A stretch of 64,000 nt of DNA from positions 151,858-215,857 of the forward strand of contig CAZXND010000001.1 of assembly GCA_964641355.1 (NCBI GenBank). Reading direction: 5' to 3'. Positions 1 to 64,000 of this stretch are shown here, piece by piece; within the stretch, counting starts at the first letter, position 1, and each line of letters opens with the position of its first letter. The DNA comes from an uncultured Gammaproteobacteria bacterium. GTDB taxonomy: Bacteria > Patescibacteriota > Microgenomatia > Levybacterales > GWA1-39-11. Position numbers and translations under genes: made by a program. A model generated the notes under the pieces. It saw nothing but the letters and a program-made list of their open reading frames with translations. It was not told the DNA's origin and did no database searches.

Positions 1-490
1 CGTAAAACCTCAAGTCCTGCGATTTCCCCAGCTTGCTTAGTTGCTTGCCTTTGCGCATCATCAAAATAAGCAGGTACAGTAATTACTGCTTGAGTTACTT
101 TGTCACCCAAATAACTCTCTGCGTCTTTTTTGAGTTTTTGAAGAATCATTCCAGAAACTTCTTGGGGAGTAAAGGTTTTTCCTTCTATTTCAACAACTGC
201 CATCCCTTCTCTTCCTTCTTTAACTGTATAAGGAAGCCACTTAAGATCTTCTTGTACAGAAGGGTCTTTAAACCTCCTACCCATAAGTCTCTTTATTGAA
301 AAAATGATTCTTTTTGGTTTAAGAACCATTTGTCGCTTTGCTACATCACCAACAACCCTTTCCACTGGATCCACAACTGATGGAGTAACATTTCTCCCTT
401 CAGAAGAAAATATTACCTTCGGAGACCCAGCCTCCATAACGGCTGTACACGAATTTGTTGTTCCTAAGTCTATTCCAATTATCTTTGGCA
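1..490 (-). CDS. dnaK: Chaperone DnaK (Hsp70), N-terminal part; gene continues beyond window start
   Basis: Reverse-complement translation from the ATG at 490 gives [20 protein letters not shown]..., the canonical Hsp70 N-terminus. It lies downstream of hrcA-grpE in the classic operon order. The plus-strand ORFs 33..299 and 304..504 are antisense artefacts. Confidence 0.85.
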
Positions 491-510
491 TATGTTTATT
501 TTAATAAATT

Positions 511-996
511 TTAATTACTTTTTGAACCATTTCCTACTTTGACATGAGCAGGTCTTAAAAGTTTTTCGAAAAGAATAAATCCAGGCCTAACCTCCTCAAT
601 TACCATACCGTCTTCTCCCTCTACAACATCTACTGCCTCCATATACTCGGGATTAAACTTTTCCCCTTCTGTCTTTATCTTTTCTACTCCTACCTCTGAT
701 AAAACATTTAATAAATTTTTAGCAGTTAACTTTACACCCGAATCTTCTGTAAACTTAGCAGCTAAAAATAGAGTGTCAAACGCAGGGATCATTTTTAAGA
801 AAAGTTCATGATTTGCATATTTTATTGTCTCACGCTTTTCTTCCTGCATCCGCTTTTCAAGATTACGATAATCCGCCACCGCCCTTTTCAATTGATTTTC
901 AAGGTCCGAAATCCTATCTTCAAATTCTACCAAATCTTTTTTGTTTAAGTCTTCTTTAAAATCCTCTTCTTGATTTATATTTTCGTCTTTCTTCAT
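511..996 (-). CDS. grpE: Nucleotide exchange factor GrpE
   Basis: 161 aa with a coiled-coil N-terminus and a GrpE-like C-terminal domain, positioned between hrcA and dnaK. Confidence 0.85.
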   Translation of the reverse strand: MKKDENINQEEDFKEDLNKKDLVEFEDRISDLENQLKRAVADYRNLEKRMQEEKRETIKYANHELFLKMIPAFDTLFLAAKFTEDSGVKLTAKNLLNVLSEVGVEKIKTEGEKFNPEYMEAVDVVEGEDGMVIEEVRPGFILFEKLLRPAHVKVGNGSKSN

Positions 997-1002
997 TTTT
1001 TC

Positions 1003-1725
1003 TTACCATTCGGCAACTTCATCAACTAAATTACCAAAATACTTAACAATAGGTACAATAGCTTCATATTTTAATCTACATGGTCCAATTATACCAACCG
1101 ATCCATTATGATCTCCCTTTGTATGAAACCTAGAAAAAACAAAGCTATAAGGTCTTAAAACCTCATCCTCCAAATCTTCTCCTATAAATACTCCAAAACC
1201 ATTTTCTATTCTATTATTGACTGCTTCAAGATATGTATAGTTATCAAGAATATTAAGGAAGTTCTTTGTTATATCAATATCATAAAACTCTGGCATTTCA
1301 AGAACTCTTGAATAACCGGCATAAAAGATATCTCCATCATCAGTAGTCGTAACAGCTAAGGTTCCTGTTTTGTCAGCAAGTCTTTTTGTTATCTCTCTAA
1401 GAAATCTGTCCTCAGCTTTTCTTAAATCCCAAACTTTTTCTTTAACCTCAACCTCTTCAGCTACAGACAGCTCTTTTTCTTTCATTAATTCGTTAACATA
1501 AAATTTTAAAGCCTTACTTGATGGTACACGTCCAGCTGAGGTATGTTCCTTGCTTAAATAACCAAGCTTTACCATTTCAGCCATCTCATTCCTGATGGTT
1601 GCAGGAGAAACACCCACGTCATATTTTTTTTCTAAAGTCTCAGATCCAACAGGCTCTGCGGTATCAATATATTCTTTGATTATAAGCTTCAAAATTTCTA
1701 TTTGGCGAGGTGTTAAGTCATGCAT
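1003..1725 (-). CDS. hrcA: Heat-inducible transcription repressor HrcA
   Basis: 240 aa with an N-terminal winged helix (MHDLTPRQIEILKLIIKEY...EPVGSETL) and HrcA-family organisation, upstream of grpE-dnaK. Confidence 0.85.
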   Translation of the reverse strand: MHDLTPRQIEILKLIIKEYIDTAEPVGSETLEKKYDVGVSPATIRNEMAEMVKLGYLSKEHTSAGRVPSSKALKFYVNELMKEKELSVAEEVEVKEKVWDLRKAEDRFLREITKRLADKTGTLAVTTTDDGDIFYAGYSRVLEMPEFYDIDITKNFLNILDNYTYLEAVNNRIENGFGVFIGEDLEDEVLRPYSFVFSRFHTKGDHNGSVGIIGPCRLKYEAIVPIVKYFGNLVDEVAEW

Positions 1726-1740
1726 ATGTTTAAATAAGAA

Positions 1741-1767
1741 TTAGCAAAATAATAACATGACTGCTAA
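1741..1767. promoter_or_regulatory. Degenerate CIRCE-like inverted repeat (TTAGCAaaa-N9-gacTGCTAA) upstream of hrcA
   Basis: 27-bp element with the 9-N9-9 geometry of CIRCE (TTAGCACTC-N9-GAGTGCTAA). The left arm matches 6/9 and the right arm 8/9. It sits 16 nt upstream of the hrcA start codon. Confidence 0.45.
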
Positions 1768-1805
1768 ATTTTGTCAAGAGTATTCTTTTTTGTTAATCTT
1801 AATTT

Positions 1806-2156
1806 ATGACTTCAAGAAAAAAGTGGCTTCCTTTTATATATGTAGGAATTCTTGAACTCATTTTGTTAATTTATTTTATATTGTTTTTAGATCCACAGGA
1901 AAACTTTGATATTGGGAATATCTCTTTTTCACCGATTATTGTTTTTTTTGTTCTCATCTTCTTTACTGCATTATCATTTTTTACCTATATTCTTTTAAGC
2001 AAAAGAAGAGGAGTTTTTGCAGGATTTTTTTTTGTTTTGATACTTGGTTTAAGATTTCTAGGGTATAGGGAGTTATTGTACACAATCATACTTTTTTTAA
2101 TTTTTGTATTAATCGACACATTAATTAAGAGAAAAAGTAAGGGAAGTTTTAGATAA
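1806..2156 (+). CDS. Hypothetical small polytopic membrane protein
   Basis: 116-aa ORF with 3-4 hydrophobic helices and no recognisable motif. Confidence 0.3.
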   Translation: MTSRKKWLPFIYVGILELILLIYFILFLDPQENFDIGNISFSPIIVFFVLIFFTALSFFTYILLSKRRGVFAGFFFVLILGLRFLGYRELLYTIILFLIFVLIDTLIKRKSKGSFR

Positions 2157-2196
2157 TTTATTTGTTTTTCTGATCTTTGCCTGGTAAAATTTCTCC

Positions 2197-3678
2197 ATGA
2201 ACAAATTTTATCGAAATAAAAATATTTCTGAAAAACCTTATCAAAAAGAAAAGTTACTCAGGAAGTATTACATCACAAATGCCATACCTTATGTAAATGC
2301 CAAACCTCATATAGGCCACGCTCTTGAGTTCGTACAGTCAGATGTAATTAAAAGATTCCATAAAGAAATTTTAGGGGAAAACGTGCTACTTTTATGTGGG
2401 GGGGACGAAAACGCAATTAAAAATGTTCAGGCGGCAGAAAAGGAAAATACACCAATTCAAGAATTTGTTGACAAAAATACTCAATTGTTTCTTGATTTAT
2501 CAAAAAATTTAAACGTTAATTTCGATGTATTCCAAAAAGGCAGCAACAAAGAACATCACAAGTCTTCACAAAAATTATGGGAACTTTGTGACAAAAACGG
2601 CGACATATATAAAAAAACTTATACAGGATTGTATTGTATTGGTTGTGAATTATTTTACGAAAAAAGCGAATTAAATAAAGAGGGTGAATGTTTCGAACAT
2701 CCAGGGAAACCCCTTGAAGAAGTTTCTGAAGAGAATTATTTTTTTAGACTTTCTAAATATCAAAACCGTCTCAAAAATCTGATAGAAAGTGGTGAAATTG
2801 AAATAATTCCACAAACTAGAAAAAATGAGGTTTTATCTTTTATCAACCAAGGATTAGAAGATATTAGTATATCAAGATCTAATATCCGAGCAAAAAACTG
2901 GGGTGTCCCAGTTCCAGAAGACAATAATCAAAGAATGTATGTTTGGTTTGACGCTCTTAACATTTACCAAAGTGGTGTAGGGTTTGGAAAAGATGAGGTT
3001 AACTACAAAAAGTGGTGGCCAGCTGACGTACATGTAATTGGTAAGGGAATAATTAGATTTCATGCTGTTTACTGGCCTGCCTTCTTAATTTCAGCAGGTT
3101 TAAAACTTCCTAAATCTATCTTTGTTCATGGCTACTTCACCATAGACGGAAAAAAGATGTCAAAATCACTTGGAAACGTGATTGATCCAATCGACATGAT
3201 TAATAAATACGGCGTTGACTCTCTTCGATATTTCCTGCTTAGAGAAATTCCTTCGACCGGTGATGGTGATTTTTCTGAAAAAAGACTACGAGAAGTTTAC
3301 AATTCAGATCTTGCAAATGGACTAGGTAATTTAGTAGCACGAGTTGCAAAACTATGTGAAAAATGTGAATTGAAAAGCAGTCCCGATGAGTACGAAATGG
3401 CTGAATCCTTAAAAAATCTAATCTACAAATACAAATTTAATGAAGCTCTTGAGTTTATTTGGTCTGAGATTTCTAAACTAGATAAAAAAATAAACACAGA
3501 AGAACCGTGGAAATTGGAAGAAGTAAAACTTAAAGAATCTCTTCCTGATTATGTCAATTTGATTCTTCAAATAGCCTCCAATTTAAAGCCATTCTTACCA
3601 GAAACATCCAAAAAAATTCTTTCTCAATTTTCTGGTAATATTAAAAGCACTTCTGCACTCTTTCCTCGATTGAGCTAA
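2197..3678 (+). CDS. metG: Methionyl-tRNA synthetase (class I)
   Basis: HIGH motif (PHIGHAL) and KMSKS motif (GKKMSKSLGNV). The anticodon-binding C-terminus is MetRS-like. There is an unusual N-terminal extension of about 23 aa. Confidence 0.85.
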   Translation: MNKFYRNKNISEKPYQKEKLLRKYYITNAIPYVNAKPHIGHALEFVQSDVIKRFHKEILGENVLLLCGGDENAIKNVQAAEKENTPIQEFVDKNTQLFLDLSKNLNVNFDVFQKGSNKEHHKSSQKLWELCDKNGDIYKKTYTGLYCIGCELFYEKSELNKEGECFEHPGKPLEEVSEENYFFRLSKYQNRLKNLIESGEIEIIPQTRKNEVLSFINQGLEDISISRSNIRAKNWGVPVPEDNNQRMYVWFDALNIYQSGVGFGKDEVNYKKWWPADVHVIGKGIIRFHAVYWPAFLISAGLKLPKSIFVHGYFTIDGKKMSKSLGNVIDPIDMINKYGVDSLRYFLLREIPSTGDGDFSEKRLREVYNSDLANGLGNLVARVAKLCEKCELKSSPDEYEMAESLKNLIYKYKFNEALEFIWSEISKLDKKINTEEPWKLEEVKLKESLPDYVNLILQIASNLKPFLPETSKKILSQFSGNIKSTSALFPRLS

Positions 3679-3709
3679 TTAGATTCATCTGATATTATAT
3701 TATCCTGAA

Positions 3710-4546
3710 ATGAAGAAGTCTTTACTGATAGGGTTTGCCGTAGTTCTTATTCTTTCTGGGTTTTTCATAATTTTAAAAATAACAAATTTTCTTTCACCTG
3801 TTGCAAAAGGGGCACTACAAGTGACATCTAATATCCAAGCAACAGTTTATCTTGATAATAAATCGGTTGGAACAACTCCTGTTTGTCTTTGCAATCAAAA
3901 TCAAACAATAAAAAATGGAGAATACAATCTCAGAATCTCTCCATTTGATAGTTCTCTTACAGATTTTCAAACAAGAATAAAAATCAATCCAAAGGTTCTT
4001 ACCGCAGTCGATAGAACCTTTCTTCCCGGAGCACTCGCAAATTCTTATACTTTAACTCTTGAGAAAATAAATAATCCTAATCCTGAACTCCTTGTTACAT
4101 CTATTCCGGATGGGGCGATTGTATCTATTGATGGAAATCCTTCCAATGTTACACCGCTGTCATTAAAGGATATAGCCGCATCTGAACATGAGTTGGAAAT
4201 TCAAAAAGCCGGATTTAACAAAAAAACTATTAGGATTAGAGTTGTAAAAAACTATAAACTAGTTGTAAACACAATTCTTGGAACTGAAATTAAAGGACTT
4301 GAAGATACTCCGTCCCCTACCCCTCAAGCATCATCCTCCGCTCTTATAAGAGTAAAGAATACAACAACAGGATTCTTAAGAGTTAGAGAAACTCCTTCTA
4401 TAAGTGCTGGAGAGATAACAAGAGTGATGCCAGGAGAAGAGTTTCCATTTATCGATGAGCAAGAAGGTTGGTATAAGATTAAAGTGGCCTCTAACGAAGG
4501 ATGGATTAGTTCCGACTTCTCAGAAAAAATAGAAAATAAAAATTAA
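3710..4546 (+). CDS. Secreted/membrane-anchored protein with PEGA domain and C-terminal bacterial SH3 (SH3b) domain
   Basis: N-terminal TM/signal segment, a PEGA-like segment (LLVTSIPDGAIVSIDGNPSNVTPL...) and a C-terminal SH3b-like segment (GFLRVRETPSISAGEITRVMPGEEFPFIDEQEGWYKIK). Confidence 0.5.
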   Translation: MKKSLLIGFAVVLILSGFFIILKITNFLSPVAKGALQVTSNIQATVYLDNKSVGTTPVCLCNQNQTIKNGEYNLRISPFDSSLTDFQTRIKINPKVLTAVDRTFLPGALANSYTLTLEKINNPNPELLVTSIPDGAIVSIDGNPSNVTPLSLKDIAASEHELEIQKAGFNKKTIRIRVVKNYKLVVNTILGTEIKGLEDTPSPTPQASSSALIRVKNTTTGFLRVRETPSISAGEITRVMPGEEFPFIDEQEGWYKIKVASNEGWISSDFSEKIENKN

Positions 4547-5496
4547 GAAATAAAATAAATGATAATTATTACCAATGCTATCCATGTTGAAACACCAGTC
4601 AAAAGATACTTATCTCCCAAAAGCACTCTTTCTGGGCTTTCTCCTTCACTTTTTTCATAAATATCTTGTAAATATCGCATCAAACCATATATAACAGGAA
4701 GTATTGTGATCATGAGCCATTTTCGTTGAAGATAATAAGGAAGGAAATCCGGTAAAAGAAGTTTATTAGATATTCCAATTGTCGAAGTTCCTTCAAGAAA
4801 TGTAAAAAGAGAATAAAATATAAATGTTGAAGTCGCAAAAATTGTTGCATATACAAGAAGCAAATTTTCTGAATAATGAGAGAGGCTCTTTCTCACTTCA
4901 TCTATTCTTGCCCCAGTGACATTTTTGAGCAATGTCAACTCTGACCTTCTTTTTCCAACCGCTAAGAAAAGAGATAAAGAAATCGTTGTTAATAACAACC
5001 AAACAGAAATATGAAAACCACTCAACACTTCTCCAGAAAAAACTCTAATTATATATCCTGCAGCAAGAATTAAGATATCAAAAATCACTACGCTTTTTAA
5101 ATAAAATGAATAAAGGATTTGCAAAAGCATATAGAAAAGAGCGACTAACAAAAATATTGTTCCCAACTTCAGAGCTATTAAAAGCGCAATGCATAGAAGG
5201 ATAAAGAATAGAACTAATGCCTCTCCTACTCCAACTTTTCCACTAGCAATTGGTCTAAATCTCTTGTATGGGTGTAGCTTATCTTTTCTGAAGTCCAAAA
5301 CATCATTAATGATATAGGTCGAAGATGAAAAAAAACAAAAAGCTATAAAACCCCAGAATACCTTTACAAAAACAGTTGGATCAAAAAGGTGTCCACCAAA
5401 AGTTATTGCGGCAAACAAAGCAAGATTTTTAATCCACTGTCTTGGTCTTAGCAATTTCAAAACGTAATATGTATGTGAGTGGTTCATCATTTTCAT
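4543..5496 (-). CDS. UbiA-family prenyltransferase / decaprenyl-phosphate phosphoribosyltransferase-like membrane protein
   Basis: Polytopic protein with an NDxxDxxxD-type motif (NDVLDFRKDKLHP) after the first TM helices. It overlaps the upstream GT4 gene by 4 nt. Confidence 0.6.
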   Translation of the reverse strand: MKMMNHSHTYYVLKLLRPRQWIKNLALFAAITFGGHLFDPTVFVKVFWGFIAFCFFSSSTYIINDVLDFRKDKLHPYKRFRPIASGKVGVGEALVLFFILLCIALLIALKLGTIFLLVALFYMLLQILYSFYLKSVVIFDILILAAGYIIRVFSGEVLSGFHISVWLLLTTISLSLFLAVGKRRSELTLLKNVTGARIDEVRKSLSHYSENLLLVYATIFATSTFIFYSLFTFLEGTSTIGISNKLLLPDFLPYYLQRKWLMITILPVIYGLMRYLQDIYEKSEGESPERVLLGDKYLLTGVSTWIALVIIIIYFIS

Positions 5497-6554
5497 TCAG
5501 ACATAAATTTCTTTCCGATTATCAATCTCAAAGAAAATATCAAAGCACCAACTAAAACAACAAGAAGAATTATAGCAAATAATTTACCCTTACTTGAGAG
5601 GTTTAGTGCAATAATACCCAAAACCCCTGACATAACCCAATAAAAAAACGCTATACTTCTTTGTCCAAAACCTAAAGACAACAATAAATGGTGTAGATGT
5701 CCCCTATCATGCCAGAATGGGGATTTTTTTGAAAGAGTTCTTCTTATAATTGTTGCTACTGCATCGATTGTAGGCACTCCCATCACCAAAATTGCTGTTG
5801 CAAGCTTAACCCCTGAAAGAATAGAAAGAATAGCTATTGTAAATCCTAAGATTGTAGCGCTATAACCTGGAAATATTTTGGCCGGGTGGTAATTGAAAAA
5901 AAGAAGACCAAGAGCAGCTCCAGCAACAATGAAAGACATTTCGGCCGAATGAACATTTATCTGTTCGAGGTGTTGAAAACGAGTCGATGCTATCCCAATT
6001 ACAATAGCAGATATCACCGCAATCCCAGGCATTTGACCGTCAACTCCCTTACTCCAATTAAGCATATTCATCACCCAAACGATCCAAACGACAGCAAAAA
6101 TTCCGCCCAAAAGGAGGTCAAAGTTAAAAAATCTAAAATAAAAACTGTTAAAGCTCACAATTCCTCCGAATGGATTTGTCACAAAAGGGATATACACCCC
6201 CTGAGCAACTACTAAAATAGCGCATGCAATATTGGCAAAGAATCTTAAATACGGAGACAAGTCATACTTATCATCTAACACACCTATTAATGTAACTATT
6301 GCGCCAGAAAAAAGTATAGAAACAAATATTTTATCCATCGGAATAAAAATTACAGAAGTGAAAAGAACAGCCAAGTAAATTGGCAACCCACCCATTCTTG
6401 GAATAGGTTTTGTATGAATTATTGCAGGGTGTTTATGTTTTTTTGGATCATCTACTAATTTAAATTTATAAGCTATTTTTATAACCAAAGGAAATAAGAT
6501 CATTGAAATCGAAAATGAGACAAGAAATGGAAAAATAAGGTTTGTAAATATCAT
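5493..6554 (-). CDS. Glycosyltransferase family 4 polyprenyl-phosphate sugar-1-phosphate transferase (WecA/MraY-like)
   Basis: Multi-TM protein with the DDxxD-type motif (GVLDDKYDL) and MNxxNxxDGxDG-like motif (MNMLNWSKGVDGQ). Confidence 0.7.
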   Translation of the reverse strand: MIFTNLIFPFLVSFSISMILFPLVIKIAYKFKLVDDPKKHKHPAIIHTKPIPRMGGLPIYLAVLFTSVIFIPMDKIFVSILFSGAIVTLIGVLDDKYDLSPYLRFFANIACAILVVAQGVYIPFVTNPFGGIVSFNSFYFRFFNFDLLLGGIFAVVWIVWVMNMLNWSKGVDGQMPGIAVISAIVIGIASTRFQHLEQINVHSAEMSFIVAGAALGLLFFNYHPAKIFPGYSATILGFTIAILSILSGVKLATAILVMGVPTIDAVATIIRRTLSKKSPFWHDRGHLHHLLLSLGFGQRSIAFFYWVMSGVLGIIALNLSSKGKLFAIILLVVLVGALIFSLRLIIGKKFMSE

Positions 6555-6904
6555 AAAATCGATAAGATTATTTCTATATATGCAACCAGCCCCAATAAGG
6601 TAACAACCAACGCATTAAATGATAATATTCTAGACATTAAGGCATTTCGACTGTAAAAACTTGAGCATATAAGAGTGTTAATAAAAAAAATAAATATCAT
6701 CATAGTTGGTATTAAGAAAACAAATTCAGGCCTTGCGAGCCTTGACTCTCCCCAAGGAAGACTATTAAACAAAGGAATATAAGGTGGTAAGAACGGTTTG
6801 GAAATGACTGTTAAAAGTAAAATAAGCAAATTGATGGAAAAAGAGATTAAAACACAAGTTTTTACTACTTTATCTTTAAATAGAGAAAGTAAATTATTTT
6901 TCAT
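6551..6904 (-). CDS. Hypothetical small membrane protein
   Basis: 117 aa with 3 predicted TM helices, located inside the glycosylation operon. Confidence 0.3.
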   Translation of the reverse strand: MKNNLLSLFKDKVVKTCVLISFSINLLILLLTVISKPFLPPYIPLFNSLPWGESRLARPEFVFLIPTMMIFIFFINTLICSSFYSRNALMSRILSFNALVVTLLGLVAYIEIILSIL

Positions 6905-6909
6905 AAGTA

Positions 6910-8412
6910 TTAATAGCTTCTTTCGTAAATATCGGTATCTCCCATTCTGTATTTTAGATTGTATCCCGAAACAAAATTTGCAAGATCAGAATTTTTTTTA
7001 GTAACAATTATGTACTTTGGTTTCTTTATACTTAAAGCTTTCTTTGTTTCATCAATAGCGTTTTTGTAAAAAGTGACGTGATAAGAAACCGCATACCTCC
7101 CAGGAGGAAGCTTGTTGGAAAGAGCATAGATTTGAGCACTATCACTCCAAAGAAAAATTTCATCATTTTTATTTGTATGTGTTTCTATAAATTTAACAAT
7201 GTCGTAATCACGTTTGGTATTCGGGTCAAAAAAATCAAGGTAACTATCAACAGATTTACTCTTAAAAACAAAGTCTAAATAGTTTCCGTAGTAACTGAAG
7301 GTTTTTGAGTAGTAGTGAAAATTTCTAAATATTATTAGGGTAGAAATTAATAAAATAACCATGTTAATCTTAATAAATTTTTTGTTGTCATATAAAAATC
7401 CGACCAACACAGATAGAGCTGGAATAAAAACAAGTACATAATGAGTGTAAGGACGCGCAGAAAAAAGAGTACTATACAATGAGAAGGTCACCCATAAATA
7501 CACGAATACCGCTGTCGTCCCTATCTTATGACTGTTTCTCAAAACAACAAAAATGATAATTATTAAAATTGCTGTTTTGAGAAATAAGAGTCCCATCGGG
7601 AATAAAAGAAAATTTCCGTAACCAACGTAACCAACATTCTGGGAAAATGCTGCTCTAAAATAGTCATTTATTGCTCCTCTGCCAAGAAAATAAAGAACAG
7701 TAATCATAGGCAAAAAGAACATAGATAAAACAAAATAGATCTCGGGTTTCAAGCTTGAAAGAAAGGCTTTAGGGTATGTTGTAATAAGTTTTAGTCTCCT
7801 TCTTGAGAAATTATTAGCATCTGACGTTGCAAAAAGACATAGCAAAAAAGCAATAAAATCAAATATTGCTACAGCTTTTATTAAAAATGACAATGACAAG
7901 AAAATTCCTGCATAGATTAAATATTTAATTTTTTTTCTGTCATCAATGAATTTAAAAATAAAAAACAGACTTAAAAGAGTTGGTAACACCATGAAGTTTT
8001 CTGAATTAGCAATATTTCCTTCATAAATGGGCGTTGCAAAAAACAGCGTAAAAACAATAGTAGAGATATAACTTGATCGCCTTGTTTTGAAAATTTTCCT
8101 TGATAGTATAAAGAAGATACAAGAAGCTAATATGCCAAAGACAAGAGAAACAAATCTAACGGAAAATTGATCACCATTAAAAATTGCATATATAATATAA
8201 AGAAGTGGAGGCTTATTATCCCAAATACCCTGATAGAGGAGTCTTCCTTGACGAAGTGCAATACCAATAACTTCATATATCCCTTCATCTCCATACCAAT
8301 AAGGCTCTATCAACGAAGGAATTCTTAAAACAAATAAGGACACAATAAAGACAAGAAACCAAGAATCACGATTGCCCTTCTCGTTTTTAAGAAGAGAAAA
8401 CAATTTTCTCAT
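6910..8412 (-). CDS. GT-C fold glycosyltransferase, PMT/ArnT-like (GT39/GT83 family)
   Basis: Polytopic protein with an N-terminal YWYGDEGIYEVIGIAL...WDNKPPLLYII loop typical of PMT_2/ArnT-family enzymes and a C-terminal soluble domain. Confidence 0.6.
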   Translation of the reverse strand: MRKLFSLLKNEKGNRDSWFLVFIVSLFVLRIPSLIEPYWYGDEGIYEVIGIALRQGRLLYQGIWDNKPPLLYIIYAIFNGDQFSVRFVSLVFGILASCIFFILSRKIFKTRRSSYISTIVFTLFFATPIYEGNIANSENFMVLPTLLSLFFIFKFIDDRKKIKYLIYAGIFLSLSFLIKAVAIFDFIAFLLCLFATSDANNFSRRRLKLITTYPKAFLSSLKPEIYFVLSMFFLPMITVLYFLGRGAINDYFRAAFSQNVGYVGYGNFLLFPMGLLFLKTAILIIIIFVVLRNSHKIGTTAVFVYLWVTFSLYSTLFSARPYTHYVLVFIPALSVLVGFLYDNKKFIKINMVILLISTLIIFRNFHYYSKTFSYYGNYLDFVFKSKSVDSYLDFFDPNTKRDYDIVKFIETHTNKNDEIFLWSDSAQIYALSNKLPPGRYAVSYHVTFYKNAIDETKKALSIKKPKYIIVTKKNSDLANFVSGYNLKYRMGDTDIYERSY

Positions 8413-9908
8413 ACTTTTTCGGTCACTTTATACTCCAAACGCTTTCCCAGCAATAACTGAACATGAGAAATTAAAGCAGGCAAAGCAGAAAGGAAAAAGC
8501 CGGAGATTGGCAAAAGAACAAACTCAAGAAGAAAAATAAACTGTCGAATTTTTGACGCATTCTCATATCTCTTTGATCTTAAATTAAAATCGACATATAT
8601 CATTAAGAATAAGGCAAAAAGACAAAGAGTAAGAATAAATCCTGACAAACGAGGAAGATTATACCCTAAACTCGTTCGAGTAAAAACTGGGTTGAGTATT
8701 ACAATAACATTCGCAGCAATAGTAATTAAGAACCAATTTACTGGCCATAAAATATGTTCTGTTAAAACATTCCAAACTAAAAAAGTTTTTCTAAAAAATG
8801 GAACATCTTTTACGGTGAACCACCACTTTAAATAAACTGCATCATCTGATATCCCCCAGGACCAACGTCTCTCTTGATGATATTTACTCATAAGACTTCC
8901 TAAATAAGTTTGTGACTGTGCTGAATCCATAGAAGTTTTCAGAAAAATCGGCTCTACCGTCACTTTACCCTTCGTGGCAAAAAACGCTTTGAAGAAAATT
9001 CTATAATCTTCAGGAATGACGTTAACATCCCAAAATCCTATTTCTTTTAAAAGTTTGAGCGATAAGGTGTAAGTAGAATTTGTAATAAGCCTCATTCTCT
9101 GAAGAAGGAGGGATGCACGCCAAAGACTTGAGAAGAAAGCACCCACTCGAATAAATGCAGGGACACGCCAGAAGTTATTGTAGTGAACATTTGCCGATTG
9201 CCAAAATTTGAGATAAGGCTCCTTAACTGTTAAAAAACTGTAACTAAGATAAGCAAGAAATTGAGGATCAAAAATTGAATCTGCATCAACAGATGATACT
9301 GTAATAAAATTTATATCCAACCTCATCTTTTCAACAAGCATTGCATAAGCTTCCTTTGCCGCAAAGGCCTGATTTGATGATTTTCCCTTAACTTCTCCCG
9401 GAAGATCAGGATGGAAAGTAAATTCCAAAGCACCAAAAACTTTTGAATACTCTGATGATAAAATCTTGGCTTTTTCCTTTGCTTCCTCCTCGCGCTCTTC
9501 CATGGCAATAAAAATCATAATCCGTTTTTGAGGAAAGGTTTGTTCCTTAAAGCTTTCAAGTGCTTGCTTCAATTTTTCAACTTTTTCTTTATAGGTAGGA
9601 ATTACAATTAAATGATTCACTTTTTCAAAATCTTTCTCTTTTTTTGCTTTTTCAAGCCAATTTTCATTTTCCGCTTCTTTTATTTTTCTTGCAGCAATAA
9701 ATGAGCATATTGCAAGATTAATAGATTTATAAAGCCAATAAATATCAAAAAAAATAATAAAGTATGCTAGAGCTACTGGTAGGAAAATCGCACCCCAGAA
9801 AGGGAGTGAGACTAGAAAAAGAGAAATAAGAGGTGGCATAATTTCAAGCAACCTGTGAGATTTCCTCGGATACCGTGTAAAAAAAGTGTCAAAAAATTGA
9901 TTAAACAT
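8409..9908 (-). CDS. Membrane-bound family 2 glycosyltransferase
   Basis: N-terminal TM helices, a GT2-like catalytic core (SVDADSIFDPQFL with a DxD-type motif) and C-terminal TM helices. It overlaps the neighbouring genes by 4 and 8 nt, indicating an operon. Confidence 0.6.
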   Translation of the reverse strand: MFNQFFDTFFTRYPRKSHRLLEIMPPLISLFLVSLPFWGAIFLPVALAYFIIFFDIYWLYKSINLAICSFIAARKIKEAENENWLEKAKKEKDFEKVNHLIVIPTYKEKVEKLKQALESFKEQTFPQKRIMIFIAMEEREEEAKEKAKILSSEYSKVFGALEFTFHPDLPGEVKGKSSNQAFAAKEAYAMLVEKMRLDINFITVSSVDADSIFDPQFLAYLSYSFLTVKEPYLKFWQSANVHYNNFWRVPAFIRVGAFFSSLWRASLLLQRMRLITNSTYTLSLKLLKEIGFWDVNVIPEDYRIFFKAFFATKGKVTVEPIFLKTSMDSAQSQTYLGSLMSKYHQERRWSWGISDDAVYLKWWFTVKDVPFFRKTFLVWNVLTEHILWPVNWFLITIAANVIVILNPVFTRTSLGYNLPRLSGFILTLCLFALFLMIYVDFNLRSKRYENASKIRQFIFLLEFVLLPISGFFLSALPALISHVQLLLGKRLEYKVTEKV

Positions 9909-10725
9909 TTTTTGAAAAAACGCGATTAAAATTTTTTTCTATTTCTTTCTCGAACTCTAAAAACGAGAGTTTTTTTAACTTAGCGAGATATTCACCAATG
10001 ATTATAACATTTTTAGGCTCATTGCGAGTACCACGCAAAGGTATAGGTGTTAAGAAAGGACTATCCGTTTCACACATAATTCTATCTATTGGGGTAAGGG
10101 TAGCAAGATCTCTAAGCATGACTGTTTCTTTGGGAGCGATTCCTGGATAAGTAATGTTACCATCGAATCCAATATAAAACCCTAAATCCAATGCCTTTTT
10201 CAAGACATCCTTTGTACCCGCAAAGCAATGGAACATTCCAGGAGGATTTGAGAATCTACTTTTATACTTATAAAGTATCCTTATTACATCCTCTCCTGCA
10301 AGTCTATTATGTATTTGTACTGGTAAACCAAGCTCGATGGATAATTCAATTTGTTTTTCAAATGCGTCAAGTTGCAACCTTTTAACCTCAGTATTATTGG
10401 AATTAAAATGAAAGTAATCAAGACCAATCTCTCCAATTCCTATAACCTTTCTATTACTTGCCAAAACTTTTAAAGTCGAAAGCCAATCATTTTGTATTTC
10501 CCCTTCGAACTCTCTATCGGATTTGTCAGCATGATGCGGATGAACCCCTACAATAGCAAACATATCAGAATATTTATTCGCCAACTCGACCGCAATTTTT
10601 GAAGAAGATATGCTCGTACCTACATTTACGATCTTCGATACTCCGGCTTTTTTCGCATTATTGTAAACATCTTCCATATCCTTTTCGAAAGAATGAAGAT
10701 TTAAATGACAATGGGCATCAATCAT
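9901..10725 (-). CDS. tatD: TatD-family metal-dependent hydrolase/DNase
   Basis: MIDAHCHLN... start with the TatD histidine/acidic motif pattern; 274 aa. Confidence 0.8.
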   Translation of the reverse strand: MIDAHCHLNLHSFEKDMEDVYNNAKKAGVSKIVNVGTSISSSKIAVELANKYSDMFAIVGVHPHHADKSDREFEGEIQNDWLSTLKVLASNRKVIGIGEIGLDYFHFNSNNTEVKRLQLDAFEKQIELSIELGLPVQIHNRLAGEDVIRILYKYKSRFSNPPGMFHCFAGTKDVLKKALDLGFYIGFDGNITYPGIAPKETVMLRDLATLTPIDRIMCETDSPFLTPIPLRGTRNEPKNVIIIGEYLAKLKKLSFLEFEKEIEKNFNRVFSKNV

Positions 10726-10766
10726 TGATTTATTTTAATGAAACTTATTAACGTTTAAAAGAAGAA

Positions 10767-12753
<1,987 letters not shown>

Positions 12754-12829
12754 AAATATACAACAGCCTCCTTTTATTGTCAAGATCCTTATTTAACATA
12801 CTCACACTAAAATGATTGGATGATTACAT

Positions 12830-14011
12830 TTGACTTCTCTTCTCAAATTGTCTACGCTATACAAAGCGACACAAATGAAAATTTTTAAGAATAAATATTT
12901 TATTCTAGGGAATTTATTTTTAATTTTGCTTGCAATTCCTCTTACGCTTTTCTTCATAAATCAACAACAGGAAACAAGGAGCCGAGCGGAAGCAACAAGT
13001 GTACTTTCTATTCTTCCAGCAGCAAAAACAGTAAATGTGGGAGAGGAATTTTCGCTAGATGTTCAACTGGACCCAGGACAAAATCAGGTAACCAACGTAA
13101 AAATGAGAATAACCTATGATCCAAGCAAACTTGAATTCCAAGAAATTACCCCACTTGCTCCTCTAAGCAACACTAAATCTCCAGAGGCCACCTCAAGCTC
13201 AGGAACAGCAACCGTTGATGTTTTATTTAACCCGGGGAGCAATGTAACCGCTGCTATTAGAGGACAAAGCACTAAAATCGCGACTGTAAAATTCAAGGCA
13301 CTTGAACCAACTGATCCGACAACTCCTGTTGACTTTGTTAGATCCCTAACAGAGCTTAGATCTGTCTCTAGTACTGATGCTGTTGGAGAAGATGTTCTTC
13401 AAACAGTCAATGGTGCAGTAATTACCATTCTTACTGGAGGACCAACGGTTACAGAAACACTCACCCCTACGCCAACTGGAACTTCTAATGATAAGGCTGT
13501 TTGTACAGATCTATCTTCAACAGACACCACGGGTACAGCTCCACTTTCCGTAACTCTTACTGCAAATGGCAATGATCCAGACCAAAATGGAACAATAACT
13601 AAAGCTACCTTCAATTTCGGAGACGGTCAAACAGATGAGATTACAGATAATCTTGATACACAATCAGTATTAACCCAAGTAGATCACACTTTTGAGAGTG
13701 CAGGTACATACAACGTGAGCGTCAACTTCACAGACGATCAAGGTGCAGTCGGTAACCCTTGTACTCTAACAATAACTGTTACAAATACAGACAGTGAGCC
13801 AACAGCTACTCCAACCACCACAAGTACTCAAACCGGAACAACCACCGACGACGGAACGTCAATAGCAAGCGCAACTACTGCAACACCTACTCAAATTCAA
13901 AATACCGCAAGTCCAACTCTTGCTCCAACAGGTGGAATCGTCCAAACGATTGGTGTTTTAGGAGGTATCTTCTTGTCAATAATAGCAGGAGTATTTCTTT
14001 TGACTTTATAA
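12830..14011 (+). CDS. Surface protein with cohesin-like and PKD domains, Thr/Pro-rich linkers and a C-terminal LAPTG + TM sorting-like signal
   Basis: N-terminal TM/signal. A cohesin-like block (VNVGEEFSLDVQLDPGQNQVTNVKMRITYDPSKLEF). A PKD-like block (GTAPLSVTLTANGNDPDQNGTITKATFNFGDGQ...GTYNVSVNFTDDQGAVG). TPTPTGT and TATPTTTSTQTGTTT linkers. The protein ends ...PTLAPTGG followed by a hydrophobic tail. Confidence 0.6.
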   Translation: MTSLLKLSTLYKATQMKIFKNKYFILGNLFLILLAIPLTLFFINQQQETRSRAEATSVLSILPAAKTVNVGEEFSLDVQLDPGQNQVTNVKMRITYDPSKLEFQEITPLAPLSNTKSPEATSSSGTATVDVLFNPGSNVTAAIRGQSTKIATVKFKALEPTDPTTPVDFVRSLTELRSVSSTDAVGEDVLQTVNGAVITILTGGPTVTETLTPTPTGTSNDKAVCTDLSSTDTTGTAPLSVTLTANGNDPDQNGTITKATFNFGDGQTDEITDNLDTQSVLTQVDHTFESAGTYNVSVNFTDDQGAVGNPCTLTITVTNTDSEPTATPTTTSTQTGTTTDDGTSIASATTATPTQIQNTASPTLAPTGGIVQTIGVLGGIFLSIIAGVFLLTL

Positions 14012-15769
14012 CTACACTTTAAGAACAGACAAAAAAGCTTCCTTGGGGATACTTAAATTACCTATGCTTTTCAATTTTTTCTTTCCTTCTTTTTGTTTCT
14101 CAAGAAGTTTTGCTTTTCTCGTATAATCCCCTCCTGACATTTTTGCGAGTACATTTTTTGATAGTGCAGAAATCTTTGCGCTTGCAATAACTCTTGAGCC
14201 TATTGACGCTCTTACATTAATTACAAATTGATGCTTGGGTATAGATTCAGAAAGAGCGTCAACAATTTTTCTAGAATACTGATAGGCTTCATCTTGATGA
14301 AGAATAAAAGATAGCTCAGGAACAACAGTCTCATTAAGGGCTATTTCAATTCTTACAAGGTCTGACTGACGAAATCCTTCAATTTCGTAGTCAAAAGATG
14401 CAAAACCTGAAGAAACAGATTTTATTTTGTCATAAAAATCAAATATTGCCGAGGAGAGTGGCATGGAAAACGTGATCTTTACTTGATTTCCAAAATATTC
14501 AACTTCTTTTTGCTCACCTCTTCTTGAATAAATTAAGTCCATGATTGAACCAAGAAATTCACTAGGTGTAAAAATTTCCCCACTAACATAAGGCTCCATT
14601 ATTTCTTTTTTTGATACATCAAAATCTTTTGGACTTGTGACACTTTTTCCATCAACCAAGTATTCAATACTTGGCGGAGCTGCAAAAATCTCAACCCCAA
14701 ATTCTTTTTCGATTCTTTCAATTAAAATTTGAGAATGCAAAAAACCTAGAAATCCACAACGAAACCCAGGTCCAAAAAGAGTTGAATGCTCTGAGGAAAA
14801 CGATAATGAAGCATCATTTAATTTAAGTTTAAGAAGAGCTGTTCTTAAATTTTGATAGTCTGCAGTTGAGGCAGGAAAAATACTAAGAAAAACAAAAGGT
14901 TTAACAGGTACATATCCAGGCAATGGGACTGCTTCTTTTGAGGTCGTAATTGTATCCCCTACCTTCGCCCTTGTGATATCCTTTATATTAGTTATGATAA
15001 ATCCGACTTCTCCATTAACAAGCTCGCTGGAAAAAGTAAATGACGGACTCATAAAACCTGTTTCAAGAACTATTGCTGGACTTTTATCAGAAAGAAAAGT
15101 TATCTCTTCTCCTTTTTTAATTTTTCCGTTTTTTAGCCTTACATATATAACTATACCCCTATGCTCATCGTAAACCGAATCAAAGATAAGGGCTTGCGGA
15201 GGTAAATCACTACTTCCTGCAGGTGAGGGAATTTTTCTTATTATTTCGTTAATTAATAAGTCGATACCAAGTCCCGTCTTTGCTGATATTTTAAGAATTT
15301 CATCACTCTTAAATCCAAATGCTTTTTCAATCTCGCTTTTGACCTCTTCAACACGAGCAGAATCTAAATCAATCTTATTAATTACGGGGATAATTTTTAA
15401 GTTCAATTTCTTAGCAAAGTTATAATGAGCAACTGTTTGAGCTTGAATTCCCTTTGTCGCATCAACAAGTAAAACTGCCCCTTCACAAGCGTAAAGAGTT
15501 CTTACAACTTCGTAAGAGAAATCTACGTGACCAGGAGTATCTATTAAATTAAGGATATATTTTTCACCATCCTTTTCATAGTTCATTCTAACCGGGGCTA
15601 ATTTTATAGTGATGCCTCTTTCTCGAGAAATAGGATTACTATCAAGAAATTGTTCCTGAAGATCTTCTCTTCTAACTGTATTAGTTACCTCAAGAAGTCT
15701 ATCGGCAAGTGTAGACTTTCCGTGATCGATATGAGCAATAATCGCAAAATTTCTAATTCGACTCTGCAT
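14012..15769 (-). CDS. lepA: Translation elongation factor 4 (LepA)
   Basis: MQSRIRNFAIIAHIDHGKSTLADRLLE G1 motif and LepA-specific C-terminal domain; 585 aa. Confidence 0.9.
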   Translation of the reverse strand: MQSRIRNFAIIAHIDHGKSTLADRLLEVTNTVRREDLQEQFLDSNPISRERGITIKLAPVRMNYEKDGEKYILNLIDTPGHVDFSYEVVRTLYACEGAVLLVDATKGIQAQTVAHYNFAKKLNLKIIPVINKIDLDSARVEEVKSEIEKAFGFKSDEILKISAKTGLGIDLLINEIIRKIPSPAGSSDLPPQALIFDSVYDEHRGIVIYVRLKNGKIKKGEEITFLSDKSPAIVLETGFMSPSFTFSSELVNGEVGFIITNIKDITRAKVGDTITTSKEAVPLPGYVPVKPFVFLSIFPASTADYQNLRTALLKLKLNDASLSFSSEHSTLFGPGFRCGFLGFLHSQILIERIEKEFGVEIFAAPPSIEYLVDGKSVTSPKDFDVSKKEIMEPYVSGEIFTPSEFLGSIMDLIYSRRGEQKEVEYFGNQVKITFSMPLSSAIFDFYDKIKSVSSGFASFDYEIEGFRQSDLVRIEIALNETVVPELSFILHQDEAYQYSRKIVDALSESIPKHQFVINVRASIGSRVIASAKISALSKNVLAKMSGGDYTRKAKLLEKQKEGKKKLKSIGNLSIPKEAFLSVLKV

Positions 15770-15816
15770 AAAGTTGGGCTTTTATTATACTTTCTAAATA
15801 ATTACTCAACAAGAGG

Positions 15817-17463
15817 CTAAGTATTGAGGTTGGGACCATTAATAATTTCCCCTATTTGCTTTAAAATTTTCTTCCTACTACTAAATTGTTTCAGAACATC
15901 AACAATATAAAAAGCTTCCTTTATATCAAGAAGCCAAGTGAAAAAAACATAGGAAGCTATTCCAAAAAATGATGCAATACCAGTTAAAAGAAGCAAATTG
16001 ATCGTTCTAGTAGAATCAAAAACTAACTGGTCTAGGAGCTTCACGGGAATATACAATGCAACACCCATGATCAGTGCTGCAAGACCAATCTTTGTTGTGC
16101 TAATTATCATCTCGATCTTTGGAAGGTTTATTTTTTTATTTATATAGATGATAAGAAGAGTAATACTCACAATATTAGATAAGGAATAACCGAAAGCAAG
16201 ATATGAAATAGGAAGTTTATTAACCATTATCGCAATATAAGAAAAAGCAATATAAAAAATGACTGAAAGTAGAGTGATAAAAAATGGAGTTTTTGTGTCT
16301 TTAAATGCAAAAAAGCCTCTTGAAAAGAGATAGATTAACGCTTGAGCAAAAAGAGAAAGTGAGAAAAGAGCAAGAACAAATCCTGTCTCCGTTGTTGCAG
16401 ACCAATCAAATCTTGACGCACCATAAACAAGTCTTACAACAGGAATTCTTAATACAATAAGAATAGCGCTGATAGGCAAAGTTAAGTAAAGAATTTGATT
16501 GAACGAAGCCATAAATATCGAAGTAAACTCATCTTTACTTTCATGCTTCATAGATAGAGCGGGAAAACTAGCTTGTGCAATAGATTGACCAAAAAGAAGA
16601 ACTGGTGCCATCACTAGAGTTTGAGCGAGCTCAAATATTCCATAACTTCTTGAGGAAGTAAAGGAGGCAAAAAACAAACTCGCCATAACTGCGATTTGAG
16701 CTACTATTATCGTTAGAGATCGTGGAAGCATAAGTTTGAATATCTTCATCACTCCATTCTTCAAGTCAAAACTTATGTAATATTTGAATCCAGTATGGGA
16801 AAGTCCAGGAATCTGAACAACAAGAAAGAGAAATGAGCCAAGAAGAGCTCCATATGCTGCACCATATATTCCCATAAAAGGTGTTAATATAAGTATTCCC
16901 ATTATTATTCCCAAATTATAGAAAGACGTTGCAATTCCAGCTATTAAGAAGTGCTGAAAAGATTGGAGAATAGCCGTAATTATGGTTCCAAGAATAAAGA
17001 ATACCTGGGACACTTGAATGATTTTCATTAAATTCGACATTTGTTCTCTTTCCTGTGTAGAAAACCCAGGAGCGCTTAAATATGAAAACTGGTAAGAAAA
17101 AAGCATAATGAAAGCAGAAACTATTATAAAAACAGCAAAACCAATAGTAATTAATGAAGAAGTAAAAGCATATGCCTCATTTTTTTTATTTTTTGAGATA
17201 TAGTCAGAAAAAATAGGAATAAAAGATGTCGAAAGTGCACCTGCTATTATCACTTGAAAAATTAAGTCAGGAATTCTAAACGAAGCAAAAAAGACTCCCA
17301 ACTCATTAGATGCTCCGAATACTGAGACTAATAATCTGTATTTAAGAAGCCCAAGGATTTGAGAAAATATTGTAGTGATAATGATAAAAAAAGCGGCTGA
17401 GATTATATTGGTCTGTTTAGACACAAAAGCACTCAACCCTTTCTTCACCAAACTTTGAACCAT
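15817..17463 (-). CDS. murJ: Lipid II flippase MurJ/MviN
   Basis: 14-TM MOP-superfamily protein with a MurJ-like N-terminus. The start was trimmed to ATG 17463 (MVQSLV...) to avoid overlapping rpsT; the ORF track extends it to 17526. Confidence 0.75.
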   Translation of the reverse strand: MVQSLVKKGLSAFVSKQTNIISAAFFIIITTIFSQILGLLKYRLLVSVFGASNELGVFFASFRIPDLIFQVIIAGALSTSFIPIFSDYISKNKKNEAYAFTSSLITIGFAVFIIVSAFIMLFSYQFSYLSAPGFSTQEREQMSNLMKIIQVSQVFFILGTIITAILQSFQHFLIAGIATSFYNLGIIMGILILTPFMGIYGAAYGALLGSFLFLVVQIPGLSHTGFKYYISFDLKNGVMKIFKLMLPRSLTIIVAQIAVMASLFFASFTSSRSYGIFELAQTLVMAPVLLFGQSIAQASFPALSMKHESKDEFTSIFMASFNQILYLTLPISAILIVLRIPVVRLVYGASRFDWSATTETGFVLALFSLSLFAQALIYLFSRGFFAFKDTKTPFFITLLSVIFYIAFSYIAIMVNKLPISYLAFGYSLSNIVSITLLIIYINKKINLPKIEMIISTTKIGLAALIMGVALYIPVKLLDQLVFDSTRTINLLLLTGIASFFGIASYVFFTWLLDIKEAFYIVDVLKQFSSRKKILKQIGEIINGPNLNT

Positions 17464-17504
17464 GGATTGTTGTGTTTTTAAGTATAGCATGTTAAAATGG
17501 CCAG

Positions 17505-17810
17505 ATGCCAGTAACAAAATCTGCAATTAAAACTCTTAGAAAAGAGCGAAGAAAAGAAAAGATAAATGATTCTTTCCGTGAGGCTCTTGCAAAAAGTTTG
17601 AAACAAGCAAAGAAATTAAAGTCAACAGAAATCGTAAAAAAAGCTATTTCACTTACAGATAAAGCTGTTAAAAAGAAGTTAATTCATAAGAATAAAGCCG
17701 CAAGAATAAAGAGTGGGTTATCCAAACTTGTAACAATTACCAATGACAAACCCAAAATTTCTAAAACTTCGCCCAAAACCCGTCAGAAATCAAAAAAAAC
17801 CTCAAAATAG
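17505..17810 (+). CDS. rpsT: 30S ribosomal protein S20 with Lys-rich C-terminal extension
   Basis: MPVTKSAIKTLRKERRK...LIHKNKAARIKS matches the S20 signature (KGLIHKNKAAR). Confidence 0.75.
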   Translation: MPVTKSAIKTLRKERRKEKINDSFREALAKSLKQAKKLKSTEIVKKAISLTDKAVKKKLIHKNKAARIKSGLSKLVTITNDKPKISKTSPKTRQKSKKTSK

Positions 17811-17822
17811 CCTTACTTCTTT

Positions 17823-18407
17823 TTGACAAAAACCTCAAAAGACTTTAAACTGAATCTAATGCCTGATTTGAAAATCAAAATTGATTTGAGTGGAAAAACC
17901 AAAGAAAAATTTTCAGATATTTTTTTCAAATGGTCAATCAACGTAGGAAAGATAATAATAATAGGAACAGAGCTTTTAGCCTTGGGAGCATTTTCCTATC
18001 GCTTCTATATTGATAGAAAAATTGTAGATCTCCACGATGAAATCAAAAAAGAGGAAATACTTGTTAAGTCTCAAGAAAAAAACGAACTATTATATAGAGA
18101 GCTTCAACAAAAATTAGAAAGTGTAAAAAATATTACAGAAGAAACAAAAAGCAAAATTACCATCCTTCAAAATATCCTTGATAGTAAAAAGAACTCTTAC
18201 TTTACAACTAAAAGTCTGTCAATAAATGGAAATACTATCGTGATTGAAGGAACCGCTTTTTCGATTTTTTCCATAAATAGCTTTATTGAGGAAATTAAAA
18301 AGGATCCAATGGTTATTGCAATAGATCTCAGCGAGATTGAAAGTCTCGCCGAGGGAGTAGATTTTAAACTTAATGTAGAACTTAAAAGTGAAGGAGAAAA
18401 TATTTAA
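17823..18407 (+). CDS. PilN-like type IV pilus assembly protein (TTG start as given by ORF track)
   Basis: Bitopic protein. The N-terminal cytoplasmic motif FKLNLMPDL resembles the PilM-binding INLLP motif of PilN. It is followed by one TM, a coiled coil and a C-terminal alpha/beta domain; 194 aa. Confidence 0.4.
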   Translation: MTKTSKDFKLNLMPDLKIKIDLSGKTKEKFSDIFFKWSINVGKIIIIGTELLALGAFSYRFYIDRKIVDLHDEIKKEEILVKSQEKNELLYRELQQKLESVKNITEETKSKITILQNILDSKKNSYFTTKSLSINGNTIVIEGTAFSIFSINSFIEEIKKDPMVIAIDLSEIESLAEGVDFKLNVELKSEGENI

Positions 18408-18408
18408 A

Positions 18409-19023
18409 ATGCAAGAAAAAAAACAATTAATACAAAAATATAGAAACTATTTTGTTAGAAGATTCAGGAGTCAAGATAAAAGAAAAATAACAGGATCCTT
18501 ATATATTATTTTTTCTTTATTTACTATTTCTATTTTTGGAATGTTTGCTATAAATCCTTCTTTGTCAACCGTTTCGAATCTACAAAAACAATATGATGAT
18601 AATAAAATAATTTTGAATGCACTAAAAACAAAAAGACTTGCTCTTGCTAATCTTAATCAAGAATATGTTGCACTTAATCCGGACCTCTTCTACGTTGATG
18701 CGGCCATACCAACTAGCTCTAAGATAGCGCTTTTAACCAGACAGATTGAGACATTAGTTAGTTTGTACAATTTAACTTTGAAAAATTTAGACTTTGGAAC
18801 AGTAGAACTCTATCCTTTGGGAAATTCTAACTCCCCCATTTATTCTTTCACTTTTAATTTGCAAGTTGAAGGAGAAAATAGTGCTGTTTCAAGCTTTGTA
18901 TCAGAATTCATAAATTTCTCAAGACTTATTAGCGTAGACCGAATGAGCTTTTCTAAAAATAATGAGGGTTTTTCTACAGCAAATATTGTAGGGAAGGCTT
19001 ACTTTTACAATAGCAAGAATTAA
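18409..19023 (+). CDS. PilO-like type IV pilus assembly protein
   Basis: ATG at 18409 lies 12 nt after an AAGGAG RBS; the track's GTG at 18388 would overlap pilN. Short cytoplasmic N-terminus, one TM, coiled coil and C-terminal domain; the size and topology are PilO-like. Confidence 0.35.
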   Translation: MQEKKQLIQKYRNYFVRRFRSQDKRKITGSLYIIFSLFTISIFGMFAINPSLSTVSNLQKQYDDNKIILNALKTKRLALANLNQEYVALNPDLFYVDAAIPTSSKIALLTRQIETLVSLYNLTLKNLDFGTVELYPLGNSNSPIYSFTFNLQVEGENSAVSSFVSEFINFSRLISVDRMSFSKNNEGFSTANIVGKAYFYNSKN

Positions 19024-19362
19024 ATGAAAAATTTTGTTTACTTATCATTCTTCACTGCTTTTGTCGCACTTTCATGGATAATTTTTTCAGTTATCCACAA
19101 CTCTACCACCTCGACTATTACACAAGATACGGGAATTATCATCAAACCCATAAATTCAAAATTTGATATAAAAACTTTAGACGGAATCAAAAAGAGAAAA
19201 AATCTTTCTGTCAATCTATCAGAAGAAATTGCAACGCCCTCAAGTATAATTTTGACCCCTACACCCAATCCAAGTGGAACAGAGTCCGCCGAAGTTATTC
19301 AGTCTCAGGAAGCCTCAAAGATCAATCAATCAGCGCAAAGTTCTATAGAAACAAATCCATGA
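19024..19362 (+). CDS. Small bitopic Ser/Thr-rich membrane protein (PilP-position)
   Basis: 112 aa with an N-terminal TM and a low-complexity extracellular region, translationally coupled to its neighbours. Confidence 0.3.
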   Translation: MKNFVYLSFFTAFVALSWIIFSVIHNSTTSTITQDTGIIIKPINSKFDIKTLDGIKKRKNLSVNLSEEIATPSSIILTPTPNPSGTESAEVIQSQEASKINQSAQSSIETNP

Positions 19363-20735
19363 GTAATGTTTTTAGCAAAAGAATTCCAAATATAGGGGCA
19401 CTACTTTTATTGCTCTTTACCATAGGGATCACAACTTTTTTTATACAGAAAAATACAAACCTTATCGGAAAAGCTTCTCCTAATATAAACCCTCAAGATA
19501 TAAAAATTACAAATATCACTGATACCTCCTTTACAGTCTCATTCACGACTAATGAAAAAAGCTCTGCTGCAATTAACATTGAAGGGTCTGGAATTCAAAA
19601 CCCCTTAATATTTGATGTAAGAGATAGAACTAACGGAAATCAAGGAGAGTATTATTCTCACTATATCACGGTCTCAGGTCTTAACCCTCAAACTGAATAT
19701 AAATTCTCTATAATAATTGGTGACAAAACGATCATTAACGGGGAACAACCGTTTATAACTTCTACTGGAAAAGAGATTAAAACTCCCACCCCATCTCAAT
19801 ATATTACGGGGCTCATTGTACATCCAGATGGAGAAGTTGCAAAAGACACCATTGTCTATTTAAACACAGATGGAGCTGAACCCATATCTACACTGACAGA
19901 CTCACAAGGCGCTTATAGTATTCCACTTAATAACATCAGAACTTCTTCGCTTGAAAGCATTATTTCTTTAAAAAAGAATCAAATTATAAATCTTGAGGCT
20001 AGATATCAAAATCTTTTCTCAAAAACCTCGCTAAATTATGCAAAAGGTCTATCTTACATTCCGACAATTATTTTAAGTGATAACTATACATTCGAAAGTC
20101 AAACTAATGACGTCTCTTCTGTTTCATCACAACTTTCTTTATCAACTCAAACAGATAGAGATGTATCAAAAATAGAAATACTTTCACCTAAAGAAGGGCA
20201 GTCATTGGTCGATACCAAACCCACGATACAAGGTATTTCTTCACCTAATACCATTGTTAAAATAACTATTAACTCTGGAATCGCTATTATAGGAGAAGTT
20301 AAAAGCGATAGTAACGGATTTTGGAGCTTTAGACCCTCCACATCGCTATCTCCTGGTAAACATACTGTTACAGTAGAAACTGTAAACAATTTTGGTATTA
20401 CAAAAGCAATTAAACAAACCTTCACTGTCTTTGCTGAAGGGAGTCAAGTGCAACAATCCGCTACTCCATCAGCAACACCAAAAATTACCATCACTCCCAC
20501 TTCTACTACAACTCCAATCCCATCTATCACTCAAAAAGTTAGCCCATCGCCAACGGTTTACACAACTACCTCACCCACCCCAAGCGAAATTTTTCAAGCA
20601 AAAGGAGGAAATATTAATATTTCTCCAACTCAAACAATTGAAAGCCCTGGATCTTCAGATCAAACCCTACTTTTGACATTTTTATCATTTGGCCTTATAT
20701 TAACTGGGTCTGCCCTTCTTTTCATTTTAATATAA
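19359..20735 (+). CDS. Cell-surface protein with Fn3-like, CarboxypepD_reg-like and Ig-like (Big) domains, C-terminal TM anchor
   Basis: N-terminal TM. Fn3-like block TNITDTSFTVSFTT...YKFSI. Block ITGLIVHPDGEVAKDTIVYL...DSQGAYSIP. Ig-like block PTIQGISSPNTIVKITIN...NGFWSF. A Thr/Pro-rich stalk, then a C-terminal hydrophobic helix. Confidence 0.45.
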   Translation: MSNVFSKRIPNIGALLLLLFTIGITTFFIQKNTNLIGKASPNINPQDIKITNITDTSFTVSFTTNEKSSAAINIEGSGIQNPLIFDVRDRTNGNQGEYYSHYITVSGLNPQTEYKFSIIIGDKTIINGEQPFITSTGKEIKTPTPSQYITGLIVHPDGEVAKDTIVYLNTDGAEPISTLTDSQGAYSIPLNNIRTSSLESIISLKKNQIINLEARYQNLFSKTSLNYAKGLSYIPTIILSDNYTFESQTNDVSSVSSQLSLSTQTDRDVSKIEILSPKEGQSLVDTKPTIQGISSPNTIVKITINSGIAIIGEVKSDSNGFWSFRPSTSLSPGKHTVTVETVNNFGITKAIKQTFTVFAEGSQVQQSATPSATPKITITPTSTTTPIPSITQKVSPSPTVYTTTSPTPSEIFQAKGGNINISPTQTIESPGSSDQTLLLTFLSFGLILTGSALLFILI

Positions 20736-20750
20736 AATATCCGAATACAG

Positions 20751-22034
20751 ATGAAAGTTGGAATTATAGGTGCTGGTTTTACCGGTCTATCAGCCGCATA
20801 TTTTCTTCAAAAAAATAATCATGATGTAACCATAATCGAGCAAGATTTTTTGCCCGGTGGGCTCGCAGTTGGTTATAAAGAAAAAAAATGGAATTGGACC
20901 CTTGAAAAGCACTACCATCATTTTTTTACAAACGACAAAGATATTATTAATCTTACAAGAGAGATTGGGGAAAAAATCCTAGTTAAAAGACCAAAAACTT
21001 CAGTTCTGATCAACGAAGAAATAGTACAGTTAGATTCCCCCCTTAAACTTCTATTATTTAAAAAATTAAATATAGTAGATAGAATTAGAATGGCAGGAGC
21101 TCTTGCCATTCTAAGATATAACCCTTTCTGGAAGCCACTAGAAAAGTACAAAGCCGTCGATATTCTTCCTAAAATCATGGGCAAAAAAGCATATAAACTT
21201 ATATGGGAACCTCAACTTATTGGCAAGTTTGGAAAATTTTCACGAAATATTTCACTAGCTTGGTTTTGGGCAAGAATTAAAAAAAGAACTACGCAATTAG
21301 CGTATCCCGAAAAAGGTTTTCTAAACCTAGCAAAAAAACTATCAAACATTATCTCATCGAATGGGGGGAGAATAATGTTTGGAACTAGTGTTGTCCAAAT
21401 ACAAACTGGCAAAAAACTTGCGTTAGTCACAGAGAAAAATGGAAAAAAAGAAAAAATGATGTTTGATGCAATAATAGTAACTCTTCCGTCATCGTTATTT
21501 TACAAAATTGCAAAAGAATATCCATACAGCTTCAAGAAAAATCTTGCAAAGAGAGAAAGTCTTGGAGCCATCAACTTAATCTTAAGACTTAAAACCAAAT
21601 TTATTAGAAACTCTACATATTGGTTAAGTATTTGTGAGAAAAACTATCCGTTTACCGCAATTGTCGAACATACAAATTTTATGGGCTCAACAAACTACAA
21701 TAAAGAACATATCGTTTATGTTGGTAAATATCTTCCAAGAAACCATGAATATTTTTCAAAAAATGCAAAAGAGCTACTTGAGATTTATGATCCTTATCTC
21801 AAAAAGATTAACCCGGAATATAGAAAAGACTTGATTAATATAGATATTTTTAAAGCCCCTTTCGCTCAACCAATTGTCACTCCCAATTACTCAAAAAAAA
21901 TTCCTTCTTTTTTTACTCCAATAAAAAATGTTTATCTTGCCAATATCGAACAAGTTTACCCATGGGATAGAGGAACAAATTACGCAGTCTCGCTAGGAAA
22001 AAAAATAGCAAAAATTACAAATGAAAATTTTTAA
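20751..22034 (+). CDS. FAD/NAD(P)-binding oxidoreductase (amine-oxidase / UDP-galactopyranose-mutase-like fold)
   Basis: N-terminal Rossmann GxGxxG (MKVGIIGAGFTGLSAAYFL...IIEQDFLPGGLAV) and a ...HYHHFFTND block reminiscent of Glf/PPOX-family enzymes. Confidence 0.55.
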   Translation: MKVGIIGAGFTGLSAAYFLQKNNHDVTIIEQDFLPGGLAVGYKEKKWNWTLEKHYHHFFTNDKDIINLTREIGEKILVKRPKTSVLINEEIVQLDSPLKLLLFKKLNIVDRIRMAGALAILRYNPFWKPLEKYKAVDILPKIMGKKAYKLIWEPQLIGKFGKFSRNISLAWFWARIKKRTTQLAYPEKGFLNLAKKLSNIISSNGGRIMFGTSVVQIQTGKKLALVTEKNGKKEKMMFDAIIVTLPSSLFYKIAKEYPYSFKKNLAKRESLGAINLILRLKTKFIRNSTYWLSICEKNYPFTAIVEHTNFMGSTNYNKEHIVYVGKYLPRNHEYFSKNAKELLEIYDPYLKKINPEYRKDLINIDIFKAPFAQPIVTPNYSKKIPSFFTPIKNVYLANIEQVYPWDRGTNYAVSLGKKIAKITNENF

Positions 22035-23631
22035 TAAAATTTTTCCCTACCTATTTTGGTGTTTAACTCTTTTCCTATCCTTTGCCATAATGTTTTCTAG
22101 CTTTTCCTATCAAAAAGGGAGTTTTTTAATTGGAACAAAATTATGGAGTGATTTTGCAGCACATATTCCCTTAATCAGGTCTTTTTCTTTTGGATACAAT
22201 TTCCCTCCAGAATACCCGATTTTTCCCAATTTTCCAATTCACTATCACTTTCTTTTTTATTTAATTGTTGGCATTCTTGAAAAACAAGGCGTTAGAATCG
22301 ACATTGCAATAAATATTTTAAGCACAATTTCTTTTTTTGCCTTGCTTATAATAATTTTCAAAATATCTCATTTATTGTTTAAACGTCGGAAAGTCGCCTA
22401 TCTATCAGTAATTTTGTTTTTATTTAATGGGTCTCTTTCATTCATAGAATTTTTTAAAAAAAACGATTTTTCCTCTATACCAATGTCTATTATAAATAAC
22501 CTAGACTTTCCCTCATGGGGTCCGTACGATGGGAAAGTTGTTTCAGCATTTTGGAATCTTAATATTTATACAAATCAAAGACATCTAGCCGCTTCTTTTT
22601 TATTATGCTTACTTAGTTTTTATTTAATTTTAAAGAAAATAGAAAATAAACAAGCAATCTCATATAAGTTTTGTCTGATCGTTGGTTGTTTATCGGGATT
22701 ATTCTATTTCCTAAATCAATCGGTTTTTATCATGTACTTAGTATTACTAATTGGAATAGGCTTATTTTTCAGAAACCATAGTAAAAAGTTATTTACAATC
22801 TTATTTATTACTGGTGTAATAGCATTACCTCAATACATGTATGTTAATTCTGCTGGAATAGCTTTTAGTCCTCGCATAGAAGTTGGCTATTTAATTGCCA
22901 AAAATTTTTCAATAATAAATTTTATACTATATTGGGTTTTTAACTTAGGACTTAACATTTTTACGATTCCTTTTGCCCTTTATTATTCGAATAAAATTCA
23001 AAAAAAAATATTTTTCATTTTTTTCTCATTTTTCTTAGTAGGAAATCTTTTTATCTTCTCCCCTGATATTGCTGCTAATCATAAATTTTTTAATTTTTTT
23101 ATGATAATTGGTTCAATGTTTTCAAGTTTTGCATTATATAGAATGTGGAGTAAAAATAACTTTTCTAAATTGATAGCAGTAATTTTATTTTTATTTTTAA
23201 CCCTTTCTGGAATTATAGAACTTTTCCCAATCCTTAATGATAAAAAGATAGAATTAAAAGATTATCCATCAAATAAGAGTATTAACTGGATAAAAAATAA
23301 TACACCACCGAATTCAATTTTTATGAACACGAACTTTCTTTACGATAGCGCATCGATTGCAGGAAGAAAAATCTTTTTAGGATGGCCGTACTTTCCCTGG
23401 TCAGCAGGTTACGATACAGACCTGAGATCAAAAGAAATAAAAGCCTTTTTTACTCTAAAAGATAAAACCAGAATATGTTCTTATTTAAGCAAAAATGGAA
23501 TAGGGTATATTTATCTTACAAAACCATCTGAATTTTTCCCCTTTAACAGAACTTATTGGGCGTCTCAATTTATACCTGTATTTAAAAACTTCGATGAATT
23601 AATATTTTCCTCAAAAAAAATATGCAAATAA
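22021..23631 (+). CDS. Large polytopic membrane protein (possible GT-C-type glycosyltransferase)
   Basis: 536 aa with at least 10 TM helices. It overlaps both flanking genes and sits in a glycosylation context. No motif-level assignment was possible. Confidence 0.35.
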   Translation: MKIFNKIFPYLFWCLTLFLSFAIMFSSFSYQKGSFLIGTKLWSDFAAHIPLIRSFSFGYNFPPEYPIFPNFPIHYHFLFYLIVGILEKQGVRIDIAINILSTISFFALLIIIFKISHLLFKRRKVAYLSVILFLFNGSLSFIEFFKKNDFSSIPMSIINNLDFPSWGPYDGKVVSAFWNLNIYTNQRHLAASFLLCLLSFYLILKKIENKQAISYKFCLIVGCLSGLFYFLNQSVFIMYLVLLIGIGLFFRNHSKKLFTILFITGVIALPQYMYVNSAGIAFSPRIEVGYLIAKNFSIINFILYWVFNLGLNIFTIPFALYYSNKIQKKIFFIFFSFFLVGNLFIFSPDIAANHKFFNFFMIIGSMFSSFALYRMWSKNNFSKLIAVILFLFLTLSGIIELFPILNDKKIELKDYPSNKSINWIKNNTPPNSIFMNTNFLYDSASIAGRKIFLGWPYFPWSAGYDTDLRSKEIKAFFTLKDKTRICSYLSKNGIGYIYLTKPSEFFPFNRTYWASQFIPVFKNFDELIFSSKKICK

Positions 23632-25706
23632 GTATTCTTGTTTATTTTTTAATTTGGTGGCTAAATCTGACAATTTTGGGATTAGTTTTTCTTCCTCTCA
23701 CATTTATACTTTTTAAAAAATTCAAGGACGGAGGATATATTTTTTCTAAGATAATTGGGATCGGCATACTATCTTATTCGGTTTTTATTATCAGTCTTTT
23801 AAAAGTTTTTCCCTTCTCTTTTTATTCAATTTTTTTCTTTTTATCTATTTTTTTAGCAATTAATTTATATTTAGTAAAAAGATTTTCTTTATTCAAGGAA
23901 TTAATAAAAATTTATAATTGGATGATTTTTGAAGAAATATTATTCTTATTTTCTTTAATAACTTGGGCTTATATCCGATCTTTTTCTCCTGAGATTAATG
24001 GTCTTGAAAAATTCATGGACTTTGGATTCATAAATTCGATTCTCAGATCTTCTTATTTCCCTCCCAAAGATATTTGGTTTCCCCCATTCGCTATAAATTA
24101 TTACTACTTTGGCCACCTGTATACTGCTGTTTTAACTAAGATGAGCTTTATTCCTTCACAAATCACATATAATCTCTCGATTGCTACATTATTTGCATTA
24201 ACTCTAACCTCTTCTTTTTCGATTGGTCTAAATGTAATTAAAACCAATAAAATAAAAATCAAGGTAGGAAATGGTCTTCTCTCCGCATTATTAGTAACCC
24301 TTGGGGGAAATTTACATACAATATACTCTTTGTTCAAAGACTATAATGTAGAAAATGTTCTTCCCTTTTGGAGACTTAACTTTTCAATTAATACTTTCCC
24401 AAATAATTATTGGTACCCTAATGCAACAAGATTCATTCCCTTTACTATTCACGAATTCCCTCTTTACTCATTTGTTGTTTCCGACCTTCATGGACATGTT
24501 CTAGATATTCCTTTTGTATTATTGACCATCGCACTGATTCTTAGCCTTTTTGAATATAAAGACATCTCAATAAAAAGAGTAGTTTTTATTTGTTTATTTC
24601 TCAGTTTAATGTATATGACAAATGCTTGGGACGGAGGAATCTATCTTCTTTTGCTATTAATTTCTGTTTTTATATTGATTTTTAAATCAAGAAAAAAAAT
24701 AAGAAACTTGGCAAACAGCTACGTCAGATTTTTATCTATAATATTTTTTTCGTTTGTTATTTTCATCCTTCCTTTTAGCATTAACTTCAAACCTTTTGTT
24801 TCTGGGATAGGAATTCTTTGTTCTCCTAGCTTTTTGACTCAAATAAAACAATTAGGTCCTTTTTTATTCGAAGCCAACCATTGTCAATCTTCTCCAGTTT
24901 GGCAACTTGTCATTCTTTATGGGTTTTTTTACTTTTGGGCAATTGTTCTCCTCGTATATTGGTGGTTAAAGAAATTTAAGAACTTGAACGCATTCATCCT
25001 TATTCTAATATTCTTTTCTACATTATTAATACTTCTACCAGAATTTATTTACTTTAAAGATATTTATCCTCAACACTACAGAGCAAATACTATGTTTAAA
25101 CTAGTCTATCAAGCATTCATCTTATTAAGCATCGTGTCCTCATATTCAATCACAACTGTGTTGACAACAAAGTTAAAAATTTTATTTGCTATTCTTACTA
25201 TTCCTTTATTGTCTCTCGTTTTTATTTATCCAAAATTTGCAATCGACTCTTATTATAAATCTTTGAAGGGGCGTATGTCTCTTGACGGAATAAATTACAT
25301 TTCACAAAAATACCCTGAAGATTACGACGTAATAAGGTGGATAGATAAAAATATTAACGGACAACCAACCATCCTTGAAGCTCAAGGCGATTCATATACC
25401 GACTATGAAAGACTGTCTGCCAATACAGGTCTACCTACAGTTTTAGGTTGGACAGTGCATGAATGGTTATGGAGAGGTGAATACAGCATTCCCGCCCCTA
25501 GGATTAAAGATATTGAAATAATTTATGAATCGGAAAACCTAGTGGAAGTAAAAAAACTACTCAAAAAATACCAAATTGAATATGTATATGTAGGAGTATT
25601 AGAAATGGAAAAGTATAAGAATATTAAAGTGAATAAATTTGAAAAAATAGGAAGTATCGTCTTTAGATCGGGAAAATCTAATCTTTTTAAGATTAATTCT
25701 TATTAG
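23622..25706 (+). CDS. Large polytopic membrane protein with C-terminal soluble domain (possible GT-C-type glycosyltransferase/oligosaccharyltransferase-like)
   Basis: 694 aa with about 13 TM helices and a soluble C-terminal domain of about 150 aa, which is GT-C architecture. Confidence 0.35.
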   Translation: MQISILVYFLIWWLNLTILGLVFLPLTFILFKKFKDGGYIFSKIIGIGILSYSVFIISLLKVFPFSFYSIFFFLSIFLAINLYLVKRFSLFKELIKIYNWMIFEEILFLFSLITWAYIRSFSPEINGLEKFMDFGFINSILRSSYFPPKDIWFPPFAINYYYFGHLYTAVLTKMSFIPSQITYNLSIATLFALTLTSSFSIGLNVIKTNKIKIKVGNGLLSALLVTLGGNLHTIYSLFKDYNVENVLPFWRLNFSINTFPNNYWYPNATRFIPFTIHEFPLYSFVVSDLHGHVLDIPFVLLTIALILSLFEYKDISIKRVVFICLFLSLMYMTNAWDGGIYLLLLLISVFILIFKSRKKIRNLANSYVRFLSIIFFSFVIFILPFSINFKPFVSGIGILCSPSFLTQIKQLGPFLFEANHCQSSPVWQLVILYGFFYFWAIVLLVYWWLKKFKNLNAFILILIFFSTLLILLPEFIYFKDIYPQHYRANTMFKLVYQAFILLSIVSSYSITTVLTTKLKILFAILTIPLLSLVFIYPKFAIDSYYKSLKGRMSLDGINYISQKYPEDYDVIRWIDKNINGQPTILEAQGDSYTDYERLSANTGLPTVLGWTVHEWLWRGEYSIPAPRIKDIEIIYESENLVEVKKLLKKYQIEYVYVGVLEMEKYKNIKVNKFEKIGSIVFRSGKSNLFKINSY

Positions 25707-26835
25707 ATTTGGGACTTGGACTAATTAATACAATTCCCTCTCTTCCAACTTCACACTTTTTACCGCTAATTATACAGTTAACAAACTCTTTAACCTCTGA
25801 AAAATCTCCACGACCTACTCTTGGGGCAAGAACCCACTGACCACCATAATCTGAAAGAGGCGGGTTTTTTAAAAGCCCGAGTCTATCGTTATAAGAATCT
25901 CCTTGATCGATTACGTAACTATTAATTTTTGCACCCTTCATCTTTTGCGCTAACTTTATGAAATCATCATATTGGCCTTGAGGGATATCGGTGAAAATAT
26001 TGTCTTTCAATATTCCAACTATTTGAATAACTTTTACAGGGTTTGCTAAAGTCCCAAGGGAGAGAACCTTGCTTTTTAAAGCATTTATAACCAGCTGCTG
26101 TCTTTTAGATCTTGCGAAATCAGACCCTTCAACACCCAATGCATGACGTGACCTCACAAATTTTAAAGCTAAATTTCCATCCATATGTTGATTTCCGTCT
26201 CCAACATGAAGATGGGAAAAACGACAAGGAAAAAGATCAAATTCGGTTGCACTACCTGTCGCAATTTGAGCCGAAAGAGTAGCAAGAGAGTCTTCGGTCA
26301 ATCCGCAAAGATCCTTCTCTTTCCCCTCAACAGGATACGCAAAATCATCAAGAGTATTTTCCACATTAACATCAATTCCTCCTAAAAGATCTACAAGCTT
26401 TGTGAAGCCTGAAAAATCTATTATAAATACGTAATCGGGATTTACACCAATCACCGAACCAACAGCTGCAGATGCCAAAGTCATACCTCTTCCATCTTTT
26501 TCTTGGCCGATTGCATATGCGGAGTTAACTTTCGCACCGATACTATCTAAATATAGATCTCGAGGAATGGAGATAAGGTTCACAACATTTTTATCAGGCT
26601 CTAAATTTGCAAAAATAATAGTGTCAGTTAAATCTGGTCCTTCATGATTTTCCCCACCAATTCCCATTAAGAGGATGTTAACATTTCCGTTCTCACTCTT
26701 TTTAATGTTAATTTTTTTATCTACAAAAAAATCCCAAATTAAGAAAATTGATTTGATTAGTAATATTAAAAAAATAAGACCAACTATAAACAAACCCCAA
26801 TTTCTCTTTTTCTTGTTAGTTTTTTGTAAATCCAT
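25693..26835 (-). CDS. LytR-CpsA-Psr (LCP) family cell-wall glycopolymer phosphotransferase
   Basis: N-terminal TM then an LCP core (LLMGIGGENHEGPDLTDTIIFANLEP...ISIPRDLYL...GGIDV). Confidence 0.75.
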   Translation of the reverse strand: MDLQKTNKKKRNWGLFIVGLIFLILLIKSIFLIWDFFVDKKINIKKSENGNVNILLMGIGGENHEGPDLTDTIIFANLEPDKNVVNLISIPRDLYLDSIGAKVNSAYAIGQEKDGRGMTLASAAVGSVIGVNPDYVFIIDFSGFTKLVDLLGGIDVNVENTLDDFAYPVEGKEKDLCGLTEDSLATLSAQIATGSATEFDLFPCRFSHLHVGDGNQHMDGNLALKFVRSRHALGVEGSDFARSKRQQLVINALKSKVLSLGTLANPVKVIQIVGILKDNIFTDIPQGQYDDFIKLAQKMKGAKINSYVIDQGDSYNDRLGLLKNPPLSDYGGQWVLAPRVGRGDFSEVKEFVNCIISGKKCEVGREGIVLISPSPKSNKN

Positions 26836-26843
26836 GTAGTTAC

Positions 26844-27494
26844 TTAAGACAAGATTTTTACAAAACTGTTTACAGTTTCGACTCTAAGACTTGCCGACCC
26901 AATTAAAAATCCTGAAAGATCACTTACTTCTAGTAGACTTTGCAGATGACCAAGATCAACACTTCCCCCATAGAGAATAGGTGTATTCGTCTCTCTTGAA
27001 ATTAACTCTAGAGCTTTTTCAATCTCCTCCACGGTTTTAATTTTTCCAGTTCCTATCGCATCCCTAGGCTCAAAGGCTACTGCATCGGGACTCATATCTT
27101 CAAGTTCTGAAACATTTTCTACACAAAGTATAGTTTTTAAGCCAAATTCCTTAGATCTTTTCATCTTTTCTTTTATGACTTCTTTTGTATCACCCATGAG
27201 GGTTCTTCTTTCAACGTGGCCTAAAATCACATACTCAACAAACTCGGAAAGAGCTTTTCCATTTACTTCACCCGTATAAGATCCTACCCCAAACCTTGAA
27301 ATATCTTGTGCTCCAAGAATAATATTTAACCCTCGATCTTTTACTATTTTCGAACACATGGGAATTGAAACATAGTCTGGACAAAGTATCACTCTACAAG
27401 CAGAAGAGATGTTCTCAACCTCTCCTAAAAATTTTTCCGCCTCACTTGCTGTCTTATTTGATTTCCAATTTAGAACTAAAATTTTTTCACTCAT
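26844..27494 (-). CDS. tpiA: Triosephosphate isomerase, short (archaeal-like, 216 aa) form
   Basis: LVLNWKSNKT...ILGHVERR... TIM-barrel motifs. The length is typical of archaeal-type TIM rather than the roughly 250-aa bacterial form. Confidence 0.75.
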   Translation of the reverse strand: MSEKILVLNWKSNKTASEAEKFLGEVENISSACRVILCPDYVSIPMCSKIVKDRGLNIILGAQDISRFGVGSYTGEVNGKALSEFVEYVILGHVERRTLMGDTKEVIKEKMKRSKEFGLKTILCVENVSELEDMSPDAVAFEPRDAIGTGKIKTVEEIEKALELISRETNTPILYGGSVDLGHLQSLLEVSDLSGFLIGSASLRVETVNSFVKILS

Positions 27495-27591
27495 AAGATT
27501 GCTTGTACAGATGGTACAAAGCTAATATAATCTATCTTACTCAATATTCTGGTGCTCCTGCACCCTCATAACGTTTTTCATTATAACAAGT

Positions 27592-29433
27592 ATGGAAGAA
27601 TTTCTCACCAAATTAAATACAGAACAAAAAAAAGCTGTTCTTTCTACAGAAGGACCAGAAATAATACTTGCCGGAGCTGGAAGTGGTAAAACAAGAGTAC
27701 TGGTCTATAAAGTTTTATATTTGATATTGAATAAGAAAATTAGACCTGAAAATATTCTCATGGTTACTTTCACAAATAAAGCTGCTGGAGAAATGCTTGA
27801 GAGGATTAAAAAAATTTTAAACAAAAATGAACTTCCATTATCTAGCACTCCTGTCATTGGAACATTTCATTCTTTGTGTGCGAGAATTTTGAGAAGGGAC
27901 GGGATTGCAATAGGAGTCCCCCACAATTTTCTTATCTATGATACACAAGACCAATTAGATACAGTTAAAACCGTAATGAAAGATCTCGATCTTTCAATTA
28001 AAAACTTTAGACCAAGATCAGTTCTCGAAATAATATCTCAAGCAAAAAATCAAATGATAGATCCTATTTCATATACTAGTATTGCGCATGGATTTTTTCA
28101 AGAAACAGTAGCAAGAATCTATCCAATATACCAAGAGGCAATGTTTAGAACCCATGCTCTTGATTTTGACGATCTTCTACTTTTGACAATTAAACTTTTT
28201 AAAAAAGAACCACGTATTCTTTCAAAATACCAAGATCTATTTAAATATATTTTAGTAGATGAATATCAGGATACCAATCAAGCTCAGTATGAAATAACCA
28301 AACTTTTAGGAGAAAAAACAAGAAACATTTGTATAGTGGGAGATTTTTCTCAGAGTATATACAGTTTCAGAGGAGCTGACTTTAGAAATTTGGAAAAGTT
28401 TAAACAAGAGTTTCCAGAAAGTAATACTTTTCCCTTGTCTCAGAATTACCGATCTACACAAAAGATTCTTGATGCAGCTCACTCTGTTATTTCTAAAAAC
28501 AATACTCACCCGATTCTTTCTTTATGGACCAAAAACCCTGAAGGTGAGGAGGTAATTATTTTTGAAGCAGAGGATGAACATAATGAAGCAGAATATATTG
28601 TATATAAAATAGGTGAGGAGAAAAGAAAAAATTCTAAACTTTCTTATTCAGACTTTGCTGTTCTCTATCGAACTAATGCTCAATCGCGTGCTATTGAAGA
28701 AGTATTTATACATAAAGGAGTACCGTACAAACTGATCGGGGGTGTTAGATTTTATGAACGACGAGAAATAAAAGACGTACTTTCCTATCTCGCTTATCTA
28801 TTCAATCAAAAAGATTTAGTATCTCTAAAACGCATTGAGAAAATTGGAAAAAGGAGACTTGAAAAATTTTTAGAGTATGTGAAGGAGTTCAATAACAAAA
28901 AAGATGAGATACCAACTTTAAACATAATGGATGAAATTTTCGTTAAAACCGGCTATTTAGATCTTTACGACGAGAAAGATAGCGAGGACAGAAATAGATT
29001 AGAAAATATAAAAGAACTAAGATCGGTTGCTCTTGAATTTCCAAATCTCTCCGACTTTCTTGAAAACGTCGCTCTCGTCGAACAAGAATATGTACCTGGA
29101 TCAAATATAAAACAAGGCGAAGATGCTATTCCTCTTATGACCTTGCATGCTGCAAAGGGACTTGAATTCCATATAGTTTTTATCGTGGGACTTGAAGAAG
29201 GAATTTTCCCTCATAGCCAATCTCAGTTTGATTCAAGTGAACTTGAGGAGGAGAGACGACTATGCTATGTTGGTATAACTAGGGCAAAAGAGAAGTTATT
29301 CTTAACATATGCAAGACAACGACTTTATTTTGGTCAAAGAATGAACGGAATTCTATCAAGATTTATTCTGGAATTACCAAAGGAAGTCCTAAAAAACAAT
29401 TTATTAGATACAAAGAATAAACAATATGAATAG
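27592..29433 (+). CDS. UvrD/PcrA/Rep-family SF1 DNA helicase
   Basis: LNTEQKKAV...AGAGSGKTRVL (motif I), DEYQDTNQAQY (motif II), and later Q-motif and QNYRST blocks; 613 aa. Confidence 0.85.
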   Translation: MEEFLTKLNTEQKKAVLSTEGPEIILAGAGSGKTRVLVYKVLYLILNKKIRPENILMVTFTNKAAGEMLERIKKILNKNELPLSSTPVIGTFHSLCARILRRDGIAIGVPHNFLIYDTQDQLDTVKTVMKDLDLSIKNFRPRSVLEIISQAKNQMIDPISYTSIAHGFFQETVARIYPIYQEAMFRTHALDFDDLLLLTIKLFKKEPRILSKYQDLFKYILVDEYQDTNQAQYEITKLLGEKTRNICIVGDFSQSIYSFRGADFRNLEKFKQEFPESNTFPLSQNYRSTQKILDAAHSVISKNNTHPILSLWTKNPEGEEVIIFEAEDEHNEAEYIVYKIGEEKRKNSKLSYSDFAVLYRTNAQSRAIEEVFIHKGVPYKLIGGVRFYERREIKDVLSYLAYLFNQKDLVSLKRIEKIGKRRLEKFLEYVKEFNNKKDEIPTLNIMDEIFVKTGYLDLYDEKDSEDRNRLENIKELRSVALEFPNLSDFLENVALVEQEYVPGSNIKQGEDAIPLMTLHAAKGLEFHIVFIVGLEEGIFPHSQSQFDSSELEEERRLCYVGITRAKEKLFLTYARQRLYFGQRMNGILSRFILELPKEVLKNNLLDTKNKQYE

Positions 29434-30490
29434 TTATATATCAATAGGTGATAACGATAGAAAAAAATTTAATAAAGTTGTAAATCATCCTCTACAGTCT
29501 TTCGAATGGGGGGAGTTCAGGAAAAAAATTGGAACAAAAGTTGTTAGGAAAGCACTGGTCGATAATGAAGGAAATTTTATAGACGGTTTCACTCTAACAA
29601 TACATAAAATTCCTTTCCTTCCTTATAATATTGGCTACGTCGGCAAGGGTAATTTTCCTGATAAGACAACACTTGAAGAACTAAAGAAAATCGGTGAGGA
29701 AGAAAAATGTATATATATTCAACTTGAACCTAATGTAACGATAAATGAAGCGAAAGAAAAAAACATCGATCTGAATAATTTAAAAAATTTTAATATTAAA
29801 CAGTCCTTTCATCCATTATTCACCAAATATACTTTTGTTTTAGACCTTGATAAGTCAGAAGATCAGATATTAATAGGCATGCATCCTAAAACTCGATATA
29901 ACATAAGGGTAGCAACAAAACATAAGGTCGATGTCGTCAATGATAACTCAATCGAAAGTTTTAATAAATACTTGTCCCTCATGGAAGAAACTACTCAAAG
30001 GCAAAGATTCTATGCGCATGATAGAAATTATCACAAGAATCTTTGGGAGATGCTTAAAGATAATAAAAACAAAGATGATTTAATTTATAAAATACTTCTT
30101 GCTTACTACCAACCTGAGGGGAAAAAGAGAGAAGTTTTAACTGCATGGGTAATTTTCATATTTAAGGATGTTATTTACTATCCCTATGGAGCATCTAGTA
30201 GAAATTATCGAGAAGTTATGGCATCAAATCTCACTGCTTGGGAAGCAATTAAAATCGGGAAAGAGATGGGAATGAAAAGGTTTGACATGTGGGGCGCCTT
30301 GGGAGAAAACCCTGATAAATCAGATCCTTGGTATGGCTTCCATAGATTCAAGCAGGGGTATGGAGCTACGCTAACAGAGTTTATAGGAAGTTATGACCTA
30401 ATAATAAATCCGTTTTTATACTACTTAGTAAAACGTATAGATAAAATTCGATGGTTTCTTTTATCACTAAGAAAAAGAATTAGACATTAA
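29426..30490 (+). CDS. FemAB-family peptidyltransferase (peptidoglycan interpeptide bridge formation)
   Basis: HPLQSFEWGEFRK... N-terminus and the size are typical of the Fem/MurM family. Confidence 0.6.
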   Translation: MNSYISIGDNDRKKFNKVVNHPLQSFEWGEFRKKIGTKVVRKALVDNEGNFIDGFTLTIHKIPFLPYNIGYVGKGNFPDKTTLEELKKIGEEEKCIYIQLEPNVTINEAKEKNIDLNNLKNFNIKQSFHPLFTKYTFVLDLDKSEDQILIGMHPKTRYNIRVATKHKVDVVNDNSIESFNKYLSLMEETTQRQRFYAHDRNYHKNLWEMLKDNKNKDDLIYKILLAYYQPEGKKREVLTAWVIFIFKDVIYYPYGASSRNYREVMASNLTAWEAIKIGKEMGMKRFDMWGALGENPDKSDPWYGFHRFKQGYGATLTEFIGSYDLIINPFLYYLVKRIDKIRWFLLSLRKRIRH

Positions 30491-32106
30491 TGCTAAATCC
30501 GATAATCAATAAGCTCAAACACCTCACAACTCTTCAGATAGCAACAATTCTTACCTTAGTAGTTTTCTCCATATATTTAAATACTTTTACAAATAAGTTG
30601 TTCTATGACGATGAGGACTTTATATACAAAAATGAGTATGTAAAGAATTTTAATCTTCCTAAATATTTTTCAGAAAATACAATTGCAGGTAGTGGAAAGT
30701 TAAGTAATTATTATAGACCTTTACTTACTCTTGGTTATGGATTTGAATATATTATTTTTCAAGATTTTCCATTCATATACCATTTCAATAGCGTAGCTCT
30801 TCAAGCAATAAACACAGCACTGGTTTTTTTATTTATAAAAAAACTTTTTGGTAGGAAGCTTATCGCTTTTATTACAGGACTTATGTTTGGAATTCATCCA
30901 ATTCAAACAGAAGCCGTTTCTTATGTCTCTGGTCGTGGAGACCCATTATCTTTTATGTTCATGCTCATAACTTTAATTATATTCGCTAAAAGTAATAAAA
31001 ATTTTTCATATTTTTCTAAATCAACTCTGATCTCTTTACTAGCTTTTTCATGCGCTCTACTTTCAAAAGAAATTACAATAATAACTCCATTTCTTATTCT
31101 GCTAGTAGATCTTATTCGAGAAGGGAACTTAAAAGCCAAAACGTTTAAAAATGCTGTATTTAAAACCATTCCATACTTTTTAATACTTATTTTCTACTTA
31201 CTATTAAGATTAACTCTTTTAAACTTCCAAAATACTCTCAATTTTTATAATTACTCAAATATATATTCCGAAAACCTCTTCATTAGAATGTTAACATTTT
31301 TAAATCTCCTCCCAGAATACTTTAAGCTTTTAATTTTTCCCTGGACCCTATATATTGATCGGAGTACAACTATTATTACGAGCGTCAATCTTAAGGTAAT
31401 TATTACATCCATACTAATACTCACATCTTTCGCTTTATCAGTAAAATTTTTTAAAAAAACTCCTATCCTTTTATTTGCATTTCTGTGGTTTTTTATCTGT
31501 TTTATTCCAACGTCTGGAGTAATACCAATTAATGGTATCTTTTATGAGCATTTTTTATATTTTCCATCTCTTGGTTTTTTTCTATTAGAGTCATATCTAA
31601 TAGTAGAAACCTTTAAATATTTAAAAAGATTTTTAAAAATTACGATAATATTAATTTTTCTTGCTTATATTATTTTTTTAATGAGCAGAACAGTTCATAG
31701 GAATTCTGAGTGGAACAATCCAATAACTTTTTACTCACAGACTCTTAAACATACAGAGAGTGCAAGGATCAGGAATAATTTAGCAATGGCATATGCAGAA
31801 TCTGGAGATTACAAAAAATCGATAGTAGAATATAAAAAATCAATTTATTTTTATGATTTTTATCCTGAAACTCATTACAATTTAGGCAATGCTTATCTTG
31901 CATTGAATCAAACACAAAATGCTATGGATGAGTACGAAAAATCGATAAAAATTGACAAATATTTCTATTATCCATATATCAAACTTTATGAACTATATAC
32001 AAAAACCAACGATCTTCAGAGTAAAGAGGCACTTCTAAAAAAAGTTGAGACTCTTGCGGAAGTAAATAAGACGTTTAATTCTATTCTAATCCAATTTAAA
32101 AATTAG
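30490..32106 (+). CDS. TMTC-like GT-C glycosyltransferase with C-terminal TPR repeats (putative protein O-mannosyltransferase)
   Basis: N-terminal polytopic domain (DUF1736-like: ...YYRPLLTLGYGFEY...) and C-terminal TPR repeats (AMAYAESGDYKKSIVEYKKSI..YNLGNAYLALNQTQNAMDEYEKSIKI). Confidence 0.55.
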   Translation: MLNPIINKLKHLTTLQIATILTLVVFSIYLNTFTNKLFYDDEDFIYKNEYVKNFNLPKYFSENTIAGSGKLSNYYRPLLTLGYGFEYIIFQDFPFIYHFNSVALQAINTALVFLFIKKLFGRKLIAFITGLMFGIHPIQTEAVSYVSGRGDPLSFMFMLITLIIFAKSNKNFSYFSKSTLISLLAFSCALLSKEITIITPFLILLVDLIREGNLKAKTFKNAVFKTIPYFLILIFYLLLRLTLLNFQNTLNFYNYSNIYSENLFIRMLTFLNLLPEYFKLLIFPWTLYIDRSTTIITSVNLKVIITSILILTSFALSVKFFKKTPILLFAFLWFFICFIPTSGVIPINGIFYEHFLYFPSLGFFLLESYLIVETFKYLKRFLKITIILIFLAYIIFLMSRTVHRNSEWNNPITFYSQTLKHTESARIRNNLAMAYAESGDYKKSIVEYKKSIYFYDFYPETHYNLGNAYLALNQTQNAMDEYEKSIKIDKYFYYPYIKLYELYTKTNDLQSKEALLKKVETLAEVNKTFNSILIQFKN

Positions 32107-32609
32107 ACTTCATATAAAAACAGTTCGTTTTTTAAATCTTTTTTTATTAATTTTAGTTTCATTTGATATTTATAACTAATAAATTTAGTTCCTGGTTTTA
32201 ACTCTTTTTTTAACTTTGGAATTAAACGATTTAAAGCTTTAGGAACTAGATATGCATAAATAATTGTTGCGTCTTTCAATGGAACATCAAAAAAATTTTT
32301 ATTATAAATCCTAATGGAAAGTTTAGATAAAGCGGTTCTGAATTTTGATATATAAAACCTTAAGGGGTCTATTTCAATTCCCACAGCCTTCGCACCAAAT
32401 TCTTCTGATGCAACTATTAAAAAGCTGCCATCTCCAGACCCAAGTTCAAACACGATGTCCTTTTTATTTATTTTGCCAATTCGACATACTGCCCTAGCTA
32501 CATCTTTGTTAGTTCTCCACCAAGGACTCCAAGGACTATCAGGCGGCCAAACCATTGACAGTAGTAAGAGAAGAAAAATAACAATAATAAAAACAGAAAT
32601 ATAAATCAT
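32103..32609 (-). CDS. Class I SAM-dependent methyltransferase (membrane-anchored)
   Basis: N-terminal TM then a motif I block VFELGSGDGSFLIVASEEFGAKAVGIEID. The start was trimmed to ATG 32609 (MIYIS...) to abut sodX. Confidence 0.55.
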   Translation of the reverse strand: MIYISVFIIVIFLLLLLSMVWPPDSPWSPWWRTNKDVARAVCRIGKINKKDIVFELGSGDGSFLIVASEEFGAKAVGIEIDPLRFYISKFRTALSKLSIRIYNKNFFDVPLKDATIIYAYLVPKALNRLIPKLKKELKPGTKFISYKYQMKLKLIKKDLKNELFLYEV

Positions 32610-32610
32610 A

Positions 32611-32874
32611 TTAGAATTTAAGTACAACCTTTCCCAATATGTTTTTCTTTTCAATCCACCCTATCTCAAAACTATCATTTCTATTATCTCCCGTTACAAA
32701 AACTTTTTTTTTAGAAATCCTAACTATTCTTTTAATCAAGTTTTTATTGTTCAAATTCAAAACAACAACATCGTTATTTCTTATTCTTAGTAGAGATGTA
32801 ACGAAAACTAAATTATTTGAAGAAAAACTAGGAAACATGCTATGACCTGAAATTCTAAATACTCCTAGGATCAT
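32611..32874 (-). CDS. sodX: S26-family signal-peptidase-like NiSOD maturation protease (SodX)
   Basis: 87 aa with an SM-FPS Ser box (ISGHSMFPSF) and a KRIV Lys box. Its start overlaps the sodN stop (ATGA). Confidence 0.6.
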   Translation of the reverse strand: MILGVFRISGHSMFPSFSSNNLVFVTSLLRIRNNDVVVLNLNNKNLIKRIVRISKKKVFVTGDNRNDSFEIGWIEKKNILGKVVLKF

Positions 32875-33353
32875 GAATGCATAACAATTTCCCCACCCGT
32901 CGGGAAACCTGAGGGAACAATAATAGGATTTAAACCCTTCGTTTTATAAAAAATATCGGCAATATTTTTAATCCCATCTAATAGTTCGAGTGATGAATCC
33001 ATATCGATTTTTTGTCTTACTGCTATCGACAATTTTACGGTATTTTCTAAAAGACTTGAAAGCTCAGGAAAATTCTTATAATGCTCGTCCTTAAAATAAT
33101 CGTTTTTAAGAGTCCCCAACTCACTCTCGATTATTCCTCCATGTTCTTCTTTTATTCGAGTGAGACGTGCAACGTTGTGACCTAATTTAACTCCATCCTC
33201 ACCTTTAACTTCAGATAAAAGCTTCGTCATTCTAATTACAGTATGAGCTGCCATTTGGGAGTACTGTACATCGTAAACCCCGCAAGGGATATCACAATGA
33301 GCATAAGCTACTTCAAAAGGAATTTTTAGCATAATCTTTTTAAGTAAATTCAT
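32871..33353 (-). CDS. sodN: Nickel-containing superoxide dismutase precursor (NiSOD)
   Basis: The leader peptide MNLLKKIMLKIPFEVAYA is followed by the Ni-hook HCDIPCGVYD (consensus HCDLPCGVYDP); 160 aa. Confidence 0.8.
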   Translation of the reverse strand: MNLLKKIMLKIPFEVAYAHCDIPCGVYDVQYSQMAAHTVIRMTKLLSEVKGEDGVKLGHNVARLTRIKEEHGGIIESELGTLKNDYFKDEHYKNFPELSSLLENTVKLSIAVRQKIDMDSSLELLDGIKNIADIFYKTKGLNPIIVPSGFPTGGEIVMHS

Positions 33354-33413
33354 AAAGATACATTATTAAAACTTATCAATAAAGTCAACAGTTAAAGGTA
33401 ATAAACTTGTAAG

Positions 33414-33959
33414 GTGTATAATTATAGAATGAAATTTGACTTTGAGATGATAAAAGAGAATATTAAATTTTGCCCAAGATGCAAAACAAATTTTAAAAAA
33501 ATAAAAGAAAACTTATTAGTATGTGGCTCTTGTTCTTTTAATTTTTACATTGATCCTCAACCAACAAATGCTGTGATCTTAATAAATAAAAAGGGTGAAA
33601 TATTGCTCGTTAAAAGGAAAACCGATCCAAAACGTGGTTGGTGGGATCTACCAGGTGGCTTCGTTGATCCCAACGAAACGATAGAACAATCGATGCATAG
33701 GGAAATTAAAGAAGAGCTTGGAATAGAAGTTAAGAATTTAGAATATTTCACCTCAACTTCAGATATTTATTTTTTTAATGATTTTTATAGACCCACTATT
33801 GCAGCGATTTTTATTGCAAAAGTTGACAATCAAAAAATAGAGCCATCTGATGACGCTGAAGAAGCAATTTTCTTCGCTCCCAAAAAAATTCCCTTTGAGA
33901 AAATTGCTTTTCCAAGTCTTGCTGAGGTGCTTAAAGAATTTATTTCTGCAAAGTATTAA
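33414..33959 (+). CDS. NUDIX hydrolase with N-terminal zinc ribbon
   Basis: CPRC...CGSC zinc ribbon, then the Nudix box GGFVDPNETIEQSMHREIKEELGIEV. Confidence 0.7.
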   Translation: MYNYRMKFDFEMIKENIKFCPRCKTNFKKIKENLLVCGSCSFNFYIDPQPTNAVILINKKGEILLVKRKTDPKRGWWDLPGGFVDPNETIEQSMHREIKEELGIEVKNLEYFTSTSDIYFFNDFYRPTIAAIFIAKVDNQKIEPSDDAEEAIFFAPKKIPFEKIAFPSLAEVLKEFISAKY

Positions 33960-35286
33960 ATTGCTCTAGAAAATTTTCAAAATCTTCTCCAAACTCATCT
34001 ATATTTTGTGCGGCAAATGTCAATGTCCACAACTTATCATTTTTAATAAAGATTATATAATCAAAATTATAATTACCAGAATACTCTCCTCCATCTTCTA
34101 TTGCAAAATCACCTTTAAACTCTTCTCCTTCAATCTCATCAATCTCAATATTGTTAATTTCTTGAATGTTGGCAGGGAAACCTAATAACTTTGTGCCTCT
34201 CAATCCCTCCTCTACCCATGCTTTATAAAAAGACAAAGATTGACCGTTTGTATTTTCTACTGTCACCGTAATTCCTGCTTTTATATTAGTGTCAGAAGGA
34301 AAAAATCTTTCTTGAAGTTGTCCGTTTTTTGAAGAAATATTCTGAAAAGTCCATCCATCTGGTATCGGCGCTTCAAAACCCAAACTTGAGATAAATTTAT
34401 CATCACATATAATATCGTTTTCAACACATGACTCTTCATTGTTTGGCTCAAAGGGAGTCTCGTCGATATCTTCGGTAATTTGTCCAATTAAAGCATCTTT
34501 AGGAATAAAGTTATTATGTCCGCAATCAATCAACGCTAGCTTATCATCTGGCCCGCAGACTCGTCCATCAGCAATTACTTCTCTGCCATCTCTCACATTT
34601 GTAATCCTTCCTTGATAAAAACCATTACTATCCACTTCTCTGGTTCCAGAAATCTCCCATTCTCCACCTATTAAAATCTTTGCCTGAGAAATATCTGCAG
34701 GCTTGTCTGCATTTCTAAACCCAATATGAAGATGTACTCCAGTAGAACTTTCTTGTGGGGTATGTGCACAGGATACATGTCCAAGCTTTTCTCCAATTTC
34801 TACATGCTCTCCCTTTTCTACCTGAATATTTGTTAAATGAGCCATCATTATTTGAGCATTGGGGTTTTTGTCCATCTTAATTTCTAATAAACTGTGAGTT
34901 GTACTATTTACATCGCTTCCTCCAACGAGAACTATTTCACCTTCAATTGGGGAAGTTATCCAGTCATCCTCATATCTTATTTCGTCTTGAGAATTTGGAT
35001 CACAGTGAGTGATTTCTCCTGGAGCAAAGTCTAAAGAACTCAAAATTGAGCCGCCAAAAAGTTCTGAATGTGGACCGTTAGTAAGTCGCCAATCGCCAGT
35101 TGTAAATGGGAATTCTAGATCTGTTACTTTCCTTTGATGAACAGAATTAGAATCACTTGAGTTAGAATTGCTTTCACTGTTACAAGAAAAGGCACCTGCA
35201 GCAATAATTGCAGCACTCATTGTTCTTGCAACAGAATTAAGTCTGCTTCTTATTCTTTCTGGCCGGTTGCCTCGCTCAGAAAACAT
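33940..35286 (-). CDS. Secreted M23-family (LytM-like) peptidoglycan endopeptidase with N-terminal extension domain
   Basis: The C-terminal half carries the HxxxD ... HLH M23 metal-binding pattern (AHLTNI..GHVSCAHTPQESSTGVHLHIGF). The N-terminal start is ambiguous. Confidence 0.65.
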   Translation of the reverse strand: MFSERGNRPERIRSRLNSVARTMSAAIIAAGAFSCNSESNSNSSDSNSVHQRKVTDLEFPFTTGDWRLTNGPHSELFGGSILSSLDFAPGEITHCDPNSQDEIRYEDDWITSPIEGEIVLVGGSDVNSTTHSLLEIKMDKNPNAQIMMAHLTNIQVEKGEHVEIGEKLGHVSCAHTPQESSTGVHLHIGFRNADKPADISQAKILIGGEWEISGTREVDSNGFYQGRITNVRDGREVIADGRVCGPDDKLALIDCGHNNFIPKDALIGQITEDIDETPFEPNNEESCVENDIICDDKFISSLGFEAPIPDGWTFQNISSKNGQLQERFFPSDTNIKAGITVTVENTNGQSLSFYKAWVEEGLRGTKLLGFPANIQEINNIEIDEIEGEEFKGDFAIEDGGEYSGNYNFDYIIFIKNDKLWTLTFAAQNIDEFGEDFENFLEQFNTLQK

Positions 35287-35368
35287 ATATTTCGATTGAC
35301 ACTGTCAAGATATACCTTTGGGATTACTTCGTCAAGAGGAATTTTTGCTTTCGAAATTACTGTTTAGG

Positions 35369-35377
35369 TGATATAAT
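35369..35377 (+). promoter_or_regulatory. Extended -10 (TGaTATAAT) promoter element for tRNA-Ser
   Basis: TGnTATAAT lies 9 nt upstream of the tRNA 5' end. Confidence 0.3.
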
Positions 35378-35386
35378 TTCGAAGCT

Positions 35387-35470
35387 GGAGGGTTGGCCGA
35401 GTGGTTTATGGCGCTGGTCTTGAAAACCAGTGAGTGAAAGCTCTCACAGGTTCGAATCCTGTACCCTCCG
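35387..35470 (+). tRNA. tRNA-Ser (anticodon UGA), type II with long variable arm
   Basis: Acceptor GGAGGGT/ACCCTCC, anticodon loop cTTGAaa and a long variable arm gtgagtgaaagctctcac. CCA is not encoded. Confidence 0.85.
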
Positions 35471-35548
35471 CAGAGTTCTGTTATAATTTAAGCCGCAATT
35501 CATTGGAGGAGTCGGATAAGCAAATAGCTTGTGCGGCTCTCAAACAAG

Positions 35549-35637
35549 GGAGGAGTCGCATAGTTGGTCCATTGCGAGGGTTTGCTAAACCCTTGAGTCT
35601 AAATGACTCGCGCAGGTTCGAATCCTGTCTCCTCCGC
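35549..35637 (+). tRNA. tRNA-Ser (anticodon GCU), type II with long variable arm
   Basis: Acceptor GGAGGAG/CTCCTCC, anticodon loop tTGCTAa and a long variable arm. ORF 35434..35688 is a spurious overlap. Confidence 0.85.
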
Positions 35638-35729
35638 CCACAATCCCTTCTAGAAATTATTACTTTTTTGTTACCGATTTGTGGCTAAATTTAATTGCTA
35701 TATAAAGAGTCCTATGATAAACTTTTACT

Positions 35730-36038
35730 ATGGAAAACGAAGGTGCAAAAGCTACCGGTAGTTCTGTGTCGCTTAGTATTCATGATGAAGTAGTAAATTC
35801 AGGTGTTAATCTTATCCATCCAGATCGGGAATTAATCTCTTCTATAAATGGGACTCCAATGGAGACCAGAGGAGAAATAATCGAACATCCAACCCAACCC
35901 TCTAATATCATCGACTTCACCAATGCCAAAGAGGCCATGAACACTCAAGAAGGAGAAACGAAGCGATCAACAAATAGATGGAAGCGATTATGGTTTTTTA
36001 GAGAAAAAGAACAAAAGGAGAAAAAAGATGCAGCTTGA
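35730..36038 (+). CDS. Hypothetical small soluble protein, translationally coupled to the following ATPase
   Basis: 102 aa with no motifs; it overlaps the downstream gene by 11 nt. Confidence 0.35.
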   Translation: MENEGAKATGSSVSLSIHDEVVNSGVNLIHPDRELISSINGTPMETRGEIIEHPTQPSNIIDFTNAKEAMNTQEGETKRSTNRWKRLWFFREKEQKEKKDAA

Positions 36039-38457
36039 AATTTTCTCAATCGACACTATCGTAACAATTCTTTTTTCTTTGGTTCTTTCTATCGTTTTGG
36101 TATCAGCTTTAATCGCTTCTCTTGTTGGAATTTTCTATGCATGGGGTCTTTGGAGAAAATCTGAATTACGACACAAAAAATCTTTAGACTCGTCTCTTCT
36201 TGAAATAGCACTTCCACGCGATAACGAAATAAAAATAGATGCAGCAGAACAACTTTTTTCAAGCTTTGCAGCAATGAAAAGCGTTAAAGGAATTCTTGCA
36301 TTTTCAAAAGTTCCCGACAGTATTTCTTTTGAAATCGTTGCACGCCCACAAGATATTAGATTTTATGTAGGAGTTCCAAAAAATCTTCGTGACATGGTTG
36401 AAAAACAAATTCATGGATCATATCCCGACGCACAGATAAAAGAAGTTGAAGACTATAATCTTTTTTCAGATAGTGGCGAGGTCGCCTACGCAAGCTTGGG
36501 CACAAAAGCCTCCTCTTACATTCCTATAAAAACGTTCAAAGACATACCTATTGATCCGCTTTCACAAATAACGAGTGTCATGGGAAAAATGCAGGAAGGT
36601 GAAGCCGCTGCGATTCAAATAATGATCACTCCCGGAGGAGATAAGTGGAAGAAATCAGGACGAACATACATCTCAGGTGTTAAAAAAAGAGAAGCAAATC
36701 CTGAAACAGCAAAATATTCAGTCGATCAAAGAGAGCTTGAGTCAATTGAACAAAAATTACCAAAACCTGGATTTTCCACATATATAAGACTAGTAGTTGT
36801 ATCCTCTACAAAAGAGTCTGCCGAAGCACATCTTTCAAACCTGGTCAGCTCCTTCACTCAATTTTCTTCTTACAACTCATTTGTAAAAAAGAAAATAACG
36901 TTTTTTAAGGACTCATTTATGGTTGACTTTATTTATCGATACTTACCACTCAGGGATAAAGGATCAATTCTAAACTCAGAAGAATTAGCAACCATATTCC
37001 ATTTCCCAAATAAAAGCATAGATAATCCACATATTAATTGGCTATCTGCACGAGTTGCACCAGCACCTGCAACAATTCCAACTTCAGGACTTTATCTTGG
37101 AAAGAGCATTTTTAGAGGAGTTGAAAAACCAATTTATGTTGGAGAGGATGACAGGAGACGTCATATGTATATTATTGGAAAAACCGGTACAGGAAAATCA
37201 GAACTTCTTAAAAGCATGATCTTACAGGATATAAAGGCTGGTAAAGGGGTCTGTTTCATAGATCCACATGATACAATTGAACAAATTCTCCCCCTTATTC
37301 CACCCGAGCGAGCAGAAGATGTAATTCTATTTGATCCCTCAGATACAGATAGACCAATGGGTTTAAATATGCTTGAAGCAAATACTGAAGAACAAAAACA
37401 TTTTATGGTTTCATCGATTATTGGTCTTATGTATAAGCTTTATGACCCACACCAAACAGGAATTATTGGTCCAAGATTTGAACATGCAGTCCGAAACGCA
37501 ATGCTTACAGTAATGAGCGAAGAAGGAAACACTTTCGTTGAAGTTGTTAGAGCCCTAACCGACTCCGCTTTTGTACAAGAACTTTTACCCAAAGTCGATG
37601 ACCCGATCATAAGAAGATATTGGACAGATCAAATTGCTCAAACTTCTGATTTTCACAAGTCTGAAGTACTAGACTATATAGTTTCTAAATTCGGACGATT
37701 TGTTACCAACAAAATGATGAGAAATATAATAGGACAAAGCAAAAGCGCTTTTAACTTTCGTGAAATAATGGACTCAAGAAAAATTCTTCTCATTTCTCTT
37801 GCAAAAGGAAAAATTGGTGAGGAAAATTCTAGCTTTTTAGGACTTATTCTCGTCCCAAGAATTTTAATTGCCGCTATGTCCCGACAAGACATTCCCATGG
37901 AAAGGCGACAAGACTTCTATCTTTACGTTGATGAGTTTCAGAACTTTGCTACTCCGGACTTTGCCCAAATATTATCTGAGGCAAGAAAATATAGACTGAA
38001 TTTGATTGTTGCCAATCAATTTATCGGACAGATGGAGGAAGAGGTTAAAAACGCTGTTTTTGGAAATGCAGGAACAATCATGTCTTTTAGAGTCGGTGTA
38101 ACAGATGCAAACTACCTTCAACATGAATTCCAACCAACATTTTCCGAAGCGGATCTAATAAATGTTGAACGATTCCACGCTTATATGAAAACAATTGTAA
38201 GTGGAGAACCAGTACCTCCGTTTTCAATTGACTTAACTAGAAATATCGTTGAAGAGAAAAAACTTGAAAACCCAAGAGTTGCAGAACTTGTTAAAGAACT
38301 TTCAAGACTTAAATATGGAAAACCTAAAGAACAAATAGAGAATGAGATAGCAAAAAGATCTAGACTTTTTGAAGTCGAAGAAGATTATTCAAAAGACTTA
38401 CCTGAATTGGGACGCGGACCAGAGGGTGGATTTGGTGGAACAGGTGGTAGTATCTAA
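36028..38457 (+). CDS. Membrane-anchored FtsK/HerA-superfamily ATPase, VirD4/TraD/TraG-type coupling-protein-like
   Basis: 809 aa. N-terminal TM, Walker A HMYIIGKTGTGKSE (TrwB-like GxTGTGKS), Walker B LYVDEFQNF, and a downstream RKYRLNLIVANQFIGQM block resembling the conserved T4CP ...ILQ..QL motif. Gly-rich C-terminal tail. Confidence 0.5.
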   Translation: MQLEIFSIDTIVTILFSLVLSIVLVSALIASLVGIFYAWGLWRKSELRHKKSLDSSLLEIALPRDNEIKIDAAEQLFSSFAAMKSVKGILAFSKVPDSISFEIVARPQDIRFYVGVPKNLRDMVEKQIHGSYPDAQIKEVEDYNLFSDSGEVAYASLGTKASSYIPIKTFKDIPIDPLSQITSVMGKMQEGEAAAIQIMITPGGDKWKKSGRTYISGVKKREANPETAKYSVDQRELESIEQKLPKPGFSTYIRLVVVSSTKESAEAHLSNLVSSFTQFSSYNSFVKKKITFFKDSFMVDFIYRYLPLRDKGSILNSEELATIFHFPNKSIDNPHINWLSARVAPAPATIPTSGLYLGKSIFRGVEKPIYVGEDDRRRHMYIIGKTGTGKSELLKSMILQDIKAGKGVCFIDPHDTIEQILPLIPPERAEDVILFDPSDTDRPMGLNMLEANTEEQKHFMVSSIIGLMYKLYDPHQTGIIGPRFEHAVRNAMLTVMSEEGNTFVEVVRALTDSAFVQELLPKVDDPIIRRYWTDQIAQTSDFHKSEVLDYIVSKFGRFVTNKMMRNIIGQSKSAFNFREIMDSRKILLISLAKGKIGEENSSFLGLILVPRILIAAMSRQDIPMERRQDFYLYVDEFQNFATPDFAQILSEARKYRLNLIVANQFIGQMEEEVKNAVFGNAGTIMSFRVGVTDANYLQHEFQPTFSEADLINVERFHAYMKTIVSGEPVPPFSIDLTRNIVEEKKLENPRVAELVKELSRLKYGKPKEQIENEIAKRSRLFEVEEDYSKDLPELGRGPEGGFGGTGGSI

Positions 38458-38513
38458 GTAGACTTAACCTGCTCATTTAGATATAATTACAAATCTCAAA
38501 ACTAGAGTACCAA

Positions 38514-38536
38514 CTCAGTGGCGGAGCGCTACTCTT
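38514..38536 (+). other. Partial duplicate (5' half: D-arm to anticodon loop) of the downstream tRNA gene
   Basis: ctcagtggcGgagcgctactctt is 22/23 identical to nt 38582..38604 of the tRNA 36 nt downstream. The identity breaks exactly inside the anticodon loop. Confidence 0.5.
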
Positions 38537-38571
38537 TGATGATTTAATGTTTGGGAACAAATGAGAAATGC

Positions 38572-38643
38572 GCGCCTGTAGCTCAGTGGCAGAGCGCTAC
38601 TCTTATAAAGTAGATGTCCTTGGTTCGAATCCAAGCAGGCGCA
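38572..38643 (+). tRNA. tRNA with anticodon UAU (tRNA-Ile, AUA-decoding) - unusual anticodon
   Basis: Cloverleaf: acceptor GCGCCTG/CAGGCGC, D-arm GCTC-AGTGGCA-GAGC, anticodon stem CTACT/AGTAG with loop CTTATAA, T-arm CTTGG-TTCGAAT-CCAAG, discriminator A. 72 nt. CCA is not encoded. Confidence 0.75.
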
Positions 38644-38693
38644 CAACCCAAAAAATTGTCCGTCGAATCCAAGCAGATTATATAGAAACTGCC

Positions 38694-40403
38694 ATGAAGA
38701 AATTTTTTTTAAATTCTTTTATTTTTTTAAATCTTTTTTTTATAATATTCTCTGTCTCCTTAATTATTACTTCTCAAAAAACCAACGTAGTTTTAGCAGC
38801 AGATGACAAGTGCAATAATACAAAAGCTCTTGGTCTTGATGAAATTAGTACTTGCCTTGATCAACTCGCAAAAGAAAAAGAACAATCTGAAAAAGCAACC
38901 AGGCCAATCGAAGATCAACTTGATGGAATTAAAAACAGAGTTATTTTTATCGAAAAAGATCTAGTAGTTAAGGGAAAAAACATCAAAAATGGATACGAAG
39001 CTCTTGAAAAGAGAAAAGACATATTAAATAGATCCATTAGAAGATTGTACATAAATACTTCCCACGACTCACCTTTTGCGATTTTTTTGTCACTTAAATC
39101 GGCTTTTAACATAACTCAAGCGCTAGCATACGATCGTGCACAAACAAATCAAGATAAACAAATAATTACCACCATTGTTATTTCACTTAGTGATCTTGAA
39201 GAAAAGAAAAAAAATCTTGAAACAGAACAGAAAGAACTCGTTCTAGTTAAAGAAAAACTAGATAAAGTAGTCAGCGAAGCAAAAGCATATCAAGCTACTC
39301 TTTCTACTAAAATCGCACAACTTTCTGCTCAACAACAACAATTAATTGCTCAAAGACTTGGAAGTCTTAATATTCCAAGGTCGGCCGGAACTTCTGCCAG
39401 AGGATGTAGCGATGACAGAGATGTCAACCCGGGATTTTCTCCCAGAACTGCTTTCTTTACATACGGAGCACCCCACAGAAATGGTCTTAATCAATATGGT
39501 GCTTGGGGGAGAGCAAAAGCAGGACAAAATGAGGAAACGATTCTTAGTGAGTATTACCCTGGAAAAACTTTAAAAAAGGATTACGATCAAAACATTCACA
39601 TATCCACAACTACGGGATGGGGTGGAACAATTGAAGAGTACGTTAAAAGGATTTATGAAGTTCCTGATTCCTGGACTGATAATAACCTTGCCACTCTTAA
39701 AGCTCAGGCTGTTGCAGCAAGAACCTATGCTCTCAACGTCACAGATAATGGTTCCAAATCAATATGTACCAGTGAACAGTGTCAGGTTTTTAAACCAGAC
39801 CCTAAAGGAGGAAATTGGGAACAAGCAGTTAATGCAACGGCAGGATGGGTACTTATGGATGGAGGGAGCCCAGCTTTCACACAGTATGCATCGACGCATG
39901 GAGGGTATATACAGAATTTAGGGAAATTTGATGGATCAGGTGGAAATCCAGGCAGTTTTTCAGAACTTAATTCTAGAGCATATGATAAAGAATCTCCTTG
40001 GTTTTACTGTGACTGGGGTGCAAGAAGTCAGTATAACAATACGGCCTGGCTAAAACCGGATGAGGTAGCTGATATAGTAAATGTCATATTACTTGCACGC
40101 GCCGATTCAGGAACTGGAGATCATTTATATCAAACGGATAAGCCTCATCCTTATGGAGGAGAGGTTTGGAGCCCAGATAAAGTCAAATCAGAATTGAAAT
40201 CACGTGGAGTAACTCCTTATAATAATGTTTCATCTATATCAATTAGTGCCGATTTTAGCTCAGGAAAAACGAATTCAGTAAACATCTCAGGAGACAAAGG
40301 ATCAACATCTATTGATGGGAATGAGTTTAAAAATTGGTTCAATCTTCGAGCTCCTGCAAATATTCAAATAGTTGGTCCGTTGTATAATGTTGAAACAAAA
40401 TAA
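38694..40403 (+). CDS. Secreted SpoIID/LytB-domain protein with N-terminal coiled-coil region
   Basis: Signal/TM segment, a long coiled coil, then a SpoIID/LytB-like block (LKAQAVAARTYALN...CTSEQCQVFKP...AGWVLMDGG). The track ORF start at 38568 runs through the tRNA and was rejected in favour of ATG 38694. Confidence 0.6.
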   Translation: MKKFFLNSFIFLNLFFIIFSVSLIITSQKTNVVLAADDKCNNTKALGLDEISTCLDQLAKEKEQSEKATRPIEDQLDGIKNRVIFIEKDLVVKGKNIKNGYEALEKRKDILNRSIRRLYINTSHDSPFAIFLSLKSAFNITQALAYDRAQTNQDKQIITTIVISLSDLEEKKKNLETEQKELVLVKEKLDKVVSEAKAYQATLSTKIAQLSAQQQQLIAQRLGSLNIPRSAGTSARGCSDDRDVNPGFSPRTAFFTYGAPHRNGLNQYGAWGRAKAGQNEETILSEYYPGKTLKKDYDQNIHISTTTGWGGTIEEYVKRIYEVPDSWTDNNLATLKAQAVAARTYALNVTDNGSKSICTSEQCQVFKPDPKGGNWEQAVNATAGWVLMDGGSPAFTQYASTHGGYIQNLGKFDGSGGNPGSFSELNSRAYDKESPWFYCDWGARSQYNNTAWLKPDEVADIVNVILLARADSGTGDHLYQTDKPHPYGGEVWSPDKVKSELKSRGVTPYNNVSSISISADFSSGKTNSVNISGDKGSTSIDGNEFKNWFNLRAPANIQIVGPLYNVETK

Positions 40404-40404
40404 T

Positions 40405-41106
40405 ATGAAACTTCAAGGAGAATTTGTATTAAAAAAAAATGATGGCTCAAAAATAGAAGAACCTATTTCTGCCATTCCTCAACTAGAATTACCTGTACAC
40501 GAAGTTGAAAAACCACTTCCGAAGAAACGGTCAAGACCAAGTTTTCTCTCAACATATGTTGAGCGCCCAGAAGGAGTAAGCTTCGAAATACAAGAAGAGA
40601 ATGAAGAAATCATAGTATTTATAAGACGTGACTTCATAACAAACTTTCCCTGGTTAATAACTTCTATTTCTCTTACATTCTTACCGGTTTTGTTATATCC
40701 ATTTCTTCCAAACTTGCTTTCTATTGTCTCCTTATCTCAAGCTTATCAAAATTTTATCTTTCTATTTTATTACCTTGCTCTATTTGGATACATACTTCTC
40801 AACTTTTCTCTTTGGTATTTTCACGTATCACTTGTAACCAGTGAAAGAATCATTGATATAGATATCCACGGAATAGTTCTTCGCGATGTAGCAGAAGTCA
40901 GACTCGAACAAGTACAGGATGTTAGCTATTCTCAAAATGGATTTTTAAGGTCTCTTTTCGACTATGGAGATGTTGTTATTCAAACAGCGGGAACCGAAGC
41001 AAATGTCGAATTTGACAAGGCCCCAAGACCTGCACGAATTGTACAAATAATTAGCGGTCTCTTAGAGAGAACTGAGGAAAAGGAGGAAAGAGATGGACAC
41101 ACTTAG
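40405..41106 (+). CDS. Membrane protein with bacterial PH-like (bPH_2/YdbS-like) domain
   Basis: Two TM helices followed by a PH-like soluble domain of about 80 aa (...SERIIDIDIHGIVLRDVAEVRLEQVQDVSYSQ...). The start is placed at ATG 40405, immediately after the upstream stop. Confidence 0.4.
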   Translation: MKLQGEFVLKKNDGSKIEEPISAIPQLELPVHEVEKPLPKKRSRPSFLSTYVERPEGVSFEIQEENEEIIVFIRRDFITNFPWLITSISLTFLPVLLYPFLPNLLSIVSLSQAYQNFIFLFYYLALFGYILLNFSLWYFHVSLVTSERIIDIDIHGIVLRDVAEVRLEQVQDVSYSQNGFLRSLFDYGDVVIQTAGTEANVEFDKAPRPARIVQIISGLLERTEEKEERDGHT

Positions 41107-41338
41107 CATAATAAATTCGTTTATCGCTTTCATTACAACTCCTAATCTAATTTTTAGACTTCTATTTATAGTTCTTGTAGCAGTCTATTCCATATATTCA
41201 ATAAGTCTTCTTCTTCAAGTTAGAATACTCAACAGAGTCATAAATCTTATTTCATTTTCACCTATCTTTACTTTTCTTGCTCTTCTTCATTTCTTAATGA
41301 CACTAGGACTTCTCCTATATGCTATATTTGCGCTCTAG
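41093..41338 (+). CDS. Hypothetical small 2-TM membrane protein
   Basis: 81 aa and hydrophobic; it overlaps the upstream gene by 14 nt. Confidence 0.3.
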   Translation: MDTLSIINSFIAFITTPNLIFRLLFIVLVAVYSIYSISLLLQVRILNRVINLISFSPIFTFLALLHFLMTLGLLLYAIFAL

Positions 41339-41370
41339 TTAGTAATTCAGAAAAGCTGTAAAATAAAACA

Positions 41371-43143
41371 ATGACAGGAAACATTCTACTTTCAAAAGTC
41401 GTAGCAAATTCAAACGAAACAAGTTGGTCCCAAGCATATTCAACTCTCAATCTTTACATCGCCTTAAGTATTTCAAAAGAAACAACTGACAAACCCATCG
41501 CATCGATCGGAAAAGAAACGCTTGAAAAGCTACAAAGAGAATTTTTTGTGATAGATAACAAAACTCTTGAGACAATAAAACAAGCAGTTCAGAATGTTGT
41601 TGATAGTGTAAGTGAACTAAATTACTCAATTGTCTTAACCACAATTATTAACAACTCTCTTTACATAGTTATCGCAGGAGAAGGGACTGTGGTAATCAAA
41701 AGAGGAGAAAGAATTGGAGTAGTTGCCAAGGGTGATGGAAAAGTGACTACTTTTTCAGGGCCCCTTGAATCCGGTGATATTTTTATAATCGAGACTGAGG
41801 ATTTTTCAAAAAAAATTACGATCGATAAATTATCAGAACTCATTGTCGGATCTGATCTAACCGGAATATCTGAAAGCATTGCCCCTCATATTCACGAAGA
41901 CTCTTCAGGAACAGAAGCAGCCATTCTAATTCAGTACTTAACAGATGAAACAAAGGAAAAGAAAGAAGAGCTGACAATTCAAGAAGAAGAAAAAGAAGTC
42001 AATCTCCCGCCTCAGACTATCTTGCCAAATGAAAAAAAAAGTTTTTCCTTACCTAAATTTCCCAAAATAAATTTTTCACCACCTAAGATTAGCTTAAAAT
42101 TTAAAAAAACATACCTTATTATCTTTTTAATTATCGTCTTAGTTATTGCTTTTATTTTCGTTCTTAAAAATGAGCAGGCAAGAAAAGAAAATACTGAAAG
42201 AGAAAAGATATTAAATGAAATATTGTCTCTCTCAAATAAAAAGTTTAGCGACGGAGAATCTCTTGAGAGTCTCAATGTAAATTTAGCGCTCGATGCATAT
42301 AGAGAATCTAAAGAAATTCTTGAAAAAGGTAAGAGTAAAATTCCATCCGGAACAAAGCAAGAAAAAACATTAGTGGAAGAGCTTTCTAGAGTTAATAAAA
42401 GAATATCTGATTTAGGAGGAGGAGCTGAAAGTATGGAAAAAAAAGTTTTTGATATGAATATAAGCATGACGACGAGCAGGAATAATTTGTCAGGAATTGA
42501 TAATAATGGCAATCTTTACCTATTCGATTCTGAAGGAAATCTTTCAAAAACAATTTCGACAAAAATTAAAAATCCAATTGCCATAAGTTCGGATGATAAA
42601 AACTACTATGTCTTAACCCATGATTCTATCTATTTAATCGATCAGGACGGAAAAACTCAAAAAATATCAAGCAATACTTCTAAGTCTAACTCTATAGATA
42701 ATTTTGCAGGAAATATTTACACTCTAAGTCCTGAGGAAAATGACGTTCTGAAATTCTCAGGTGAAAATTATTCCAAAAGCTCCTATTTTATGAGTGAAGA
42801 ATCGTTCACTCCAAAACCCTCTTGGTTTACGATCGATTCCTCTGTTTGGATCATTTTAAGCGATGGTAATATTAAGAAATATACGAGAGGAAAAGAAGAT
42901 ACTTTTTCAATCAAAACTTTACCAAGTAAATTAGGTGCAAAACTTCAAATCTATACATCTTCCGATCTTGATGATTTATATATTCTTGATATTGAAAACG
43001 CAAGAATCGTTTCTTTAAGCAAAAGTGGTGAATTTAAGAAGAATTATTCACTATCAAAGAATCCCACCAGTTTTACAGTGGACAATTCTGGTAAAAAAGC
43101 TTATTTTGTCGCAAATGATAATCTTTACTCAATTGATCTTTAA
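41371..43143 (+). CDS. Hypothetical bitopic protein: cytoplasmic PP2C/SpoIIE-like-fold domain, single TM, extracellular beta-propeller-like repeats
   Basis: The N-terminal 190 aa show a weak PP2C-like pattern (SLYIVIAGEGTV...GDGKVTTFSGPLESGDIFIIETEDF), then a TM (YLIIFLIIVLVIAFIFVL). The C-terminal 300 aa are repeat-rich (NLYLFDSEGNL / YYVLTHDSIYLIDQDG / DLYILDIENARIV). Confidence 0.3.
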   Translation: MTGNILLSKVVANSNETSWSQAYSTLNLYIALSISKETTDKPIASIGKETLEKLQREFFVIDNKTLETIKQAVQNVVDSVSELNYSIVLTTIINNSLYIVIAGEGTVVIKRGERIGVVAKGDGKVTTFSGPLESGDIFIIETEDFSKKITIDKLSELIVGSDLTGISESIAPHIHEDSSGTEAAILIQYLTDETKEKKEELTIQEEEKEVNLPPQTILPNEKKSFSLPKFPKINFSPPKISLKFKKTYLIIFLIIVLVIAFIFVLKNEQARKENTEREKILNEILSLSNKKFSDGESLESLNVNLALDAYRESKEILEKGKSKIPSGTKQEKTLVEELSRVNKRISDLGGGAESMEKKVFDMNISMTTSRNNLSGIDNNGNLYLFDSEGNLSKTISTKIKNPIAISSDDKNYYVLTHDSIYLIDQDGKTQKISSNTSKSNSIDNFAGNIYTLSPEENDVLKFSGENYSKSSYFMSEESFTPKPSWFTIDSSVWIILSDGNIKKYTRGKEDTFSIKTLPSKLGAKLQIYTSSDLDDLYILDIENARIVSLSKSGEFKKNYSLSKNPTSFTVDNSGKKAYFVANDNLYSIDL

Positions 43144-43170
43144 TCACAAGTCCTCTAAAATACTGAATTT

Positions 43171-43617
43171 ATGAAAGTATTTAATAAAACCGCTCCCGCA
43201 AATTATAAAATTAAGGAGAAAGTAGAATGTGGAATCGTTCTTTTAGGATCAGAAGTCAAAGCAGTCAAGGAAGGACACTTAGATCTTTCTGGTTCTTATG
43301 TAAAAATTATAGGACTCGAGGCTTATTTATTAAATACTAAAATTTTTCCTTATAAATACGCGAGGATTGATGGTTACGATGAATCAAGAACAAGAAAATT
43401 ACTTCTTCACAAGAGAGAAATACTCACTTTAAAAAGCAGTCTTTCCCAAGGAAACTTGACTATAGTCCCAATTTCGATGTATACTATAGGGGAACTTGTG
43501 AAGCTAGAAATAGCCGTTGTCGCAGGCAAAAAGAAATTCGAAAAGAGAGAAGATATTAAAAAACGCGATATAAAACGACAGGTTGAAGAAGAAACAAAAC
43601 ATACATTAAGGGGATGA
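43171..43617 (+). CDS. smpB: SsrA-binding protein SmpB
   Basis: 148 aa with the SmpB fold signature (GIVLLGSEVKA...LLLHKREI) and a basic C-terminal tail. Confidence 0.85.
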   Translation: MKVFNKTAPANYKIKEKVECGIVLLGSEVKAVKEGHLDLSGSYVKIIGLEAYLLNTKIFPYKYARIDGYDESRTRKLLLHKREILTLKSSLSQGNLTIVPISMYTIGELVKLEIAVVAGKKKFEKREDIKKRDIKRQVEEETKHTLRG

Positions 43618-43964
43618 ATGATTCGACAAGAATTGCACCTTTACAACAGCAAGTCGACTTTGATTAACAGTCGTAAAACATAATCAAAATTAAGTGCTAA
43701 CTCTAATGTTAGACGTCCGGCTTTCGCTTACGCGTAAAGCTTAGGACCCTCATATCGATCTCTTCTCGACTTAGATAGTATGGGGAAAAACAGTCGAGAA
43801 AAGACAAATTGGGCCTGGTTTTCCCTTTTGCTCTTTAAATAGCAAACCTTGGATTTGTTGTTATGTGTTTGTTCATGAGGCAAGTCGACAAAAGAAACAA
43901 ACTAAACTTGTAGAAGTTGTGATCGCACAGTTTTTGGACGGGAGCTCAATACTCCCCATCTCCA
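43610..43964 (+). ncRNA. ssrA: tmRNA (SsrA), one-piece; predicted tag peptide (A)ANSNVRRPAFAYA
   Basis: 5' GGGGATGAATGATTCGAC resembles the tmRNA 5' end. The 3' end GGACGGGAGCTCAATACTCCCCATCTCCA forms a T-arm plus an acceptor that pairs with the 5' end, including the G3:U70 Ala identity pair. There is an in-frame tag ORF GCT AAC ... GCG TAA at 43696..43737. It sits directly downstream of smpB, and its 5' end overlaps the smpB stop. Confidence 0.75.
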
Positions 43965-43996
43965 CACTGACATTAACAAAATAGAATAGAGATTCC

Positions 43997-44698
43997 TTAT
44001 TCACGAGCCAAAGTTGCTCCCCAAACAAATTTCACCCCACTACGTTTAAGCACTTTTGCACATTCATTTAATGTCGCGCCGCTTGTGACTACATCATCAA
44101 CAATAATCACAGAAAAGTCTTTTATATATTTTTTAAACTTTGGATTTAAAATGAATGCCCCAGAAATATTTTTTTTTCGATCTTCTCTAGACAATTTATA
44201 CTGAGAGTCTGTTTTCTTTAATCTCAATAATACATCAGGAATAAATTCCAAATTTAATTTTACTGCTAATTTTTCTGCAAGAAGTGTTGAATGATTATAT
44301 CCTCGCGCTTTATATCTTTTCCTATGTATTGGAACATCGATGATTAAAGGGTTTTTTTCTAAAACATGGATAAAGCTTTCACTTTGAATTAATCCTTCAT
44401 GCATAAGATCGGATAACACATCATTTAAACTTGAAAGATATGGGGAGTATTTAAACTGATAAATCAACTTCTTTACAACACCTTTATATGTAATGCTTGA
44501 AGTTACTCCATTAAGCCCTTGCGCTCTTAAGCATCCAGGGTGTGTTGCTCCATCAATTGAATGTTTATTACAAATAGTACAAATATTAATACCGTTAAAA
44601 GAAATTCTTGCAAAACAATTCTCACAAATAAATCCTCCGATCTTTCGACAACTAACGCATTTTTTGGGAAAGAAGATGTCTAGCAATAAATCCTTCAC
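43997..44698 (-). CDS. comFC: ComF-family phosphoribosyltransferase-domain protein (competence protein ComFC-like)
   Basis: N-terminal Cys4 zinc finger (CVSCRK...CENCF) and a C-terminal PRTase motif VIIVDDVVTSGATL. Confidence 0.7.
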   Translation of the reverse strand: MKDLLLDIFFPKKCVSCRKIGGFICENCFARISFNGINICTICNKHSIDGATHPGCLRAQGLNGVTSSITYKGVVKKLIYQFKYSPYLSSLNDVLSDLMHEGLIQSESFIHVLEKNPLIIDVPIHRKRYKARGYNHSTLLAEKLAVKLNLEFIPDVLLRLKKTDSQYKLSREDRKKNISGAFILNPKFKKYIKDFSVIIVDDVVTSGATLNECAKVLKRSGVKFVWGATLARE

Positions 44699-44710
44699 AT
44701 GACTATATTA

Positions 44711-44866
44711 TCAAAAAGAAGGTCTCCAACCACAAATTGGACATGAAGTAAGTTCCCGTTTCTTAATTAGCATAATCTCATTATCATTTGCCTCCCACCC
44801 ACAATTTCTGCAACGGATCTTAAAACAAACCTCGCATTCATTATTTTTTAAAGTTGCTAGTCGCAT
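44711..44866 (-). CDS. Unannotated 51-aa zinc-ribbon protein (below ORF-track size cutoff)
   Basis: Minus-strand ATG at 44866 gives MRLATLKNNECEVCFKIRCRNCGWEANDNEIMLIKKRELTSCPICGWRPSF with CxxC-x5-CxxC-x19-CPxCG. Its start overlaps the upstream stop by 8 nt. Confidence 0.4.
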   Translation of the reverse strand: MRLATLKNNECEVCFKIRCRNCGWEANDNEIMLIKKRELTSCPICGWRPSF

Positions 44867-46143
44867 ACAACACCTGCTTCTTCAAGATAAGCTTCTTTGG
44901 TAAGACCACAACCTGGACAAGCACTATTACCAATCGGTCCATCTGCTTTATAGCTACATTTTGGGCATGTAAACCATTCCTGATTATTAACATTTACAAT
45001 GCGAGGAGAAATAGATTTTATAAAAGGTTTCTTTCCTCCTCCATTACACCCCGGAAGTTTTTGAACTTCTGAAAGCTCATAAATATATGAAAAAGAGGAT
45101 TTATAACTCGCATTTTCGGTCGTAAAATTGTTCGGTGTTTTTTCTAATCTAAATACTCTTGAAAGTTTCAAAATTGTAATTCCCAAAGCCATTTCTAAAT
45201 TTTTAATTGATTCAGGAGTGATATAAAAAAACTCTTCTCTTGTAAATCGCCTAAATTCTTCTACGAGTAATTTTGTTGCGTCATCAATCATCCAAAGATT
45301 ATCTGGATTTTTTAGCATTTCATATATTTCCGAAAATCTTCTTCCTTTGTGCGCACTATCCGTCCCTTTTATTTTTTGGATAATAGATGCTACATCAGAA
45401 AAATCAAAATTTTCACCAACGTTGAACACTGGATTATCAACAATATTTGTTACAGTTTCGCTTTCACTTTTTCCCTCAATTTTCTTTTCTAGCCCTAAGT
45501 TTTTAAGTAGGTTTTTGTTCTGGTCTATATTCATGTCTGTTCTAAGGGTAAAACCCATCGGTCTTCCGTCTTCAAGAACTCTGAAAACGTAGGTTTGTGA
45601 ATCTTGATAAGTAACGCCCGGGATTCCACTCCAACCAGAAGGACTCGTCATAACAGCAGTTGAACCGCTTGGAGCTTTAAGTAAAAAGTTTTCTATTTTT
45701 TCAACAGATCTTTTAACAGATCCATTTCTCTCAGCATCGCTAACAGTATCAACAAGTGGCTTATCTCCATACATCGATCCGATAATTCTTTCTTTTCCAT
45801 TTACAATTTTCTTATCAAGAACTATTGGGAAGACCAAACCTTGCATTAAATATTCAAGTTTAAAACCTTTAATATCTTCTTCTGTTTTTTGCAACCAGGC
45901 TTCAACAATCTCATCCTTTCCCCTCCCAATCTCAAACCCCTCTCTAAAATCAGATCTTAGCTGGTTGACTTGAGACCTTACATTAAATCCAGTCCCAGGA
46001 AGTAAATACCAATCACCCTGTTTTTCAATTCCGGCTACTTTCAATCTCTTTACTTCGTGGGCAAGAGAAGAAGATCTTAGAACTCTTTGTTCAGGGTTTA
46101 AACCCTGAACAAACCTTGGTGCTTCAACTGTCTTTAGACTCAT
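44857..46143 (-). CDS. Hypothetical 428-aa protein with C-terminal Cys4 zinc ribbon
   Basis: No recognisable catalytic motifs. C-terminus CPKCSYKADGPIGNSACPGCG. It heads a three-gene minus-strand unit with the small Zn-ribbon ORF and comF. Confidence 0.4.
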   Translation of the reverse strand: MSLKTVEAPRFVQGLNPEQRVLRSSSLAHEVKRLKVAGIEKQGDWYLLPGTGFNVRSQVNQLRSDFREGFEIGRGKDEIVEAWLQKTEEDIKGFKLEYLMQGLVFPIVLDKKIVNGKERIIGSMYGDKPLVDTVSDAERNGSVKRSVEKIENFLLKAPSGSTAVMTSPSGWSGIPGVTYQDSQTYVFRVLEDGRPMGFTLRTDMNIDQNKNLLKNLGLEKKIEGKSESETVTNIVDNPVFNVGENFDFSDVASIIQKIKGTDSAHKGRRFSEIYEMLKNPDNLWMIDDATKLLVEEFRRFTREEFFYITPESIKNLEMALGITILKLSRVFRLEKTPNNFTTENASYKSSFSYIYELSEVQKLPGCNGGGKKPFIKSISPRIVNVNNQEWFTCPKCSYKADGPIGNSACPGCGLTKEAYLEEAGVVCD

Positions 46144-46195
46144 TTTTTTATTTTCGAACTTTGGTGAAAAATATCGAGAGTCTCTGGCAAGGACA

Positions 46196-46783
46196 TCATC
46201 CGCGCGAAGAGTTATCGATATTCAGATTGTTTTTTCTACTCCAAATTGCTTCGAGTTTCTTTTCTTTGAAATTTGCATATCGAGACATTGTTAGAAATAA
46301 ATCGGAAATTCTATTTATATATTTGACTACGTCCTCATCAACTTGCTCTTTTTTAAGTAGAGAAACAATCGCGCGCTCAGCTCTTCTTGATACTGTACGA
46401 GCTTGATGCAAATACGCTCCCGTTTTCCCCCCACCGGGAAAAATGAAATTTCTAAGAGGAGGCATTTCAGCTGTCATTTGATCGATTTTTTCTTCAAAAA
46501 ATTGAGTGCGTGGTTCAAGATGACTAATTAAATCGGTATTCTCTGGATTAGCAAGGTAGGATGCGCAACAAAAAAAATCATTTTGTATAAGATTAAGAAT
46601 CTCAAGTAAATATCTTTTATAAGCTCGTGTAGGTTTTCCTATCTCTGCAATTATTACCCCAACAACCGAATTTAATTCATCAATAGTGCCATATGCATTA
46701 ACGCGGGTACTATCTTTCCAAACTCTATCACCTGTTCCAAGCGATGTTTGTCCTCTATCTCCTTTTTTTGTATAAATCGGCAT
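46196..46783 (-). CDS. PduO-type ATP:cob(I)alamin adenosyltransferase
   Basis: MPIYTKKGDRGQTSL... N-terminus typical of PduO/MMAB family. The start was trimmed to ATG 46783; the track extends to 46870. Confidence 0.75.
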   Translation of the reverse strand: MPIYTKKGDRGQTSLGTGDRVWKDSTRVNAYGTIDELNSVVGVIIAEIGKPTRAYKRYLLEILNLIQNDFFCCASYLANPENTDLISHLEPRTQFFEEKIDQMTAEMPPLRNFIFPGGGKTGAYLHQARTVSRRAERAIVSLLKKEQVDEDVVKYINRISDLFLTMSRYANFKEKKLEAIWSRKNNLNIDNSSRG

Positions 46784-46948
46784 AAAAAAACCTCTCTTCC
46801 GAGAGGTTAAAACCGTTCCTGCTCGGGATATTACTAAAGCATAGTTTTCTGACTTTAACAGTTGCGGCACAGTTATGGATTTACACCATAATTACCTATA
46901 CTTTGTTTAGAACAACTACAGCTATTTTGCGATGCTCGATTTCTTGTC

Positions 46949-49423
46949 TTAACATTCAGAGTATCCACAAGAATAGCACTTCTTACATCCTTCTTCATGA
47001 GCAAGAGTTCCTGCTCCACAAGAAGGACACATGTCAAATAGATTCGTATTATGCTCTTCTGCAGAAAGAGGTAATTGTTCAAGAACAACTGACTTATCTG
47101 AAAGAAGGCTCTGCTTATCTAAAACAGGAGATGACGCATTCACTTTCATACTTACATGCCCGTTTCCATTACCGTTTGTATGACCATTTGTTGATGGCCC
47201 ACTCTCCATATTTAATGGTGACTGTGGAGTAGAAGTATTAGCATCAATAACTCGACCATTTACTTTAAATCCAAATTCTTCAGCAAGTACTTTTGCGATT
47301 GCATCAGGTACTGACCTGACCCTGTTTTCTCCAAAACCAACAGCCCTCATCCCTCCAATTCCAGCAAGTTGAGCAACAATTTTTTTTACTTTTTCTCTTT
47401 GCGAAACAGAACTTTGAAGACGTAGAACAAGAGAAATCATTCTTCCTAATGCATCCGTCATTGCAGTAACATCGCTTCCTGATTTTCCAATCGTCACAAA
47501 AAGCTCAAAAGGCTCACTGTTTTGATCATTGTTAATAGTTATATAAGCTTCTCCAAGTGGAGTATTTGTCTTGTAAGTAAGACCGTGCATTACGGTCGGT
47601 CTCCTTACAACAGCTGGTTGGACAACTACAGGTTTTGGTTCTTCTTTTTTAGTATCTGTTCTTTCAAGAACTCCAGCACGAGATCCCTCTCTCATATAAG
47701 CAATTCCCTTAAGTCCTAACTTATAGGAAAGGTTATAAAGTTTTTTTACATCATCAATCGTATGAGTCTTCGGTGCATTTACCGTCTTTGAAATTGAAGC
47801 GTCAACGTATTGTTGAATAATTCCTTGAACTTTAACATGATCTTCAGGTGTTAAATCACCTGCAGAAACAAAATATTCAGGTCTAACTCCTCCACTTTTC
47901 ATCTCATCCTCGTGCTTTTTGTACCATTTCTCATAAAGATGATGTCTTACAATATGCTCACCTAGTCGATCTTTTCTAACAAATTCAAATTCAAAAACCG
48001 GTTCAATTCCAGATGTTGTATTGGAAAGAAGAGAAGTGGTTCCTGTTGGAGCCTGCATTAAAATTACTGAATTTCTAATTCCAAATTCTTTAATTGTCTT
48101 TTGAATATCTTCTGGAAGAGCTTGAATAAATTTTCCTTTAGGAAAAAGTTCTTTGTCAAATTTTCCGAATGATCCTTTTTCACGCGCAACTTCAACAGAC
48201 GCTCTATAGGCTTCGTCTCGAATTAATTTATAAACCTTGTCTATAAATTTCAAGGACGCAGGAGATCCGTACCTCATATGAAGTTTTATGAGTGTATCTC
48301 CAAGACCCATTGTCCCAAGACCAATTCGCCTCTCTCCTTCGTATTGCGTTTTACGAATACCCTCAAAGACATAAGGATCCATTTCAACAACATCATCTTG
48401 AAATCTAACTGCAGTTCTAACAACTTTTTTAAGAGTTTTAAAATCAAATACTCCTTTTTTGTCAATATCACTTCCTTCTACAAAAGCGGAAAGATTAATC
48501 GATCCTAAATTACATACTCCCCATGGTGGAAGACCTTCTTCTCCACATGGATTAACACAATTAATTCTGTTCCAATACCAATTGTTGTGCCATTTATTAT
48601 ATCTTTCCATAAATACAACTCCTGGCTCAGCGCTTCTCCATGCAGCCTCAGCAATTAAGTCCCAAATCTTTCTAGCTTTAACAACTTTATGAACAATTAC
48701 TTTCCCTCCATTTTTCTTCCACACATCAAGATCACCATCCCATTTCTCTTCGTACATTGGATCTTTTTTATCTGGAAAAACTAACTCCCAATCATCATCG
48801 CGCTCAACAGCTTCCATGAATTTATCACTGACACAAACAGAAAGATTAGCTCCATTAATTTTAGTTAAATCTTGTTTTACAGTAATAAAATCTTCAATAT
48901 CAGGATGCCAATCCCAAAGCATAAGCATGAGAGCACCTCTTCTTGTCCCCCCTTGCTGAATAATATCTTTTGTTGCAACTGAAAATAATTCCGCCCAATT
49001 AATCGGTCCTGATGAAAACCCATTGACCTTTTGCACTCTTGCGCCTTTTGGTCTAAGCGTTGAAAGATTTATTCCGACACCTCCACCCCTTGCCATAATC
49101 TCTACCATTTGTTTTAATGTCTCAAGAATTCCATCTCTTGAGTCTTTCGGAGAAGGAATAACAAAACAATTATAATAAGTGACCGCAAAACCAGTTCCTG
49201 CTCCTGCTAAAATTCTTCCACCTGGAATATATTTGAAATCCTTCATCGCAAAATAATACTCTTGTTCCCATTTCTTTCTATCCTCAGGCTTCTCAATTTC
49301 TGCTACTGCTTTTGCGACTCTTTTCCACATTTGTTCTGGGGTTTTTTCGGTAGGAGCACCTTTTCCGTCTTTGAGGGAATATCTATCTAAAAAAACTTTT
49401 TGCGATAAATCGTTTAGTTTCAT
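46949..49423 (-). CDS. nrdJ: Class II (adenosylcobalamin-dependent) ribonucleotide reductase NrdJ with C-terminal zinc-ribbon
   Basis: 824 aa. The N-terminus and catalytic core resemble monomeric-type class II RNR (...GGGVGINLSTLRPKGA...NPCGEEGLPPWGVCNLGSINL). C-terminal Cys cluster CPSCGAGTLAHEEGCKKCYSCGYSEC. Confidence 0.85.
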   Translation of the reverse strand: MKLNDLSQKVFLDRYSLKDGKGAPTEKTPEQMWKRVAKAVAEIEKPEDRKKWEQEYYFAMKDFKYIPGGRILAGAGTGFAVTYYNCFVIPSPKDSRDGILETLKQMVEIMARGGGVGINLSTLRPKGARVQKVNGFSSGPINWAELFSVATKDIIQQGGTRRGALMLMLWDWHPDIEDFITVKQDLTKINGANLSVCVSDKFMEAVERDDDWELVFPDKKDPMYEEKWDGDLDVWKKNGGKVIVHKVVKARKIWDLIAEAAWRSAEPGVVFMERYNKWHNNWYWNRINCVNPCGEEGLPPWGVCNLGSINLSAFVEGSDIDKKGVFDFKTLKKVVRTAVRFQDDVVEMDPYVFEGIRKTQYEGERRIGLGTMGLGDTLIKLHMRYGSPASLKFIDKVYKLIRDEAYRASVEVAREKGSFGKFDKELFPKGKFIQALPEDIQKTIKEFGIRNSVILMQAPTGTTSLLSNTTSGIEPVFEFEFVRKDRLGEHIVRHHLYEKWYKKHEDEMKSGGVRPEYFVSAGDLTPEDHVKVQGIIQQYVDASISKTVNAPKTHTIDDVKKLYNLSYKLGLKGIAYMREGSRAGVLERTDTKKEEPKPVVVQPAVVRRPTVMHGLTYKTNTPLGEAYITINNDQNSEPFELFVTIGKSGSDVTAMTDALGRMISLVLRLQSSVSQREKVKKIVAQLAGIGGMRAVGFGENRVRSVPDAIAKVLAEEFGFKVNGRVIDANTSTPQSPLNMESGPSTNGHTNGNGNGHVSMKVNASSPVLDKQSLLSDKSVVLEQLPLSAEEHNTNLFDMCPSCGAGTLAHEEGCKKCYSCGYSEC

Positions 49424-49427
49424 TTTG

Positions 49428-49447
49428 CGAGCTCCGCTAGGAGCGAG
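49428..49447 (-). promoter_or_regulatory. Hairpin sequestering the nrdJ Shine-Dalgarno (GCUCC-uagc-GGAGC)
   Basis: In the mRNA sense, ...CUCGCUCCuagcGGAGCUCGCAAAAUG: GGAG lies 9 nt upstream of the AUG and forms the 3' strand of a 5-bp GC-rich stem. Confidence 0.25.
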
Positions 49448-49563
49448 TAAAATACCTGAAGTCTCTACTAAGGACGAAGTCCGCAGTAAGAGTTACAGGT
49501 ATAATATTTTATTAAACAATCTTTCTTTCAACTTCATTTCATTTATAAGCACAACTTTTAACT

Positions 49564-50010
49564 TTACTTTATCAATTTTTTCAGTTCTTTTTCAAAATCT
49601 TCTAAATCTACAAATCTCTTAAAAACGCTTGCAAATCTTATATAGGCGACTTTATCAATTTTTTTAAGCTTTGCAGCGACCATCTGTCCGATTTTTTTAC
49701 TGTCTATCTCGACTGTCTCTCCACCCCTAAGTTCCAATTCTATTTCTCCAACAATTCTATCTATATCGCTAAAAGACACATTAGTCTTTTCACATCCCTT
49801 AATAATTCCGCTTTTGAGCTTTTCGCGGTCGAATTGCTCTCGTCTACCATCTTGTTTTTTGACAATAAGAGTTACGTTTTCGATTCTTTCGTAGGTCGTG
49901 AACCTTTTCCCGCAAGAGGTACAAAGTCTTCTTCTTCTTATTACGTCGTTTTCACCAAGTCTTGTTTCAACGACTTCAGTTTCTGTATTTCTACAATAAG
50001 GACAATGCAT
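49564..50010 (-). CDS. nrdR: Transcriptional repressor NrdR
   Basis: MHCPYCRNTETEVVETR...RRRLCTSCGKRFTTYE zinc ribbon plus an ATP-cone; 148 aa. Located immediately upstream of nrdJ. Confidence 0.85.
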   Translation of the reverse strand: MHCPYCRNTETEVVETRLGENDVIRRRRLCTSCGKRFTTYERIENVTLIVKKQDGRREQFDREKLKSGIIKGCEKTNVSFSDIDRIVGEIELELRGGETVEIDSKKIGQMVAAKLKKIDKVAYIRFASVFKRFVDLEDFEKELKKLIK

Positions 50011-50096
50011 AAATTCAGTCTTTTGTAAATTCTCTTAAAAATATATAAATACTGAAGTCTTTATATATGTACCTCGTATCAGTTGTCAAACAAGTG

Positions 50097-50112
50097 CAAC
50101 TATATTTAGTGC
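50097..50112. promoter_or_regulatory. Candidate NrdR box (CAACTATATTTAGTGC) upstream of nrdR-nrdJ
   Basis: Matches the acaCwAtATaTwGtgt consensus at 12 of the core positions. It lies about 90 nt upstream of the nrdR start. Confidence 0.3.
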
Positions 50113-50278
50113 CAAAAAATATAGTAAGGCACTACATTTGACAAGTCAATATAAAACACAGTATCAAATACTATCAACTTTTATCGTGGGCTCAAAACAA
50201 TTTTTTTCTTACAAAAAATATATAAAAAAACCAGATGGATTTTTTGATGAGTAAGTCTTTTAACTAAGATCGAAGAGT

Positions 50279-50854
50279 TTATTTTGAGTGAGGGAAGAGA
50301 TTATTTACAGATTTTTCGAACTTTTTCATCCGCATAATTTCGTGTGTCAACGCCTTCTTATTTTTTCCACTCAACTTTTTTTCATAAGGAGAAATAATTT
50401 CTTGATGTTTTCTTATAGATTGCTTCATTTGCTCAAGAAGGGGCTGGATATCTTCATTCATTTTTTTCGCCTTCTCGATATTAACGATGGCATCATCAAA
50501 ATAATTATTACTCTTAGAAAGAGTGTCTATTGCTATATCGTTTTTATTTTTGTCAAAAAGGAAAGTCGCAGCATTTGCTCTTTTATCTGATGCAAGAAGA
50601 TCAAAACTAGCTTTTTTAAGAGAATCAGATATTAAAGTACTAACGATTTTATCTCGTAAAACTTTTAAATTATACAAAGGGTTTCCAGGAAGAAGTCCTG
50701 GATATGGCATGTTGTAATTGATCTTTTCAACTTTAGGAGTATCTGTTGATATACTCTCTTCTTCCATCATTAATTCCTGAGCATAAGTTTTTGTAGAAAG
50801 AGAAAGGATGGCAACTAATATTAATACAAGACATACAACTTTAAAAGATTTCAT
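50279..50854 (-). CDS. Hypothetical secreted alpha-helical protein
   Basis: ATG at 50854 gives MKSFKVVCLVLILVAILSLSTKTYAQE, a signal peptide. 191 aa with no motifs. The track's TTG start at 50872 was rejected. Confidence 0.35.
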   Translation of the reverse strand: MKSFKVVCLVLILVAILSLSTKTYAQELMMEEESISTDTPKVEKINYNMPYPGLLPGNPLYNLKVLRDKIVSTLISDSLKKASFDLLASDKRANAATFLFDKNKNDIAIDTLSKSNNYFDDAIVNIEKAKKMNEDIQPLLEQMKQSIRKHQEIISPYEKKLSGKNKKALTHEIMRMKKFEKSVNNLFPHSK

Positions 50855-50938
50855 GAGGAAATGATAGATCAAATAGCTTCTATTGTCAACTCAGGTAGAA
50901 TTGACTTTTTAAATGATTTTAAGTCATACTAAATAAAG

Positions 50939-52558
50939 ATGAACCTTCTATCCAAGCTTTCTTTATCTCGTATAACTACATATTATATAGTAGCTCTTCT
51001 TTTCTTTGTATTTTTCTCTCTTCTTCCATCTCAAGCTCTTGCACAATCCCCACTCAACATAAATACACAAGAGGGTGTAGAGAATAACATCCACACATAC
51101 TCACAAATTGCAATGATTGAAGTTTTAAGAAGTGCATCATGCTTCTTAACAGGCAAAGACCCTCTTGCGGTTAAAGCACAATGTATAGGAGTTAATCCCA
51201 TCTCAGGCAAATATGGGTACATTAATCAAGAAAACAATGGAATGATCGGAGTTATGGGTAATTTAATGTCTATGACATTCAACATTCCAATCAGCACCGG
51301 CCAATATTCATCTTATCTTGCAAATGATTTTGGTATAGCAAAAAAGACTTATGCTCAGGGACCTGGATTTCCTGGTCTTGCACCTGTTCTTAACCTTTGG
51401 AAAACTTTTAGAAATATTTCATACTTACTGTTTGTACTCATATTTATCGCTCTTGGTCTTGGAATAATGTTTCGAGTCAAAGTTGATCCGCGTACAGTTA
51501 TGACCGTACAAAATCAAATTCCCAAAATTATTATCGCGTTGGTTCTCGTAAGTCTTTCGTATGCGATTGTTGGATTTCTGATAGATCTAATGTTTGGGTT
51601 CATTTATCTTGAGTTTAATATGATCGGATCATCAACCCCAGATATTCAAACCAATATTTTTTCTTTTGTTAATAATACTATTGACCTTGAAGGAGGAGGA
51701 ATTTTTGGAACAATGATGCTTTCCTCTCTATCAGTTGGGAAGATTATAGCTTCTTCCTTTAATAATCTTTTTGCAGAACTAGGAAGCTCTCTTCTGGGAA
51801 CTGCTACAAAAGCAATTGGAGTGCTTTTAATACCTGTGACCTTTGGTGCGTCAGGAATTCCAGCAGGTTGTGACATCGCAGGAAAAATAGGAATTGGACC
51901 AGTAAGTATAAGAGATATTCCATTTATTTCTTCTGGTTGTGATGCAGTTGATAATCTTCCTCAAATAATAATCGGGGCGATAACAACAATTCTGGCATTT
52001 TTGGTTATAGCGATTGCAGTACTCTGGGCATTATTTAGAACATGGTTTATGCTTATCAGAGCTTTTGTCTATATTCTTATAGATACTCTTTTTGCTCCTC
52101 TTTGGATATCTGTTGGAATTTTGCCAGGTGCATCAGGTCTTGGATTTGAAAAATGGATAAGGCATTTGATGGCAAACATTTCTGTTTTTCCTGTAGTCGT
52201 TGGAATGTACTTAATAGCCAATTCACTAATCCACTCATTTGGCGGCGCCAATAGTTTTACACCTCCTCTAGTTGGGAACCCAAGTCAATCAGATGCAATA
52301 GGAGCGCTTATTGCTCTTGGATTTATTCTTTCCACTCCACAAGCTATATCAACAACAAGAAACGCCTTTAAAGCACCCGACTTTAAGCTCGTCGCACTCA
52401 AAACAGCGCTTGGAGTTGGGGTTGGAGGACCAAGAAGAGTTGTAAGCGGAGGACTAGGATACGTATACAGTCCGAAGCACGATCCAAAATCAGGAACCGT
52501 TATTTATCCTGCTGGTCCTATTGGAAAAGGGTTGAGAGCGCTTGGGATTATTCGCTAG
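50939..52558 (+). CDS. Polytopic membrane protein with N-terminal secreted domain; candidate VirB6/TrbL-like channel subunit
   Basis: Signal peptide, extracytoplasmic domain of about 130 aa, then at least 6 TM helices. Assigned by architecture and genomic context (same locus as the PrgI-like and VirB4-like genes), not by motif. Confidence 0.3.
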   Translation: MNLLSKLSLSRITTYYIVALLFFVFFSLLPSQALAQSPLNINTQEGVENNIHTYSQIAMIEVLRSASCFLTGKDPLAVKAQCIGVNPISGKYGYINQENNGMIGVMGNLMSMTFNIPISTGQYSSYLANDFGIAKKTYAQGPGFPGLAPVLNLWKTFRNISYLLFVLIFIALGLGIMFRVKVDPRTVMTVQNQIPKIIIALVLVSLSYAIVGFLIDLMFGFIYLEFNMIGSSTPDIQTNIFSFVNNTIDLEGGGIFGTMMLSSLSVGKIIASSFNNLFAELGSSLLGTATKAIGVLLIPVTFGASGIPAGCDIAGKIGIGPVSIRDIPFISSGCDAVDNLPQIIIGAITTILAFLVIAIAVLWALFRTWFMLIRAFVYILIDTLFAPLWISVGILPGASGLGFEKWIRHLMANISVFPVVVGMYLIANSLIHSFGGANSFTPPLVGNPSQSDAIGALIALGFILSTPQAISTTRNAFKAPDFKLVALKTALGVGVGGPRRVVSGGLGYVYSPKHDPKSGTVIYPAGPIGKGLRALGIIR

Positions 52559-55500
52559 CTTGAAGTAAGGTTCTTAAGATCGAGTACCACTGTTGTTTCA
52601 ATCATCGCAATAATTATTAACGCAAGAATACCTCTTGCGGAATAGAGCTTAAGTCGTCCATTTTTATCCACTTCAAGAATTGATTCTAAATCCCTAAATT
52701 GCTTCTCAGCATTATGCGTTCTCTCTTCAATCAACTTTCTCTGCTCCTCATCAGATAGAAGTTTTTCTTCATCGCTTAATTCTCCGACGCTATTTGCAAG
52801 CTTAATTCTAATATGGTCTAACTTTTCTCGCAAATCATCTCTTGTTAGAGATGCAGCCTGAGGACCGTAAATTTCCTCGAGTCTTGAAGTTGCTCTTCTA
52901 AAAGGTTTGTCTATTCCAAAAACATCCCAGAAAAATCCTTTTTTCGCCACTTCAAAAAGAGTACCAACCGTGTGTCTAACTGATTTTGCCCTACCCCCTT
53001 GTCCCAGATATTGACTGGCTGATTCTGCAAATTCCATCGCAGATTTGACACGCTCATCAATACCTTCTGATTTAAGAAAAGCAGTAAGCGCTGAGCCGGC
53101 CTTCATTGCGTTTGATATATCATTCATGTTTCTAACCAAAGCATCTGCGCCCCTATCTTTAGACCAAATACTTGAAAGCATTTTCAAGCCAGACCCTTCT
53201 GGACCTTCTTCAAGATCTTTTATAGAAATGTCATCTACCCTAAGAGTTCTTGTATAGATGTCATCAAATTCTTTTCCCCATGAAAGTTTTTTAATTTTTT
53301 CCGAAGTAACGAAACCCTGCATAGAAGAAAACATTTTTTCAAGTTTTTCTGCCTCTTCTTCGCTTCTTAAAAATTTCACCAAAGCACTCCTTTGCATGGG
53401 AGTTAGATGTGCAAAGTCAATTTGCTCTGGTACTCCTTCATTAAATTTTCCATTTAAAGCATCTTCTCTCATCTTGCTTATTATTGCTCCATACTCTTGT
53501 TTGAAACCATCAAATTTATTCTGTGCCTTAAATGCTTTCACTTTCCTTTTTAGCGAGTCTAACTCTTCCCTTCCAAGGGAGAGCGCTTTGCTTGATAGCT
53601 TTTCTAAATTTTCATCATCAAAATAGGATTTAAAAAATTCGAATTCTTTTTTGTCTGTTCCGTCGTATTTTATTTCTACAAAGGGCGAGGACGGATCAAG
53701 AAGAAGCTCTTGAAAATCAGAATCACTAGGAGCTTTATCTCTAAAAAGTCTTATCACTTCTTCGGTTCTAAATTTTCTAATTTTTTTCCAAATGTCTTCT
53801 AGCTCACTGAGCTTTGATTCTTTGTCTTTTGGATTTCTTGTAGCTCCTTTCAACTGCATAAAAAGCCCAAAATTATTAGCCTCTTTTACTGTCTCTTTGA
53901 ATCTACTTACATCTGACATCCTACCACTCAACTCAAATTCCTTTAATCTTTCCTCGATAAGATCATATGCCTCGCCTTCGCTTATTATTCCGAGCTTAGT
54001 CGCCACTTTATATTCAAAAAACTCTCTGTGCCTCTCTCGAATACCAAGAATTCTCCAACCAGAAGAATAAAAATCAGCTACTGCAAATAGGTCCTTAAAA
54101 AGTTTAGAACCTGCTCTTTCAGCTTCTAAATCATTCTCGTATTTAATTCCCAACTCACTAGCTCTTTCATAAGCCATTCTAAGCTTCATCTCTCTTAGAA
54201 ACTCTCTATCCTCAGCATTAAGAATGTTAAATTTTCCAGTGAGGAATTCTTCATAGTTAAAGATATTGAAAGCAGCACCTGGATCAGAATAGATGGCTAG
54301 AAGGCCCGGTGCATGTTCACCACGAGAAGCAATAACTATTTCTCTTTGCGAATCAACCAAAATGTCATAGGCCGTTCTAATAGACCTCTCTACTTTTTTT
54401 CTAGCACGGTCTAAATCTAATAAATTCCCTTTCTCATCTTTAAACTCATAAACACCAGCTTCAACCATCTTCATTTGTTCTTCGATAAGATCTTCATTGA
54501 CTCTTGTAACAGTCTCAGAATATAAATGCTGCTCGAATCCTCCTTGTCTTAATCTCTCATCTTCAAGCTTGTCGGCTATTCTAAAATACATGGCTTGAGT
54601 AAAACCGTCTTCAAAACTAAGTGCCTTAAACATCCCATGAGATTGAAGTCTTGAGGCTGCACCTTGGATTTGCTCAATTGATCTTGATTCAACGTTAACC
54701 CGCATAAATAACGAGTTTATAAGAATATTGTATCGCTCAGAAAATTCGGTAAGAACTTTTGTTCCATCAGCTCTATTTCCAATAGTAATTTCAAGATATC
54801 TAGTCGCTTCTCCAAAAGCTCTTTGGAGAGTCTCAAAAACAGGAGACTCTAATTCATTTCCTCTTCTTGCTGTATCATAAAATAGATCAAACTTCTCACT
54901 TAACCATCCCTGAGGATCAATGTCCAACTGTTCCATATCCTCAGACTGAATTGTAAAAAAGTTTCTTCTTTCTCTATCCTGTGAATGACTCAAGCGTTTT
55001 TCTATTGCAGACTCTTGATCAGCTATGGACTTTAGAACCTGCGCCTTCTCAACTCCATTAACACCCTCCATTTCATCAACTCTTTTAAAAGCCGCCCTTA
55101 GTTCTTCCAACTGTCTCCCTACATTACCCTGAAAAATATCAAAATTACGATTAACCCTTCCTATTTCTGCAATAAGCGATAAGTCTTTTATACCCTTATT
55201 ACCAATCGCATCTGCCCCACCCTCAACAGGTTTAACACCCATCTCTCCTAAAATTCTAGCGACCTGTCTTTCCTCTGAGGATATTACCTGGCCCCTACCT
55301 TCTCTTTCTTCAAAATGTTTCTGCCAATCGTTTGTCATGCTACTTATTTGAGGATTAGTTAAAAGTTCGCTGCCTCGACCTTGATAGGGTTTGCTTCTAA
55401 TCTCAGCTGCCCCTTTTCTAACATCAAGATTTATTTTTCCATCAAAAGAAGCTGGACTTCCTTCTTGTTTCGGTTCCATTCTACCTTCCAGTGTATAAGG

Positions 55501-55563
55501 GTTCACTCTTTGTGTCAACTCAGATTGATTTAAAAAGATTATTCTTTCTTTCATAGATCGCAT
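52555..55563 (-). CDS. Giant (1002 aa) alpha-helical/coiled-coil protein with single C-terminal TM helix (tail-anchored)
   Basis: No enzymatic motifs found. It is charged and Glu/Lys/Arg-rich. The only hydrophobic segment is C-terminal (GILALIIIAMIETTVVL). Its 5' end overlaps the VirB6-like gene by 4 nt on the opposite strand. Confidence 0.4.
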   Translation of the reverse strand: MRSMKERIIFLNQSELTQRVNPYTLEGRMEPKQEGSPASFDGKINLDVRKGAAEIRSKPYQGRGSELLTNPQISSMTNDWQKHFEEREGRGQVISSEERQVARILGEMGVKPVEGGADAIGNKGIKDLSLIAEIGRVNRNFDIFQGNVGRQLEELRAAFKRVDEMEGVNGVEKAQVLKSIADQESAIEKRLSHSQDRERRNFFTIQSEDMEQLDIDPQGWLSEKFDLFYDTARRGNELESPVFETLQRAFGEATRYLEITIGNRADGTKVLTEFSERYNILINSLFMRVNVESRSIEQIQGAASRLQSHGMFKALSFEDGFTQAMYFRIADKLEDERLRQGGFEQHLYSETVTRVNEDLIEEQMKMVEAGVYEFKDEKGNLLDLDRARKKVERSIRTAYDILVDSQREIVIASRGEHAPGLLAIYSDPGAAFNIFNYEEFLTGKFNILNAEDREFLREMKLRMAYERASELGIKYENDLEAERAGSKLFKDLFAVADFYSSGWRILGIRERHREFFEYKVATKLGIISEGEAYDLIEERLKEFELSGRMSDVSRFKETVKEANNFGLFMQLKGATRNPKDKESKLSELEDIWKKIRKFRTEEVIRLFRDKAPSDSDFQELLLDPSSPFVEIKYDGTDKKEFEFFKSYFDDENLEKLSSKALSLGREELDSLKRKVKAFKAQNKFDGFKQEYGAIISKMREDALNGKFNEGVPEQIDFAHLTPMQRSALVKFLRSEEEAEKLEKMFSSMQGFVTSEKIKKLSWGKEFDDIYTRTLRVDDISIKDLEEGPEGSGLKMLSSIWSKDRGADALVRNMNDISNAMKAGSALTAFLKSEGIDERVKSAMEFAESASQYLGQGGRAKSVRHTVGTLFEVAKKGFFWDVFGIDKPFRRATSRLEEIYGPQAASLTRDDLREKLDHIRIKLANSVGELSDEEKLLSDEEQRKLIEERTHNAEKQFRDLESILEVDKNGRLKLYSARGILALIIIAMIETTVVLDLKNLTSS

Positions 55564-55600
55564 TTTACAGACTCAAAACCCTCTTTACTTGATAATCTCC

Positions 55601-55620
55601 TCACAATTTCATCACAATTT
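55601..55620. promoter_or_regulatory. Tandem direct repeats TCACAATTT-n2-TCACAATTT in divergent promoter region
   Basis: Two perfect 9-bp copies with an 11-bp period. They overlap the -35 region of a TATAAT (55643..55648) that lies only 6 nt from the ATG of the NTPase-wHTH gene, suggesting a leaderless transcript. Confidence 0.35.
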
Positions 55621-55654
55621 AGCCTCAAGAAAATAAATAGGTTATAATATTCTC

Positions 55655-56980
55655 ATGAAACAAAACGAAGCCTCTCATTTTGAATCCCTCTATCCTGCCG
55701 AAACCCGAGAGAAAGAAATTGGCGAAATCATTGGGTTTGTAAAAAAGGGCTTATCTTCACAACTAATTGGTCTTCCAGGAAGTGGGAAAAGCAATGTTTT
55801 AAATCTTTTAACATACAACAGAAAAGTGCGAACTCTTCATTTAGGAAACGCGCAAAATAAATACCATTTCGTATACATGGATTTTTCCGAAATTAAAGGT
55901 CGAAATAATTTTGAAGTTATTAAATTTATTCTAATTTCACTCGCCTATTCACTTTCTGAAAGAAGAATGAATAAAGAATATGGAGAGATAAATAAATATT
56001 TAAAAGAAGCAATTTCATTTAATGATGAGCTCATTCTTTTCCAAGCGCTTAAAAAAAGCATTGATTTTCTAGCAAACGAATTAGACCTTACCGTAATCCT
56101 TCTACTGGACAGGTTTGATCAATATTTTTACGATGTATCAGATTCCTTTTTTCTTAATTTAAAAATTCTAAGAAATAGGGCGAAGTATAAATTTTCTACC
56201 GTTTTCTCACTTTCACGCTCAATACAAGAACTCCTAGAAGAAGACGTTTATTCTGAATTTTCTGAATTTTTTTCTCAAAACAAGGTCTTTCTTAGTCTTT
56301 TTGACAAAATAGGCATAGCATTTAGACTTTCATATCTTGATAAAACCACTAATAAAAAAACAAGTGAAATGACAAAAAAAGAACTTCTAAGAATAACATC
56401 CGGACATGGAAAATTGACTCGAGTAGGATACGAACTTTTACTTTCTGAAAAAGAAATATCCGACATTGAAAACTTTTTAGAACAAAAAGACATTATTAAA
56501 AAAGTCTGTTATGAAATTTGGGATACTCTTACCCCTGCCGAACAAAATATTTTAATAAAAATTTCAAAAAAAGAAGATATAAAAATCCCAAATTATTTTG
56601 AAGAAATAGAACTTATAAAAAACGGGGAAATATATATTCCAATTTTTGAAAAATTTCTAAGCAAAGTAAAATTCAAAAACGAATTAATAGTTTATGATGA
56701 AGGAAAAAATGAGATACTTAAAGGTCAAGATAATTTAACAGATGTTTTAACTCCGCTAGAATTTAGAGTCTTAAGATTTTTAATTATAAATAAAGATAGA
56801 ACTTGCGAAAAAGAGGAAATTATTAACTCTGTATGGAAAGACTCAAAAACACAAGAAGGAGTTAGCGACCAAGCCTTAGATCAAATCGCTTATAGACTTA
56901 GAAAAAAGATTGAGAATGACCCCAACAATCCAAATTACATTTTAACTATCAAGGGTCGTGGTTTTAAATTTAATCCTTAA
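55655..56980 (+). CDS. P-loop NTPase fused to C-terminal OmpR/PhoB-type winged-helix DNA-binding domain (putative locus regulator)
   Basis: N-terminal Walker A LIGLPGSGKSNVLNLL in an AAA/STAND-like domain of about 250 aa. The C-terminal 100 aa match the trans_reg_C pattern (LTPLEFRVLRFLIINKDRTCEKEEIINSVW...SDQALDQIAYRLRKKIE...ILTIKGRGFKF). Confidence 0.55.
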   Translation: MKQNEASHFESLYPAETREKEIGEIIGFVKKGLSSQLIGLPGSGKSNVLNLLTYNRKVRTLHLGNAQNKYHFVYMDFSEIKGRNNFEVIKFILISLAYSLSERRMNKEYGEINKYLKEAISFNDELILFQALKKSIDFLANELDLTVILLLDRFDQYFYDVSDSFFLNLKILRNRAKYKFSTVFSLSRSIQELLEEDVYSEFSEFFSQNKVFLSLFDKIGIAFRLSYLDKTTNKKTSEMTKKELLRITSGHGKLTRVGYELLLSEKEISDIENFLEQKDIIKKVCYEIWDTLTPAEQNILIKISKKEDIKIPNYFEEIELIKNGEIYIPIFEKFLSKVKFKNELIVYDEGKNEILKGQDNLTDVLTPLEFRVLRFLIINKDRTCEKEEIINSVWKDSKTQEGVSDQALDQIAYRLRKKIENDPNNPNYILTIKGRGFKFNP

Positions 56981-56982
56981 GC

Positions 56983-58353
56983 TTGTATTTTAAATTTAGA
57001 TTCGGTTATGATTTAAGAGTGAGAAAATTCCTTCTTCTAATAATAATTCTAATTACTTTTTTTTCTATATCAAAGATTTCCTTTGCACAAGAACAAAAAA
57101 CCCCATCTTCTACTCCTGCTGCTTCTGATCCAAACGGTTACGGAGCAATTATTACTAGCCCATCGAATCCGGACGACATAGTTGAAGGGCACAAGATTAT
57201 AACTGTAAAATTCACAATCCCATCATCAGAAATTGGAAATGAATTTTTACTTTGTCAGGAAGCAGATTGCGGTGAAACTCACGACAAATTAAATAATGGA
57301 ATCGCAGACTCAAAACCCACTACGGCAAGTTTTGATATTAAAGTATGTGGAGCAGAAGCTGGAGTTTTACAAACCAATAATTGCGAAAACAGTGGCTCTG
57401 ATCTTTACGGTGGAATGATGTACTATCTTACATTGGTAAAACATGAAAGAGAATCAACTGGGCAAGTAACAACCTCGGAATCATTCACTCCTGTTGCGAG
57501 TGTCAGTTTTTATGTTAAAAGAATCTATCCAAATGTTGATTTAACTTCTGAAAACGAAAACAAACCGCGTATTGGATCGAAGCCTATCTTACATTTCAGC
57601 CAAAACGAATTTCCAGTACCAGAAGATGCCCTTACTGATACTTATACGTATAAAGTTCAAGTTTTTAAAATTGGAGCAAGTGATGAAGAGTATGACTATC
57701 AAGAAGAAGTAGAACTAAATGAAAATAATAAGTCTGATGACCTCAAAATAACTACAAACGGGGAGACCGGAGGTGGCCTCCCGGAAGGAAATTACATTGT
57801 AAAAATTTTCCGTAAATCCTCCCCCTTCACTGATTCTGCAAATACAGTAGTCGGGGGAGATGGTTTTCTAATGTACACAATCGATTTTAGCGTCACGAAT
57901 AATGGGGGAAAGATAGGAGTAAAGAAGAAAGACCCAGAAGGGAAAGATAATAGACTTTTTGCTGCAGGAGATCAGCTCAGTCCGACCCCTCCTCCACTTC
58001 CCTGCTTGGAAGGGTGGAAAGACGATCAAAAAACTATAATATCTCAGGATCCTAAAGAAATAAAATATTGTACGAAAGTTGGTACAGCGCTGGGAAGTCT
58101 TGAGGTAATGCCTCTTGGATTAATATCAAATCTTCTAAGATGGTTCCTTGGTATTGCCGGATCCGCTTCGCTTATTATCTTTCTTTATGCAGGATATGTA
58201 TTAATGACATCAGCTGGAAACAAGGAAAAGGTTCAGGGGGCACGTGAAACAATAACCTCAGCCATTGTTGGACTGATATTTATCATTTTTTCTGTAGCAA
58301 TTCTTGAATTTATCGGCGTTGATATCTTGCAAATTCCAGGACTTGGAAAATAG
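56983..58353 (+). CDS. Secreted Cys-containing 330-aa domain fused via Pro-rich linker to a C-terminal VirB2/TrbC-like two-TM pilin module (candidate tip adhesin/minor pilin)
   Basis: Signal peptide, a soluble domain with 6 Cys, a SPTPPPLP linker, then ...LISNLLRWFLGIAGSASLIIFLYAGYVLMTSAGNKEKVQGARETITSAIVGLIFIIF..., which is homologous to the three downstream small proteins. Confidence 0.45.
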   Translation: MYFKFRFGYDLRVRKFLLLIIILITFFSISKISFAQEQKTPSSTPAASDPNGYGAIITSPSNPDDIVEGHKIITVKFTIPSSEIGNEFLLCQEADCGETHDKLNNGIADSKPTTASFDIKVCGAEAGVLQTNNCENSGSDLYGGMMYYLTLVKHERESTGQVTTSESFTPVASVSFYVKRIYPNVDLTSENENKPRIGSKPILHFSQNEFPVPEDALTDTYTYKVQVFKIGASDEEYDYQEEVELNENNKSDDLKITTNGETGGGLPEGNYIVKIFRKSSPFTDSANTVVGGDGFLMYTIDFSVTNNGGKIGVKKKDPEGKDNRLFAAGDQLSPTPPPLPCLEGWKDDQKTIISQDPKEIKYCTKVGTALGSLEVMPLGLISNLLRWFLGIAGSASLIIFLYAGYVLMTSAGNKEKVQGARETITSAIVGLIFIIFSVAILEFIGVDILQIPGLGK

Positions 58354-58356
58354 CCA

Positions 58357-58701
58357 ATGAAAGATTTATTAGCTCTGACAGTACAAAACCCAAGCGGAGT
58401 AATCGAAAAATTGAGTCCTCCTCCCGAAATAATCAGTGGGCCGGGCACAACAAATACAATAGTGAGATTTGGTCTTAATCTTCTTGTTGTTACTGGAATT
58501 ACCGCATCTCTTATCTATATGCTTCTTGCCGGAATTAAATGGATAACTTCTGGCGGAGACAAACAGAAGATCGAAGAGGCAAGGAAGGGAATTACATATT
58601 CAATAGTTGGAATTATTATTATTTCTTTGTCTTTTGTAATCATACATTTAATAGGAGAAATATTAGGCGTACAGCTTCTCTCAAGGTTTGGTGTTAAATA
58701 A
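58357..58701 (+). CDS. Two-TM pilin-like protein (VirB2/TrbC-like topology), paralog 1
   Basis: 114 aa: ...NTIVRFGLNLLVVTGITASLIYMLLAGIKWITSGGDKQKIEEARKGITYSIVGIIIISLSF... Hydrophobic helix, conserved charged loop, hydrophobic helix. Confidence 0.45.
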   Translation: MKDLLALTVQNPSGVIEKLSPPPEIISGPGTTNTIVRFGLNLLVVTGITASLIYMLLAGIKWITSGGDKQKIEEARKGITYSIVGIIIISLSFVIIHLIGEILGVQLLSRFGVK

Positions 58702-58713
58702 AAAGTTGCACTA

Positions 58714-58742
58714 TTGACAAACTTTTTAGAACATGCTCTAAT
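58714..58742 (+). promoter_or_regulatory. Sigma-70-like promoter (TTGACA-17-TCTAAT) upstream of the signal-peptide-bearing pilin paralog
   Basis: A perfect -35 hexamer with 17-bp spacing to an A/T-rich -10, about 10 nt upstream of the ATG at 58752. Confidence 0.3.
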
Positions 58743-58751
58743 AAATTAGAT

Positions 58752-59189
58752 ATGAAAAAATCACTTAACTTAAAAAAGGCAATAATTCCCTTATCGGCTT
58801 TTGCTTTACTTGCAGTTGCGACTCCAGCATTTGCTGCCACCCAACAACAAGTGATTGACTTAAGTCCTGTTAATGGAGTTGTTCCTAGTAGTGCTGTTCA
58901 AGTAAGTGACGTTATAAGATTTATTATCAATTTACTTGTAGTCATCGCTGTAATTGCTTCTCTTGTATACCTTATTTACGGAGGACTTCGATGGGTAATT
59001 TCAGGTGGGGACAAAGAGAAAGTTGAAGCAGCAAGAAAAACAGTAGTTGCTGCAATTATCGGCTTGGTCGTTGTTCTTCTCTCATGGGTTATAATCACAG
59101 TTGTGATGCAAATCGTAACTGGAAAGGCGCTTAATAATTTCACTCTTCCTACACTACAATCTCCAAACACACAAACTAAACCTCAATAA
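58752..59189 (+). CDS. Two-TM pilin-like protein with cleavable signal peptide (candidate major pilin), paralog 2
   Basis: 145 aa. Signal peptide MKKSLNLKKAIIPLSAFALLAVATPAFA|A, then ...SDVIRFIINLLVVIAVIASLVYLIYGGLRWVISGGDKEKVEAARKTVVAAIIGLVVVLLSW... About 60% identical to paralog 1 across the core. Confidence 0.5.
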   Translation: MKKSLNLKKAIIPLSAFALLAVATPAFAATQQQVIDLSPVNGVVPSSAVQVSDVIRFIINLLVVIAVIASLVYLIYGGLRWVISGGDKEKVEAARKTVVAAIIGLVVVLLSWVIITVVMQIVTGKALNNFTLPTLQSPNTQTKPQ

Positions 59190-59228
59190 CCTCCTTTTAC
59201 TTTCTCAAAATTTTTATATAATAAAATA

Positions 59229-59558
59229 ATGAATAGTCTCAATACTAGCAACTGGAACTCGTGCATCGACAGTGCTTATGGTGTTCCACAACTTACATGC
59301 CTTTGGGTAATTTTGAGTAATATCCTTAACGCCTTCCTTACTTTATCAGGACTTGTAGCATTATTCTTAATAATCTATTCTGGGATAAAATTTATAATGT
59401 CGCGCGGAGATAAAGAAAAAATCGAAGGAGCAAGAAAAACTTTTATTTTTGCTATTATCGGGCTCGTTTTTATTCTATTATCTTTTTATATTTTAGTATT
59501 TATAGGACAACTAACAGGAATTAAAATCGATAAGTTAATAACCCCGCCACAAAGATAA
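59229..59558 (+). CDS. Two-TM pilin-like protein, paralog 3
   Basis: 109 aa: ...LSNILNAFLTLSGLVALFLIIYSGIKFIMSRGDKEKIEGARKTFIFAIIGLVFILLSF..., the same conserved core. Confidence 0.45.
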   Translation: MNSLNTSNWNSCIDSAYGVPQLTCLWVILSNILNAFLTLSGLVALFLIIYSGIKFIMSRGDKEKIEGARKTFIFAIIGLVFILLSFYILVFIGQLTGIKIDKLITPPQR

Positions 59559-59560
59559 CT

Positions 59561-61339
59561 TTAAGAAGTAATTCCTCCTATAATTGCCGCTGCTTGTCCA
59601 ACTCCCCCAAGAGCTGCAAAAGCCAGGAGGAAGATTAGAGCTTTACCTTTTTTTGTACTTCCAAAGGCTTTTAATCTTTTTAGTAGCTCGACTTTTTCTT
59701 TTGTTGTTTCTTTTGAAACTCCCATTTCTTTATCAATCATTTCTCCTTTTTTAAGAAGCTCGTTAAACAGTTCTTCTCCGAATTCAGGATTGTTTACTAA
59801 TTTAGTAGCGTCTTCATTGCTTATTCCCACAATCATTCCCCGAGAAAGAATTTCAGTCTTAACACTTTCGCGAAGATTACTCGCAAATTCTGGATCATTA
59901 GCAATTCTCTCTTTGATTTCGACTGCTCTTACCTCTTTTCTAGCCTCAAACTGCATATCCGTCTCTCCTTCATTCTTAACCAAACTATCCTTCGCAAGTC
60001 TTACAATCATAGCGTCATTACCATTCTCTATTAAGTATTTTGTGTACTCTTGAACCTTTTTCCTATCAAACTCAACCTTAATTTGTTTTCCTACTACTTT
60101 TTTAACTTCTGTTGTTTGGATTTGTTTTAAAATGTCTTTTTTGTCGTTATCTTTTTCAGCAGCAATTTCTCTTGTGGTAATCTGATTAAGAGCTTCTATT
60201 CTCGCTTGTGCATCTTGAGCAAGTTGCATTTCTGCTTTAACCGTAATAATACCCTTTGCAGTCTCAATCATTTTCACATCTTGCGCTGCCTTTTCTTTCT
60301 CAGTAGTGTTAAAAGCATCTTCTGCTTTTGTCTCCTGCTCTTTTAGTGCTTCCAGTTCTTCACTTAATCTTTCTTCTTCCTCTTCAAGAGTTTTGATTTT
60401 TCCAGGTAGGCCCTCTTTTTCTGATTTTAACTGAAGATATCTTTGACGTTTCTCACGAGCTTGTCCGAAGGATAGATATTCCTTTTCTTCATTAGAAAGA
60501 CTGCTTGGATCAATTGCATTTTTTGCTTTTGCCGCAGCGATTGACGTCAATATCTGGTCAGGTCTCGCTTTTGCACCATACATTTCAAAAAAAGCAACTT
60601 CTATCGGCCTGTCATAAATTTCAAAATCCTTCACTCCTGAACTTTCAAGGTTAGAAAGCTCTCCTGCAATAGTAAGGTTTCCACTTGCATCGGCAAGTTG
60701 TCCATTAAATTCTTCCTGCCTACTTTTCGCCTGAGCCAAATCTTTAGAACTATTTTCTCTTTCCCCTTCTTTCCTTTCACGATCTTTCTTGGCCTTATCA
60801 AATTCTTTTCTAGTCATAACAAGCTTTGCCTCAATCTCACTCGGTCCAAAACCTTGCTCAAGAACTTTTTTTATCTCTTCCTGAAGATTCTTATTGCCCA
60901 AAACGAATTTTGCGACCTCTCTTGTCTCATCCTCACTCAATCCACCAAACACCTCTTCGTTAGCTTGAAACCTAGCGGTAACCTGATCTAGTATTTTATC
61001 TTGATTTGTTCTATCGATATTAGCAAACCCTTTTTCAGCAATTTCTTGGGCTAACTGTAAATTCTCTTTTGCCTCTTGGTATTCTTGTACGCGATCCCCC
61101 GGAGGACTTCCCAGTCTATCTTCGAATCTCTCTTGAGCGTTGAAATCTAAGTTATTTTCTTGTTGAGCAAATTTTTTTAGTATATCTTCTGCATTTTGAT
61201 TTTTCGCTAATTCTTCCCTAATTCTTTGTCCCATATCACGATTTGTCTGCTGCTCAGGAGTAAGATGTGCCCCTGGTGCTACCGGCTTTCTTTCAGTCAT
61301 TGATCTAACCGCAATTTCTGCTTTATTGATGTCCGCCAT
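59561..61339 (-). CDS. 592-aa highly charged coiled-coil protein with single C-terminal TM helix (tail-anchored)
   Basis: Glu/Lys-rich with no enzymatic motifs. The C-terminal segment ALIFLLAFAALGGVGQAAAIIGGITS is the only hydrophobic region. Confidence 0.4.
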   Translation of the reverse strand: MADINKAEIAVRSMTERKPVAPGAHLTPEQQTNRDMGQRIREELAKNQNAEDILKKFAQQENNLDFNAQERFEDRLGSPPGDRVQEYQEAKENLQLAQEIAEKGFANIDRTNQDKILDQVTARFQANEEVFGGLSEDETREVAKFVLGNKNLQEEIKKVLEQGFGPSEIEAKLVMTRKEFDKAKKDRERKEGERENSSKDLAQAKSRQEEFNGQLADASGNLTIAGELSNLESSGVKDFEIYDRPIEVAFFEMYGAKARPDQILTSIAAAKAKNAIDPSSLSNEEKEYLSFGQAREKRQRYLQLKSEKEGLPGKIKTLEEEEERLSEELEALKEQETKAEDAFNTTEKEKAAQDVKMIETAKGIITVKAEMQLAQDAQARIEALNQITTREIAAEKDNDKKDILKQIQTTEVKKVVGKQIKVEFDRKKVQEYTKYLIENGNDAMIVRLAKDSLVKNEGETDMQFEARKEVRAVEIKERIANDPEFASNLRESVKTEILSRGMIVGISNEDATKLVNNPEFGEELFNELLKKGEMIDKEMGVSKETTKEKVELLKRLKAFGSTKKGKALIFLLAFAALGGVGQAAAIIGGITS

Positions 61340-61679
61340 TGCTTATTTTTATCTCCTCTCTCACTATATTTAGCGCCTCATCTATTTTTCCTTCTTTTGC
61401 GAGTTCGCTTGCGGCCTCAGCCACTTCCTCATCTTTTTTTTCCTGAACCTCTCCACTCTCCACAACCAAAAGATAAGAAAAGACAGACCATTTTGATGAT
61501 AATACGCGAAGAAAATTGATAAGCTCCTCGTGTGTATTTACTTTTTCCATCTCCTTAACTATGAATGAAGAAAGAGAGGGGACTTCTTTTGATGGGATCA
61601 TATCCTGCTCAAGAGCATCTGCTATCAACTCCACTATTTTTTTTGCAACTTCCCTTTTATGCTCTGGCGTTAAATCCAT
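61323..61679 (-). CDS. Hypothetical small acidic soluble protein, translationally coupled to the 592-aa gene
   Basis: 118 aa; it overlaps the downstream gene start by 17 nt. Confidence 0.3.
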   Translation of the reverse strand: MDLTPEHKREVAKKIVELIADALEQDMIPSKEVPSLSSFIVKEMEKVNTHEELINFLRVLSSKWSVFSYLLVVESGEVQEKKDEEVAEAASELAKEGKIDEALNIVREEIKISNGGHQ

Positions 61680-61884
61680 ACTATTTTATTATTGGATAAT
61701 TAAATTTTAATGTCAAACAAACTCTGAAATTAAAATCCTATAAAGTTGAGACTCAAGTAATATTTCCAAAACGATTTATACCCATAGTTTTCACGATTTG
61801 TGCCTAGCTTGATATAGTTAATAGCCTTGCAATGAAAATTTTCACGTTATACGCTTAGTTTACGGCTATATACCAATAACTCTG

Positions 61885-63051
61885 GTGTATTTCTCGCCCA
61901 GAAAGGCTCGTAATATGGAAATGGAGAATCATCCGATTCCCCTTGATGTTACAGGATTTAAATTTAGACTGATAGGAAGCATGACTGTTAAGCAGTTTTT
62001 GTATCTTTTGGCTTCTGGAATACTTGTATCGCTTACACTTCTTCTTCCCTGGCCACTTTTAATAAGAGTTCCAATGATTACTTTTTTCTCTTTGGTTGGA
62101 TTTAGTCTGGCTTTTATTCCAATCGATGGAAGACCCATGGATAAAATGATTGCTAGCTTTGCAAAACACGTTCTGTTTACAGAAGACTTGTGGGTTTATC
62201 GAAAAAAAGGAGCAAATATTGCTTCTTATGAAATCTTCCAAGAACCCAAAGTTGAAACAAAACCCGCTCCACAAGAACCATCCCAACCAAGTATACGCAC
62301 TTTTGCTATTAAAAAACCTCACGTAAAACTCGAGCAAGAAGAACTCGATTTTTTGAAAAGAGTACGAGGGTTTTTCTCAGAATCAGCCGTTCAACAACAA
62401 CCAGTTATAAATTCTACAACTTCTTCTCCCCATCCAACGCAAACAGAAGGAGAAGAAGCCTTGAAAATCCGCACTGAGATTCAACAAATTAAAAATCGTG
62501 TGGAAGTTGAAGGTCCAACAGAAGAATTAAAAAAAAGACTTACAGAACTCGAAGCAAGACTTAGCAATATTCTCGCTCAAAATATTGCCCTTCAAAATAA
62601 AGTATTTGAATTTCAAAGACAAATTCCAGACAAGGCTTACCAGGTGGAAGGCAAACCTACTATAACACCTAACGCAAGACTAGTAGACAGCGCAAGTCAA
62701 GTTAAGGCTGGCTTTCCAATGCTTCCTGATATCCCAAACGTGATACTTGGAATAGTAAAAGATCCCAGAGGTAGGATTTTACCTGGAATTATAGTCGAAG
62801 TGGTAGATCAAAATAATATTCCAGTGCGTGCTTTTAAAACAAATAAATTAGGACAATTTGCTGCCGCAACACCTCTTCCAAATGGAAAATATAAAATAAT
62901 TTTTGAAGATCCTCAAAAAAACAACGAGTTTGAAACAATCGAGATAGACCTTAATGGACAAATTTTTCAACCGCTTGAGGTTATTTCAATTGATCAAAGA
63001 GAGAGACTTAGACAAGAGCTCTTTGGTAAGACAAATTCGTTACAAAACTAA
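61885..63051 (+). CDS. PrgI/VirB3-like T4SS membrane protein fused to coiled-coil and C-terminal beta-sandwich (CarboxypepD_reg-like) domain
   Basis: The N-terminal 110 aa (PLDVTGFKFRLIGSMTVKQFLYLLASGILVSLTLLLPWPLL...FSLAFIPIDGRPMDKMIASF) match the PrgI-family pattern (..tfrQllYLl.. hairpin of two TM helices). The VirB4-like gene follows immediately. The C-terminus has VILGIVKDPRGRILPGIIVEVVDQNNIPV...GKYKIIFEDP. The start may be at M11/M13. Confidence 0.5.
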   Translation: MYFSPRKARNMEMENHPIPLDVTGFKFRLIGSMTVKQFLYLLASGILVSLTLLLPWPLLIRVPMITFFSLVGFSLAFIPIDGRPMDKMIASFAKHVLFTEDLWVYRKKGANIASYEIFQEPKVETKPAPQEPSQPSIRTFAIKKPHVKLEQEELDFLKRVRGFFSESAVQQQPVINSTTSSPHPTQTEGEEALKIRTEIQQIKNRVEVEGPTEELKKRLTELEARLSNILAQNIALQNKVFEFQRQIPDKAYQVEGKPTITPNARLVDSASQVKAGFPMLPDIPNVILGIVKDPRGRILPGIIVEVVDQNNIPVRAFKTNKLGQFAAATPLPNGKYKIIFEDPQKNNEFETIEIDLNGQIFQPLEVISIDQRERLRQELFGKTNSLQN

Positions 63052-63052
63052 T

Positions 63053-63685
63053 ATGTCAAAGAGGAAAATTTCATCAACAACACAGGACTTTACAGAACTA
63101 ATAGACATAATCGATGGAATCGCTTTTTTCAAAAATAGGAATTCAGCTCTTGTTGTTGAAGTTTCATCAGTTAATTTTTCACTGCTCTCCCCCGATGAGC
63201 AGAACTCAAGGATCTATGGCTACATGAGTCTTTTAAATTCTCTTTCTTTTCCAATCCAAGTCCTAGTAGTAAGTCAGAAAATAAATATGTCTTCCTATGT
63301 AAAAACATTAGATCAAAGAATCACAAGTTCACAAAACTCAAGAATTTCAAAACACTTAGTCGAATATAAAAACTTTATAAAAGAGCTCACAAAAACGGAA
63401 GGACTTCTTGACAAAACGATCTATGTAGTTATTCCACTCACCCCTCTTGAGCTTGGAATATCAAACGTTGCAAAAGAGATAAAAAAACAAGCCGAGTTTG
63501 TAGAAACAACTAGAAAAACACTTAATAGTCGGGCAGCAAGCGTTATTAACCAACTACAAAGACTAGGTCTTACAGCAAAAGTACTCAACTCAGACGATTT
63601 AGCAAGACTTTACCATAATATTTATAACCAAGAATCGATAAATATAGAGTATGAGTCACAGGATTTAAAGAATGTGATTTTATAA
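63053..63685 (+). pseudogene. VirB4/TraE-like T4SS ATPase, N-terminal 210-aa segment (ORF terminated by TAA; continues in another frame)
   Basis: STTQDFTELIDIIDGIAFFKNRNSALVVEVSSVNFSLLSPDEQNSRIYGYMSLLNSLSFPIQVLVVSQ follows the N-terminal-domain pattern of Gram-positive VirB4 homologues (..DG.i.....g.f...y.l..iNF.l...dEqe.i...y...LNs.....Q.....). The start at 63053 was chosen because its first codon abuts the stop of the PrgI-like gene. Confidence 0.5.
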
Positions 63686-63689
63686 AAAT

Positions 63690-64000
63690 ATGTTTGGAAA
63701 AAAGAAACAAGCAACTCCACCTCAACCCAAAATCTCTCCGTCTATGTCTGCTTTAAAAAGCGGATCGATATCACTTGTAGATTTAATCGCCCCCTCATCG
63801 GTTGAAGTAGATTTTAAATTCGTTAGGATCGGGGATAGTTTTTTTAGAACCTTCTTCGTTGCAGATTATCCAAGAGTCGTGTCTCCAGGCTGGCTTTCAA
63901 GCCTTATCGACTTTAAGGAATCAATGAATATCTCCATGTTTATTTACCCAGTTCAAAGCTCAGACGTTTTATCTAACCTCCGAAGAAAAATTGCCGAGAT
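63690..64000 (+). CDS. VirB4/TraE-like T4SS ATPase, continuation (+1 frame), truncated by window end
   Basis: MFGKKKQATPPQPKISPSMSALKSGSISLVDLIAPSSVEVDFKFVRIGDSFFRTFFVADYPRVVSPGWLSSLIDFKESMNISMFIYPV matches the conserved ..DLIAP.....f...G..y.Rt.fi..yP..l...wl block of Gram-positive VirB4 homologues, at the expected distance from the N-terminal segment. Confidence 0.5.
   Translation, partial: MFGKKKQATPPQPKISPSMSALKSGSISLVDLIAPSSVEVDFKFVRIGDSFFRTFFVADYPRVVSPGWLSSLIDFKESMNISMFIYPVQSSDVLSNLRRKIAE

Follow-up and report, generated by a model that had tools for sequence, protein, structure and literature searches.

The DNA analysed here is a stretch of 64,000 nucleotides, hereafter the window, from an ultra-small bacterium of the CPR/Patescibacteria. 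It carries on its + strand an uninterrupted ORF at 56983-58353 whose product, 456 aa when counted from a TTG codon, is identical to a protein on record (P0001, encoded on a 242,876-bp contig). We call this gene pil1, and its residue numbers throughout follow the 456-aa numbering from TTG 56983; all other genes described below also lie on the + strand of the window. Immediately upstream is a regulator gene (55655-56980) with an OmpR-type winged helix (Trans_reg_C, E 3.4e-18) and a weak P-loop match (AAA_22, E 0.011). Downstream follow three short pilin genes matching Pfam PF18895: pil2 (58357-58701; 114 aa, no signal peptide, 29.4 bits), which has a positional ortholog in all syntenic loci, and pil3 (58752-59189; 145 aa, with a signal peptide and a TLPTL tail, 39 bits) and pil4 (59229-59558; 109 aa, with a Cys pair in its N-terminal tail, 37.7 bits), which have orthologs in relatives. 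A polytopic membrane protein of 539 aa (50939-52558) had no Pfam or NCBIfam match and is 41-47% identical to its syntenic counterparts; by position only, it is a VirB6-like candidate. On the other side of the pilin genes, Pfam and NCBIfam profiles identified a PrgI/VirB3-like protein fused to a CarboxypepD_reg-like domain (61885-63051) and a TraC-like/TrsD-like protein (62954-63685). From an ATG at ~63691 begins a virB4 gene that is cut by the window end at 64000, in the place where relatives have complete VirB4 ATPase genes.

The neighborhood of pil1 is not peculiar to the window. Single-sequence genome scans returned 5 and 10 loci, and eight related Microgenomatia-type contigs (L001, L002, L003, L005, L007, L008, L010 and L026) share the order polytopic protein, ~1000-aa protein, winged-helix regulator, long pilin and three short pilins, most of them going on with PrgI, the TraC-like gene and VirB4. 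The long pilin is accordingly found beside T4SS core genes both in the window and in those relatives whose contigs reach that far. No relaxase gene was present among the locus genes examined. In some relatives bAvd/23S_rRNA_IVP-like genes adjoin the pilin arrays, and no reverse transcriptase was seen beside them.

The start of pil1 needs to be considered with some care. The sequence-only reading had observed that it abuts the regulator stop, which is literally so (stop codon at 56978-56980, TTG at 56983), and had taken this to suggest co-transcription. The TTG is, however, also the beginning of a -35-like hexamer, TTGTAT (56983-56988), which is followed after 18 nt by a -10-like TATGAT (57007-57012) and, 6 nt further on, by a GTG (57019-57021). 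This promoter-like element (56983-57021, + strand) is found again 5' of the same gene in relatives: the pattern CTTGnnT-N18-TAyGAT-N6-(A/G)TG keeps its register in seven of ten syntenic loci and is shifted by 2-5 nt in three more, and the window has a single occurrence of it where 0.06 are expected. A generic promoter scan overlooked it because TTGTAT matches TTGACA at only three of six positions. Since the TTG supplies hexamer bases and the motif recurs in relatives, the true start is probably GTG 57019, which would give a CDS of 57019-58353 and a protein of 444 aa, and the TTG is probably part of the -35 box of a conserved, putative promoter. The position of the element makes it likely that the pil1 mRNA is leaderless. 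We therefore rejected the idea that pil1 must be co-transcribed with the regulator: the motif ends exactly at the GTG, and the regulator gene, a neighbor of pil1 in every syntenic locus, has the opposite orientation in L007. Read-through from the regulator into pil1 is possible, since a terminator check of the interval between them found none on the + strand.

The C-terminal part of pil1 is a VirB2-like pilin module (58111-58326, + strand). It consists of a first helix (58111-58209), a basic loop SAGNKEK and a second helix (58222-58326), which in the AlphaFold2 model span residues 377-409 and 414-448; the corresponding hydrophobic segments by hydropathy are residues 384-409 and 420-454. Pfam PF18895 (T4SS_pilin) matches residues 380-443 (58120-58311) with 30.9 bits against a gathering threshold of 26.6, and the precomputed annotation of P0001 is also PF18895. 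The pilin-module similarity proposed in the sequence-only reading survives profile alignment with the three downstream short pilins (hhalign probability 99.5%, E 2.9e-23), and the module belongs to the PF18895 family of VirB2-like pilins of CPR bacteria and monoderms. With PF04956 (TrbC/VirB2), pil1 gave no match; pil3 gave one under the cut-off (E 0.0057), one long pilin of our alignment A2 reached E 3.3e-4, and one further protein (P0047) carries both domains. A profile of the pil1 constant region found no solved pilin among the PDB sequences, and since its best hit (E 0.4) was noise, pil1 has no direct link by sequence to conjugative pilins of known structure. Searching a word index with the constant region (96 aa) yielded 21 candidates, all of them short, and is of no use for estimating family size. 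Twenty further long pilins of 335-607 aa carry the same module on ectodomains that cannot be aligned; many of these are rich in Cys, and one has an fn3 domain.

At the other end, pil1 has a predicted Sec-type signal peptide, MRKFLLLIIILITFFSISKISFA (57019-57087, + strand), recognisable from sequence, hydropathy (hydrophobic residues 9-37) and a model helix at residues 11-29. Read as M-RK-FLLLIIILITFFSISKISFA followed by QEQ, it would be cleaved after A35, at a site (SFA before Q) suggested by the small residues at -3 and -1. The soluble domain that follows was said to have no recognisable fold. For sequence profiles this holds, as Pfam and NCBIfam scans of the ectodomain gave no match; it does not hold for AlphaFold2, which in an ectodomain-only model (pLDDT 83.9, pTM 0.81) gave two confident beta-sandwiches. 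We describe the predicted fold as tandem FN3/Ig-like sandwiches: D1 (57142-57522, residues ~54-180), which holds C91, C96, C122 and C134, and D2 (57532-57930, residues ~184-316), the most divergent part of pil1. A flexible linker (57931-58068) with low pLDDT over residues 325-361 leads to the module; it contains SPTPPPLP (residues 333-340, 57979-58002) and C341 (58003-58005), and C363 (58069-58071) comes directly after it. The proposed fusion of a secreted domain through SPTPPPLP to a two-TM pilin module is thus genuine, with an ectodomain of ~300 aa, and the six cysteines read from the sequence are indeed present. All of the 24 homologs compared share two of them, C341 and C363, and C363 probably closes a juxtamembrane Cys loop. 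The other cysteines appear to be kept or lost in pairs: the window's pil1 lacks both of the cysteines (242- and 290-equivalents) that are conserved as a pair in other homologs, and P0017 lacks both C91 and C96. This conservation and paired loss, from which alone the pairing is read, suggest an ectodomain stabilised by disulfides, for which 91-96 and 122-134 would be the expected pairs in pil1. The ectodomain family is very narrow: an exhaustive phmmer search of 1.84 billion representatives, with the ectodomain alone as query, found only 6 proteins at E <= 0.001 and no annotated relative.

The idea that the N-terminal domain is an enzyme, such as a pilin-processing peptidase or a wall hydrolase, is scarcely credible, as the structure prediction for which the sequence-only reading had called gave an all-beta FN3/Ig-like fold and no enzyme fold, no enzyme family of Pfam or NCBIfam matched, and the invariant ectodomain residues besides cysteine (aromatic residues, Gly, Pro and one Asp) do not look like a catalytic set.

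The four pilins of the locus fall into four orthologous classes, with module scores of 121-216 within and 88-140 between classes. The long-pilin slot itself holds proteins from 131 to 626 aa, and in one relative (L016) it is occupied by a "naked" pilin of 131 aa, so the module has a role that is independent of the ectodomain. Arrays of VirB2-like genes are known from Patescibacteria and are essential in one Saccharibacterium (PMC10633639). The arrays described for Southlakia epibionticum ML1 and other Patescibacteria (Quinonero-Coronel et al. 2025, PMC12102498; Wang et al. 2023, PMC10633639) resemble the pil1 locus in their PF18895 family, their PrgI/VirB3-like, TraC-like and VirB4 genes, and the tandem divergent pilin genes beside the T4SS genes. 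Published accounts assign them no role and state for Patescibacteria that "no adhesins, such as PrgB, were detected" (PMC12102498; PMC12857230). In contrast to these published arrays of small, sequence-variable pilins, the first member of the window's array has a ~300-aa ectodomain predicted to be a tandem beta-sandwich. Moreover, the four members represent four fixed classes of orthologs, not variants that could replace one another, and it is the ectodomain that behaves as an exchangeable cassette.

The evidence for such exchange comes from comparison with an otherwise near-identical strain (L008). Nucleotide identity is 100% over 56804-57029, which includes the 3' end of the regulator gene, and 99-100% over 58066-58360, and drops to ~45-65% in between. 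This allelic variable cassette (57030-58063, + strand) leaves the pilin module 99-100% identical in nucleotides and 100% identical as protein, whereas the ectodomains share ~40% of their amino acids; pil2 and pil4 are 99.4% and 96% identical. Synonymous change in the cassette is saturated (dS ~2, dN 0.58), as against a dS of 0.014 for the pilin module and 0.33 for pil3; for most of the flanking genes it lies at 0-0.07. The difference is an allelic cassette replacement by recombination, and two alleles only have been seen for the window's species-level population. Among homologs more widely, mean pairwise identity is 32% in D1, 29% in D2, 38% in the linker and 66% in the pilin module. A check for diversifying selection on the ectodomain relative to the module had been proposed. 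It turned out strongly as anticipated in that the ectodomain is far more variable (~30% against 66%) and replaced as a whole, but dN/dS is not elevated. Point-mutation positive selection was rejected because dS is saturated in the pair above and because in a second pair with uniform dS (L001 and L009) the ectodomain dN/dS is 0.11; in this pair the ectodomain is under purifying selection, with no sign of pervasive positive selection. A source in silent cassettes within the 64 kb was also rejected, since tblastn with all 44 long pilins found no copies of ectodomain or pilin outside 56983-59558. Rejected for this locus, too, was the target of a diversity-generating retroelement (DGR), which would have a short variable repeat that departs from a template repeat at adenines, near a reverse transcriptase and Avd; here ~1030 nt are divergent and synonymous change is saturated. 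By tblastn there is no bAvd-like gene in the window.

These observations lead us to a reading of pil1 to which we give somewhat better than an even chance: it may be a modular VirB2-like T4SS pilin that displays a swappable, putatively binding, recognition domain. Its parts would be a Sec signal peptide, a disulfide-stabilised ectodomain of tandem FN3/Ig-like sandwiches, a Pro-rich tether of ~45 residues and a two-helix hairpin. Once in the membrane, the protein would have its ectodomain on the exterior of the cell and its basic loop SAGNKEK on the cytoplasmic side, and the conserved hairpin would let the T4SS (VirB3/PrgI, VirB4 and the VirB6-like protein) handle pil1 along with the three short paralogs, the four pilins forming a fixed set. 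The ectodomain could then be shown at the cell surface, or on a pilus or conduit, as an exposed recognition or contact module, a role for which the T4SS loci of Patescibacteria offer no candidate of the VirB5 or PrgB type. The promoter/regulator gene to the left of the ectodomain region and the pilin module to its right are conserved and may for that reason serve as recombination arms, between which whole ectodomain alleles would be swapped within populations. We infer in this the incorporation into a filament, the membrane topology, the binding function and the position at tip or shaft; a role in shaft decoration or as a membrane-anchored protein fits equally well as that of a putative minor pilin at the tip or as a cap.

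One such alternative is that pil1 is a structural pilin, possibly the major one, with an ectodomain that covers the filament all along its length, so that there is no tip cap and the variation would help to elude phages that target pili, or other antagonists. An exposed domain may be hypervariable just as well because it evades phages or other enemies as because it recognises a host, and the pil1 module is the most conserved of the four classes (mean identity 57%, against 51-53% in the other three). pil1 is also the first pilin gene, directly 3' of the promoter-like motif, and the naked version in its slot is what one would expect of a core structural subunit. Conserved polymerisation ends around a recombining middle are the classic pattern of flagellins, whose outer domains are hypervariable. 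In the F pilus, five subunits are added per ~13 Å rise at a diameter of ~87 Å, and the nearest-neighbour spacing of ~30 Å that this would leave outside the shaft is marginally enough for radial Ig domains on 45-residue tethers. Against this view, the steric fit is no better than marginal, and three other conserved pilin classes are available to form the shaft; we regard a coated filament as unlikely.

It is somewhat less probable still that pil1 is not a filament subunit at all, its hairpin being a membrane anchor or T4SS docking element and its sandwiches and tether a stalk across wall and S-layer, as a surface adhesin or part of a conduit. Monoderm T4SSs are mostly without pili (PMC12102498; PMC12857230) and no pilus has been seen for the Patescibacterial systems, and two Ig-like domains with a ~45-residue tether could reach ~15-20 nm, which would be near the thickness of the envelope. 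The hairpin is, however, far more conserved than a plain anchor needs, and the co-occurrence of exactly three other conserved pilin classes suggests specific hetero-oligomeric packing.

We see very little room for a pro-pilin, in which the ectodomain would be a pro-piece or co-secreted passenger cut off near the conserved motif C...C-T-x-x-x-TAxGxI, just N-terminal to helix 1, to free a short pilin. Precursor processing is the rule for VirB2, TrbC and TraA, all of which are made in this way. Yet the same motif is found in pilins without an ectodomain (L016 and L021), and is for that reason part of the module and no mark of cleavage. Moreover, no peptidase gene was found among the locus genes scanned, and a folded, apparently disulfide-bonded, allele-swapping domain is unlikely to be a throw-away piece.

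The modular pilin that we favour has partial parallels in several known systems. TrbC/VirB2 pilins proper (those of F, RP4, Ti and R388) polymerise with phospholipid into a five-start helical pilus. If, as proposed, pil1 is the exposed subunit through which a T4SS pilus makes contact, it resembles in this role the pilus-tip subunit VirB5/TraC/TrwJ of Gram-negative T4SSs, which is absent from Patescibacterial loci (PMC12857230). VirB5 is all-helical, pentameric and unrelated to VirB2 (PMC12624023), whereas pil1 is predicted to be all-beta with a VirB2 hairpin; it does not share the VirB5 fold and would be no homolog, but a functional analog at most. A closer likeness in design is offered by the modular type IV pilins PilB and PilC of Streptococcus sanguinis, also a multi-pilin set of a monoderm with functional modules on a conserved polymerisation module, where the PilB module is adhesive and that of PilC binds glycans (PMC8179133). 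Type IV pilins are, however, an unrelated superfamily (type 4 filaments) with an N-terminal pilin helix, a prepilin-peptidase signal and a C-terminal adhesin. In pil1 the order is reversed (Sec signal, N-terminal ectodomain, C-terminal VirB2 hairpin), and membership among the T4P pilins was rejected, as the N-terminus is a Sec-type signal with the SFA-Q site and no class III signal peptide. Flagellin FliC likewise has its exposed region replaced by recombination between similar strains, but protein and machinery are unrelated, and in pil1 only the C-terminal flank is a polymerisation module, the other arm being promoter and regulator gene. PrgB-type adhesins of Gram-positive conjugative T4SSs, finally, are surface proteins with Ig-like domains, encoded in monoderm T4SS loci and thought to mediate cell contact. 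They are sortase-anchored through LPXTG and are not pilins, whereas pil1 would be anchored by its VirB2-like hairpin; its sequence contains no LPXTG motif and it had no PrgB-related Pfam match. In the literature that we searched, we found no description of a modular VirB2 pilin with a displayed surface domain.

In the sole Patescibacterium that has been studied genetically, T4SS and pilin array are essential, and surveys of such loci report no adhesin (PMC10633639; PMC12102498; PMC12857230). A pilin with an exposed, strain-variable, predicted Ig-like domain is a concrete candidate for a host-contact element, and we regard pil1, with its putative binding, as strongly placed among candidates for the subunit of host contact that is so far missing. 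More tentatively, and in our estimation possible but on balance doubtful, a Microgenomatia-type VirB2-family pilin may have been turned into the host-recognition subunit of the essential T4SS-like apparatus, with the constant hairpin held in a fixed four-pilin assembly and an exchangeable Ig-like ectodomain setting which host cells the epibiont engages, in place of VirB5 or PrgB. The ectodomain (residues ~36-320) is a defined, soluble and expressible domain for binding tests, and in metagenomes the cassette allele can serve as a genetic marker to be correlated with the identity of the host. A fixed set of four pilin classes also changes the reading of "variable pilin arrays", pointing to hetero-oligomeric assembly rather than antigenic variants. 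If the host-recognition reading is true, the ectodomain alleles would be host-range determinants kept by frequency-dependent selection in an ultra-small bacterium whose T4SS pilin is predicted to carry two Ig-like domains.

The long pilin gene pil1 is a real feature, an uninterrupted open reading frame at 56983-58353 on the + strand (456 aa counted from TTG, the residue numbering used here), and its protein is identical to the product on record (P0001), encoded on a 242,876-bp contig. The N-terminus is hydrophobic and signal-peptide-like, ending SFA/QEQ, and is followed by a soluble part of about 300 residues, a linker that includes SPTPPPLP (residues 333-340) and two long hydrophobic helices at the C-terminus; the six cysteines are at positions 91, 96, 122, 134, 341 and 363. 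Residues 380-443 match Pfam PF18895 (T4SS_pilin) with 30.9 bits against a gathering score of 26.6, and all three of the defining features that we tested are present. The same family is matched by three small ORFs downstream, pil2 (58357-58701), pil3 (58752-59189) and pil4 (59229-59558), while the link of pil1 to canonical TrbC/VirB2 is sub-threshold only. The similarity to the pilin module holds under profile-profile alignment, where hhalign aligned a constant-region profile built from 25 long pilins to a profile of 16 short pilins (probability 99.5%, E 2.9e-23). The sequence-only reading had described a secreted, cysteine-bearing domain fused through a Pro-rich linker to a pilin module, and had interpreted it as a candidate pilus-tip adhesin; the description is confirmed after two corrections, one to the fold and one to the start codon. 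The interpretation has partial support.

The ectodomain has no family match in Pfam or NCBIfam, and only six proteins were returned when 1.84 billion representatives were searched exhaustively with phmmer. It had been said to have no recognisable fold, which has to be corrected, since AlphaFold2, given an alignment of 24 homologs, predicts a signal-peptide helix at the N-terminus, two beta-sandwiches (D1, residues ~54-180, and D2, ~184-316; pLDDT 80-90), a disordered linker followed by a short hairpin, and two helices (377-409 and 414-448). The Cys columns are kept in 22-24 of the 24 homologs and losses come in pairs: the window's pil1 lacks both the 242- and 290-equivalent cysteines, and the homolog P0017 lacks both 91 and 96. 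This paired loss argues for disulfides 91-96 and 242-290, the latter pair being absent from the window protein, and elimination argues for 122-134 and 341-363.

The start of pil1 also needs revision. The stop of the wHTH regulator gene (55655-56980; weak AAA_22 and strong OmpR-type Trans_reg_C matches) lies two bases ahead of TTG 56983, so that the two genes do literally abut. However, this TTG forms the first bases of TTGTAT-N18-TATGAT-N6-GTG (56983-57021), a pattern found once in the window against 0.06 expected. The form CTTGnnT-N18-TAyGAT-N6-(A/G)TG is present upstream of the orthologous gene, in the same register, in seven of ten syntenic loci and is offset by 2-5 nt in three further ones, a layout kept although the sequence around it has diverged; its end coincides exactly with the start codon of pil1 in the window and in the related loci L001, L007, L010, L011, L012 and L013. 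We infer a sigma-70-type promoter with transcription starting at the start codon, giving a leaderless pil1 mRNA. The true start is likely GTG 57019 (444 aa), from which the N-terminus reads MRKFLLL..., a textbook Sec signal peptide, and the in-frame YDxRV(K/R)(K/R) before the signal peptides of many homologs appears to be the translated -10 box and start codon. The TTG chosen by the ORF finder is that of the -35 box, and several database homologs are apparently called too long for the same reason (translated YDxRVKK). Co-transcription with the regulator, as had been suggested, is not needed, given the promoter-like motif and a regulator on the opposite strand in L007; read-through into pil1 could nevertheless occur, because no + strand terminator was found between the two genes.

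Eight related contigs (L001, L002, L003, L005, L007, L008, L010 and L026) have a common core gene order. In its fullest version, some elements of which are absent or out of view in individual contigs, it comprises NrdR and a DUF5667 protein, a polytopic protein of ~520-575 aa, a minus-strand gene for a protein of ~900-1140 aa, the wHTH regulator, the long pilin with three short pilins behind it, a protein of ~580-690 aa whose composition is coiled-coil-like, one of ~115-160 aa, a fusion of PrgI (VirB3-like) with a CarboxypepD_reg-like domain, and a TraC-like protein followed by the VirB4 ATPase. Quinonero-Coronel et al. have described this Patescibacterial T4SS, in which VirB2-like arrays have 2-11 genes and occur chiefly in Microgenomatia and Saccharimonadia (PMC12102498). 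Four syntenic proteins of the window without a Pfam match are presumably unrecognised T4SS components: those of 1002 aa (52555-55563, - strand) and 592 aa (59561-61339, - strand), each with a hydrophobic C-terminal segment, that of 118 aa (61323-61679, - strand), and the 539-aa polytopic protein (50939-52558, + strand), by position only a VirB6-like candidate. The beta-sandwich at the C-terminus of the PrgI/VirB3-like protein (61885-63051) matches CarboxypepD_reg-like domains below the Pfam cut-off (E 5.6e-6), and the combination is likewise annotated in L001, L002, L003 and L007. Directly upstream of the T4SS block (46949-50872) are a ribonucleotide reductase (TSCPD domain), NrdR and a DUF5667 protein, with the same neighbours in L001, L002 and L010 and DUF5667 only in L003; the T4SS would therefore be chromosomal and stably placed rather than carried on a mobile element. 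In L003, dnaN is also near the T4SS genes. Genes for small four-helix bundles (Pfam 23S_rRNA_IVP, in some cases also bAvd) lie beside or within the pilin arrays of several relatives (L002 6190-6567 and 13827-14207; L005 9193-9576, between pil1 and pil2; L007 9153-9923, 5' part; L010 6273-6653). A tblastn search of the window for such genes found none, and the relatives' loci that have them showed no reverse transcriptase, so that a link to a diversity-generating retroelement (DGR) would be speculative.

Pilin modules group by array position, with scores of 121-216 within a class and 88-140 between classes, and each short class has its hallmark, namely the absence of a signal peptide in pil2, a signal peptide and TLPTL tail in pil3, and a Cys pair within the N-terminal tail of pil4. 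The four pilins of these loci are thus not interchangeable variants, and the clustering together with the hallmarks suggests hetero-oligomers in which each pilin has a fixed role. Mean pairwise identity among 24 alignable homologs of pil1 is 32% in D1, 29% in D2, 38% in the linker and 66% in the pilin module. Twenty further long pilins (335-607 aa) have the same module with unalignable ectodomains, many of them rich in cysteine and one containing fn3, and the two that we checked (P0037 and P0006) are in the same syntenic slot. In additional loci, pil1-type ORFs encode 131, 227, 381, 406 and 503 aa. The longest, in L013 (4753-6264), has 50 cysteines, occupies the same slot and is followed by a second long pilin (6268-7566; 432 aa, 14 Cys); the shortest, in L016 (4890-5285), is a "naked" pil1 of the same synteny, with no ectodomain and with cysteines only in the juxtamembrane loop. 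Taken together, these forms show the ectodomain to be a payload that a conserved pilin can lack or exchange, and from the naked ortholog it follows that the module by itself has a core role. Some pilins have a small Cys-rich C-terminal tail (P0008, a pil1; the pil2 of L002, 9806-10282, and of L005, 9600-10052), and the motif GGGFCDPxxCTxGNPIGSCGxGVxCC occurs both in a pil1 and in a pil2 from related genomes. Extra modules can therefore sit at either end of these pilins, as would be consistent with an extracellular position of the two termini.

Contig L008, which comes from a different sample, represents a strain almost identical to that of the window. Nucleotide identity between the two is 100% for the 3' end of the regulator, 99.4% for pil2, 96.0% for pil4, 96.7% for the 592-aa gene and 100% for the 118-aa gene (dS 0-0.07), and the pilin module of pil1 is identical in protein (dS 0.014). 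In contrast, codons 36-340 of pil1 have ~40% amino acid identity, dN 0.58 and a saturated dS of ~2. The nucleotide sequences are identical to 57029, unalignable to divergent from 57030 to ~58063, and 99-100% identical from 58066 on. That synonymous sites are saturated inside this cassette alone identifies the difference as a replacement, by recombination, with an old, divergent allele and rules out rapid point-mutational evolution. For pil3 (L008 1937-2371) dS is 0.33, against 0-0.07 for pil2, pil4 and the 592-aa gene, which suggests a second, smaller recombination patch inside the pilin array. The window allele is present unchanged in four other samples. In three of these the assemblies are interrupted within the cassette, at window-equivalent positions 57056 (end of L027), 57923 (start of L029), 57962 (start of L031) and 57975 (start of L030), which is compatible with strain heterogeneity or, alternatively, low coverage. 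Between L001 and L009, dS is uniform (~0.8) and dN/dS is 0.11 for the ectodomain, 0.03 for the linker and pilin module and 0.06 for the regulator, so constraint on the ectodomain is three- to four-fold looser with selection still purifying. The suggested comparison of ectodomain and pilin module for diversifying selection therefore goes the expected way as regards variability, which is far greater in the ectodomain, but the mechanism is allele replacement.

The literature that we searched contains no description of VirB2-like pilins bearing an ectodomain, nor of a fixed four-class pilin set or cassette exchange. In its way of working pil1 resembles Streptococcus sanguinis modular T4P pilins (PMC8179133), although it is not one of them, since these belong to another superfamily and have the reverse module order, and its population genetics are similar to those of the flagellin hypervariable region. 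It is not PrgB-like, having no LPXTG, and its all-beta ectodomain is not homologous to the all-alpha VirB5. We rejected pil1 as a DGR target, given a divergence that spans ~1030 nt with saturated synonymous change and a tblastn search of the window that gave no bAvd-like gene.

VirB2 pilin waits in the membrane until VirB4 extracts it via VirB3/VirB6 for polymerisation, and VirB5 is located at the pilus tip (PMC12624023). By analogy with VirB2, the signal peptide of pil1 would be cleaved, the ectodomain would lie outside the cell and the basic loop in the cytoplasm, the T4SS would handle the pil1 hairpin along with pil2-4, and the tandem sandwiches would be shown on a ~45-residue tether. Patescibacterial T4SS loci lack VirB5 and PrgB-type adhesins (PMC12102498; PMC12857230), and the candidate that most obviously suggests itself as the exposed contact element is therefore pil1. 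We consider it somewhat probable that pil1 is a modular pilin displaying a swappable, putative recognition domain. Phages or other enemies that attack the exposed structure would be an equally good explanation for the variability of the ectodomain. Within the reading of pil1 as a modular pilin, a tip cap specifically is rather unlikely, and pil1 may instead coat the filament or stay at the cell surface; by F-pilus geometry, decoration of the full filament by the ectodomain is marginally possible. With its function entirely inferred, pil1 offers a concrete, testable handle on host contact by the essential but unexplained Patescibacterial T4SS.
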